Assembly: GCA_050230475.1 (NCBI GenBank)
Contig: JBFLGF010000160.1
Coordinates: 1-64,000 of the forward strand
DNA from: Ancylonema sp.
Taxonomy: Eukaryota
Direction: 5' to 3'
Length of the DNA: 64,000 nucleotides
Positions 1-64,000 of the stretch are shown piece by piece. The stretch's first letter is position 1. Every line of letters begins with the position of its first letter. The notes beneath the pieces were generated by a model. That model was given only the letters and a program-made list of their open reading frames with translations. It ran no database searches and was not told where the DNA came from. The translations under genes were made by a program, and so were the position numbers.

Positions 1-399
1 TGCACACCAATCACGCAACATCCCTAAAATGACACACCACTTTCAGAATTCGAAGACTTCGAAATTTTACCACCAAAATTGTTCAGTGAACCATCTAAAT
101 ATCCATCACAGTATGAACAATAATTGCAACAATTCCCACCAAATCATGTCGAACGACGAATTCGGAACCTACAAATTCTTCAAAAAAAAAAAAAAAACAG
201 GCGTCTTTATGACTCCTTTTGTTGTGTCGATTGACCTACATACTTACCAGATTCTCGATACTTCGATACCGGTTGCACCAGCCACATCGGGGACCACAAC
301 GGTACCATCGACACCTCTACCAGTACCAGGACGAGGCGCAAACCACCACGAGTCTTACTAATCTATCGACCTCGGATTAGAGGTGGGACAGATCACACT

Positions 400-1240
400 A
401 TGGCTAACCCAACGCCCCTACCAACATACCACGGTGACACACGTGTCAAACAAGATGAATTCATGGATAGTTTACGTCAGTACCATCGAGCCCAACAATG
501 CGCACAGCGTATGGGACATGTTGACTGGGATACTCTATTGGCAGCTGGGCAATTTCTCAGAGGAGAGGCACATCGAGAATGGAAACAGTTCATTCGCGAC
601 CACACAGGCCTACCCATCATAGAGACCAGCAAGGATTTCTGGCGAGAATACTTTGCTAACGTTGCATACTACAACATTCAAGGACGCATGGATGGACAAC
701 TCAGACCATCTAAACCGAGTTCAGCACTTGAACCTACAAAATTGGAACAACTCATCGCAGTTCTAAAGAACCGATTCCAAACCTCTGAAGCTGAATATGT
801 TTTACATTTCGAAAATTTCACTACACGAATTGGGGCAAGTACAGACGCTAAGTTCAATGAATCAGCAACTATTGTTTGGGAGCCATGACACAAGAACAAT
901 TGGCTAGACGATACCAAGTGCAAATACCACAGTCATTACAACCCTACATTGACGAATAGCACTTTTTAGAGTCTTAATGCCGATACTACGCTACACCACA
1001 ACTACCACCAATTACTAGGAAGAAAATAATGGAAAAGACAAACAAGGCTGAACTCCTAAAAATGAAAAAAGATGCAGATGACCGGGCAGACGAATTTATA
1101 AAGCATATATTCCTACTCGACCATCTACGTCATCCACTCCTACTACTCAACAACGACAGAACAACGGGTCTTCACCACGCACGGATACTCCGTTGGCATG
1201 CTTTTCTTGTAGAGGTTCTAATATGGCTCGTGACTGTCCA
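400..1240 (+). mobile_element. Degenerate Ty3/gypsy-type gag relic (capsid-like region plus decayed zinc knuckle)
   Basis: ORF 400-888 (NPTPLPTYHGDTRVKQDEF...LRGEAHREW) resembles retrotransposon gag. Downstream frames are broken but contain CFSCRGSNMARDCP at ~1199-1240. A homologous segment lies at ~40350-40440 on the minus strand. Confidence 0.6.
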
Positions 1241-1691
1241 CCAACCAAGAAACCAAACACCCAGAACCAGTCAGGGAGCTCCAAACCGAATCCATCACCA
1301 AACACATAGTTCAAGGGAGGGACCTACGGAGGCACCCAAGACAACCGACAACAGAACAGACCACCATTCACCCACATTTGGTTGTATTCCAAGGTTGTTT
1401 GTCACTCTTAGTCTGGGACTAACAACAAAAAAAATCTCTTTAAGGTCGGTGTTGCTTGTAAGTGTGGAAATTACATTGCTTGGAACAAACACTCTCCGGA
1501 GTTAACCTACTACATTCAAAATTATTGTTACTAAATAACAATTTAATATGATTGTACATTGTCAAAGTAGCATGTGTACGAGATTCCTAAACTAGGTGTT
1601 AGACGCAAACACGTTTAAAGTTAATGTGTGTGATCTTAAATATGGCATCGATGTGTATGGTGTTTCCTTATATTGTCGCCAGCCTGGCGAC

Positions 1692-2414
1692 TCCCAGAGC
1701 CGGAAAATATGCGCGCCGGCTCGGAACCGGGCTCGCAAAATCCGCGAGCGGAGCGGGGCCCACAGGAAAAAACAAAAAAAACAAATCCCCGTCGTAGCCC
1801 TGTCCCCCGCTAAGCGGTGGACTATTATACTTGCGTAGTACGGTTTCATTACACTTCGTATTCCGTCATTATCCCGTCCCCGTTCGCAATTCCCCTTCAT
1901 CGTTTGCAAGCTACAATTCTGTCGTTTAGCATGTCTCCCGTTAGCATGTCTCCCGTTCATCGTATTTTTCCGTACCATCGTTGTCCTCCCATTCCTTCGT
2001 AATGTGTAACTATCATAGACGCTACAGAATCTACCATTTTTTTGAAGAAATCCCGCATCTGACGGCTGAGCATTGTTCAGTGCCCCGTCCCTCCCCCCAG
2101 ATGTCGTCCGACCGTAATGTCAGAAGATCTTGAAGATTCGCTACAGAATCTTTCAGGTGCCAAAAAAAAAACCGGATCAAACGGACACAGTAATCTTCAG
2201 AGTATGGTTACTATGTTCCGGACGTACTGCCCGAAGTACCGGTAACTGGTAACTACTTGCTACCTGCTACCTGCTTTGCAGAGGAGGATTTTTACTTGGT
2301 CGCATTTCGATGTTTCGTTTTTGCCAAGCGGCTCGCGGACGCGCGCCGGCTCGGAGCCGGAGCGCGCGCGCGCCGGCTTCGAGCCGGGCTCGCCAATTCC
2401 GCGAGCGGAGCGCG
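1692..2414. repeat. Left arm of a long inverted repeat (inverted copy of 2967-3638)
   Basis: Reverse complement matches 2977-3629 along its length. ORF translations 1592..1978(-) and 3391..3645(+) are near-identical. Confidence 0.9.
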
Positions 2415-2966
2415 TAAATGGCGACGCCAGGTACGTGTATGTGTAGGCGAGAGTGCAATATGCTTTGAAGTGTCTACGAAGGAATAATAAAACATGTAAG
2501 ACTTCTTGTCGAACATGTGTAATTGATGTCCGGATATTATTGTTATTATTGTTTTCAACGCGTCAATGGGTTTTTTCCAATGGTTGTTTCTAACGTGGTG
2601 TAAATGTGTCGAAATTATGATCCATCGTAAATCTAACCATTAATGCAAGCAAAAATAGAAATGTCACATAATGCAATGCATTTTGTGACGTCATTATTGT
2701 GAAGCGAGCCACAATCCGTGCAAGCCAATCCGTTCACTTTGTCCACGCAATTTGCAACCATCATTGCGCATCTTTCCTAGTGAAGCTACTTGTAAACAAG
2801 ATTGACAAACATATCGATAATGAGCGTGCATTCCGAGTCCCAAGGAGTGTGACGCTACTCTTCAATCATGGCTTTCAAGAGCCAAAAGCATGTAATACCT
2901 CAACTCTTCAATGTGTTACGATAAGGTGAGTGTCCATTGTACGTAGGGATGTGGGAGGAGGGAGAG

Positions 2967-3638
2967 CATAGTGGGTCGCGCTCCGCTCGCGAAATTTGCG
3001 AGCCCGGCTCCGAGCCGGCGCGCGCCCGCGAGCCGCTTGGCAAAACCGAAACATCAAAATGCGACGAAGTAAAAATCCTCCTCCGAGAAGCAGATAGTTA
3101 CCAGCTACCGGTACTTCGGGCAGTACGTCCGGAACATAGTAACCATATTCTGAAGGTTACTGTGTCCGTTTGATCCGGTTTTTTTTTTGGCACCTGAAAG
3201 ATTCTGTAGGGAATCTTCAAGATCTTCTGACATTACGGGAATCGGACGACATCTGGGGGGAGGGACGGGGCAGTGAACTATGCTCAGCCGTCAGATGCGG
3301 GATTTCTTGAAAAAACTGGTAGATTCTGTATCGCAAACGACAAACTGAATCTATGATAGACACACATTACGAAGGAATGGGAGGACAACGATGGTACGGA
3401 AAAATACGATGAACGGGAGACATGTTAAACGACATAATTGTAGCTTGCAAACGACAAAGGGGAATTGCGAACGGGGACGGGATAATGACGGAATACGAAG
3501 TGTAATGAAACAGTACTACGCAAGGATGATAGTCCACCGCTTAGCGGGGGACGGGGCTACCATTTATTTTTATTTGCGGATTTTGCGAGCCCGGCTCCGA
3601 GCTGGCGCGCATATTTTCCGGCTCGGGGACCCACTATG
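2967..3638. mobile_element. Non-autonomous DNA transposon-like element with CATAGTGGGTC...GACCCACTATG termini; right arm of the inverted repeat
   Basis: 11-12 bp terminal inverted repeats and GC-rich subterminal repeats (gagcccggctccgagc). No TSD seen. Confidence 0.7.
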
Positions 3639-4079
3639 CACATGACCTCTTAAAGGACATTTCCAGCGAGAGTATACAAAAAGACACCACAACAAGTGAG
3701 ATAAGTGCTACACTGAGGTGCGAAGTATCCTACATCTACCCCATACAATCCTCCGATCAACTTCACAAATTCATACCAAAAAAAAAAAAAAATGCATTGC
3801 AATAGAAACGTTTCTATATATTTTCAAATACATGTGGTTTTTAATTGAAAAAGTGTGTGCGAAGCGATAACACGTAAGTCGGCCTAAGAGACCGTTGAAC
3901 AGTTATTGTGGACCCTAAATGAAAAACACAGACAAGATCTACAAACTTAGGCAAACACGTGCGTGGCTGTACAAAGTTGGCGCGTCACGAGAAGTCAAAC
4001 AGACAACCACTCGGAGGCGGTCTCATGTGTCACTCAATTCCCAACTCTCCGCCCAAGAGATGTGCCTAAATCCACAATC

Positions 4080-6932
4080 CTACGCAACGACTTTGGGAAT
4101 AGCTAGACAGTCCGAAAGCGGAAACTGCGATTCTAACTTCACCCGATCGCTGTTGCCATCCCGGATTTGAAGCTTCACAATCGGACTCGGTTGACCCCAA
4201 TCAATCTGAACCCGAAGAAGAGGAAGAAAGGAAAAAAAAAGAAAAAAGACAGATAAAGTAAAGAGGATGCGCCATCTGCATATGAGTCGGGTTGGACCAC
4301 AAATCCATATATTTGCATTTCCGTTTGAGGGCAATGTGAGGAACAACATCCGATCTTAGAAAAAGCTCCGAACAAAATTTGATCCGTTTTTTTCTTTAAA
4401 CGTGGAGTGAAAAAGGAAAGTCGTTACCTCGATCATGCCAAATGACGGGCCTAAGGCGAAGTCACACTGTAAATTTTCACGAGTTCCCACTGGATCACCC
4501 GTCCAGCCTTCCCCTGCTCGACCAACCACCACGTGCCACATGTCAACCTATCTTGCTGCCACGAGTTTTGTAGTTCTCAAACAATATTGCCAACATGGTT
4601 TTTTTGCCATAAAATACTCGTCATGATTTTCGAATCCTGACGGGGACCTTATAGACTTGAGTTTTTTTATTTTATTGGTACACATCGATTTGTACACATG
4701 TACCTATTGTACGGAATTCAAAACCCCCAAAACTAAGGCTCTGCAATCTCCAACTTCCACCCCCCAACTCAATCCCCTAAGACCTTGAACCCACGTAATC
4801 AAAGACCCGATTTCGGTCCAGTCCGGAGAAGGTAACCATGAGAGCCCCAAGTTTGGATGGCCGCCATCAAGGAACAAGCCACACAACAAACCACTTCTTC
4901 TCACAGAAAATATAATATCTCATGTCCGCCCCCCCTCCCCTTCCTCTCCCCCCCCCCCCCGCCCCCAGCTCCCCTACCTCCTGTACACGACTTGTCTTGC
5001 CCAGGTACAGCTGTCAGTCCGCTGGCCATAACCTGGGAGGAGACAGACAGGGAGAGGGACGCGTCAGACGTCAGAAGAAGTCAAAATTTCGGGGCCAAAG
5101 CCAGGTGCAGGAGAGCAAAGCCTCTGTTTTTTTTTCACCTGGTAGATAGGTTTCCCCAGGGTCTTGCTCTGGTAGTATTCCGCATATTGCTGCTGCCCAG
5201 GCCTCACCACCTGACACCAACAGAACCCAAAACATTCGTACATCCAGAACGAAAAAAAGAAAAAAAAAGATGGAACCAAACCCCTTCGATCCCCACCTCC
5301 CACCCCCAACCTCCAAACCCACAGCACCTTCCCCCCCCCCTGTAGTGAAACCCTCATACAGAAACTAGTTCCGAGTTATCTTTTCGATTTGACACTCAGA
5401 CTTTCACAAAAGGAACATTCTCCCGATTAAAATATATAAAAAAATCCCGGATAAATCTGATTTCTTTTATCGGGGTGTTCCTGCACCTTGATATCCGAGT
5501 ACCCCCGGTCCCCAGTTATGATAACCGTACACCCAGGTGCCCTGGCCGCCATATGCATGAGCTGCATCTGTGCCGGCTTAAAGCACTCCCAGTCATCCCC
5601 AGAGCAAACACAGTTGCCCCCACGGGTGATATTGGGAATGGGGCCCCAGCATGACTGAGGGGGAGGGGGGGGGGAGGCGGCAGTTGGGGTTAAGGGGGGG
5701 GGGATGGGGGAATGTGCGCGAAGAAGATGGGGGGGGGTGTTGTGGGGCTTACTGTCGGCTTTGGATTTGCCAGTAGGGGAGAGGAGGAGACTATGATTTT
5801 GAGGGGGGAGAGGGAGGAGTGTAACACCCCCTCCACCCACTGTCTCTGCTCCGGACCCAGAACCTGAACCCCAACCCAAAATCCCCCAACCCCCGACCCA
5901 AACGTTGACCTTGCTCATCCCCTCTCCTTCTCCCCCCCCTCCCCCCCCCCCCCCCCCCCCCCCCACCTCGCAGAAGGGTGATTCTGTGTCCCCCCCCTCT
6001 CTGTGCTCCCTCTCCCCAATCTGCCCCCTCCTGTTCAGGAACAGGGGCTTGACCCCAAAGTAGGGGGAGGAGGGGTCGCAGGCAGAGGGCCACAGGGCAT
6101 GAATGGAATACTTTTTGTTCTTGCACCAACCTGGAGGAAGGAAGCAGGTCCGGATTCAGGGTCAGGGTCAGGTTCGGATTCAGGTTCTGGTTTAAGGTGA
6201 GTGCGGTAATCTTACCATAGAACAACCGTATATCTTTTTCGCAGCACGACCCTTTTGACCCCCCCTTCCCGACCCCCTTCAGAAAGTCAAAGCACCTAAA
6301 CACAGTATAAAAACACCCCCCCGCATCCCCCCCCCCAATAAGTCCCAATGGATAAACCAGCCCCCTCCCCCCCTGCCCAACCCCCCCCCCAACCATGCAT
6401 GTTTTGGATGGGATTTGTTGTGCATCACCCCCCTTTCGCAAAACTCTCTTCTCATTTGGCACGGGAGAGGGTCACGGTAATATCTCTCGTCCAATAGGAG
6501 GACGTCAATCTCCTGCCCCTTATGGCCTGCATTCAGGGTGATCTGCCCCCCCCCAATACCCAGAACCCTATACTGGGTTTATCATCACGGAGAGGGGGAG
6601 GGGGAGGGGGTCTATTTCACCTTTTCTTCTATCCCCCTTCCTGGATTCCTTCTCCTGCTGTTCTGTCCTTCCCCTACCCCGTCCAGGTAAATGTTTTTGA
6701 GAGCATCTTTGGCGGGCAGCCTGCTGTCACCGTGCTGCCTGAGGAAAAAACACGGGCCCCAGGGGGGGGGGGGGGCGACCGGGCAGAAGGAGGGAGGGGG
6801 AAGGGGGGAGAGGGGGGAAATGGGGCTTTGAGTTTTTTTTAATTCTTCTTATTATTGATGTCAATAATAATAGTATTACTATTAGTGTTGGTGTTGATGT
6901 TGATGGTGTTGTTGTTATTGCAGTAATTATTT

Positions 6933-6968
<36 letters not shown>

Positions 6969-7206
6969 TTATTAACAAAATTATCACTTTTAGATATATA
7001 AATTTTTATTTATTAACATTATTACAATTCTTATGACTATTTTATTACAATTCTTGTCATTGCAATACTCCTACCACTATCATTATTAGTATTATTATAA
7101 TTGCTATTTTTACTATACCTATTCTTCTCATAACCATCACTACTACTACTACTTTCATAATTATTACTACTACCACTACTACTACTACTACTACTATTAT
7201 AATTAT

Positions 7207-7238
<32 letters not shown>

Positions 7239-10200
7239 TTATAATTATTACTACTACTTCTATTATAATAATTATTACCACTCCTGCTTTTCTTACTTTT
7301 TTCATCATAGTCATCCTCCTCATCCCATTCCCCTCCCCCTCCCCCTCACCATCCATAGTCATGGTCGTCATACGTCCCCATGATCTTCCTGGGGCACACC
7401 TTCGGGTCCATCCCTGAGGGGGGGAAGATGCCTTTCTCACCATGACCCGGACACATGAACTCGAGAAACTGAATCACCAACCAACCAACCAACCAACCAA
7501 CCAACCAACCAGTTAATGGAACAATCGACCAACCTACCCACAAAACCGACCAACCGACCAACCTACCAGTGCCACGAATACCAGCAGCGCCCTGACAGCT
7601 GTCAAGATCCCCCCCCCCTCCCCCTGTTCCCACCTTGGTGTAGTCTGGATTCGACAGCTGGCTCTGCATCCTGGCCTTCGCATGCGTCAGGTTTCCTGAA
7701 CCCCCTCCAATACACTCAGATTTGCACGTTATGCACAAAACGAGTTCACTGCGTCTCAACGAGAATGGGATCAGGATTACGTATTCAAATTTGTAGGAAT
7801 GACTTGGAAGGTTCCGATTTCTCCAAATGCTGCTGCTTTCTCTCCCAACTACTTCCACACCCCCCCCCCCCCCCAATATTGAGGGACACTGATGACTCCA
7901 AATCAGCGATAATGGAAGGAGTTCTAAATTCAGGGTTTCAGTTTTGAGGTCCACTCCTCCAGTGGACCTCAAAACTCCAGTGGCAGAGGATCCCCTCCCC
8001 CCTCTCCCCTCAAAACATCCCCCCTGACCCCTATACTTTTTACTCAGTCAGGGTTGGCCTGCAGGCTGGATGGGTACCCACCCGCCATGCAGTTGGAGGG
8101 CGGTTGGCACATCCAGGTGGCGGTGCAGTTGCACTGGGGGTGGGCTGGGTTAGCAGGGCAGTCCACGGAGGGGGAGTCTAGGTGCGCCATGTCGCCCGAC
8201 CTGAACCCCAACCCCGACGGTATAAATCCCACCCCACGATTGGTATGGGGAGGTAAGGGGGGGGGGGGAACTTGGCAGAAGTGTCTGAGAAAGCCTTTGG
8301 GAAAAAAGCGGTCGGTTTGCTGCTGCTGCAGACTACATTTGAAAGGGGATTCAAACACAGAAATGAATAACATGGACAGGCAGACACCTCGTACAAATAA
8401 TTACATGTACACATACAAATATAGTGATACATATGCATATACATATACATATACGTGTGCATGCACATACATATATACATATACATATCATATACATATA
8501 CATAAACACATACATAAACATACAAAAGTATATATATTTATATGTATATGTTTATCCAATACATATACATTTATATGCACATACAAATATGTATACATTT
8601 GGTATTCACATACATATACGTAGACATATACTTATACATGTACACACACATATACATTTATACATATGTATATCCAGTACATAAAGATATACATATACAT
8701 ACACATGCATGTATACATACATACACATATCATACGCACATATATATACATGTACATTTGATTACACATATACAGGGGTATATATATATACAACATAATT
8801 ACATACATATGCACATACATATACATGTAAAAATACATATGCATGTCCACATACACATACAAATACACATGAACATACACATACACCCATACATATCTGC
8901 GTACAGTCCCAACACAGACATCCTTCAGACACTCTCGCGCACCACATCACCCCCCCTCCCATACCCGATACCCGATACCCGTCCCCACTCCAGTGCCCCT
9001 CACCAAATCCACACATCTGGTTCACTGGGAATCACCCCCCTCGTCCACACAGGCTGTGGGCCGGTGTGGACAGCTGTCCCAGACCCGAACCCGATCCTCT
9101 CCACCAGTCGTTCGTGCGTCACCAACGACTTGATTTTGGCCCAGGATCCTCCCTTCGAGGCCGCCCCCCCCCCAGTCCCCGCCCCCGTACTGCCCATCCT
9201 CTCTGCCATGAGGTTGGGCATGAGGAACACGGCGTAGAGGGTGGAGGCGAAAGACATGGCGACGATGAGACCCATACCGACTTGAGTGGCTTTCCAGAAT
9301 ACCTGGAGGAGGGGATAGAGGCGAACCCCGTTATAGTCACATGCAGACAGGGTGACACTGCCGTTTTGGTGACCTCTTCTTGCGAGGTTACTAGATTGTT
9401 TCGTAGGTTGCGGTGTGAACACCGTTTCAGTGACATGGAATCGCGCATGTTCTCATGCCCCTAGAACGGGGTTGCTATGTCTGGGGAGGTGGGGTGCTCG
9501 TGATGGTGAGTACGCTCAGATTTAGCTGCTGCGAGCAGGTTGTCAGAAGCGCAGTGAAATAACTTCAAGTGGCAAAGCGCCGGTTTTTAGGAAGACAGAG
9601 CGCCGCTTTTACACCAAATTTTGTTTCTTAGAAGAACCGTGCAAAGTTGATTGAGACCCTTGACAGTTATCATATCCTGCCATCTTTCGACGAGCTGGAC
9701 ACCGATGGTTTTCCTCGTCACATGTGAACGGAGTACCCCAAACTGTGTATGCACGTGTGTGTGCGCGTGTGTACTCATGTGTGTGTGCACGGGTGTATGC
9801 ACGTGTGTGCACGTGTGTATACACTTGTGTATACACTTGTGTGAAAATGTGAGATACTGAGTTCCTGACTGCGTAAATGGTATGTGGGGTAGCCTGTGTA
9901 AAGCCACACTGAATATGACGCTAATAACACCAGTCCGCGTCGCATTGGCCAAAGGGCGCAATGGCCACGTAGTTGCACATGCCTGCATTCCTTTATAAGC
10001 GACACCATTGACACGTTCTGGAAATGTGTGAGGCACTGCGAGTGACGATATAAAGGGTCCTATTTTCGACATAATTGGTGTAAATTTGAAGCACTCGGTA
10101 CCAGCTCCAGCATGCAGCCCCAGCGAAGAATCTCACCTTCCTCCGCTTCTTCCGCCGCGGTGTGCTCGCCACGTCACCATGAACATACTGTCTGCCAAGG

Positions 10201-10280
10201 GACAATGCACTGTCACGCGAACTGTATCGGGGGCTAGGGCGGGCGGCATATTTCTTCCGTCCTCCACCAATTCCGAACAT
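4080..10280 (-). CDS. PhoD-like (alkaline phosphatase D family) metallophosphoesterase with an N-terminal transmembrane anchor; about 15 exons
   Basis: Spliced by hand with GT-AG introns: MFGIGG...KKRRK|VFWKATQVGMGLIVAMSFASTLYAVFLM (TM)...RIGFGSGT...PDVWIW|SGDMAHLD...GTYDDHDYGW|QHGDSRLP...IDVLLLDERYYRDP...VLGPEQRQW...GDDWECF...IITGDRGYSDIK...VMASGLT...PSFGMIE|IDWGQPSPIVKLQIRD...stop at 4080. Motif order matches plant/algal PhoD-like proteins. Confidence 0.88.
7070..7290. repeat. (TAC/TAT)n trinucleotide microsatellite in a PhoD intron
   Basis: Runs of tactactac/tattattat. Confidence 0.9.
8400..8890. repeat. (CATA/CATATA)n low-complexity repeat in a PhoD intron
   Basis: Degenerate acatat/acatac array that generates spurious His/Ile/Tyr-rich ORFs. 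Confidence 0.9.
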
Positions 10281-11394
10281 TTTTTAGACTATACAGTTGG
10301 CGCACCCCTTCCTCGTCAGATTACAAACTACACGAGACTACGGCGTTGTGGTTGAAGGTAATCTCGCACAGTTCGTTTTTTGGCTACCACCACGGACGTC
10401 GCAGTGGCCGTAGTGCACCAATCATTGTATTTCATGTGTGGCCTTGACGCTGCCAGAAGTCATTCTGGTCAGCGACTCCGCAATTAATGCTCGCGGTAGG
10501 GAGGTGCTCCGTTCTCTGTTTCCCTACCGCCTGCCGTTTCTCTCCCAAATTTTGTAGCTGGTTCCGTTGATGTATAAAGTGATATTCTAGGTTATATATT
10601 AGGGGGTTAGCTTTTAATAAGGTGGAACCCGCATATGGCGGAGAAATTTGATACCACTGTGCTAATTAACTCGCCCGCCGTAATCCAATAGAAAATCTTC
10701 CGCCCGACTTCGGAATTTCACCCCAAACATGTCTAAATAAATATTTTTCTTCCGGTCCAATCCCCGTACTGGGCACCGTAAATGATTTCTGTTTTTTCAA
10801 AACGAATGCGGCGCAACTGAATGGGCGATCGGGGCGGACTGTTAGTTTGTTAGTTACTTGGTTTCGGCAGAGAGTTTCTGTTGCTTTACAACGGTCTCTA
10901 GCACATGCAATCCATGCTAGGACGTTGCGATTGGAAGAGGGTATGGCTCTGTGACCTCCCCCCCCTCCGCGGGTGTTATTGTCATCAGCAGAGTTAAGGA
11001 TTGTTGCTCGGTTGTTTTAGGGTTGGGGTTGTTTTCCTTCTTCTGTTCCGTTAGGTTGGTACGATAACGTTGGTGTTGTACTCAGATGGGGTTCCCATCG
11101 TGCTTGAATAAAATGCGTCTTCCTTTTTTTTTTCCTTTAATTAATTTGTTAATGATTTGTAAGAAAGATTCTGAGAATCCGGTAGTTATCAGGGCTTACC
11201 TAGGTCGACGTCCCAATTCCTTAACTCGACGTCGAATTCTCAGCGAGTTCCTCGTGTTCACCCGCAAGTATGGACGGGGGCCGTAGATACGGCTCGAAGC
11301 AAACTAGATTTTTGAGAGCCGTCGATTCCACTTTGTCGTTTTCGTCCGAATCTTGCCCAAATTCCAAACGTCCCGTCTAGGCAGCGTGGCCGTC

Positions 11395-11838
11395 GCAGAC
11401 ACCAGTACCAGTGTCAAAAAACCCAGAACAGCATTTACCGTCTACGACGTGGCATCTTCCGACGCCAGTACGGGTGTTCAATTTCCTGTCCCAATTTCGC
11501 GGGCCATGTCCCGCAGATCGCGGTACCCCATCCACTAAGTTACTGACTGGTTACGACCGAAGCTGTAATGCGGCAGAAGTCAGCCCGGACTCAGCCGCAT
11601 GCTGGCAAGAAGGTTACTGGGTCTTGGATATCCGGCCGATCTCAGATTGGTTACAAGTTCTACTCCACGACCACATGGTAACCCCGGCTGTAACTAGTCT
11701 GTAACTTAGCGACCTACGCGATCGACGGGACACGGGCCGGGAAATTGGGCCAGGATAATTAACAGCGGTACTGGCGTCGGAAGGGGCCACGTCGCACTCA
11801 CAGACGGTAAATTTTTTGACACCGGTACTGGTGTCTGC
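11395..11838. mobile_element. Foldback/MITE-like element with ~140 bp imperfect inverted arms, between the divergent PhoD and TFIIIA genes
   Basis: gcagacaccagtaccagtgtcaaaaaa... (11395-~11540) is the reverse complement of ...ttttttgacaccggtactggtgtctgc (~11700-11838). Confidence 0.7.
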
Positions 11839-12129
11839 CATATTTTTCTTCCGGTCCAATATTACGAATTTAGACAGGTTTTGCTTAGTTATGTTATGTT
11901 GCCTATATGAAGAGCTCGTACTACGGGATGCCCGTAATCGCGGACGAGGAACAGTGCAGCGCTGTGGAGCTGCAGAACCTCCCCGAACCCTACACAGATC
12001 GGAGCTGCACCCTGACTTACTTTTCCCTCGCCTTTTTGTTAACCCCATTTCAAATTCTGGACTGGCGAAACCCCCTGGGCACATGAACCCCCCTGGGTCT
12101 CCTTCTGTTTCTCATCCCGCTTCCTGGAC

Positions 12130-15100
12130 ATGCCAGCAGTGAGCGATACTGGAACAAGAAAGCCCTCCAAGGACCGTCCTCGCCCATACGTGTGCTCTCT
12201 CTGCAGTTTTGCTGTATCGCGGCCGGCATACCTTATCTCCCACGAAAGAACTCATACCGCAGATGTGAGTATCGTCCGGCACATATGATATATACCATCT
12301 GTGGCCTGACCAAAGCTAGTCACGACGGCGCTGTCAGGACTGTTCTAGACTTATCAGTAAGCTTTCCAGTGCGTCATAAACTTCGTTGAGTCAGGTGCGC
12401 ATAATTGGGTTGGAACAGGGTACGATCCGCAGTTATTTGTAGCGCGCGTTCGACTTCTCCGGTAGCGTGTAGGACGCCAAGGGGCCAACAACTCGCTTGA
12501 GGCGTGAAGGACCATTACGTGAACTCATGACGACTGCTTGCGCTAAGTTGTCGGACGGGGTTCCGATGCAAAGTCTACGGATGCAGTTCTTGGTCCCACT
12601 TTTAGTTGTAGGGCGGTGTGAGAAGCTTGCGCGAGGCAGCTGCCCGGATCTTACTTCAAGGTTGAATAGGTGCTGTAGTGTGCCAAATATAACCCTACCC
12701 TCTCTCTTGGAAGTAACGTACCTGAGGTGGCTTTAAAAACTTGTTCTTATCGTCGGTTTCCTTAGCAACCCTCCGTCGTGCATCCTCTGCAGAGGCCCTT
12801 TACATGTACCTGGCCAGACTGTGACGCCGAATACAAACGGTCGGATCATCTGAGACGTCATATACAAGTACACGAACGGGCTGCAGAGTTTTTCGTAAGC
12901 TTCAATTCATTTAACTATACCTAGCTCTTGGATGGGATGGCAGAGGGAGCTACTTTGGTACCGCACTAAAAGCAGGACCTGCCCTGACAACATCTTTGTT
13001 TTGAATTCCCCGGTGTATCGTTCGGTATTCTCAGTCAAAATTGCAATTAGATGCAACCACCTAGCTGACCTCGTATCCATCGAGGGTCAGTGATCTGAAG
13101 TGGGACACGGACAACATCATTGTTAAACGATGTGATGTGCCCACTCTCTCTGCAGTGCACCTTCGCGGGCTGTGATGTTCAATGCACGACAAGTGGCAAC
13201 CTGCAGCGCCACCTGAATTTACACACCTCACCGTCTGAGCTGGCATCTTCTCGTCCAGCCAAAGCGTCCAGGACGCAATCCCCGTCCACCGACACCGGAG
13301 CAGCAGGGGTGGCGGAATCAGTGCAGCTTGTGCCTGAGCTGACCTGCCAGGTGGCAGCCTGTAAAGACTTTGGGAAGCGGTTCAGGACGGCCGCGCAGAT
13401 GACAAGGCATCATGCTGCAGAACACGGCGAGGGTAAGAGCACGAAGTGCACACATAACTGGGCAGACCTAACTCTTAATGATCAAAAATACAAAAGGCGG
13501 TTCATTGAAGTGTCCCGTAACGTGGTGGGCGAGCAGGACAGGGAGAGGGACAGGGGCAGGGACAGGGGACCGGGACAGGGTTCAACAAAGCAGCAATCAT
13601 GGGCAGGGTTTTGTTCTTTGAACCTGGAGTTGACCATGCTTCTATGAGTTGACCATGCTTCTATGTTGGGGTCCACCTTCAGACTACTGACCCCAAATCA
13701 GGGCTGGAGTCAGGGTCAGATTCGGGGGTCAGTGTCAGGGGCAAGCTGGGTTAAGCTTGTGGGGATTAACAGGGAGCCTGACTGTAGTCTAAGATATCTT
13801 CTACCATTCACTCTGTCCCTCACCTACCTGCTCACCTCCTCCCTTCCTCTGCCCCGTCCGTGCCAGCTGTCCAGGAGTATGCAGCGGTTATCTGCGGGTT
13901 CTGCGGCGGCTCCTTTCAGTCTGACTCCGCTCTCCAATCCCACCTCGCTCGGGAGCATACCCGGGTGGCGTGTCAAGAGTGCGGAACGGTTCTCGTGAGG
14001 CACAAACTGAAGAAGCACATGCTCATCCATAACCCGGACAGAGAAATGTTTCCGTGCCAGCAGCCGGGGTGCGATAAGACGTACAGTACGGTGCGTGCAT
14101 AAAGGGGGTGGAGATGGGTGGGGGGGAGGAAGGCACTTGAGTGGAAGCGTCACTGGTGTACTCTAACGCCTGGCGTTCTGTGGGTGTTGCTGTAGCTGTA
14201 GCTGTATCTGTAGCCATAGCTGTAGCAGGGAGCGGGAAATTGTTTTCAGGAGGGAGGGGGTGCTTGTTGGAGGGAGTAGTATTGTGTGGCCAGGGGTTCC
14301 ACTCCTCAGGGATAGGGGGATGAGGCAACAGGTGCAGTGGGACAAGGGATGGGGCTTCAAACTGAGTAGAACCTCAGATGTCTATAGAAGGCAGGGCATG
14401 TGGAGGTAGGGGTGGGGAGAGATTCCAGGTCTCTACAGGCTTCTCTACCGTTCCCCCCCCCCACACCTCCTCCTTCCCCTCTCCTATCATCTCCTCCCCT
14501 CCTCCCCTCCTCCCCTCCTCCACCCCCCTCACACTCCTCTCCACCAAACTCCTCCCCCCCCCCCCCCCCTCCCCCCCCCTTCTCCCTCCAGGCCTTCAAC
14601 CGCGAGCAGCACGTCCGTTCCGCCCACCGCCGCGAGCGTCCGTTTGAGTGCTCCTACGCGGGATGCAACCAACGGTTTGCATTTAAGGCCAGTCAACTGC
14701 GGCACGAGTCCAACGTGCACGTGGGCCCGCCCGCCGTGGGCCCCCCGCCAACTGTAAGCACCGTCCAGGCGTTCTTTTTAGGAGGCGGTAGTGGGGACAG
14801 GGGGCACAAATTTTGGGTTGTCTTGGTGAGGTGGAGGAGTAGGGTGGACAGGGGAGTCTCATGTGACTGACGCAAATCCCCAACTTTGCCTGCAGAGTTA
14901 CCTTCCCCCCCCAGAACAGTTGGAGGAGGAAACCCTAGGGGTGCCCGAGCAAGAGGGGGTGGCATCTGAAATGGGGGGGGCGTATGAGGGGGAAGGGGGT
15001 CAGGATGGGGGGGAGGCAGAGGATGGGGGGGAGGCAGAGGATGGGAGGGATGAGGATGGTGGGGATGAGACGGTGGATGTGGAGACAGTAGAGGGGGTGG

Positions 15101-15231
15101 GAGTGAAAAGGGGGCCAGACGAGTTGGGGGTTGGTGGGGAATTCGTGGGGGGGGAGTTCGTTGGAAACGGAGAGGGAGGGGAGGAGGGAGGGGAGGAGGG
15201 AGGGGGGGAGGCGAAGAGGGTGAAGGTTTGA
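12130..15231 (+). CDS. TFIIIA: Transcription factor IIIA (5S rRNA gene C2H2 zinc-finger factor); 8 fingers and an acidic C-terminal tail
   Basis: Exons 12130-12264, 12793-12894, 13156-13432, 13867-14090, 14592-14753, 14896-15231, all GT-AG and in phase. Fingers include RPFTCTWPDCDAEYKRSDHLRRHIQVH, CQECGTVLVRHKLKKHMLIH and RPFECSYAGCNQRFAFKASQLRHESNVH, in the same order as land-plant TFIIIA. Confidence 0.88.
12473..12660 (+). ncRNA. Putative plant 5S rRNA mimic (P5SM) structured cassette exon in TFIIIA intron 1
   Basis: Lies in the phase-0 intron immediately before the RPF-finger exon. Contains the 5S loop-C-like ggaccattacgtGAACTC and nested helices acaact(12488-93)/agttgt(12546-51), cgc/gcg and cgtga/tcatg, closed by gggc/gccc. 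Candidate acceptor tgtag|gac at 12472/3 and weak donor aag|gttgaa at 12660/1; boundaries are inferred. Confidence 0.7.
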
Positions 15232-15925
15232 GGTGGTGGCCGGGCAAGGGGGCATAAAGAGAGAGGGGTCGTGGGACCCACGGAGGGGTTGGCATTTCTG
15301 TCACAAATAGAGCCGGTTTCAGGAATGGGTAATACTCAAAAACGGGTAGAGGTTGGCTCACGGGTTTTGAGCATAGGCAACTAGTTTGCACTTCTGACAA
15401 TGAGGCACATAAGACTTGTTGGGTGATGAAAGTGGTGTGACACATCCCGCTCTTCTCTGCTTGGTTTTAAGGATGGGAAATGATTAGGGTAGGTAAAAAA
15501 TGAATGCGGCTAGGGATAAAGGAGAAGAAGATTGCAAGTCGAGGATACGCAAATGTGTCATCCTCGAAAGTAGATGGCCAGGTTGTTTTGTGTTTTAAAA
15601 AATAGCGTTCTTTGTTTTGCACGGTTTGATGGTTTCATTGTGTAGATTTCGAGGTAAGTTGGATACTTTTTAGTGTGATTACTCACAACAATATCAGGAA
15701 GACATATTACTTGCATTTTATGTGAATGCATACATTCTCGAAGCTCTGGTTTTTTCTAGATTCTCATAGCTGCATGTGCTCTTTACACTAGTACAGAATT
15801 GTAGAGAAAAGTTTTGCCGAAATATTGTAGTTTTTTCTTTTATAAGGTTTTTGTGCGTGCACAGCTTGCCACACTATGAGCATCCTCTATGGCCTCGCAT
15901 ATTATCCGAACTTGTGCCACTAACA

Positions 15926-17767
15926 CCATACTGGCCATACATAATGACCCGCAAATAATTATTGAAAGGGTGGGTCGGGTCAAATTAAATAATTTATTTT
16001 TTGGGGTTGGGTCACGCCATAAATTCCGAGATTCGGCGTAGTGGGTCAACATCATAAAATCGATTTTATTCTATTTTTTGCTCCAAATACATATGTGGTT
16101 GGATCCCGATCGATTGTGGTCCTGTAGCGGCGCAATCGATCGTCATTGGTTTCCTTTTCACACATTCAGGGAGGGAAATGGACATGTTGGGAAATAATTA
16201 AGGTGCATATTTTTCTTATATTTTTGCACCATGCACAAGCCAACATGATAAGCAACATAGAGTTTCCATAATTTTTAAACCACGATACACCCTTCAAAAT
16301 TCCGAAAAGTATGGAAAAACCGAAAAACCGAAAGAATGTGGATATCTCCACACACTCACATACAAGTCACTACTCGGTACACACTAATACTTTATCACTA
16401 TCTACTCTTCCCTACTCTTCCACTTCATGAGTCTGTGTTTAGGTCTAAGAGTCTGCTGCAGTCTGCGAGTTCGCAATCTAAAGCCGACAATGCACCCCAC
16501 CAAGATAAGGCTTTTGAACGAAAGTGAACGGATGAACGGCGAATAAATTTGAGATAAAGGAAAGTGAACGAGTATTTCAGTGTAAAGTGAACGGATGACC
16601 GGCGAATAAATTTTAGGTTTAGGAAAGTGAACGGATTTTATAGTATGAAGTGAACGGATGAACGGCGAATGAATTAGAGGTAAAGGAAAGTGAACGGGTT
16701 TTTTCGTGTGAAGCAAACGGATGAACGGCGAATGAATTTGAGGTAAATGAAAGTGAACGAGTTTCTTAGTGTTAAGAGAACGGATGAACGGCGAATAAAT
16801 TTGAGATAAAGGAAAGTGAACGGATGTTTAGTGTCAAGTGAACGAATGAACGGCGAAAAAAAACGAGGAAAAGGAGAGTGAACGGATGAACGGCGATAAA
16901 AAAATGATATAAAGGAAAGTGAACGGGTTTTAGAGTGTAAAATGTACGGATGAACGGCGAATGAATTCGAGGTGAAGGAAAGTGAACGGATTTTTCAGTG
17001 TAGAGTGAACGGATGAACGGCGAAAAAAATTGAGGAAAAGGAAAGTGAACGGATGAACGGCGAATCAATTTGAGATGAAGGAAAGTGAACGGATTTTTTA
17101 GTGTCAAGTGAACGGATGAACGGCGAAAAAAATTGAGGAAAAGGAAAGTGAACGGATGAACGGCGAAAAAAAATGATGTGAAGGAAAGTGAACAGGTTTT
17201 AGAGTGTAAAATGAACGGACGAATGGCGAATGAATTTGAGGTAAAGGAAAGTGAACGGGTTTTTCAGTGTGAAGTGAACGAATGAACGGCGAATAAATTT
17301 GAGGTAAAGGAAAGTGAACGGATTTTTCAGTGTACAGTGAACGGATGAACGGCAATTGAATTTGAAGTAAAGGAAAGTGAACGAGTTTTTTAGTGTAAAG
17401 TGAACGGATGAACGGCGAATGAATTTGAGATAAAGGAAAGTGAACGGATTTTTAGTGTAAAGTGAACGGTAGAGTTAAAAAAATAGAGGTCCGAAAGATA
17501 CCCCCCCAAGGTTTAGAGTGCCATGATTTGTACGGTACTCGTGCGGTGCAAATTAAAGGTGGTCAACATGTTGTTTAAACTTTAAAGGTGTTGTTTAAAG
17601 GTGGGTCATTTTGCTTGCAGGGTCACGGTATAATAAATATGTTTTACATGGGTCATAATTGTGGCTCACGGGATGATAAATATATTTTGCCCGGGTCAAG
17701 TTGGTGGGTCACGACAGAAATTAATCGTTTTTTTTTTAACCCGGGTCATTGTGTATGGCCACTACGG
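15926..17767. mobile_element. Non-autonomous Tc1/mariner-like (pogo-like) element with ~26 bp imperfect TIRs enclosing a minisatellite
   Basis: Left end ccatactggccatacataatgacccg; right end reverse-complement ccgtagtggccatacacaatgacccg. Right flank is TA, left flank CA (possibly a decayed TA TSD). Confidence 0.6.
16515..17469. repeat. Tandem minisatellite with ~62-64 bp units (some ~40 bp), built on AAGTGAACGG
   Basis: Repeated aaagtgaacggatgaacggcgaataaatttgagataaaggaaagtgaacg...agtgt. Confidence 0.95.
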
Positions 17768-18389
17768 TATGCATAAATCGTCCAACTTGGCTAACGCTAC
17801 GGCCTGAGCATATCAGAAATGTTATGCTCAGGCCATTCTGGCGGATGGTTTACGCATCTTTTGTCGCGAAATTTCCGAGAATATGCTCACGAGTTTGCAT
17901 AACTCATCGGGATGAGCATAACCTCTGGACCAATCAGATCCTTTTGCCGTATGCCTACGTGGCAAAAAACATAAGAGTTTCATCCGGACCAATCGGAAAC
18001 TGAATGTTCGCCTATGACAATTTTTTTGCTTCAGAATGCTTAGGCCGTAATGTTTGCCAACGAATGAAAATAAAACATAGGCCATTTTGCCGCATGATAA
18101 ATTGATCTTCACCATATCTCCAAATTATGCTCAGAGATTTGCGAGGCCGTAGCGGATGCTCTAAGCATGCATCAATCACATGCATCCAATTTCTTAGTAC
18201 ACAACGATGTTCACAGAGTAAGATTGTGCTTATGGTAGCAAAATCAACATTACCTCGAGAGAATGAATGCTTTTATGCACATGCCTAAGAGGTCACCAAT
18301 GCATTTGTTTTAGTGAACGTGATTCATGTACGGCCTCACTCTTGTGAAGCTATGAGTATCTTGTGAGGTGGTAGTGATAGACATGATTT

Positions 18390-18461
18390 CATAGTTGCAT
18401 CCCGGACCGTCCGGGGATCTTCGGACACGTCCGGGACGCGTCCGGGCTCGGACGCGTCCGA
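18390..18461. mobile_element. Terminal fragment of the CATAGTTGC hAT-like MITE family (related piece at ~20670-20735)
   Basis: catagttgcatcccggaccgtccgggga... matches a terminus of the 27230-27458 element. Confidence 0.65.
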
Positions 18462-18779
18462 TAAGATTTTGGTGCATTAGTGTCATCAAGATGATAAGGA
18501 GAAATAAAGTTGACAGCATGTGCACACCATGGCTCTGGATCTTGGTCATCGCCATCTCCACTTGAATTGCTCACAAGTTCTAGATGCTCTTCGTTCTGAA
18601 GAGGAAGGGCACCTTGAAACTGTGGCAAAGGATTTCCCACAGGGAGGTCTCGGGGGTCTCTTCATTGACTGAATTCATATGATCTGTGGCAGGTTGCCCC
18701 CTTCCAAAAATGCCCCCTCCGACTCCAAACTCGCCCCATCCTATCTAATCAACACCTTCCAGACTTTGCCTCACAATAA

Positions 18780-20600
18780 TCGATTATTCTTGCCCCTCGT
18801 CCAGCTCTTCTTTCTCTTCCGCCATCTGATTTTTCACACACTCATCAAACTCTTCGTGTGCAAGGCTGGTGTGCGAGCTTTCGATGTCGACATCTGCAAC
18901 AATGGCCTTTCGAACTGGAGTGCAGATCAATGTTTTCCAACTAGTGGCTGGAGAGTGCATACTTGCTTGCCATTTTTTGTTGAACACTGGAATATTTCCA
19001 CCTGCCTTGCCACTGCAGCTAAACGACCAGCCTTCTTCTCTTGCCTTCTGTCCAGTGAAGAAATTTGTGCGCATGCCGGGAATGTATACACATTTTTTCA
19101 AAGTGACGCCACCCCATTCTCCTTCTGTGTCTAATCTCAGCCTTCTCCACTGCTGCACACGCACGCTGCCAACCAGATGATGCAAAGTAATTCCATGAGG
19201 AACATCCTCAAGATTTTTGATAATATTTTTATGCCCGCTGGAGTGATGGCTGGATCCGTCATCGAACAAGAATCCATTTTATTTTTCATGATCTGATGCA
19301 TGTCCATCGAAGATCTCAGCAACAACAACTTCCCCATGACCGGAGCCTGCATCATGATCAATTTCACGAACAATGGCAGATTTGCGGCCTGTGCGCACTC
19401 CTCTTCGCCGCATGCGTAGAGCATCATTATTCTTGTCAAAGCAAGTAAACTCCACATGACCGGATGCACCACATTATTTGCACTCATCGTCTTTCTGCTG
19501 AAATGACCTGCGTCTCCACACGTGTAATAGGAAATTCGTCCACCAGATCAATTACCACCACCTCTTCCATCTCTTCTTCCACGGCCAGCATTGAAACTTT
19601 ATCTAGTAGCACCTTTGCCCTTTTGATCATCGACACCACCATCTCTGCTTCGATCTGCAAGATTTTGTCGGGTTGTCCATTTTGCATAGTGTGCTTCAAC
19701 TACCAGCTTTTCGTCATCTCTCATTGTTTGCTCTTTCTTGTCATCGAGCTCATTGACTCCCATCTACCCTCGTATCTAACTGATTCCAGGTGCCTCTTTT
19801 TGGCCATAGTATAGCCTCTTCGTCCGTTTTGTATAGTCGAAGTTATGGTGTCACTTTATCGTACTCTTCTTTTAAATAGTCCCACATTGCTTTCGGGTCT
19901 CTCTCATACTCCTTGACAACTGCCGCGATATCTTCACTGACAAGTGATATTAGCAACATCACTGCCTTCTTTGTCCTTTTGCGAAAACTTTTGACATCGA
20001 CACAATACTGGTCCATTTCAACTATTACGGCCAATGCTCATCATCATGTTTTGCAAACAACTCTTTCGGTTCCATCCATGTGCCCTTCCAGATCTCAAGG
20101 CAGTCAGCATCGTCAAGGATCGCTGAGGCCTTCGATCTCCATGCTTGAAAAGGGACTTATCCCATCCAGGATGTAGTATCTTGCTTTGATACCACTATGA
20201 GTGCTTTCTTCTGCCATCGATGCAAGAATAAAGCACAACTCTCTTAATCAACTATAGAATCGACAGATCACGTCATTACAAGCGTAGACACAACAAAAGT
20301 GCAAGCTTGAAGTAGAAAGTCTGATTACATAATTATGCATGCAAGGCCAGACCTTGAACAATCGAGTGTGATCCATGCCCCCTCCTAGTCAAAGATCTCT
20401 ACTGATCGAACTATCGAGTCAACACCAATCATATTCAAGTATTGTGCCAAATCACCTATCCTTATCGACACGTTGCCTACTCTTATCGACACGTTTGCCA
20501 CGTCTGCCAAGTAACATCACAATCATATCGACGGGCAAAACGACAAAATCGACAAAACTAAACTTAAGCCCTAAAATCGATATAAAGACAAAAGTTCACA
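18780..20600 (-). mobile_element. Decayed, truncated Ty1/copia element (LTR, conventional tRNAiMet PBS, gag and protease remnants)
   Basis: PBS TGGTATCAAAGC at 20194-20183, after ...CA. Gag-like DPKAMWDYLKEEY, knuckle remnant YACGEEECA, protease-like FDDGSSHH and VYIPGMRTNF. Many stops; outer LTR boundary uncertain. Confidence 0.7.
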
Positions 20601-21059
20601 GACCCTAAAAAGTAACACCATGACATATAACATTATCAGAGTAGTTCAAGGCATCTTTACTTCAGTCGAGCCCCGAACGGTGCGGGGATATCCAGACACG
20701 TCCGGGACGCGTCCCGGACCCGGACGCCCGGGTCAAAAACATGGATCCGAATACGAGCAAGTAAAACGCGTGGGCGAGTAGTACGCAACACGACTGTTAC
20801 CGTCCTCACGTGTTCTCTCATGTTGAAACATCATTGATTGCTTATGTGTAGTTAAAACCATGTCATGGGAACCCCCAAAATTATGTTAGTGCATTTTTTT
20901 GTCTAATGACTTTTTACTTATGTAATAACAAATAATACTAATCACGAAATATAGGATTTCCAAGCCGTTATCGCCTCAATTTGGGGTCGAGTAAATTGAT
21001 TCATGCGAATGTGTGGTAACTCTTCTATGCGCAACTGCGAGGTGCTTGCGAGGCCGGGT

Positions 21060-21600
21060 GCCCCGTAGACACGACCATTAGGGAGGTTGTCCCCCGTTTG
21101 AAATGAAGAAGCATACGGCGTGTAAGCCGTCCCCCGTATGCTTCTCCCGTGACAGGGGACGCAACCGGGTTGGGGTTACCCCAACCGCAACGGGTGGAAA
21201 ACGGGGGACCCGGCGGACAACGGGGTACATGGGCGACCAAACGGGGGACTACGGGGGACACGGGGGACGGATCAGCTTACAACGGGGGACACGGTGGAAA
21301 ATCGGCGGACAACGAGGGGGGGGAACTTGAGTGGACGGTCGACAGTGGCCCAAGTATGGGGATCTCACCTCATGCCCCCCGTTTGGTCCCCCGTGTGACA
21401 CGGGGGTTAACCCTTAACCCTTAACATCGAGGTTAATATCCTGCTTTAACCCTCCTTCCGAATTCAGGGTTAAAACCTCGAGGTTACGGGTTAACCCTGA
21501 TTTAATCCGATAACCCTAGGGCTATCGAGGTTAACCAGGGTTAAGCATGGTTAATTAGGGTTAATCGGGGTTAAAAAGGGCTAATGAGGGTTATTTTAGT
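21060..21600. repeat. GC-rich (AACGGGG)n-like and GGTTAA/TTAACC-rich degenerate repeats, probably MITE remnants
   Basis: Recurring aacggggga(c) at 21150-21320 and gggttaa/ttaaccc in both orientations at 21404-21580. Confidence 0.45.
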
Positions 21601-23151
21601 CCTGATTTTTCCGCCTACCGTGTCTAATTTAATAGAAAATATTCTACCCGATCTTTCACCTGATTTGGCCTTTTTCATGATTACGAATTTCAACATTCAA
21701 AACCCGCCACGGATTGTGCAAGTTGTTACAATATCGAATCGTTACTATCAAAATAAAAGAAAAAACTTTCTCATCGGGATACCAAAGTAGACTTCATTTT
21801 TGACGATAATCCAGTGGTGACTGATTTGTAATGATTCAAAGTGCCGTTATGATATTACCGGCACGTGATCATTTCAACAAAAAAAAAAAATGCACACTAC
21901 GGAAAGCGACGGACCAGAAAATCATGTGGTTCAATAATCATCGCATTTGGGCTTCAAAAAAATTTAGAAATATTACCGGATCCAAGCTCAGATGACGGAC
22001 CTGATTCAACAAGCAATATCTTGAAATCTGTTGAAAGAGTAGGTAAACCATCACCGACTCACGATTTCTCTATTTCCCAATACATTGCTGACGTGCCAGA
22101 TGCGATCGGTAGGGTAAATAGGTCATCGATGATGGAATAAGTCGATGAAGGGGTAATCGCAAATTCGCGACTCAAAGTATCGACAAAAAGGGGTTTTGTC
22201 GATGTAGTAGAAGTGCGGATAAGAGGTTGAGATATTGTAACTGAGAGTACGGTGCTCGCTTGAATCGCGGCAATGACTGTAAACAATCACAAAACGAGGC
22301 AGTTTTCGAGCTTTATTCGTTGTACTACTCACTCCTAGCAAGTTATCACACGCTGCTCTTACTTGACGACTTAAAAGTAACGAAAGTGATACAAGATTGC
22401 AGTAAAAGATGCGACGATTCTTGATCAGCAAGCAATCGATTAGGATACAATTTTTCAAAGCTTGTCAATAGCAACAAAAGATATGTGCGAATGGATTGCA
22501 CGGATGAGCGAAAGCTCGGTAATGGAAACATGTGATTTCCAACTGCGCAGTAGGTCGGACAATCGACAACTTCGGTAACGATAATAAACACACGGTTGCA
22601 AAGCGAAAGCTTGATGCAAGGTAATCACAATCGAGCAAACGCTCGATACACACGATATTTCGTAAGCAAAAGATCACAGATTGCAAGGTTGTGCAAGGCA
22701 AAGAATTCAGAGTGTCGAGTAAAACAATGGTGTGCAAGGAAAAATATATTCAACGTCAAATTCAGTTACAGGAGTCTTTATTGTCAAACGAATATTCTAC
22801 TCGCGCGTTCGCTGGGATACGCATGGCAAGGACTATCTAAATCAACTCGGCGCGTTATAATTGGCTGCAGACATCTCTATTTGATTCTGAGTGGTTGACC
22901 TAAAGAGCTACGGTCACGATTTATATAATTGACAAGCCTGACACGTAGTCCAATCAATTCAAATAAAAAGGTGAGCTAGTCAAAGGTTGACTACTCATAA
23001 CTTAACAGAAGGGGCGCCGGTCAATGACGAAGCTCGGAATGAAATGAGTGGGGGCGGAGTCGTGAGAAGGCGGAAAAACATTGCGGTGCGGCTATTTTAA
23101 TATTATAATTAAAACAAAGGGGTTTCTAGCTGACGATTCATACAAGCATGA

Positions 23152-23788
23152 CACTGCTCCCTTGATATAACGACCCTCTTTATAACGACAATATCGATAT
23201 AACGACAGTTTTTTTGGACTTTTTTGAAATCAATACGAAATCGCCCTCGATATAAGCATAACGATACTATATATAATGACAAAAAAAATCATAAATTTGT
23301 TACTGAATGTCCTTACACTGTAACGCTATTGCTCGCAGATAACGATGTATGGAAATCGAGAAAAATATAGAAACCTCATGAACGACACCTCAAATTCTCT
23401 ACAACGTGTTCGAGTTGTTCCATATGTCATACACAGAGAACGCCGCCTGTGTCCTCCTCGGATGGTCCAAAACTAAGCTCATGTATATGTAGTAGTCGTT
23501 CCTCCTTGGTTCTGAAGCACTCAGAACTTACACTCATTCAGTGTTAACAACGTTACCAACGTTATCAACACACATACCGAATTGAATAATCATGCCAAGG
23601 CAATTTACTACAGGAAACACATAATAAACACATTTTTTTATTCACTTTGTTTCACTCGCAAAGACCTTTGATACAAGGACAAAGATTTCAGATTCTAGTA
23701 TTAAATGTCGTTATACAATGTATAACGACACCTCGATATAACGACACTTTTTTTGATTTTTTGTTGTCGTTATATTGATGGAGCACTG
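23152..23788. mobile_element. Tigger/pogo-like MITE, older copy of the 38827 family
   Basis: Ends cactgctcccttgatataacgac ... gtcgttatattgatggagcactg. Internal blocks align with 38827-39445. Confidence 0.8.
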
Positions 23789-25795
23789 CACCTCTTTAAC
23801 GCAGCAGGCAGCCGTACAGGAGGTATGAGATGAGGTATGAGAAATCCGCTAATAAAGCATCCGACAGACCTAGCGAAATGGGTCTGGATTGCGAGCTCGA
23901 AGCTATGAACTCATAATTGGAGCCTGAAAAAAGTCGGTTGGAATTGTGGCGACGAAAGGAGCCCAAAGATGAGCTCTAATCCAAACCCGGACTCCGGATC
24001 GGAGCCTGGAGCCCGTCCAATTCATTAAAATAAAACAAAACAAAACAAAATAAATAGCATAACATGTGATAGGCGGACAACATGTCCCTTGTGCACCCTA
24101 AATGCAAAACCGATGATAATATCATTTTTCTACCTTTGCCATATTGTTTTAAGTTCCACAAGCTACATTTCAAATGATTTCGAGCGAAATTAAAAATTGG
24201 AGGACAAGACGTGAACCGTGTATGATCACATTAATAATTTACACCAGTGTGCTAGAAAACGAATACCAAGAGGGAGAATTTAGCAATCAAGGACCGAAAT
24301 ATGACGACCTTCCTACGGCTGATGCCTAGCAACAAGAAGTAACTCTTCCAACGAGAGCGACTCCCGCGGAGAAGGGGAAGGTCACAAATATATACCTTGA
24401 TCTTTTCGAAAGATTATCGCATGGATAGCATGACGTAAAAGACACGTTTTCGGAAGACACAAAGACACGTTTTCGGAACCATGTACCTAGCGAATTTGAA
24501 GAGTCCGCGAATCCACCATTGATCTACGCCACAAGATGGGCATGCATGACTAGAAACCGATGTCGTTATCGAATTCTTATATGTGATAGATGAAGATGAA
24601 TCTTTGGTAAATTCTCGCCTACGACAAAGCGCCGTACGTCTCTAGCACGAAAGTCATGAATTTGATCCCTCGTCCGACAAAATGATTCCTTATGGACCGG
24701 CAGATAGCATGTTCATGATGTGCAGACATGCGTGATGTGGAGTGTTGACACGAGGAACGAATCGTGACATGTTACTCTAATTGTGCACATTAAAGTGAAA
24801 TCATTCTGTATTTTTTGGCGGGAAAAATGTATCAACTTCGACAAGATATTTATACGAGTGATTGTACGAAAACTTAATATGGGGCGGTAGTTTTTCTATT
24901 AGATATAAAAACCTAATAAATGAGACAACTTCTACTGTACAGTATTGAATACCTTTGAGATGCAAGTTTTTTCCGCAATTGGTGTACACATTTTACATGT
25001 AAAGGTGATGATCAACGCCAAAACATGCTGATGGAGAACAATAGCACTAGTAAAATTTGTAAATATGTAAATTTGTGAATGGGTTCTCAAGTGGGAATCC
25101 ATCAAAGTGCAATTATGAGTCATATTTTCCCGGTAGCATTGCAATGTTTATGGGGGGGGGGGGGAAAGTGAAGTGTGACAACTTATGAATTACTTCAGAG
25201 TTTGAGCTCGGGTAGAAAATTTGCTCATGTACGGATATAGACGAATCACGTTTTCAACCATCATCTATCATTTAGAACAAAAACGAAAATTACGCGAAAC
25301 CCATGACATTACAATTCAGTACGAAATTTCGCAATGTCCGACACACGATGGCGGCCTTGTCTTTTGAGTCTCAAGAGAAACCTTCGGCGTTGGCCGAGAA
25401 GTCTGGCCCAGGTTCGCACAACACGCCGTACGTGTTGGAGACGGTACGTGTCCGACACGCCGTGCCGGCGTAATCTTGCCGCTATTGACATCCTATTGAC
25501 ATCCTATTGACATCCTTTTGGCCGTGTCGCGCCGTATCAGATACGGTACGCGTTCGACACGCCGTGTCGGGTGATTGGGGTGCCGACGCACACGATTCTG
25601 GGCTCGGAGCTCATAAAACTCCGAGGCTCGAAGCGCGACGTTGGTTTTTCAGGTTTTTGCCCGACTGTACGATTGACCGTGGCTGGAGTAACCTCCCGGC
25701 TCTCGACCTGGTAGTGAAGGAACGCAACCTGATACCCTTGTGCATGGTGATCAAACCCTGTCCGAAACTGTGCCGAGTGTCTGCCAGGTGCCCCG

Positions 25796-26210
25796 ATGGT
25801 AGATGTCCAGCTGGCAGGTCGAGGTGAAAGTGAAGACGAAGGTCTGTTGGAGGAGGCACCAACACCGATTGTACGGGAAGAATCTGCATTGAAAGCTGCA
25901 TACCGGTCAGAGATAGCAGTGAAACGCGCCCAGATTCTGTTACTCCTCATCGTCCCCGTCAGCGTTTTCTTCATACTGTGGCAGCTGTTTGACTCTAATG
26001 CCAATTTGTTGGGAGGCCAAAGAGCCTCCAACCACACGGTCCTCACCGTCGCAGGTGAGAGGTCGTGCGAGAATTTTCGGTAATCTGGAAGCCCATGCTT
26101 CAGGATTCACAGACGGGATACAGATTGTTGTCTCCAAATTTGAAATGGTGAACTTTACTGGTGGTTGCTCAAACCGAAAGATGATCAGCAGTCGTGCAGC
26201 AGGGGTTTAG
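25796..26210 (+). CDS. Hypothetical small single-pass membrane protein (possibly a 5' gene fragment)
   Basis: ATG 25796 opens MVDVQLAGRGESEDEGLLEE...RAQILLLLIVPVSVFFILWQLF (TM), followed by donor gcag|gtgaga at ~26054. The second exon (to ~26210) is tentative. Confidence 0.4.
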
Positions 26211-27229
26211 CACATTCATGAAAATAGCTGCGATAAGTGAAGCTTTTGGGGAAGGAAATGGAGAATCTTCGAAGTTGCCCAAGTGATAATCATCGATGGT
26301 GCCTCTACTACTCATATAATGCTTCGTGATCATGTCAATGTCTTATCTTCTGAGCTGCCGAATTGCAGAGTATACGAGTCAACTACAACAAAACCTTGGA
26401 GATGCGACAAGCAACGACACCTTAGTGCCTTGAGATCCACCAAAAGATATAAATTACTGCATTTGCCTTCCGCTCTTTGTGTTCCGTTTGTATTTCAGCT
26501 CTCGCGTTACACGTAATGCAGTAGCTTCAAAGGAGCTCTTACAAGAAAGCATGTATGTATCCTTGTAAACGGGGCGAAGTAGAGGTTCAAGTATTCAAAT
26601 TTGTAGCCTTTGTACTGTTGTGGTACTTATATGTGTATTTTGTACATTGAATGTTAAGAGTTGAATAGATGTTAACACACAAGAGACGTGTTGTTTTGAT
26701 GTACCATCGTGAAACAATGATTAGGTTGTTTCCGATTTGTACACCGAAGTTTTGGTTTTGTGCCGGTGCAAGGATTACCATGATTAAAGAATTGAGGCAT
26801 ATTCAAACTTCCAACCAATCAAAAGATTTTGTGATCCGACACCATGCATCAAATGCTAGTTAGAGAAACACATGCACTTAGGGCACATTTAATGCACACA
26901 TGCACACATGCACACATGTACGATCACTCGTCTGATGCACAACACACGGATATTGTCTGCAAAAGCTTTAAAACGATGATGCATTTATTCAGCCTTTGTC
27001 CCGCAGTTGAATCAGGGGTGTTGGTTACTATCGAGAGGGGGTGTTACGAAGAGGTGTGCAAAAGTGCAATAGTCCAAGAGGCAAAAACGAGCAAACAACA
27101 AGCAAGACAACAAGCAAAAGTCGAAATACGCATATCATGTGCATACTATTTTAGGCCTCCGTATGCTCACGCGTGCACTACGCGTATCTTCTACAAAGAC
27201 ATTTTATTGGTGTGGGCAATGCCAACACT

Positions 27230-27458
27230 CATAGTTGCGCCCCGGACGTGAGGATCCCGGACGGTCCCGGACGCAACTAAGCTGCAAAAAAAATTAAAAT
27301 GTATTCATCCTGAAGTCACACAAATATGGGGGTTCCAACAATATGGATATCAGATTTTGGCTGAGACGTCCGGGTCCGGGACGCGTCCCACACGCGTCGG
27401 GCCCGAATGCGTCCCGGACGCGTCCGGAGATCCCCGGACGGTCCGGGACGCAACTATG
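27230..27458. mobile_element. hAT-like MITE (229 bp) with 8-bp TSD
   Basis: TIR CATAGTTGCG...CGCAACTATG; flanks CCAACACT (27222-29) and CCCACACT (27459-66); subterminal ccggac repeats. Confidence 0.85.
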
Positions 27459-28562
27459 CCCACACTTACTCTTGACCCTTTTGGTGAGGTGGAAAAATCT
27501 AGCACATCATTGATGCTTGAAATCAATCAATCACGACGAACCATGTGATAGTGAACAAAAACTTGTTTTCGTTCTTGTTTCGAAAGTTGCTTTGTACGTG
27601 TAGAAGGAGTAGCGCTCCAAACAGATTAAGTAACCTTATTATAATACTCCTTGATCGAGTGAAACTTATAATTGTACTTTGTACTCATATTATGTACGCT
27701 TGTGCGCTGCATGCATCAATTAGTGGTGCAACCTATGAGAGCAAGCCATCAAGATTTTATTAGACTACCATGTCATTGTTTGTCTTGCTGAATGCAGGTG
27801 CGGTAGAAGTGTCGATTGAAAACAGACGCACTTGCAAAGGTATTTTGACATCGAGTCGATAAGGGCGACGTTACCTTATCAAACGTTGTTTCAAATTTAT
27901 TGTGTGAATAGTTTTGTACACCAAAGATCATAACACTCGAAAGTTGATGTATTTTTGGCGTAGGCGAAAAGTTATTCAGACTACATCCATACATTTTGTA
28001 TGGACTTGGGTCAACCTTGGTGCATACGGACATTTAAAATCAATATTGTTGGTGAAAAACAATTCAAATAGATAGCCACACTTCCCTTCTCCATATGTCC
28101 ATTGCAATATTTGGTCATTATTTGTGTCATTACGGGGAGAGAAACAAAACTTAGTAGCAATAACTGGTCACTTCCTTTTCCACATACATGTGAAAACGAT
28201 CAAGTACGACACTTTTTTCAGATACGGGTACACTGGTAAACCAATAGACATGTATGTGCATCCAAACAACTTATTCCTATAACTCCACCACACTACCCAA
28301 ACCCGACTATCGAAAACAACCTCACATCTTACAACGGTAATCACAGAGCGACCACATAAATTCACCATCACCTCATGCATGTGCTTCTCTATTTGCCCAT
28401 ATATTCAACCTGAATGTCGTACAACATTTGTTTGTTGTCATGTACGAGCCAAACCATGGATAAAAAGGGTTCAAAGACACAAGGCCCTTCCTCATCACAC
28501 CTTCCTCAAGTCCAATACAACTTACAAAAACACTTCCCTAGTCAGAGCACTAACTCAAACCC

Positions 28563-31500
28563 TTACACCGCTTCAGCCCCCACCCTCGAGCGCCTCAAGC
28601 TGTCAGAAGAGGCCAACGAATCCTGGGGCTCAGACGGGCTCATCGCACTCACTGCACCAACCAGGGTTCCAAAGCAGGGCAACAAGGGTAATATGAGCGT
28701 CCCATTTGTGTCCGACTTCAAACAACCACACACCGTTTCGACCAACTCAAAAGCAATTTCTCACAAACGGCAGGACCCGCAATTTCTCACTTTCTGTTGT
28801 GTGCACTGGCGGTGAAGGGTGCCGCCCCCCCCACGGCCGTCGGATATTGGGGAGGAACTCCAGCAAGGGGGTCTTTGGCACGGGGATAAATTTCAGCAGA
28901 GCTCCTATAGGTAAACTGTGGAAATCCAAAAAGGAAGATCAGGGTGGTGATGGTGAGGGTGGGGGTCTTTTGTGTTCCCATTCCCAGTTTCGTTTTTTTA
29001 TTCATTGCCCCTTTTTTTGGTTTCTTTTTCGGGGGGGAAGGAGGTCGACGTGCACGGAATAAGGCATGAAAGGTCAGAGCATAATACAGCTCCTCTTCTC
29101 CTTTTTGGGTCACCATTTTTTCAAGTTGTTTATAGATGTGATTTTCTTTTCCAATTCTCATTTTTCTTTCATTCTTGTGTGGAGGGGGAGGGGAGAAAAA
29201 ATAAAAAAACGAATGTCACTTGACAGTGTTGCTTCTTACACGACGGCCCCGAGGGCTATGTTGATGGCCCATTGCTCAAGGGTTAGTTTGGTTGTGGAGG
29301 CGAAGTTTCTGAGAAACTCCACGATTACAATCTGCACACGGCACACGACCAGATTCCATACATACACTCAGAATGGAAAAGGCAATGGCATCAATCGCTC
29401 ATGCTTTTTACAGAAGGGGAAGTGGGTTTGTGACCTGAAACACCACTGAGATGGCGATGACGATACAGAAGAGGCGGTTGGTGAAGATGCCCGAAAACAC
29501 ATTGAACTGGTTCAGTCTCCTGGAATTGATTTCGTTGAACACCTGTCATCGCAGTTCCCAACCCCACACCACCTTCCCCATCAGATAACCGCCCAGGTAA
29601 CCGCCTCGGGAGCTCAGCATGTATCCAGAGGGAGTGTGGGACTCTTCACCTGGCAGAAGACAAAGGTGTTGAATATAATTGTGTTATTTGTGAGAACTGG
29701 GTCCGGATAGTTTTGCAGCTTCCAGATGGCAATGCCATCAAACTGGAAGGTGAGGAATAGCGCCAGCTGGTACAGACCCTGTAACGTGGGGGGACGAACA
29801 AAAAGGTCAGAAAATAGAAAGAGAGGGAAAATTAAAGGTACAACTATAATATAATTTAACAAATAATTTATATATATATTTTTTTTTTTTTTTTTTTTTT
29901 TAAAGTAAAAAAAAGTAGTTATGTTTCAGCTCCCCTTCACCGCCCCCCCCTCCTTCCCCCCCCCCCCGCCCCCCCACTCCCCCCTCCCTACCACTCCAAA
30001 AATATTCCTCCACATAATATTCGATATGAGTGGCGACCTCCTCCCCACCGGGGCCTGTTCCATCAAGTCGTCCGTGGGCTGCTCTGTCGCCAACGCCAGC
30101 GCGCCAAGTGTGTCCATGACCAGGTTCACCCACAGCAACTGGACAGCTGTCAGCGGCACAGTGCCCCCCGCGCACGCGGCCACAAAGTTGACGGTCAACG
30201 CCACAATGTTGACCGTGAGCTGGAACTGAATGAACTTCTGGATGTTGGCGTACACGGAGCGGCCCCAGCGGACCACCTGCGCAGGTGGGGGGAAGGGGGA
30301 GAGGGAGGGGGGGGGGGGGAGGGTTGGGAGGTGAGTGACCAAATGGTGATACACTAAAATCTGATTGTGAAAAACTGAAAAGGCTCGCGCAAATTATTAC
30401 TCCATCCCCTGCCTCCTGTGCATCCTTAAATTCTAAGTAATATTTCTTAGTAACTGATCATCAGGTCATATGATCGATCATATGCAATAAATTATATGTA
30501 ATTAATTATATGTACGAATAAAAATTCCAGAAGGGCCTAAAAATAAGTATCTTAAACATCGTCTTTTCTCCAAACGTCATCATCCTCATCATCATCATCC
30601 TTGGTTTTAGTGTCGCAGTGTTGTACTCCCCCAACTGACCTTTACGATGGACTGGAAGTTATCGTCCAGAATGACGATATCCGAGCTTTCTTTTGCCACC
30701 TCCGTCCCTGCAATCCCCATGGCAAGACCAATGTCCGCCTGCACCAACAGCAGAGCGACACGTCAGTAGCTGTACGGTGACGTGGCGCGTCTATGAATCC
30801 GTCTGCCGGCAGGTTGTCTCTGTGGCGCTATAGAGGAGGTGTTGATACAGGGGTGCTATCCGCGTGATGGTTTGGTAGCTGTTGGCAGAAGAAGAGATAG
30901 CGACAGAGGGGATGGGAGGACAGGAAAGTACAGAATCGGTTGCAAGGCATGTCAGAACCCAGGTGGCTGGACCAGGGCACGATCCAGGGCACTTGTACGA
31001 GGGACCTTATCCCAGATGGGTTATACAACAAACCACTCGAATTCTTAACAGGATCTGCGTGTCTCCTATCAAAATCCTCCCATTGCCTCTGACAACCCAA
31101 CTCTGTCACCCTACAGCGTCTTTGCCCCGTGTTTACCTCATGCAGCGCTGGCGCGTCATTGGTCCCATCCCCCGTGACTGCCACCACCTCCCCCATCTGC
31201 CTCAGCATCTTCACCAGCAGGTGCTTGTCCGTGGGGGAGGAGCGAGCCATGACCTGAACCACAACAAACCACACGGGGACATGTAAGGGGGAGAAGGAGA
31301 GGTAGATGGAACGCGGACCAGTAATTTCCCACCCTACTGCCAACTTTTTTTTTTACAACGAAGTCCCAACCATAATATCCAAAATTTACCGAACAGATCT
31401 ATCTATCTATCCACATATCTACCTACCTACCTCTACTTCTATCAATCTACATCCGTAATTTGAAACACTTGGCAAGGTGGTGCTTGTCTCACATCAATGT

Positions 31501-34500
31501 TAGGGATAACCGCCAGCATTTCTTCTTCACTCAGCACCCTGAAATCCTTTCCTTCGATGATCACGCCCGAGGGTGTGAGGATGCCGCACTCGCCTGCGAT
31601 GGCCTGAGCAGTCTTGGGGTTGTCCCCCGTAACCATGCGAACCTGAAGCGCCGTGAAGAAAGGACTCGTTTAGGATTGGCTCTCTCTCGCTCTCCCTCTC
31701 TCTCTCCCTCTCCCTCTCACTCTTCTTTCCTCGCATTTGAAGCCTACCCCTTAGAGAAACCTCCCCCCGTTGATTTATATCTTGTCTACCTTGAATGTTC
31801 CTCTCTCGTCCTGCCAATGGAGATCCACAGGTAGTACTGAATGCTTTCCAAAGCAACCAAACTTAAAATAATACACTACCCTCGAGGTACACCTTCTCCT
31901 CCCCCCCCCCCCCCCCCCCAACCTTCACTCCCGCCGCCTGACACCTTGCCACGGCTTCCGGTACACCTGGACGACACGGGTCCTGCAAACACATGGACAG
32001 AACAGTAAGACCCTCTTGATATAACAACAACAAGTTTTGATACAGCAGTCGCAGTCGCACCCCCCCCAGCGATTTCTCACTTTGATTCCCACGATCGCTA
32101 GCAGTATGAGGTCGTTTTCTGGCAGCTCCCATTTCGACCTGTCCTCGCACACTTCAGTCGCTGCAAGCGGTCGGTATCCGAAAGCGATACATCGCAGACT
32201 GGCCCCTGCCATGTCATCCAGAAGCTTCTGCATCTGCTCCTTCTGCAGTCCACGACAGGCACCCACCACATGTTAGAAAGAAGAAGAAAGAGGGGAAGAA
32301 GAATGAGAATGAAAATGAGAATGAGAATGAGAATGAGAATGAGAATGAGAATGAGAATGAGAATGAGAATGAGAATGAGAATGATAATGAAAATAAGGAT
32401 AAGAATGAGAATAGAGGAGAACAAGTGTGAGCAAAAGCACAGGAATATGATATCATTATTGGGCCAAAAAAAAAAACAAAAAAACAAAAAAAACAAAAGA
32501 AAACTCCAGAATTCTACCACCCTCGAAACCCCAAAATAAAAACATCTCCGAAAAAAATTCCAAACCCTGACACCCCAAAACTCCAAAGCCCTAGAGTGTT
32601 CAAAACCAAACCTCATCTTCCCCCCCCTACCCCTTCCGCAGTAAACTGCCTCAGCTCCCCGTTCTGATCCGCTGTATGGGTGCAGTTGGCCAGAATCATT
32701 TCGGCCGCCCCCTTCCAATGGACCACCTGAAGGTCGTCTGCTAACCGGGTGGCCACACCCGCTCTCTTTTTGGTGGAATTGAAAGCCTCCAGCGTTAAAA
32801 TCTCGCTCTCGGCCTTAGCAGCATTGAAGTCCATACCCATCTGATACCCCAACCCCCAACCCCCAACCCCGTATATTCCAACCCCTTCAGAGACTACTTC
32901 AAATACATGATCGAAACAGCGGAGAGAAACGAATATATCTACCTATCTTCTGTATCTTCCTTTTTTATATTATTATCATTATTTCGGCCTAGGCGAGGGG
33001 CAAAACAGGGAGGTGCAAGCTCAGAGGGGCTTTTCATTTTTTTGCGAATTATCAACCTTTGGTTGGTATGGTTCTGACCTTGAGGCCCCAGTTGATGAGG
33101 GCCGTTTCGGTTGGGCTGGCGGTCACTTCGGTAGCAGTCCCATCCTGAAGAAGAATAGAAGAAGAAGAATAAGTACCCCGCACACACTCGCTCACCCTCT
33201 CCACCCTGGCCCTCCCCTAAAAAAAATCCCACTCATAAACTCCCCTTCAATACAAATCCCGTCTTTTCTCATACCTTCGGCACATACACGCTCGCCATAC
33301 TGTTCTGCGCCACCGCGTCAAACAAAATCTGCTTCGTCCTGGGGCTGATCCTGGTGATGTCCGTGTCGTCCTCCAAGGCTCCCAGGGTCCAGCTCTTCAC
33401 CCCCACCATCTTGTTCATGGTCAGGGTACCCGTTGTGTCGCTGCAGATGGTGGTGGCAGACCCCATGGTCTCACACGCTGCCAGGTGGCGGACCAGGGCC
33501 TTGTCGTTCATCATCTTGCGCATCGAGTACGCCAGGCTGGAGGGAGAAACCCCCGACAAACCCCGAAGAAAAACGGACAATTTCAGCTGGGTAGTGGGTC
33601 CCGGAACGGGATCGGGGAGCGAATTGACATCGTTCACCAGCCCGGCTCCCTACACCATGAAGTCAATATCTGTATCTGTCCTTTAACCCGAATTTCTCCC
33701 AAGATCTTACGTGAGTGTGACGGCCAATGGGAGGCCTTCGGGCACCGCCACGACTATAATAGTGACCTGAAGGGGGGGAAGGAGAAGACAATCGCAAATC
33801 AAAATCAGGCTATCTGCCACGTGTACGGCCCTCACCAAAGCAGCACATCCTTTCCCCCGCCCCCCATTACTCACCGCAATGGAGAATATGTCCACCACGT
33901 CTTTGATGACCTTGGACGCCCCCTTGTGCTTGTAGTCCACAAAGTATCGAACAATGAGGATGATGAACACAAGGACAGCAACCCCAAGTCCTACTAGACC
34001 GATACTCGTGGCAACACCATTCAGCCGCACCTGAACCCAAGCAACCAACCAGGCATCAAGATGGGGCAAAGGATGCACCGCCTTCGATTCGAACTGCCAC
34101 TCGAGCAAGTACAATATCTCTATACATTGAAGCCTGTCCTGAATAATACTGTTCTACTCAATAACCTGTCTTATATGATAACCTGTCTTATCTGATAACG
34201 TGTCTTATTCCGCCCGATTTCGGGTCACCACCCCAGAATTCTGGGCTGCCGTGTCAATCAATAACCTGTCTTAAGTAATGAGTTTTCCCACTCCCGAAAG
34301 TATACATCAAGACAGGTTTTCCTCTATGTACTCCATTCTCCTTCCTCTCACCTGCAGTGGCGTCTCCTCATTGTCGTCTTCACTGAGTGTGGCCATGATA
34401 CGACCCCACTCGGTGTTGGTACCCACGCCCGTGATCTGACCACCCCCCCAAACCCAACCACCAGACCTAGTCAGGACTACCGGACAGTATCTACAGAGAC

Positions 34501-37500
34501 AAGCATCCGAATCAGGTGCGGGGACCATAACCGTAACCATATCCATAACCATGATTGTAACCACATCCTTGACCTTAGCCGTAACCGCAACCACTGACCA
34601 TGACTGAACCGAAGCCGTCCACCACTTTGCATCCGGACAGCAAGAAGGGGTGCTGACTGTCCTTCCGTTTCTGAACCCCACAAAAACCCCGAATGAGTAC
34701 TAGCTCAGCTTCCCAGAGGACTGTCAAGTTGTGTCCGTTGCCAGGTGGCACTCACCGGTTGGCTCTCCCCTGTCATGCTGGACTCGTCGATGACTAATGA
34801 TTGGCTGGAAATGACGACACTGTCTCCCGGCACCTGGGCCGTCATTGGAGGGTTGAGTTCCTTGTTCTGGGCTCATCAAGCAGCTCATAGATGAGCCCAA
34901 CCCCGATCTGCGCTTTCTTACCTGATCTCCAATATGGAGGGGCACCACATCCCCGACAACGAGGTCGAAAATGGACACGGACGTCATCCGTCCGTTCCTC
35001 ATGACCTGGGCCCCACCCCAAAATAGGATCAGGAACGAAACCTAGTGCCTTTCCAGCTGTTTCCTTGTGCAAGTGCTGAATTTAAGTATGAGCCCCGAGC
35101 CCATCACGACCTCCCCCCTTCTAACCCTTTTTAACCCCTTGTATACTTTTATTGAACCTCACCTTCAATTGGATGTTCGCTTTCTCTGCACTCAAGTCCC
35201 GGAACTGCAATGACTGTCTGTAGTCACTGATACCTGGACACAGGGGGGGGGGAAATGAAAACATTTCGTCAAACAATACCGTCGCTTCGATACAACAGGA
35301 AGTGGTGTTATGAGGAGACACCGACCTGTGACGAGTACGACCAGGATAACCGCAAATCCGATACCCGCCCCGTCGTACCACCCGCTAGCCACATCCTGCC
35401 CCCAGCAGACAAACACGCACGGCTTTGGTACCACCGGGGGACACGGGGGTCCAAATAGAATCATACAACTGGCATCATACTAAGATGCACATATATACCA
35501 CTGCTCATGTATTGCAAGAGTGTGGTTGTAAGGGGTAGGAAGACATGCCACCCCACCTGCACCATTCCCGCCACCAGCGATATGACTCCGCACACCATGA
35601 GGATAATGAGGGTGGTGTCTTGGCAGGCGTCCCACAAGAAACTCTGAAGAAACCACAGGGAAGAGGGGGGGGACTCAGGGGGGGGGGGGGCGACTGTACA
35701 ACTACTCTGTATGTCCATTGAGCACAGAACTGGTACTCATCGACTCGACCACCGCACAGAGTGGGCGTGGGGGCCATGGCTTGTAGATTCTCCACCCGGT
35801 ATTGATGGTTCTTCACCCGTCCCTTTTCCGCAGACTTTGCTATTCAACCCCCCAGCGCAACAGAGACCTCCATCTCTTCCTCCCATCTTTTCACTACCCC
35901 CCCCCCCCCCATACTGCAGTCCCTCTCTCATCCCTCCCACCCCCTTCGCAACCCGACACCTGTCTCGCTCCAGAAGGAACTCACCCAGAAGGACTTGCCC
36001 GCTTTTTCGGGATATCTATTTTCCCCAAACGCCTCCCTGCGCTTTGCTAAGTCCTGATCCGACCCTCGGATGCCAACCTGAGGGTTCACGCTGAGGGATT
36101 TGGACAAACCTCTCAACTGCACCACCAACCAGCCCCCCTCCCATCTTCAACAATCCGTTCAGTTACTCATGTGCGGCTGTCAGTCACTCGATCATCAGAA
36201 AATAAAATTCTGTGCCGTGCCATTGTGTGTCTTCACCCTTTTTGACCGACGAAAAATCAAAACGAGGTTTCGGGTTTCTGCCCATGTGCACAGCCTCACG
36301 TCCTTCGTACCTCCCATCCCTTTGCTTGATCGGAAGATACAGTACCCAATATGGACAGATACCCAATGGAAGGTTATCATATCAACAATCAAATTCAATA
36401 TACTCTGATTTATATTGTAACATCGGCGACGACTTCTGTCAAAAACAAACACCCTTGTCAATGCCAACTATACGGGTTGTGCGTGAGCCCCAATAATCAT
36501 CACTATACATTTTCTTATATAGACACCCCTATCGAATATTCTACTCCATCCCGAATCAATAACCAGCTGCATCCTAAATATCTCCCACATCCACCTGTCT
36601 TCTTGTACCCTGGGCCCCTACCAAATAATGCCTAAAATTTGGATTCGCTACAAGACCACCCCCCCCCCCCCCCCTGCCCCCATACCCCTCCATGCATCTC
36701 CAACGCCTTCATATTGGCCTCTCCATTTAACGCCGTCAGCTCTTGCAGTGACACCAAATACACCTTCCCAGAAAAGTCGTCTTCCTCTGGGCCCCGCATG
36801 AAAATTCATGTCAGAAATTGCCTCGCAGCTGCCTAGAACCTGCCTGGCAGCTGCCTAGAACCTGCCTGGAACATGTCTGGTACACCTCGAATTGCGAGAG
36901 AGAGAGAGAGAGAGCACATGCATGGCTGTAGACACATAGGGTCGGCGACAGCTTGAAGGCCGTGTGCGATTGCTAACTAATATATATCAACAGATTCATG
37001 TTGACTCAGCACTTTTCCCTATTCTGCATTACCCTGGACGCCCAAGAGTCGGATCTAGATTGAGCAGCGACTTTTTTGCTAGAAGATCTCCTTACCATCC
37101 AGCTGGTAAAGCTTTGCCCTCTCTCCGGCAGTTTTAAACCGATTGATTGCCTGCAATGAAGGTCCACGGTATCAGCGACGACTGCCAGAATATATCGATA
37201 TTGAAACAACACACTCTGAAGACAGTATGCTCTCTAAAAATGACGAAAAGAAACCGCACAGCAGGAAAAGCGCTCCGATTACTGGCCACAATGTGTGACA
37301 CGTTCAGGTTTCTATTTCCTTCGTTGTTCGTTATTCAGTCCTTTACTCACTGCAGAACGCGTAATTTTAGGAAGTGGCGAACAGATTGTGAAGGATTACG
37401 TTGGTGAAATGGAAGGAAGATCTGTACGTTTGACGTCTGACATATTTTTCCTCGTAACGAGATAGCCCGCTTACCATCACCGCATGGCCAGATTTCCGAA

Positions 37501-38021
37501 ATTTGTGCAATTTCTTCGCATACTTGTCGACCTCTGTGATCTCGCGGCCCTTTCCTAATCCCTCTACACACTTGGTGGTATACCGGAACCGCCTGGCCGC
37601 ATTGAGAGCTAGAGTGGCTTTCTGAAACCAGAAAATCAAATGAACAGAGTCGCGAAGTCAACGTTGCATTCAGGGCGATAGAATGCCGTCGAGGCCCTGT
37701 TCTGTTGCGCAAGAATGCTTTTAATTGATTTGAAGACACGTATTTTGCCCTAGTGCACAATTCATATTCCATACACTTCGGACACGCAGCATTATCGTCT
37801 CCAGAAATATACGGTACTCCATAAGTCTTCCGACGTACAAGCTTCGCCACAAAAAAATAAAGTAAATGGAAAAGGGTTGAACAAATAGAAATCTTCGATT
37901 GTCGTCTTTTCATCCCGCTTCGTTGGTTTTCAAAAGCACTTACCCGCCATCGCATCAACGCCTCCTTGTTTGCTTTGGGCGCAATGTTAAAAACATCTTT
38001 CTTTCCTGGCTCCTTCTCCAT
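28563..38021 (-). CDS. ACA: Autoinhibited P2B-type Ca2+-transporting ATPase (ACA8/9/10-like), more than 25 exons
   Basis: N-terminal calmodulin-binding [55 protein letters not shown][T][66 protein letters not shown]. 3' end is either the stop at 28747 or, via one more intron, 28563. Confidence 0.95.
32300..32410. repeat. (GAGAAT)n hexanucleotide microsatellite in an ACA intron
   Basis: Perfect atgaga tandem run. Confidence 0.95.
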
Positions 38022-38826
38022 CGCGATGCTACAGGAGGCAGCTCAGAAGAACACGGCGGTTGATCCGAAATTACTGCTTCTGGGCCGACTATTTAGCGGA
38101 AGATTTCAATTGCAAGGCCACGGCCGTTCGGACTCGCCAGCCCACACAGACCACCTTGACAGCAAAATCCAGCTACAGGTTCAACAAACGAAGATAGACA
38201 GGACAGGATTCCACCTCTACCTCGGCGCAGAGAGGCTCTAACCAACCCACAGTCTTGCAATCCACGCCGCCTGATGAAAGAATCTGGGAGCGCAAACCGC
38301 GTCAGGTGGTGAGTTGCCGCCCAGGAGATGCGGAGCAATTTCCCGTGAGAACGCTAATAGGCGCGTGATCCTTTCACGCGTGCACAAACTCGGGACATAA
38401 ATGACATACGTGGCAAGGCGTAACGGGCGGAAGTTTCCACACGCCTGCATGCGCACCCGGTGCCGTACGATGAGGAAATCGACAGAAAGCTGACTAGGCT
38501 ACACGACAAATCTAGGCCCGGATGACTGTTGTATTTATAGCCAATCACCGACGATCCTGGAAGGCGTTGATTGGCAGCAGCCAAAGAAATGGGGCCAGGT
38601 AGATAAAGTGCATTCTGAGTAGTACGGCCCTTCCAGCCATGCTCGTTACGAGCTGCAAAATTCAGGCACTTGTTGGTCAAATCGTAGCTGCGCTACTGGT
38701 AACCCGCGACGTGATGTCACCTCCTTTAGGATGACACCTCCCTCTGGGCAACTATCCACCGACACAGATTCTACGCGCACCAGGTGTAACCCTTCAGGAT
38801 TTTGTCGAATTTTCGTGTCACCACTA

Positions 38827-39445
38827 CAGTGCTCCCTCGTTATAACGACCCTCGATATAACAACAACCTCGATATAACGTCAGTTTTTTGGAACTTTTTT
38901 AAAATCAATATGAAATCGCCCTCGATATAAGCATAACGACACTATATAATGACAAATTATTTCAGAAATTTGTTTTTGAATGTCGTTATACTGTGTGTAT
39001 AACGCTACTGCTCGCGGATAACGATGTATGGAAATCGAGAAAAATATAGAACGGCACCTCGAATTTTCTATATAGAATTCTATATAGGTCCAATAGAATG
39101 TGCGTGTCCGGTGTTGCTTTGTAACGACCTTAATACCTCCCCAACTCTCCTCGTGAAATTTTGTGTTATATTTTGTCCATCCACATGCATTGGTATCATG
39201 ACGCACTTGTATAGCTAGTATATACACACGCTGAATATAATAATCATGCCAAGGCAACTTACTCTAGAAAACACATAATAAATACATTTGCTTATTCACT
39301 TTGCTTCATTCGCAAAGTCCCTCGATACAACGACATAGATTTCAGATTCTAGTAGTAAATGTCGTTATAGAGAGTATAACGACACCTCGATATAACGACA
39401 CTTTTATGGGGGGGGGGGAAATGTCGTTATATCGAGGGAGCACTG
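38827..39445. mobile_element. Tigger/pogo-like (Tc1/mariner) MITE with TA TSD, ~0.8 kb upstream of the ACA start
   Basis: TA|CAGTGCTCCCTCGttataacgac ... gtcgttatatCGAGGGAGCACTG|TA. Confidence 0.9.
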
Positions 39446-40329
39446 TACCTCGTCCCGACCGCGTCCCGACCGCCACCGGATTGGGAAGGTGCTACCCGGG
39501 TGGGATGCGGATGGGCGGTTGGCAAAATGACGAAATGTAACGAGAAATTAGGAAATTTCAAAATATCAAATTCAAAAGTTGGGTCGAAAACAATACTACG
39601 TGAAGAAAACTTCAAGAACCACGTCAAAGCAAAATCGAACTGTCAAAGTTAGATGTCGGCGACATTAGTAGGGCTACTCTGCCCCTCATTCTTCCCTTCT
39701 CTATTCCTGGGCCCTTGCGATTCAAATCATCTATTGTTCGTCCTCTATTTCTTGTCTTCTTGAGTGCTTCTCCTCTCCTACTCTCCTCCACATACATTTG
39801 TGACGTCTTCTTTGGATATATCTTCGTCCCCTCCTCCAATGGGAGATGTGGAAGGAACAATGTTGTATTTACCGTAGTGCAATGATGATCGAGGAAACTC
39901 TCTCACGAGACTTTTGCACCACTGGCAGGTCCTTAACATACTGCAAACAACGGAGGGGTACAGGGGGGATCAGAAGGCGACTCATAAAATGGGCAGAATG
40001 GGTTTCCAATCAGGCTCACGGGAGGGGAACCAGAGTGTGTTGTGAGGACAGGGGCACCTTCCCACCTCGGGAAAATAATAATAATTTCAACATGCCAACC
40101 ATAACACCAAACACCGGACGCACTGCTCCCCTCCCTATATATTAACTCTCCTTCCCACCTTCCTCTCCTCCTTCGCCTTCCTACGCACACCCGTTGGGAT
40201 ACAAGTTCCGCTCCCAACTCAGGGGTGAGAGGGATGGGCAAGGAGAGGAAGGATCCGAGGTTGAACCTTTGACTGTTGATCTCTAAGAGGCCATTTTCGA
40301 GAAGCCTTCTCTCAACATCGACGAGGTCC

Positions 40330-41500
40330 GCCCTACCTTGTACACGTTGGTGAGTGCGGTCTACCTGTCGTAGACTTTCAATGAATTCGTCTTGTTAAAC
40401 TCTTGTTTCACTAGTATATGTAGGTAATGGCAGTGGGTTGGTCGTAGTAAAGTTTGTCCCACCTTTTATCTTTGGTTGATAAGGTGGTAAGAATGACGCA
40501 AGAGGTGTCGCTACCACGGTCGGAGCTCTCGATGGTCCTCCCACTCGTGTAGTAGGGTCGACAATTTTGGCGGTCCTCTCAACGCGCAGCACGGGTTTAA
40601 ATTTAATAGACCCGGTAGGAACACGTTCAAAGCGTCGTTGATCAGGTTCTAAAGTTATGGTTATTTTGTTAAGTACGATTTATTTATTTTTGTAAGGTTG
40701 CAGAAGTAGTGTCGTAAAGATGTTCAAGTAATTTGGTAGTAGAGTTATTGATACCTAGTTAGCAGTGGTAGCTTCTATAGTATGTGGTTGTTCTGGTTCA
40801 ATACTGGCGACAGCTGGTATAGTTGTGGTGTCGATAGTAACTATGTCTTGTCCACGTGGACCAAGTTGGGAATTGTCGACAACTGGTGTAGCTTCGTTAT
40901 CGACAGTTGCTACAACTTGCTCTACTAGTGTCTCTAGTTTGCATAACTTTCCTCTATTATATCGTAACCATTGCATACAATGTTCTTAAGTGGAAGAGAA
41001 CATTGAAGATGAAGATTGGTCGATGGTGGTAAAAAGCAAACAAAAGCAAAATCTGGTCAAGTTACCTTGGTAGATTTTAATTGATGGTATAATAAATATT
41101 TTCCGCTGTCGGATTGAAATATTGGAGATTGAGTCTCTGCTGGGATATAAAAAATGCATATCAAACGTCTCGGCGCTCACGTGTAACACAGTACTGAACG
41201 CCAAGGGCGAGCCGACAACTACACTACTTCACCAAAGTCTTGTAAAAATAAAGTAGGGTAAACAAAGTAATCTCGTGCAGACTACTGAGGTGGACAACCG
41301 TAAGAGTTACTTTCAGTGCGAAAGTACAAGGGTAGATCGAATACAAGCGCTGGCTCGGTGTGAGCGGCAGCGAGCACTTCTAATACACCAATTATTGTCT
41401 CGGTACGAGCGTCAACAAATTGAAGGGATTTCACACTTAACTGTTGGCTCAACCAAAGGGAAAGTACCAACAGCCACCAACGAGTAATGATTAATCAACC
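40330..41500 (-). mobile_element. Ty3/gypsy relic: gag start plus upstream leader/LTR-like sequence
   Basis: Minus strand reads NPLPLPTYTSETRV*QDEFIESLRQ, homologous to the gag at 400. 41100-41340 aligns with 53525-53620 joined to 60190-60340. Confidence 0.6.
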
Positions 41501-42571
41501 GACCAACCAACCAACCAACTCATTGATTGGACAAGAGGACGAGACGTTGGATAGAGAAAATAATGTAGCAAGGACTCTTCAGCGTGAGATAACGTGGGAT
41601 GGACTTATTGACTCTATTGCATTCCAAAATCACGTTCACTCATCATAAGACACAGCATACCAATATGAGATTGTGGGGTAGCCCACTTTGCTCTCACTAC
41701 TTGCACAACAACTTTGTTGTGAGCTCAACTGTGATCAACAGCGTCGTTGGGGAAAACGATATCCGGACACTAACAGCGATAACAAATTATTACATAGCGA
41801 GTGTTCATTTGACTCCAGACACTATTGAGGTGGAAGAAAAATCCATCTAAGTCCATCTAACACCGGAGAATGATGTCCCCACATCAGCAAACACGCAACG
41901 TTCAACATGAAGTGCACCTCCTTGCAGGTGAGAGACACGCCCAATGAAACGGCGTTTCGTACATTATACCTAACTCAAAATATTGCGCACGAGAAAACAC
42001 TCTCGTAGCTCCCAAGAGTGGTAGGCGCACCCGGGGGGGGCGTGTACATAGATGGAGGGGTCTATCCTTTCACGCCCCCTCCAAACACAAATTGCACAAG
42101 TCAATGTTAAAAAGGCAACTGGAAGCAAACATACCACATCACATGGTGTGTGTGGCGAGTTCTTTGACAATATATTGCACCCCGAGAGTCCAAAAATGAC
42201 GGCGCGCATCGTACTCTTTTTCACATAGTTCGGATGCAAAAGTGACGCGCTTGGGAGTGACAATAGGTAGTAGTGCATCCGCGTACAAAGTTTATCTACG
42301 TCAATATTGTTGAAATAATTCCTTTGGCAACAGACTAGCAAGAGACATCATTCAATATCACCGTTTACAAAACAAGAGGGATGGATGGAAGTATGGACGT
42401 CCACAACTTTTTCACAAACAACGGATTCTGATAAAACCTCGTGACCGGAAGAGATTTCGCGTGAAGACAAACTTTAAGACACGACCAACACTTGACAAGG
42501 ACAAACCTTGAGTTCGACTCGAGAGAAAATAACTCGGAGCGCTCCCCCAACCCCATTTTTTTCGCCCTCAC

Positions 42572-45500
42572 CCTAGAGGCGAGCAGCCAAATGTCTCCCA
42601 TGGCTATTCTTTCCACGTACCGAGGTCTGCACAGTGTTGGAGGAAAGGGGACGGATGGGGAGGGGGAATAAATAACATTTTGGAGCTTGTGTTCCATAGA
42701 ACGGAAAAAAGAATGGGTTGCAAAAAATCAACAACAACAAAACGAAAATCAAAAAAATAAAAAATAAAACCCCTTGTAAAAAAAAAAACAATAACAAAAA
42801 CAAAAACAAAAACAAAAAAAACAAAAAAAAACTTCCCAAGTGGATTCCTGTTAGAAAATATCGGTATATCCCCCCCCTCCCCCCCCAAATCCCCCCCCCA
42901 CCTCAAATACTCCTCCCTCTCATCCTCCCCTATAAGCTTTTGAGTGATTAGACTTGCCGGACTAATTTGGTGGGCGACAAAACGAACCGTACGCAAAAGG
43001 ATCTCTATCACTGATGATCAACGAGACAGGAGTTGCGTGTGTGGAACGAATTATTATTGTGATTGCATCGGGGATGGTAATACCCGATGCGCTTTACAGA
43101 GTGGTGCGTGCCGACGGTCGGCACAATTGACCGTCGGACTATCATAGACTGACAGCTCTTCTAAATGTCAACGGCACATGCCGGACATTTCTGACACGAC
43201 AAAACTAGCCAGTCACGACGCTTCGACCAAATAACGTCTCTAAGCGTCGGAAACATGTCAGGTGCCCCCGGGCACAAAAACTTGCCCGGCCCCGCACATA
43301 CAGGCACACATCTAGAATATTGCTCCCGGGGTGTTAGAGTAACCGGTGTCACACCTGGACTAGCACGCATAACATATGGCTATCCAAAATATATATTCAA
43401 ACACACCCCCTCGGATGCCATGCTAAAGTTGGCATAGATGCAGACATCAAAAGGAGTACCCAAGTCATTGCCAAAACAGGCAGAACCATCACATAACATA
43501 TAAAACAGTTTTGGTCTTTCCTAGCATACAAGCGTGCTAGGGGTTTCTTCAATAACTGCAGCCGTTCGGAAGACGATCGGAAGACGATCGGAAGCCGATC
43601 GAACTCCAGAAGACGATCGCTCCAGATCCTTAGTCGTTTCGGGCCGGAGCCCTGAACATACAAACAACAAATGCCTCAAGTTAGGCGAAAAACAAAAAAA
43701 CTTATGAAAATATTTTTTGATTTCTTAACTTTTTCAACTTCACGATTCTGACACTTTCCAGTCAGAATCTCAAAGCATAACCAAAATTACAAGTCCTATC
43801 AGCACCAACTTTTGACACAAGTTTAACAATGATTAGGACATATACGAAAATAGAACAAATTGACAAGTTTAAAGTTGAATTCACACTCTTTCTGATTTCA
43901 AAGTTTCAGCGTTTTCAAGTGTCTTTTCATAAGGTGAAAGTGTGACTTAGCTGGATCAGCTGAAGTTGGTGTACCCTCCCCTACCCTCCCCATTACTTCT
44001 GCCTGAAAAGAAACACAACAACACCCCCCCTGCCAACATGCATGGCATTCGAAACCTTGGATCATAAAAATAAAAGAACACTACTGACACCCCCAGTTCA
44101 GTATAACCGTCCAAAACCTACTTTTGCTGTGTCTGTCCAGTAGTAAAACTTGGGGTAGAGCTTTCTTTAGTTAGCATATCTGCTGGTTGATTTGCGCCTG
44201 CGCAAGATACACATATTTTAGTCTCCCCGTGCTGTGGCATTCCCGTACCCCAGTGATATACCACATTAAAATGTTTTGCGCTTTCTGTCTTTGCACAGGA
44301 TTCTGGATCATGGAGAGAGGAGCTGAGGTTGAGTCAGTGTGGATGTTATTTGGTGTGGGAATTTGAGTTCTTTCAAGAGAGACTTTAGATAACAGCATTC
44401 TTTAGACACACTACAGGCAGCCAATATACTCAGCCTCAGCAGTGCTCTGTGCAACAGTTGACTGTTTTTCTGTGATTCCAACTCAGTGCTGTCCCCCCAA
44501 CCGTGGTTACCCATCCTGTGACTTGAACTTCCCTGTCATGCTACAACTGGTTCCAATGATGCATCGCAGTAACCCCTTTACTTCAAATGTGTCTTTTCCC
44601 ACAAACGTCAGTCCGTGGTTGACAGTTCCCCTTCAAAGTATCTGAAATAGTTGATGTAAACGCCCTTATGTGTGCGACCCCAGGATTTCCCATGTGTTTA
44701 GCCAGTACCCCAAGTGCATACCCGATGTCCAGTCTGGTTTGTTTCATGGCATATATGAGAGATCCCACTTTCCAAAGTCAGTCTGTTATTTCTTCAGGGG
44801 TAGGGGGAGAGTTGGTTCAGCATTCTGTGTAAATTGAGTTCCAGGGGCGAGGGGGAGTTTAGTTGGATTACACTCATGCATCCCATAGCGTTCGAGCACT
44901 CCCCTTATGAATCCTGACTGTCCCAGTGTGAGCAGTCTTCTCTGTCTATCCTTCTTCACTTCCACCCCCAGGAGATGGGTTAGGGGACCCAGATCCTTGA
45001 CTTTGAACTTTTTACCCATATCTTCTTTAAAAGTTTTGACTTTAGGACCTGTGATCACCCTGATCATCTACATGTATGCCCAGTATGATTCTGCTCTTTC
45101 TGCGTCCCCCCTCATATATATACATGTGTCCATGATGTTGTTACGCACTGTTTAAACCCTTGAGATATCATAAATTTTCTGAACATCTCCTGCCACACGT
45201 GGCTACTCTGCTTTAGACCGTATAAAGCCCCCTTAAGTCGTAAGACCTTTCCCTCAGACCCCCATTGATATACATACGTGGTGGTATTTTCATGTAAACT
45301 TCTTCCTCCAGACGTCTATGCAGGAACGCTGTGATTACGTCCATCTGTTCCAGTTCCCAGTCATATTGGTTTGCTATAGAGAGGAGTAGGGTGATGATGT
45401 ATTACTGGTGCAAATACTTCATTATAGTCAATACCCTCTTGCTGTAAGAATCGCTGTCCCTGTGCGACCAGTCTGACTTTATATCTTTCAATATCCCCCT

Positions 45501-48500
45501 GTGGTGTTGTTTTGACCTTAAACACATATCTGCACCCCACAGCCTTTTTACCTGGAGGAAGCACACACACCTCAAAGGTGTAACGTCTCCAGGGCTGCTA
45601 ACTCCTCTCCACAATGGCCCTGTCCCACTGGTCCCAGTCTCGCCTCATCATCGCATGGTTGAGTGAGTGGCTCGGAGGAGTTGCTGTTAGATGCTACGCA
45701 CGCGTAGCCCGGATCCACAGGACCGTTGAAGCCAGTGTAGAAACTGCTGGGCTCCCACTCAGTCGCTTAGTTGGCGTGTGCGAGCTGCGTCCATCAAACT
45801 CCTCCCCATCACATCACATGAGGTCCCCGTACTCTGCAAAGTTGGCTCGCCTTCTAGCCATCACCCGATCAGCTACGCTGCCAGGCTCCCCCACTTCTGG
45901 GTTCGCACCCCCTCCTTGCACCTCCTCCTCCCTGCATCTCCACCTCCTGCGTTGTTGATCCCTGATTGGCTGTCAGACAGCACAATCGTGGCGTTAGGGA
46001 CCTCAGCAGCTTGTGGCTGGAAGTTGTCGTGCGGATAGTCGATGGCAGCTGCCTGGCTCAGGGACTGCTGCTTCTGCTGGTGCTGGGATTGGCTGCAAAA
46101 AACTGCTGGCATCGGTTGCAGAACTGCTGCTGCCGGCATGTTGGGGTGGACTGCTGCTGCTGGCATGTTGGGGTGGACTGCTGCTGCTGGCACAACTGCT
46201 GCAGCCTGGTTCATCTTCAGGGGTCCGGGAAAAAGGTAGAAAAAGTGTTTTTCTGCTGCCTCCTGAATCTGGGGAGCTCTCCCCCCCATCAGCTTCGGGT
46301 ACCCCGGCACCTCCTCAAAGAACCTCACGTCCATGCGTGATATCACCCCAGCTCTATGGGGATCGAAAACATTGTAGCCTGCACTCCCCGCAGCCATCCC
46401 CAGAAACACACCAAAGCAAGTACGAGGGGCAAACTTGTCCCCTTGACTGTTCTTTTCCCCCCAACCTTCAGATATGACCAGACACCCGAAATTATGACTT
46501 TTGTTAACTGTCATTCTTCCCCTCCCAGACCTCAATTGGAATTTTCAAAGCGACTTTGGGTGTTCTGTTCCTCAACCAATTTGCATGTAATAATGCCACA
46601 TCCCAATAATACTTCGGTAGACCTGACCAGATTAAGATGCATCGCATTTTTTCTGTCAATGTTCAATTCAGTCTTTCACAGATTCCGTTTTGTTCAGGAC
46701 TATATGCTTCTGTGGTTTGCTTATCAATACCCTTCCCCCCACAGTAGTTTATCCAGTCCTGAGAATACTCCCCTCCCTTATGTGTCCGTATAGACTGTAG
46801 GGGCAAACCTGACTATACCTCGAGCAATTGTATAGTGACTCTTGCTCGGTTCAGTGCTTCATCCTTTGTTTTTAACAAGCTGACAAATGACAGACGTGTG
46901 GATACCTCTATCCCTGTCTGAGCATATGTATACCCTCCGTTAGCTGACCTGACAGACAGTGGTCCAATGAGATCCAGGTGGATGCGACCCATCTTGGGGC
47001 ATGTCCCCAGATCCGCACTGACCTTAGCATGACTGAGCTGAGTCATCTTCCCCTGACAAACAAACCTGACATCCCTTTACTTCAGTTAATTCCCCCTGAC
47101 TTAACTCTGGGATGTCCACCACGTCTGGCGAAATCTGACATCACATCAGAACTGGGGTGACCCAATTTGTGATGCCAGACCATGCCTGTGGACAAATTTG
47201 CTGTAGTATCATGAGATCCAGGCATAACGATTGTGGCAGCAAGCAGAGTCAGACACTAGGCTGCTGCAGCACATCAGCCCATTTCACATTTCCCTTGTTT
47301 AAAATTCAGGACCGGGCAGCTGTAGAAAGCTCAGCCCACCTCTTCTGACGAGGCCCGATGTCGACACGAGGGTGCAGGCAAAGGTTGGGCCGTGGATCGA
47401 GCTGAGTGGCTGCACAAAGAAAGCGTCGCCATTCCTCACTCGGATGTGCACGAGACCAGTGCCCTCCACCTTGTGTGACGAGCCGTCAGCAGTGGTGATG
47501 AAGGCCTGCTGCGTGCTCAGGGTAGGTGTGTACTCCACAAAATGTTCACGAGCCGTGAAAATGTGGTCGGTAGCACCTGAATCCAGGATCAGGGAGTCTG
47601 AGTGAGGACCAGCAGACAATGCCCGGGCAACCTCGAACGAGAAAGCACCGAAAGCTAACTAATCCACATTAGCGTTGAAAGGTTTGTCAGCAAAGCGAGC
47701 AAGTCTAGCTTGTGCATCAGCCCTCCTAGCAGCCTCTGGGTTCATTAGAGCCATGTCAGATGTTCTTTTTCTGCAATGTTCAATTGTGTGACAGACAATG
47801 TTGCAATATCTGCACTTCTGCCTCCCCCCTGAACTTCCCTGAGTAGCGTGCGCAACATTTCCAGCTGCTGGTGACGGCGTAGGGCATTGAGCAGCTCGGT
47901 GGCCTGCCTGGTGGCACGTGACATTTCCATGAGCTCCCGCATGGCCTCCGCCAGGAGCTGGTGAAGGGCAGTTCGCTCTGATGTGCCCGAATTTGTGGCA
48001 GCCGAAGCATTCGACGCCTGCAGCGTCTCTGCGACCAGCTCCAGTCGCACCACCAGATCTGCTGCTACCTCCAGCTCCATTCCCCCCCCCAGGTCCACCC
48101 ATAGTGCGCCTGGTGTCCTCCGGGCAGCGCCTCCCTTTTTCGATCGTTCAGCTCTTTCCGCACGTCGTCGCGAGCAGCGCACTCACGATGTGTGGAATCG
48201 TGAAGAGGTGTGGCGACGACTCGGACCATGGCATCAGCGTTGAAACCATCGGACTGTAATGCGTGTTCAACGAATTCAGCACGTTGATCGCCTCCTTCGT
48301 CGGAGATACTGGCGCCCCAAATTCTTAAGGTCCTGAATGCAGCTGCTGCAGACGACGCTTGACGTACACGTTGTGGAGGTCCTCTGCCTCCGTCTGAATG
48401 ATAGCGCTCAGCAATGCCTCCGTATTTGCGATCTCGATCGCACCCTGCACCTGGTAGAATGTCCGCAGAGCATCGCACATGCCGGCAGCTGTTGTGCAGT

Positions 48501-51413
48501 CCGTGACGTGCGTCAGCGCCGATGGCCCCAGGTGCTTCACGATGTAAGACATAGCAGCCAGATTGTCCTCGTCCCATTTCTCGAGCTCCAGAAGCTGCTG
48601 GGAAATCTGCTGTTGTCTGACCAACACTTCGACATCCACGTCGATCCCCCTGGCGGCTAAGTGCAGCTCGTTATCAGGTGTGAGTGGAAGGATCACGTCT
48701 GCGCGACACTTTCGCGGCAAACTGTCCCAGTCCATCACCACACGGTGCAGTTTCTTGTCCGCCAGCCCATATTTGACCTTGAAGGCCCATCCTGTATAAT
48801 CAGCTCCAGTAAATTGAGGGATTTGCGACCTATCCGACATTATGGCAGCTATTGTGTAGGACTTCTCAAAAAATTCTCGCACAGCTCGAGTTCTCAGTGC
48901 AATTCCTGCATGCGCACTCAGCTCAGAAACTTGCAGCGCAATATCAGAATTACGTGCAGACCCGAACAACCAGAATATATTTGCGCTCACTGAGAATCCG
49001 TTCACAGAGTTACCGCAGCGAAATAGCGTGGAGCCTTTAGTTTTTAACCTACACGGCGTCTGAACTAGACTGCACGTGGGCCCATAACCTATAAGCTTTT
49101 GAGTGATTAGACTTGCCGGAACTAATTTGGTGGGCGACAAAACGACCCGTACGCAAAAGGATCTCGATCACTGATGATCAACGAGACAGGAGTTGCGTGT
49201 GTGGAACGAATTATTATTGTGATTGCATCGGGGATGGTAATCGGGGATGCGCTTTACAGATTGTTGCGTGCCGACGGTCGGCAACAATTGACCGTCGGCC
49301 TATCCATAGACTGACAGCTCTTCTAAATGTCAACGGCACCACTGCCGGACATTTCTGACACGACTATAAACAAGCCACACAGTCACGACGCTTCGACCAA
49401 ATAACGTCTCTAAGCAGCGTCGGAAACATGTCAGGTGCCCGGGCACAAACTTGCCCGGCCCCGCATACAGGCAGGCACATCTAGATAGAATATTGCTCCC
49501 TCCCGGTTAGAGTAACCGGTCGGTCACTACTGGACTAGCACGCATAACATATGGCTATCCAAAATATTCTAAACACCACTCCCCATCCTCGCCTCCTTCC
49601 TCCCCCACCCTCCTCCGCACCCCCCCCCCCCTCCTCCCAGACCCCCTCACATCCCCCGGCAGGAGCGGCAAAAACCCCAAAAACCCCAAAATCCGCCTCA
49701 AAATCATCCCCCTCGACCCCCCCCTGAACAGAACCGCCTCATAACGGGGGACCGCCCGGCGAGCCGTGCCCCATATGGGTAACGCCTCGATTGCCCCACC
49801 CCCCCCCGCCCCCGCCCCCGCCCCACCCCCGCCCCTACGCAGCCCCCTCCTCCCCCTCTGCCACCTCTTTGCTCGCCCCAGCCGCGTATCCCCACCCTCC
49901 CCAACCCCCGCCCCCTCTGTTGGTGGAGAACCCCCCCCCCCCCCCCCTCTGCAACTTCCCCCCCCTTGTCCGCCCCCGCCCCCCCCCCAGCCCCCCTTCC
50001 GGCTCAAAGCGGCTCAAACAGCCATCTACGAATTTTCTCCACCCAGGGGCGGTTTTCGGATAAGGAGCGCCATTTCTGGGACCGGGGCGGGGGGGGGGGG
50101 GGGGGGGGGGCGGTTAACTCCTTTATTTTATTATTTTATTTTATTTTACGTGGCTGTATGTCGTCGGGGGAAACCTGGTAGAGGAAACTTTGTCATACAA
50201 AGACACGCTGAAAAAAATAAATAATTTATTTAGGTGAGTTTTGGATTGCAAAACCAACAAAAAATCAAAAAAAATAAAAACGCTTGTTTCGATCTGCCAA
50301 TACAAGATGTGGTGCACATGGAAAACAAATAATAACAAAATAATCATTTTTAGTAACATTCATCTCTCTTTTCTTGTTTTTTTTTTCCTTTTCTTTTGAT
50401 ATCGAGGGGGACTAAACCGTAGACACACCCCCCCCCTTCATTACTTTTGATGACCATGCTTTTGGTTGAGTGAGTGTTCCCGTGGCCTGACGCAAAAACG
50501 CTTCCAGGGCGGTGGACTGAAGGAAGTCGAATTTGGGTCTGAACAGAAACCCCTCCTCCCTCTCCGTGGTGTAACCGCGGCTGGACACAAATGCGGGTAC
50601 CGAATGCGGTTATCGAATGCGGTTTAGGAGAAAATCTGGTTATCAAACTCGGTCATCGAATCCGGTTTTTAAATGCGGTCATCTAATCCGTTTTGGACAT
50701 GGCATTCGGGGCTGAGGAAAAATTGGGGTTGTGAGCACTGGTCGGCTCGACAGACCACATGTGCGCAAAGACAAGGTTATAGTTACGGGTTACGTATGTA
50801 AGAGTAACTTGAAACATGTATACATGCATGTGTTTGTGCATGTGTGAATGCATACAGGTTTGCTTGTTTCTGGTATGTAAATCGTACCAGAAAATAATGA
50901 GCATACTCCCAAAAAAAAATCTACATGCATATGCATGTGCATGTGATTACACAAAGTACAGTTGTATTGCAAATATATATGCTTACGTTTCTGCGCACAC
51001 AAGTTCATTTGTATATTTATGCATACGTACACGATTGCATACGTCTATAAATGTAGACACCTGTATGTACATGTACACATCTAACATACGCGTAAAATGA
51101 CCCCCCCCCCCAGTTTCTCACTGAAAGATAACCGCATTCGTGTTTGCCGCCTTCTCCCAGTCCACGTCAATGGGAAGGGTGAGAAGGTAATCCGAGTTGA
51201 GGGCCGCGGTGAGATGCAGGTCTCTCCCAGACAGCCCCTCAAACTGTGCGCTCAGTAAGAGGCGGAGGAAGTTGGACTCGAATCGAGCACTGGCCATTTC
51301 GATCCTGGGGGGGAGAGAAGAATCGGTACATCGCGAAACGATGACGTCGTCGGGGTCAGGGTGCCACGTGGCAGAACGGGCATGTAGGGTGGAGGCTCTG
51401 TGGAGACACAACT
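42572..51413 (-). pseudogene. DUF3754-family gene fragment interrupted by a Copia element
   Basis: Exon peptides FESNFLRLLLSAQFEGLSGRDLHLTAALNSDYLLTLPIDVDWEKAANTNAVIF (51413-~51122), RGYTTERE..FLFRPKFDFLQ (~50580-50445), LPIWGTARRAVPRYEAVL (~49790-49580), EREEYLR|PRYVERIAMGDIW (42930-42572) match the plant DUF3754 family as recalled. No 5' or 3' exons found in the window. Confidence 0.75.
42931..49575 (-). mobile_element. Full-length but frameshifted Ty1/copia element with half-tRNAiMet PBS
   Basis: LTRs 49575-49090 and 43403-42931; PBS GGTTATGGGCCCA at 49089-49077; PPT GAGGGGGTG. Gag MSDRSQIPQFTGADY with knuckles, protease LDSGATDH, integrase [19 protein letters not shown] and RNase H in Copia order. 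Confidence 0.95.
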
Positions 51414-51692
51414 CTGTGTAGGGGAACCCTTTTTAAAGGCACAAAAAAGTTGTGGCAAGCTGAGGCCCTGAAACTGATACAAACTTATATTTACTTTATA
51501 GGCACACCTGTGTATGAAGGTGCCAGAATATTCCAAACAAAAATAAACATTTGTTTGAAGAGGTTGGACTCTCCCCTCTCCCAAAGCTGCATTTTCTCTA
51601 TACCCGAAATCGGTACTTCACAAAGCAACACTCCTTCCCCTCCCCTCCCCCACTTACTCCTTTCTTTCTTCCTCCACCCTCCTCCTTGCCTC

Positions 51693-52610
51693 TGTATGAA
51701 TTATATCGGATAGCCATGCGTGCTAGTGTGCTAGTCCGGACTACCGGTTAGCGTAACCGGTAGGAGTCCTAGGGTGTGCTTATATTGAGGGGCCGGATTT
51801 TTGTCCGGGCACCCGATTATGACGTTTCGATGGTGCCGTTTGTGGCACGTGTGGTCGAGATGTTTCCGGCTCTAGACGTTATGTCTTGTCAGACTGTCCG
51901 GCATGTGCCGTTGACATGCTCTGATTGTTGTTGTGTTTTGATAGGCCGACGGTCCGCAGATACGACCGTCGGCACACTTTGTAGATTCTTGTTTTGGACG
52001 AGGCATCGTGGTATACCTTACACGATAATTTCTTCCAACACAATACTTGTCATTTAATTATAATTCTTCCAACACAATACTTGTCATTGATCATCTCTGA
52101 GAGACGAAGTTCCTTGTACGGAAAGATTCACACGATCTTGCACACCTATCACGTAATATCGCTAAAAGGTTATGGGCCCACAGGCGGTCTAGTTAAAGAC
52201 GCTCTGTCAATAACTACAGGCATTCCACGCGATTCGCTGCTAAGAGACTCTAAGGGTGGGGTTATTAAGTACTGCACGTAATCTTTCGAATTGCGTTGCC
52301 AGTGACCTGCACGAAACACGTTGAAGGAAGCAGCTGAGAGCTGATCATAATATATATAGCTGCTGCCTAAAATGACGGAAAAGTCATACATTCCGGTCTT
52401 CACAGGAGCAGACTACAAGAGCTGGGCTTTCAAAATAAAGTTCGGTCTAGCTGACAAGGAGTTGCATGACATTGTCATGGATTGGGGCGAATCCCCGAGG
52501 CAAGCGAAACCTGTCGTGTCTCCACGCAGGGATGCTGCGGACGTCGCTTGAACGGTCACGGCACGCACCCAACTCATCGGTCGACAGACTCTCGTTCGAG
52601 AGGCCTGGGT
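51693..52610 (+). mobile_element. Truncated Copia copy (LTR 51693-52167, PBS, gag start); same family as 53624-60186
   Basis: LTR similar to 53640-54080; ctaaaa|GGTTATGGGCCCA; ATGACGGAAAAGTCATACATT gag start at 52372 with internal deletions. Confidence 0.9.
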
Positions 52611-52763
52611 CGCCTCACCTTTTTACAATTCCTCACATCGTGATTGCGCTGGGTAATTATGTGGTGGTGGTATGTCACCTTGAGGTGAGTCAAGTAACAA
52701 ATAGCGTCGTCGTGGGCAGTTGGTCATTGTATGTTATGTTTGTCCACATAAATAACATCGTAA

Positions 52764-53345
52764 TTATTTTTGAATGACATCGTATGGTTCCACAAAATCA
52801 AGTATGTTTGGTGCCTGATGTGAAGCAGACTCGAGTGGTGTCGAGGTACATGAAGGTGAAAGGTCTCGGTTATCAATGGAATACCCCAGGTTATGTTCGA
52901 TCTTCGTGACTGTTGTAGTCGTTCGAAGCCTTGTCATGAGTTTTTTCAACACTCGTTCAAGTTGTTTATAAAAAAATTGAACAGATCCTACAGAAATGTC
53001 CGACTGAGGTGCCATAACTGTGTAAGCTGATGGATCAACTTCTTCAATATTAGTCTGCGCGTATCGTGTGAAAGACAATGTAGCTTTCCACACCTCCTCT
53101 GCTTGAAGCAACTGAATGGTGAGATGACGAGGAATATGCTCCTGCCACTCCTGCTTCCTGTATGTTTGTAACATCTGGACGTGCGCCAATGTTTGTTCCC
53201 ACATATGAGGTGGTAATAGGTGTACCATTTGGTTTTGTTCCTCAATTTGACTTTGAATGAGTCCTAGTTTGCAAAATCGAAAATCTTGTCCCACATCTGT
53301 CGTTATGGAAAGCACATCTTTCTCTGATGTTAAGTTGTTCAACAT
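52764..53345 (-). other. 193-aa ORF of unknown function adjoining a gypsy-type leader/LTR-like region
   Basis: Uninterrupted ORF directly downstream (minus sense) of the sequence homologous to 41100-41340. No motif recognised. Confidence 0.35.
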
Positions 53346-53623
53346 GTATTCAATTTTTTATGCTCTTTCAACCCAATGTCCATGATTATAAACGTCTATG
53401 ATTGAATTGTGATATGAAAAGTGTATATCGTCAATGAAATAGTAACTAGGAAAGACAAAGGATGTTCAAGAAAAAAAAAAAACGGTCACAATGTTTGTTC
53501 CAAACGTTTAGTTATTGAAATCAAGGTCTTCCGCTGTCAGATTGAAGTAGTATTGCAGATTGAGTCTTTGCTGAGATATCAATATTATATCTATCACACG
53601 TCTCACCGGTCTGGTGAAATTCA

Positions 53624-56600
53624 TGTAGGAATTATATCGGAAGGAATTATATCGGATAGCCATGTTTGCTAGCGTGCTAGTCCGGACTGCCGGTTAGAGT
53701 AACCGGTAGTGTTCCTAGGTTGGTCTTATAATGAGGGGCCGGACTTATGTCCGGGCACCCGAATATGACGTTTCGGCTGTACCGTTTGTAGCACGTGCGG
53801 TCTAGATGGTTCCGAATCTAGACGTTATGTTTTGTTTTGTCAGCCTGTCCGGCGTGTGCCGTTGACAGGATCTGACTGTTGTTGAGTTATGATAGGCCGA
53901 CGGTTCGCAGATACGACCGTCGGCACGCTTTATAGATTCAGGTTGTGGACGAGGCATCGTGGTATTCTTACACGATGCCGACCATTCAAGATTATTCTTC
54001 CAACTCAACACTTTGTCATTGATCACTTCTGAGAGACGTAAGTTCCTCCCTCGCACCCCGATCACGTAACATCCCTAAAAGGTTATGGGCCCACAAGCGG
54101 TCTAGTTAAAGACGTTGTGTCAATAACTACAGGCATTCCACGCGATCCGCTGCTAAAGGCACTCTGAGGTAGAGGTTATTAAGTACTGCACGTAATCCTT
54201 CGATTGCGCTGCCAGTGACTGAGGTGTGAGTAGCGCTGCACGAAACACGCTCAAGAAAGCAGCTGAGAGCTGAGCACCAAGAATTTTAGGTGTTGCCTAA
54301 CATGACGGAAAAGTCATACATTCCGGTCTTCACAGGAGCAGACTACAAAGGGTGGGCATTTAAGATAAAATTCGGTGTGGCCGATAAAGAGCTGCATGAC
54401 ATCGTCATGGATTGGGGTAAATCGCCGAGGCAAGAAGAGCCTGCCGTGTTTCTACCACACACGCAGGATGAGCTCGATACGCTGGATGCTGCGGACGTCG
54501 CTAGAACGATCACAGCACGCACCCAGCTCATCAGTCGACAGACTCTCCTTCGAGAGGTCTGGTCGAAGAAGAATATCGCTACGATGGCATACATCGTCAA
54601 ACACCTCCAGACGGGGGAGCTGACGCATGTGAGGAACTGCACGACTGCTGCAGAGATGTGGGAGGTCCTGAAGTCTTTCTACGACATTCAGGGAGCCATC
54701 GAAATTGCCAACGCTGAAGTTGAGCTCACGGCAATTATCATGGGAGAAGCGGAGGAGCTGAGCGATTACGTCAAGCGACTTCAGGAGCTGCACGATCGGC
54801 TGGGGCATCTAGGGGAGCCAGTCAATCCGGCAAAGCAGACGATAAATTTCCTGAATTCCCTGAACACTCGCTACAGCGCACGAGTGGAGAGCGTGATGTC
54901 CTGGGCAGTTTCTGCACCATCACTCTTCACGTCCCTCAGGCCGTCAGCACTCTGTCAGCTGGCGATCGACGGGAGGCCTGCAACGACCGGAAGAGAGGGG
55001 CGCTGCCGGGAGGGCAGCAGGCCAATTTCGTAGGAAGGGGAGGTTACTCGGGCAGCTCCGGAGCTGGCCTAAGTCGGACCTGGTGGGATCGGCGTTCCCG
55101 GAAGTCACGACCTGACGAGAACTCAGTGCTACGGCTCAACCAGTATGGCCACCTGAAGTCGGATTGCCCCGTGCGTCCGCCAATGAGGTGCCATGGCTGC
55201 AACCAGACCGGCCACAGGCTGTCGCAATGCGGCCAGCAACGGCACGGTGGAGGAGGAAGATCGGCTGGCCAGGGAAGTGGCAGTCCGAAACCTAAGTGCA
55301 GATACTGTGATAAGCTTGGACACACATTGGCAGAATGTTTAAAGCGTAAATCTGATCTGGCATTGTCTGCACCTGATTCGAATCTCCGTAATCAAGCTCA
55401 GGCTAGACTTGCTGCAAGACCAGACACACCTTTTGATGCCTCTAAATCCTTAGCTTATGCAGCATTCTCATCTGACGCAAGGATTGCGATGGCAGTTGGA
55501 ACTGATTGTTCGCATCTGTGGCTTGATTCAGGCTCGACCGATCACGTCTTCGTAAACCGAGACCACTTCGTCGAGTACGACAAACGCGTCCCAATGCAGC
55601 ATTCTTTCATCCACACGGCTGACGGCACGCCCCACAAGGTCGAGGGGACAGGCTTCGTGCACGTGAAAGTGAAGAACGACGACTCCTCTTTCGTCGTCCC
55701 TCTCGCGGCTCTGCACGTCCCTACAGTCGCTGCGACCCTGGTGTCCACCGACTGCCTCGTCCAGAGACGGTGGGCTGAGCTTTGCCCAGACACCACATGG
55801 CCCCAAACTGACTAAGAATGGACTGAAATGGGCTGATGTCAGCAGGCAGAGGAATTGTCTGTCGTTGGCTGCATGATTCTATCATCATGGCTGGTTCTTC
55901 TGGTCTGCAAGCTAATCTGTCCATCGGCATGCTCTGGCATGGCAAACTGGTTCACCCTGGTATACCAGCCATGTCAGACATGGCCAGACGGTGGTGATAT
56001 ACCCGAGACTTGAATCAGGAGGAATTGACTGAAGTCAGGGATTGTGAGATCTGTTGTATGGGGGAAGATGGGACAGTAGGGGCATGCTATGGGCTAGCGA
56101 TGATGTGGCCACTATGCCGAAAATGGGAAGGGTTGCATCTAGATCTGATAGGTCCTTTTGGTGTTAAGGTCAATGCAGGAGGGTTTGACTACGCACAGAC
56201 AGGGATAGAGGTCAACACTAGACTGTCAACAGTATCTCTCCTCAGGCACAACAAGAGCGATGCTCTCCAAACGCGCATCACTGTACAGAAACTTGAAGTT
56301 GAGTCAGGACTGGCGTTGAAGTCTATCAGGACAGATGGGGGGGGTGAATACACAAGTAAAGAGTGGAGAGGCTATTGTGAGGATAAAGGCATCAGACATG
56401 AACTGACTGCTCCCTACAGCCCTCAACAGAATGGAATGTGTGAAAGGTTGAACGAACATTGATGGAAAAGATGAGGTGTTTGCTGATGTGGTCAAAATTG
56501 CCTAAATCGTATTGGGATGTGGCACTGATACACGCAAACTGGTTAAGGAACAGGACCCCCACTAGTTCATTGACAGGGGGGATACCTATTGAGGAGTGCA

Positions 56601-59600
56601 GAGGACGACAGATAAAAATGGACAGAAGTCACACATTCGGCTGTCTGGTTCAATATTTGCTAGTTGGGCATGATAAAAATAAACAAGGGGACAAGTATGC
56701 TGCCAGGACTGCTTTTGGGGTGTATATTGGGCTGGCAGCAGATCAGGCTGGGTACAACATCATCGACCCGCTCAGAGCCGGCGTGATGGTGCGGACAGAC
56801 GTCCGTTTCTTCGAGGAAGTGCCGGGGTACCCGAGACTCATGGGGGGGAGAGCTCCCCAGGTCGAGGCCAAAGCAGATGGACACTTTCTCCAGCTGTTCC
56901 CCGACACGATGATGAGCCTAAGGCTGGAGGGGTAATCAGGACAAGCAGCAGTAAACGCTGCAACGCCAGCAGGAGAAGCAGAAGCAGCAGCAGCTCCAGC
57001 AGCAGCTCCAGCACCAGTACCAGCAGCAGCAGCAGCAACACACAACGACCCAGGAGCCCAGATCCCATTATTACAGATTCTGCCACCACCAGCTGCTGAG
57101 GTCCCCATCTCTGTGGTTGAGCTGTCTGACAGTCAGTCAGGGATCAACAACGCAGGAGTGGCAGGCGAGGAGGAGGAGGTTCAAGGAGGGGGTGAAGGGG
57201 AGGGGCAAGTGGTAAATGCTGTGAGCATAGCAGGAGGGTGATGGGGAGAGGAGAAGGAGGGCAAACTTCGCCTGGGGATGTCCTCTGATACGATGGGGAG
57301 GAGTAGTTCGACCAGGCGCTGGCAGCAGCCATTCAGGACGAGGAGTGGGAGGCAACATGCTTCTTCACAGGCTTCAACGGCCCCTCTGACCTTGGATTCT
57401 GTATGGTGGCCACGTCTGCTGACTCCTCCGACCCTTTGACGCTGAACCAGGCCATGACGAGGCCAGACTGGGATCAGTGGTTAGCTGCTATCCAGGAGGA
57501 GCTGAAAAGCTTGGGGGAATTCAACACCTTCAAGGTGTGTGAACTTCCACCAGGTGAAAGGGCTGTCGGGTGCAAATATGTATTCAAAACAAAATACACA
57601 CCCACGGGAACCCTTGAACGATATAAAGTCAGACTGGTCGCCCAAGGTTTTCTACAACAAGAAGGAGTTGACTAGACTATAATGAAATATTCGCACCTGT
57701 AGTAGATAGTACCTCTATCTCTCTTCTCTTCTATTCTACTAGCGATTGCGAATCAGGAGGGTTGGGGAATTGAACATATGGATGTAGTCACTGCTTTCTT
57801 GCACGGAAGACTGACGGAAGAAGTGTACATGAAAATTCCACCAATTTATGGAAATTGAGGGAGGGGCTGAAGGGAAAGGTTCTGAGAATGAGGGGGGCAC
57901 TGTACGGACTGAAACAGAGTAGCAAGGTCTGGGGTGAAATGTTCACAACCTTCATGCTAGTATAGGGTTCAAACAGTGTATTATGGACACATGCATATAC
58001 ACCAGGGGAACAGGACAATCACGCATCATAGTGGGGAGACACGTAGATGATCAGGTGATAGTTGGTCCTAACACCATGGTCATTAAGGCATTTAAACAGG
58101 AACTATCAGGGAAATTCAAAATGAAGGATCTTGGGGCCCTAACCCATATCCTGGGCTGCTGGGGGTGGAAGTGAAAAGGGACAGACAACAGGGGGTGCTA
58201 ACGTTGCATCAGGGCGGGTTCATAAAAAAGGTTCTGGAACGTTTTGGCATGGCAAACTGTAATCCTACAAAACTACCCTTACCACCTGGACTGACATATC
58301 ACCAAGACGATGAACCTCTAACTCCCCTAAACAAATAACTGAATTCCGGGGAAAAATTGGGTCACTCATTTATGCAATGAAACACACCAGACCGGATATT
58401 GCGCATGCACTGGGCGTACTGGCAAAACGAATCCTGGGACTGCTCACATTAAATCCTTACACCAACTGTTCAGATATTTAAAGGGTACAGTGGATCACGG
58501 AATATGCTACGTGAGGCAGAGGAAGTTAGAGATCAGGGGGTACTGTGATGCTAGTTGGAACAGCTGCAGTATGACTGGGAAGTCGGTCACAGGGTGGGTC
58601 ACTATCACTACTGTTGGGGGAACTGCATTAAGCTGGAAGTCACAGAAACAGTCTACAGTCGCACAGAGTACAGCAGAGGGGCTGAATATATTGTTGCCTG
58701 TAGTGTGTCTAAGGAATGCTGTTACCTTAAGTCGCTCCTGCATGAGCTCAAACTCCCTAATGAAATTACAGTTTACAGTGACTCAACTGCTGCACTCTCA
58801 ATGATCCAGAACCCAGTCCAACGCCAGAAGGCCAAGCACTTCAATGTGGTATACCACTGGGTGAGAGAGTGCCACAGAACTGGCAGGCTCAAGTATGTGT
58901 ATCTGCTGGCAGGGGCCAATCAAGCCGATATGTTCACTAAGGCTCTTCCACAGGTTTTCTTACTTGACAGACACGGAAAGTCGATAGGTTTTGGGAGGGT
59001 TAACTGAAATGGGGGTGCACTTTAGGTTCTAGGGGATTTTCGGCTGCCATGCTGTGTTTAGCAGGGGGTGTATGTTCTGTTAATCTTCTTGCAGAATGCA
59101 CCTGTGGAGGGCTCTCAACGCTCGTCTATCCAGCTAAGTCACCCTACCCTTTTTCTGCCCTGAAAACACTCGAGGACACCTGCTGAAAAGTTGCAGATCT
59201 GCTTGCATCTAAAATTGTCAGTTGTTCATGAATTCTGGAATATCTGTTGCCATTCATATTACAAATGTTGTGTCAGAATATCGTTTGATTTGGTGAAGTA
59301 TTGAGAAAGTTATGAAGTTTTTAAGAAAATGGTGAAGTTCTGATCTGAGAAAGTTGTGAAGTTTTGCATATTTTCAAGTTATTCGGAGAAAACTACAGAA
59401 GATTGACTTGTTGTCATTTTTTGTATTGCCCTAACTTGTGGTATTTGTTTGTATGTTCAGGCTCGGCCCGAAAGACTAAGGATATGGAGCGATCGTCTTC
59501 TGGAGTTTCCGATCGGCTTCCTTCCGATCGTCTTCGGTGTGATATTTTCTTCCGATCGTCTTCCGATCGGCTGTGTTTTTTTGATAAATCTCTAGCACAT

Positions 59601-60186
59601 TGATATGCTAGAGAAGACCCTACTATTCCACCATGGGCTATGCAATGTCTTGCCATGACTTAGCTGTTGAGAGGGTGGTCCTTGTGTTGACTTAATGCCA
59701 AACTTGGCATGGCATCCGAGGGGGTGTGAAGGAATTATATCGGATAGCCATGTTTGCTAGCGTGCTAGTCCGGACTGCCGGTTAGTGTAACCGGGAGTGT
59801 TCCTAGTTTGTGCTTATAATGAGGGGCCGGACTTATGTCCGGACACCCGAATATGACGTTTCGATTGTGCCGTTTGTAGCACGTGCGGTCTCGATGGTTC
59901 CGAATCCTAAGACGTTATGTTTTGTCAGACCTGTCCGGCGTGTGCCGTTGACAGGATCTGACTGTTGTTGAGTTATGATAGGCCGACGGTTCGCAGACAC
60001 GACCGTCGGCACGCTTTGTAGATTCATGTTGTGGACGAGGCATCGTGGTATACCTACACGATGCCGACCATTCAAGATTATTCTTCCAACTCAACACTTT
60101 GTCATTGATCACTTCTGAGAGACGTAAGTTCCTTGTACGGGGAAAGAATCACACCCTCGCACCCCGATCACGTAACATCCCTAAAA
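53624..60186 (+). mobile_element. Full-length but frameshifted Ty1/copia element with ATTCA TSD and half-tRNAiMet PBS
   Basis: 5' LTR 53624-54080, 3' LTR 59727-60186; TSD ATTCA at 53619-23 and 60187-91; PBS GGTTATGGGCCCA; PPT GAGGGGGTG. Gag, protease (WLDSGSTDH), integrase (IRTDGGGEY, APYSPQQNG), RT ([13 protein letters not shown]) and RNase H (YCDASW, ADMFTKAL). Confidence 0.97.
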
Positions 60187-61258
60187 ATTCACAACTCAAC
60201 GCCGAGGGCGAGCTAACAGATGGTTTGTAGTACAAAAGTGTGAAAATACTAAAAAGCAAACAAGATAGTGTGGTGCAGACTATCAAGGTTAACAATCGTA
60301 AGCGTTACTTTCGGTGCGAAAGTAAAGTATCGACGGCGCGTCGATGAAAGATGCTGGCTCAGAAAGAGCATCAGCAGACAGGTGTAAACAACAAATGCTG
60401 GCTCGGAGCGAGCGACAACAAACACACACACACAAATGGAATTTCCGGTTCGGAGCGAACACACGCAAATCGACAGATGCATTTCACACACACACGCACG
60501 CTTGCTGGCTCAGAGACAGCGTCAGCGAATCGATGTAAGAAATTAAAGTCGATAGCAAGGCTGGCTCGGAAAGAGCGTCAGCGACAGATTCAGATGAATC
60601 AGATCAAATACACACACACATAGATTGCAAAGAATGATATGCAATCTTATCGGCTGGCTGACGGATGTCAGGCTGAGTCGGAAGACGAGCAAGTTGCGAA
60701 GTCGCGTAAGCGAAGGGATGCAATATTCAGAGAATTGCAAAGGATTCAGATAACACAGAAGATTGTTGGAAGGGATTTCTTAACAGCGCAATCTGACAGC
60801 GGAAGCTGGCAGATCTGAAAGTACAATTTGTCTTTTATCACAAAGTTGTTGCGCGGTGCTAACCGGCAGAGTTAACGAGAGTTAAACTGTCGAAGATAGC
60901 GACAGGCTGGCTTTAGAACATTACAATTAATCTCGGCGCTCCGATGACAACGGCGCGAGATATTTCTATATTTCTACGACTGGATTTAATCGCCGGGATT
61001 ATCGACAAGTCGAAAGGGACTTGTGATTTTAACAAAATCGACACGCAACTATTTGTTGAAGACTGCTGGATTCTAGACTTCGGAAAATACGCCACGCGTT
61101 ATTTTCGAGTCGTACAAATTTCGTACTTCACTATTTTTTCAGCAAAGTACTAACTCTAGAAAGTCGTTATATCGAATACTCTCGTTATAGCAGAGTATTA
61201 ATCTAGAGGGGTTTCTGAACAATCTAGAGGGGCTTCGCCTTAGCGATCTCTAGCGTCA
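60187..61258 (-). mobile_element. LTR-like segment of the element hosting the 53624 Copia insertion
   Basis: Homologous to 41195-41340 and contains repeated gctggctc(a/g)ga motifs. Minus strand begins TGACGC at 61258, where the gypsy pol is cut off. Confidence 0.5.
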
Positions 61259-61269
61259 TGACAGGACAA

Positions 61270-63982
61270 CCAACGGACTTTCGCCAGTGTGGTGATTATC
61301 GTCCTATCAACAACCACACCCAACAAGACAAGTGTCAGCTTCCAAGAATTGAGGACATCTGTCAGGACATCAAAGAGGCGAAAATCTTTCCCAAATTGGA
61401 TTTACGACAAGGATACCACCAGATCCCTATCTCTGAAACAGACAAATGCGAAACTGCATTTTGGGGAGCTGACCGTCAACTTTATGAATGGAATGTCATA
61501 CCATGTAGACTCAAGAATGCACCACCATTCTTCCAACGTACCATGGACCGAATTTTGGCAGGACTTCGCAACTCGCGATGCTACATTGATGACATCAACA
61601 AACTGGAGCAGTACTTTCGAGGACCACCTCCAACACCTTCGACAAGTCTTTCATCGTCTTTGGCAGTTCAAGCTGAAATGTCATCTAGGTAAGTGTTTAT
61701 TCTTCGCGGATAAAATAGTTTTTTTAGGCCATAAGATCTCTGGGAAAGGTATTGCACCACAAGATGAGAAAACCAGAGCTATTAAGGATATGCCGACACC
61801 TAAGGATACTCATCAACTTCGTGCAGCTCTAGGGTTGTTTTCCTATTACCGTAAGTTCGTTCCACATTTCTCTACGATTGCTTCCCCACTCAACGGACTT
61901 CTAAAAGGAGATGTCGAATGGCATTGGGACGAGACGCAAGAAAAAACTTTGATCGCACTCAAGCAGGCACTATGTTCAAAACCTGTGCTCCGAAGACCAC
62001 ATACCATTAAACCATACTTGTTAGCAACCGACTGGAGTGCACATGGTTTAGGTGCCGTTTTGAGTCAAACAGATGATGATGGTACCGAATATGCAGTCGC
62101 ATTTGCTAGTCACAGCTGTAACAATGCGGAACGGAACTACAGCAGCTTCCACGGGGAGTGTCTTGCTGTAATTTGGGCGGTGCAACATTTTCGCCAATTT
62201 CTGTTTGGTAAACCATTTGCCCTCATTACCGATCATGCACCCCTCAAATGGATCATGACAACAACCAAACTCACCGGCAAACTTGCGCGTTGGGCACTAC
62301 TACTCCAGGAGTATGAGTTTAAAGTGATTCATCGCCCCGGTGTTGCAAATTCCAATGCCGACGGGTGCAATCGTTGTCCACTACCAGAGACAGCCACTAA
62401 CAACCATGAGATTGAAACATTAGGGGAGAAAACACCTTGCTACTACATGCAAACTTCACCCACGGGTCACATTCCACCATCATATTTTCTGAGTTTTCAC
62501 CAAGGTACACCACTACCAGAAGATGTCAAAGTGGACATTTGGGATGATAATGTCACAATGGCACTTCTAAAAACTCATGCATACCTACCAGACTTGACAC
62601 CACAACAAAGAGACCGTACATACCGACGGGCTCTCAAATAGAGATGGATGGGGAGATATGTTTACAAAATCCCTACCTCTGGGCACATGAAAATCGTTCC
62701 ACCACCACCAGAACGAATCCCTCTGATTAATACCATGCACACACGATACGGTCATTTTGGGGTAAAACGCGTGCTCCACGCTTTACAACAAGATTATTGG
62801 TGGCATGGGATGGGGGATCATGTCATTCAGGTCATTAAAGAATGTCCAGCATGTTATCGAGCAAAAACAAACTTTGCTGATGGCCGTACCCAACTACAAC
62901 CATTACCGATTCGGGGACTCTTCTACCGTTGGGGAGTGGACTTCGCTGGACCTATGCCAGAAAGTACACGTAAAAACCAATACGTTATGATATGTATTGA
63001 ACATTTCACCCAATGGGTTGAACTTATCGCCTTACCGGACAAATCTTCAAAATCAGCAGCGCATGCTTTACTCACCCATGTCCTTTCTCGTTTCGGGGCC
63101 CCTGGTGAAATCATCACCGACCAAGGCGCGGAATTTGAAGGGGCATTCACCGACTTACTTGTCGGACATCGAGTTACACATCGTACTGCACCCCGGGAAC
63201 ACCCACAATTTAGTGGGTTAGGAGAACGCATGGTTCAAACGATGAAACTATCTTTAAGGAAAATCCTCCTCAAAGAACATCGCACGGATTGGGACATTTA
63301 CCTACCTTATGTCGCCATGGGGTACCGCATGACAAAACAGGCCTCTACCGGGTATTCACCATACTATTTGCTGTATGGAAGACATCCTATCTTTCAGGCA
63401 CAAATACAGGCAGCTGAACATGACCCCTTACCTGAGGCACTCAAAGAATTACCTAAATTCATTCAGGAACGCATTAAACTTTTTTAGGAGGTCATGCCTC
63501 TCGCAATGCGCAACCGTGCCATTGCACAACAACGAGACAGGCATCAATACTTCCGTGTGCACAGTGGCGCATGGGCACGACCGTGCCCTCGTCTCCTCAA
63601 ACATCAATATGTTTATGTGAAACGTCAAACCAAAGGCACAATTGACATCAAAGCACATCCACAAATCCTCCGGAGTACACAAATCCGACCATCTGGAAAT
63701 GTGCAGTTACAGGGCAAGGATGGACGCCGCATCTGGGAACAGATGAACAACATTTCACCCTGCAGCCTCTCCATCAAAGATGACCAGATTGACACGGGTT
63801 TGTTCAACAGTTCTGACCCTACATTCTGCAGACAATGCGGTTCACGCAACGATGAGAAACATCTCATTTTGTGTGATGACTGTAATGATGGCTACCACAT
63901 CTATTGTCTCACACCCCGGCTCAAATCAATACCAGAAGGTCCATGGTTCTGTCCCGACCACAAGGGAGAACGCTGCTCCTAA
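61270..63982 (+). mobile_element. 5'-truncated Ty3/gypsy pol (RT-RNase H-integrase) with a C-terminal PHD finger; inactivated
   Basis: CGDYRPIN, LDLRQGYHQI, CYIDD, TDWS, TDHAPL, GHFG...CPAC, VDFAGP, ITDQGAEF and ERMVQT, then CRQCGSRNDEKHLILCDDCNDGYHIYCLTPRLKSIPEGPWFCPDH. One frameshift (~61600) and in-frame TAG stops at 62639 and 63485. Confidence 0.95.
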
Positions 63983-64000
63983 GACCCAATTCCTACACTA

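What the first reader, a model, noticed from the sequence alone, without database searches (positions are those of the whole stretch)
12466..12660. 5S rRNA-mimic (P5SM-like) poison exon in TFIIIA, apparently outside land plants
Seen: the 528-nt phase-0 intron between the ...HERTHTAD and RPFTC... exons holds a structured ~190-nt block. It has a 5S loop-C-like GAACTC, nested helices (acaact/agttgt, cgc/gcg, cgtga/tcatg, tcgga/tccga, closing gggc/gccc) and candidate splice sites. Including 12473-12660 (188 nt) frameshifts the message to a TGA at ~12851; the alternative acceptor at 12465/6 gives an in-exon TGA. Established: land-plant TFIIIA has a 5S-derived cassette exon in this same intron; ribosomal protein L5 binding promotes skipping, and inclusion triggers NMD, tying 5S rRNA synthesis to free L5. 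It was described as land-plant-specific and absent from chlorophytes. Inference: if this genome is a streptophyte alga, the exonized-5S feedback switch predates land plants.
Basis: partly seen in the sequence, partly recalled or inferred. Interest (0 to 1): 0.9.

Follow-up and report, generated by a model that had tools for sequence, protein, structure and literature searches.

The report
Algal TFIIIA intron, faint 5S echo
This alga, a close relative of land plants, has the same intron in its 5S-RNA transcription-factor gene that carries a 5S-RNA-like splicing switch in land plants, but the stretch inside it fails the three structural model tests that recognise the real switch, so it is most likely ordinary intron, with a smaller chance of being a heavily changed version of the switch.

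Summary
The setting is confirmed. The gene is TFIIIA (8 fingers), and the 528-nt phase-0 intron sits where land plants carry the P5SM poison exon. A neighbouring Ca-ATPase groups with Mesotaenium and Closterium, apart from land plants; ice metatranscriptomes hold the intron at 99.5-100% identity. The element itself is not confirmed. Covariance models of land-plant P5SM, plant 5S rRNA and the helix III/loop C hairpin give it about 2 bits or less, whereas P5SM loci score 19.5-37 bits on the 5S model and 5S scores 38-41 on the P5SM model. It folds no better than shuffles (z +0.9; real P5SMs -2.1 to -4.9). It lacks loop E and all six near-invariant P5SM words tested. No inclusion junction was seen, in very sparse data. 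A faint signal remains: GCGTGAAG, GAACTC and TGAGAAGCT lie in P5SM order, the last 42 nt before a GTT donor as in plants (colinearity p about 0.003-0.03), and the proposed acceptor is the best internal AG. No algal homolog could be fetched. Verdict: probably ordinary intron (0.5); a diverged working switch older than land plants remains open (0.3).

The parts
12130..12264 (+). TFIIIA coding exon 1; one C2H2 finger equivalent to finger 2 of Arabidopsis TFIIIA; ends HTAD
   Evidence: junction matches Arabidopsis HSLE|RSFTC in the supplement of PMC3378873
12265..12792 (+). 528-nt phase-0 intron at the position that holds P5SM in land plants
   Evidence: the same AG|R-x-F-x-C signature retrieves land-plant TFIIIA introns with P5SM
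12473..12660 (+). Candidate cassette exon (unproven): acceptor TAG at 12470-12472, donor GTT at 12661; inclusion would give a TGA at 12851
   Evidence: no junction seen in RNA contigs
12502..12509 (+). GCGTGAAG, identical to the 5' strand of P5SM helix P1 in 9 of 26 plant sequences; its partner word TCAC is missing
12503..12529 (+). Possible loop-C-like hairpin CGUGA/UCAUG around a 17-nt loop holding CCA and ending GAAC; not the favoured fold and not found by the helix III/loop C model
12481..12597 (+). 117-nt (5S-sized) stretch closed by an 8-bp helix in the minimum-energy fold; folds as one long irregular hairpin, z -1.37 with ends chosen after the fact
12619..12628 (+). TGAGAAGCTT, like the 3' strand of P5SM helix IV/loop E, 42 nt before the GTT donor (42-50 nt in 23 plant sequences); the 5' AGUA partner is absent
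12793..12894 (+). TFIIIA coding exon 2 (RPFTC...DHLRRH finger)
13156..15231 (+). Remaining predicted TFIIIA exons 13156-13432, 13867-14090, 14592-14753, 14896-15231; 412 aa in all, 8 fingers and an acidic tail
   Evidence: colinear with plant locus L056, E 1.8e-27

Best explanation
The block is most likely ordinary intron sequence in the TFIIIA gene of a streptophyte alga, inside an intron whose position is shared with land plants. The intron is predicted to be removed whole (12264 joined to 12793), giving an intact 8-finger TFIIIA. The short words shared with P5SM and 5S would then be chance matches. On this reading the intron is older than the 5S insertion, and the L5-controlled exon was either gained on the land-plant stem or has been lost in this lineage. 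Shown: gene, intron position, algal lineage, failure of the model tests. Inferred: constitutive splicing, absence of L5 control.
For: P5SM model R1 (26 plant sequences): best score in the intron 1.9 bits, E 0.85; 16 other places in the window score higher; controls 5S 38-41 bits, divergent plant copies 23-25 bits. Plant-5S model R2: at most 2.2 bits against 19.5-36.8 bits for 10 of 10 plant loci. Helix III/loop C model R3: the hairpin is not among 8 hits at E up to 10 in the intron. nhmmer profile: none of 6 hits at E up to 50 lies in the intron. Folding z +0.94, +0.63, +0.36, -1.37 against -2.07 to -4.86 for 6 of 6 plant P5SMs. Six words present in 25-26 of 26 plant P5SMs are all absent. Whole-profile alignment p 0.04-0.51 over 12 settings; domain profiles p 0.09-0.98. 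The two registers that look best (5S-like 12481-12597, P5SM-like 12502-12660) are incompatible in their 3' halves. Similarity to the more divergent 5S of locus L036 is at chance, p 0.5-0.9. One RNA-run contig reads through both proposed acceptors unspliced.
Against: Best hits of three of four P5SM domain profiles fall in the right order, two on the same diagonal: 1 of 330 shuffles strictly, 11 of 330 allowing any three. Conserved P5SM 6-8-mers are enriched, p 0.016-0.021. A loop-C-type hairpin of 5 bp arises in 6 of 20000 shuffles and 0 of 236 background windows (pattern written after seeing the sequence). One angiosperm-type 5S (L014) aligns end to end, p 0.006-0.01. Acceptor 12472 is the best internal AG, and the donor has the rare +3 T seen in 22 of 24 plant P5SM donors but in only 2 of 31 modelled donors of this genome. 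The models are built almost wholly from seed-plant-like sequences and could miss a long-branch algal form. Both RNA-run contigs of this organism in the searched stretch fall on this intron.
Confidence: 0.5

Rival explanations
1. A strongly diverged but working P5SM homolog. The 5S piece was exonised before Zygnematophyceae and land plants split. Free L5 would bind the loop-C-like hairpin (12503-12529) and favour skipping; without L5, 12473-12660 would be included, shifting the frame to TGA 12851 and sending the message to NMD. All steps are inferred from land plants.
For: [quoted passage not shown]
Against: Fails three covariance models; no loop E, no GGATCCC, no P1 partner; no folding signal; P5SM-register fold 19.9 kcal/mol above the minimum; GAACTC to TGAGAAG spacing 98 nt against 56-68. 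L5 binds the real 5S, which should hold a working mimic close to it, as in all 10 plant loci tested.
Confidence: 0.3
2. A decayed relic of the P5SM exon: homologous to the land-plant element, but no longer folded or L5-controlled.
For: Explains both the ordered words and the lost structure. Partial loss happens: loci L038, L060 and L085 keep only the loop E/helix IV part in this intron.
Against: A released sequence should lose its words quickly (inference), so the loss would have to be recent; no intact algal version is on hand to show descent.
Confidence: 0.12
3. An unrelated unproductive-splicing control of TFIIIA (retained intron or independent poison exon) that uses this intron without mimicking 5S.
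For: Two RNA-run contigs 99.5-100% identical to 12241-12524 are unspliced, while about 7 kb of intergenic DNA is nearly uncovered in the same runs; block GC 0.55 against 0.50 and 0.47 in its flanks.
Against: The runs were chosen for holding this stretch; two short contigs from one study can be pre-mRNA or DNA; 5 of 14 other introns hold an equally GC-rich 188-nt stretch.
Confidence: 0.08

Closest known systems
Plant 5S rRNA mimic (P5SM) cassette exon of land-plant TFIIIA (Hammond et al. 2009; Fu et al. 2009; seen only through PMC3378873 and reviews)
   Same: Same gene, same phase-0 intron before the R-x-F-x-C finger; similar possible exon length (188 nt against 175 nt in Arabidopsis); premature stop on inclusion; weak AG|GTT donor; words GCGTGAAG, GAACTC and TGAGAAGCT in order.
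   Different: No covariance-model match, no stable P1-P2-P3 fold, no loop E AGUA, no GGATCCC, no TCAC partner of P1; about 30 nt longer in the middle; no inclusion isoform seen; host is an alga.
Plant cytosolic 5S rRNA (Rfam RF00001)
   Same: A 117-nt stretch closed by an 8-bp helix; CCA...GAACUC as in loop C; gapped end-to-end alignment with one angiosperm-type 5S at p about 0.01.
   Different: No RF00001 hit, no hit with a plant-5S model, no three-way junction in the favoured fold, chance-level similarity to the more divergent 5S of L036.
Ordinary spliceosomal GT-AG intron at a position conserved among streptophytes
   Same: Strong GTGAGT donor and TGCAG acceptor; base composition and fold within the range of the neighbouring introns.
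   Different: Longer than most introns modelled in the window (85-569 nt) and carrying a faint ordered set of P5SM words.

Membership tests
P5SM | Lies in TFIIIA, in the intron before the R-x-F-x-C finger (finger 3 of Arabidopsis) | tested here: met
P5SM | Match to a P5SM covariance model | tested here: not met
   1.9 bits, E 0.85 in the intron; controls 23-134 bits
P5SM | Detectable similarity to 5S rRNA | tested here: not met
   at most 2.2 bits with R2 against 19.5-36.8 bits for 10 of 10 plant loci; pairwise p 0.006-0.9 by reference
P5SM | Closing helix P1 (GYGUGA with UCACRY) | tested here: not met
   5' strand present at 12502; TCAC[AG] absent, present in 26 of 26 plants; forced register 19.9 kcal/mol above the minimum
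P5SM | P2/L2 hairpin mimicking helix III and loop C (GGAUCCC...GAACUCC) | tested here: inconclusive
   GGATCCC absent and R3 does not find it, but a 5-bp hairpin with CCA...GAAC can form and is rare in shuffles
P5SM | P3 arm with loop E (AGUA/GAA) and helix IV | tested here: not met
   no AGTA in 12473-12660; domain profile p 0.84-0.98; only the 3' word TGAGAAGCT is present
P5SM | Folds by itself into the conserved structure, better than shuffles | tested here: not met
   z +0.94 to -1.37 against -2.07 to -4.86
P5SM | Flanked by usable splice sites; inclusion gives a premature stop | tested here: inconclusive
   sites plausible and both acceptors give a stop; use not shown
P5SM | Exon-included transcript exists and is an NMD target | tested here: inconclusive
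   no junction in two runs with only two short contigs on the intron; NMD not testable
P5SM | Conserved with covariation in related species | not testable with these tools
   no algal locus recognised among 76 fetched; no whole genome held
P5SM | Binds ribosomal protein L5, which promotes skipping | not testable with these tools
   needs a binding assay and a splicing reporter
Plant TFIIIA | Colinear array of C2H2 fingers with the TFIIIA spacing | tested here: met
   28% identity over 244 aa with L056, E 1.8e-27; 8 fingers, the first plant finger not found

The most novel reading that the evidence does not exclude
A Zygnematophyceae alga keeps a working, strongly rewired 5S-derived poison exon in TFIIIA that retains only the loop-C hairpin and a few 3' words. 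The L5-TFIIIA splicing feedback would then be older than land plants, and L5 control would need neither loop E nor the P1 helix.
Probability: 0.3. Interest if true: 0.7.

Novelty: not a real feature. Interest (0 to 1): 0.38.

Why it matters
[quoted passage not shown] I found no paper that looks at streptophyte algae. When the 5S piece entered TFIIIA is therefore open. [quoted passage not shown] If the block is ordinary intron, the switch arose on the land-plant stem or was lost here; if it is a diverged switch, the origin moves back and the minimal L5-binding unit is smaller than thought. One alignment across the published streptophyte-algal genomes would decide it.

Tried and rejected
Land-plant origin of the window: rejected by the Ca-ATPase tree. 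Known RNA family in the intron (5S, snoRNA): no Rfam hit beyond unrelated matches of about 14 bits; Rfam detected only 3 of 10 plant loci as weak 5S matches (20.4-28.4 bits), so this negative is mild. Repeat: the intron matches nowhere else in the window; no whole genome was held. A TFIIIA-7ZF-type start inside the exon: no ATG between the last in-frame stop (12619) and the donor (sequence). Constrained folds used coordinates off by one; one search replaces them. The splice models include two acceptors off by one and probably one wrong Ca-ATPase boundary, so scores are rough. Search for TFIIIA relatives with exon 13156-13431: 70 candidates, none scored. The profile search over protein representatives was still queued at the end, and the protein atlas gave no answer. 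Viral contigs and prokaryote assemblies held no TFIIIA or P5SM match. Uncovered TFIIIA exons in the two RNA runs are not taken as evidence. Ultraconservation of the intron between two ice algae was considered, since most Ca-ATPase contigs come from a relative at about 83-92% identity; it is set aside because a 98% piece at the Ca-ATPase 5' end shows the window's own kind is also present. Earlier findings: nothing on this locus.

Full report
Gene and intron. The gene starts at ATG 12130. Exon 1 ends at 12264 (HERTHTAD), the next exon starts at 12793 (RPFTC), and the intron between them is 528 nt, phase 0. Six predicted exons give a 412-aa protein with eight C2H2 fingers and an acidic tail. It aligns colinearly with a plant TFIIIA from locus L056 (28% over 244 aa, E 1.8e-27). 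The junction corresponds to Arabidopsis HSLE|RSFTC, which flanks the P5SM exon in the supplement of PMC3378873. Including 12473-12660 leads to a TGA at 12851, and including 12466-12660 to a TGA at 12505.

Organism. No whole genome is held. The Ca-ATPase at 28-38 kb scores best against Mesotaenium endlicherianum (1077 bits; best land plant 931). In a FastTree tree it falls in a clade with Mesotaenium and Closterium at support 1.000, apart from all land plants. The tree used 49 of the 120 listed proteins (fragments, fused forms and many near-duplicates left out) and 805 columns; it is midpoint-rooted, holds no named Chara, Coleochaete, Klebsormidium or chlorophyte sequence, and the pairing with Mesotaenium alone has support 0.725. 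Two ice metatranscriptome runs of one study hold pieces of the intron at 99.5-100% identity. So this is a streptophyte alga, very likely Zygnematophyceae. A glacier alga such as Ancylonema is my inference; bioRxiv 2023.10.20.563300 (section 5 and passages) recognises two such species and places Ancylonema in the Zygnematophyceae. The species is not established.

Reference set. A degenerate pattern for the exon that follows the intron fetched 76 metagenome loci. Most are land-plant TFIIIA with P5SM upstream; none was recognisably algal. From 29 distinct P5SM segments I aligned 26 (three near-duplicates left out) and built model R1. Plant 5S genes came from 37 loci in prokaryote assemblies; 20 of 20 tested are RF00001 at 96-116 bits, and 14 went into model R2. 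Model R3 covers helix III/loop C from 9 P5SM and 5 5S segments.

Model tests. R1 gives the intron at best 1.9 bits (E 0.85), and none of its 16 window hits lies in the intron. Among 15 control loci it scores plant P5SM at 70-134 bits (some close to or in the training set), 5S at 38-41 bits, and three divergent plant copies at 23-25 bits; five loci without the intron or of other genes gave nothing and one gave 10.6 bits. R2 gives at most 2.2 bits (none of 27 window hits in the intron) but finds 10 of 10 plant loci at 19.5-36.8 bits. R3 does not list the proposed hairpin among 8 hits in the intron or 18 in the window; it was not run on held-out controls. An nhmmer profile gives 6 hits at E up to 50, none in the intron. 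Rfam finds nothing, but it finds only 3 of 10 plant loci.

Structure. The 188-nt block has z +0.94; sub-stretches give -1.37, +0.63 and +0.36. Six of six plant P5SMs fold into the expected structure at z -2.07 to -4.86. The ensemble pairs GAACUC with GGGUUC at p 0.92. Six words found in 25-26 of 26 plant P5SMs, including the loop E word and GGATCCC, are all absent.

Signals in favour. GCGTGAAG (12502), GAACTC (12521) and TGAGAAGCT (12619) occur in P5SM order. The last lies 42 nt before the donor, against 42-50 nt in the 23 of 26 plant sequences with a donor. The other spacings are 19 nt against 22-27 and 98 against 56-68. Conserved 6-8-mers are enriched at p 0.016-0.021 over background windows. 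Domain profiles are not significant singly (p 0.09-0.98), but three of four best hits are colinear: 1 of 330 shuffles strictly, 11 of 330 for any three. A loop-C-type hairpin appears in 6 of 20000 shuffles at 5 bp and 90 of 20000 at 2 bp; that pattern and the arrangement patterns (0 and 6 of 20000) were written after seeing the sequence. One angiosperm-type 5S aligns end to end at p 0.006-0.01, another at 0.03-0.06, and the more divergent L036 at 0.5-0.8 against background windows. Whole-profile alignments give p 0.04-0.51 in 12 settings. Acceptor 12472 is the best of 32 internal AGs, and 8 of 31 modelled acceptors score lower; the donor has +3 T, as in 22 of 24 plant P5SM donors. These signals overlap, come from many tests, and point to two registers that disagree in the 3' half.

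RNA. One contig covers 12304-12524 and reads through both proposed acceptors unspliced; another covers 12241-12424. No junction was seen. In the same runs most Ca-ATPase contigs are spliced and come from a relative at about 83-92% identity, one piece at 38016-38200 is 98% identical, and about 7 kb of intergenic DNA is nearly uncovered. The intron contigs may thus be unspliced RNA, but the runs were chosen for holding this stretch, and the data can show neither inclusion nor its absence.

Literature. Seen: PMC3378873 (abstract, introduction, results sections, references, supplement parts 1-2 of 6); passages of PMC3355732, PMC6164485, PMC4374538, PMC3729371 and bioRxiv 2025.11.25.690383. [quoted passage not shown] Hammond 2009, Fu 2009 and Barbazuk 2010 were not held, so which algae they examined, and their alignments and supplements, I did not see; that these were chlorophytes is recalled. 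Seven searches listed no paper on P5SM in streptophyte algae; TFIIIA with Klebsormidium gave 0 papers.

Verdict. The block is not a member of the P5SM family by the features that could be tested, and is most likely ordinary intron (0.5). A diverged working homolog (0.3), a relic (0.12) and an unrelated splicing control (0.08) remain; these odds are my judgement. One alignment across algal genomes would settle the question.

Noticed in passing
L060:522-654 (-), L038:708-845 (+), L085:75-221 (+): Three plant TFIIIA-like loci hold, in the same intron, only the helix V/loop E/helix IV part of 5S (up to 36.8 bits with the 5S model) with a degenerate P2/loop C: a truncated P5SM variant.
   Followed up: partly
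L056:395-518 (+): A P5SM much closer to 5S rRNA than the angiosperm-type ones (RF00001 28.4 bits; loop C nearly unchanged), in a contig with short flanking introns; a second partial match lies just upstream at 347-387.
   Followed up: partly
L088, L090, L079: Two P5SM copies in tandem, about 600-800 nt apart, upstream of the same TFIIIA exon.
   Followed up: no
L077, L086, L100, L101: TFIIIA-like genes with no intron and no P5SM before this finger, preceded by an acidic run; possibly retrocopies that escape the switch.
   Followed up: no
window 33278-33538 (-): The Ca-ATPase phosphorylation motif reads CSDTTGT where P-type ATPases have DKTGT (recalled consensus); a real variant or an assembly error.
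   Followed up: no
window 12130-15231 (+): This TFIIIA has eight fingers; the first finger of land-plant TFIIIA was not found upstream within 10000-12130, and the C-terminus is a long Glu/Gly-rich tail.
   Followed up: partly
window 16521-17469: Complex satellite-like array built from 40-, 63- and 103-nt units sharing AAGTGAACGGATGAACGGCG.
   Followed up: no
L001-L037: Plant-type 5S rDNA sits on short contigs of many GTDB prokaryote assemblies (37 loci), evidently contamination.
   Followed up: partly
window 45800-64000 and 235-888: Copia-like (46-49 kb, 54-59 kb) and gypsy-like (61-64 kb) retroelement frames, the latter ending in a PHD-finger-like cysteine pattern (read by eye).
   Followed up: no
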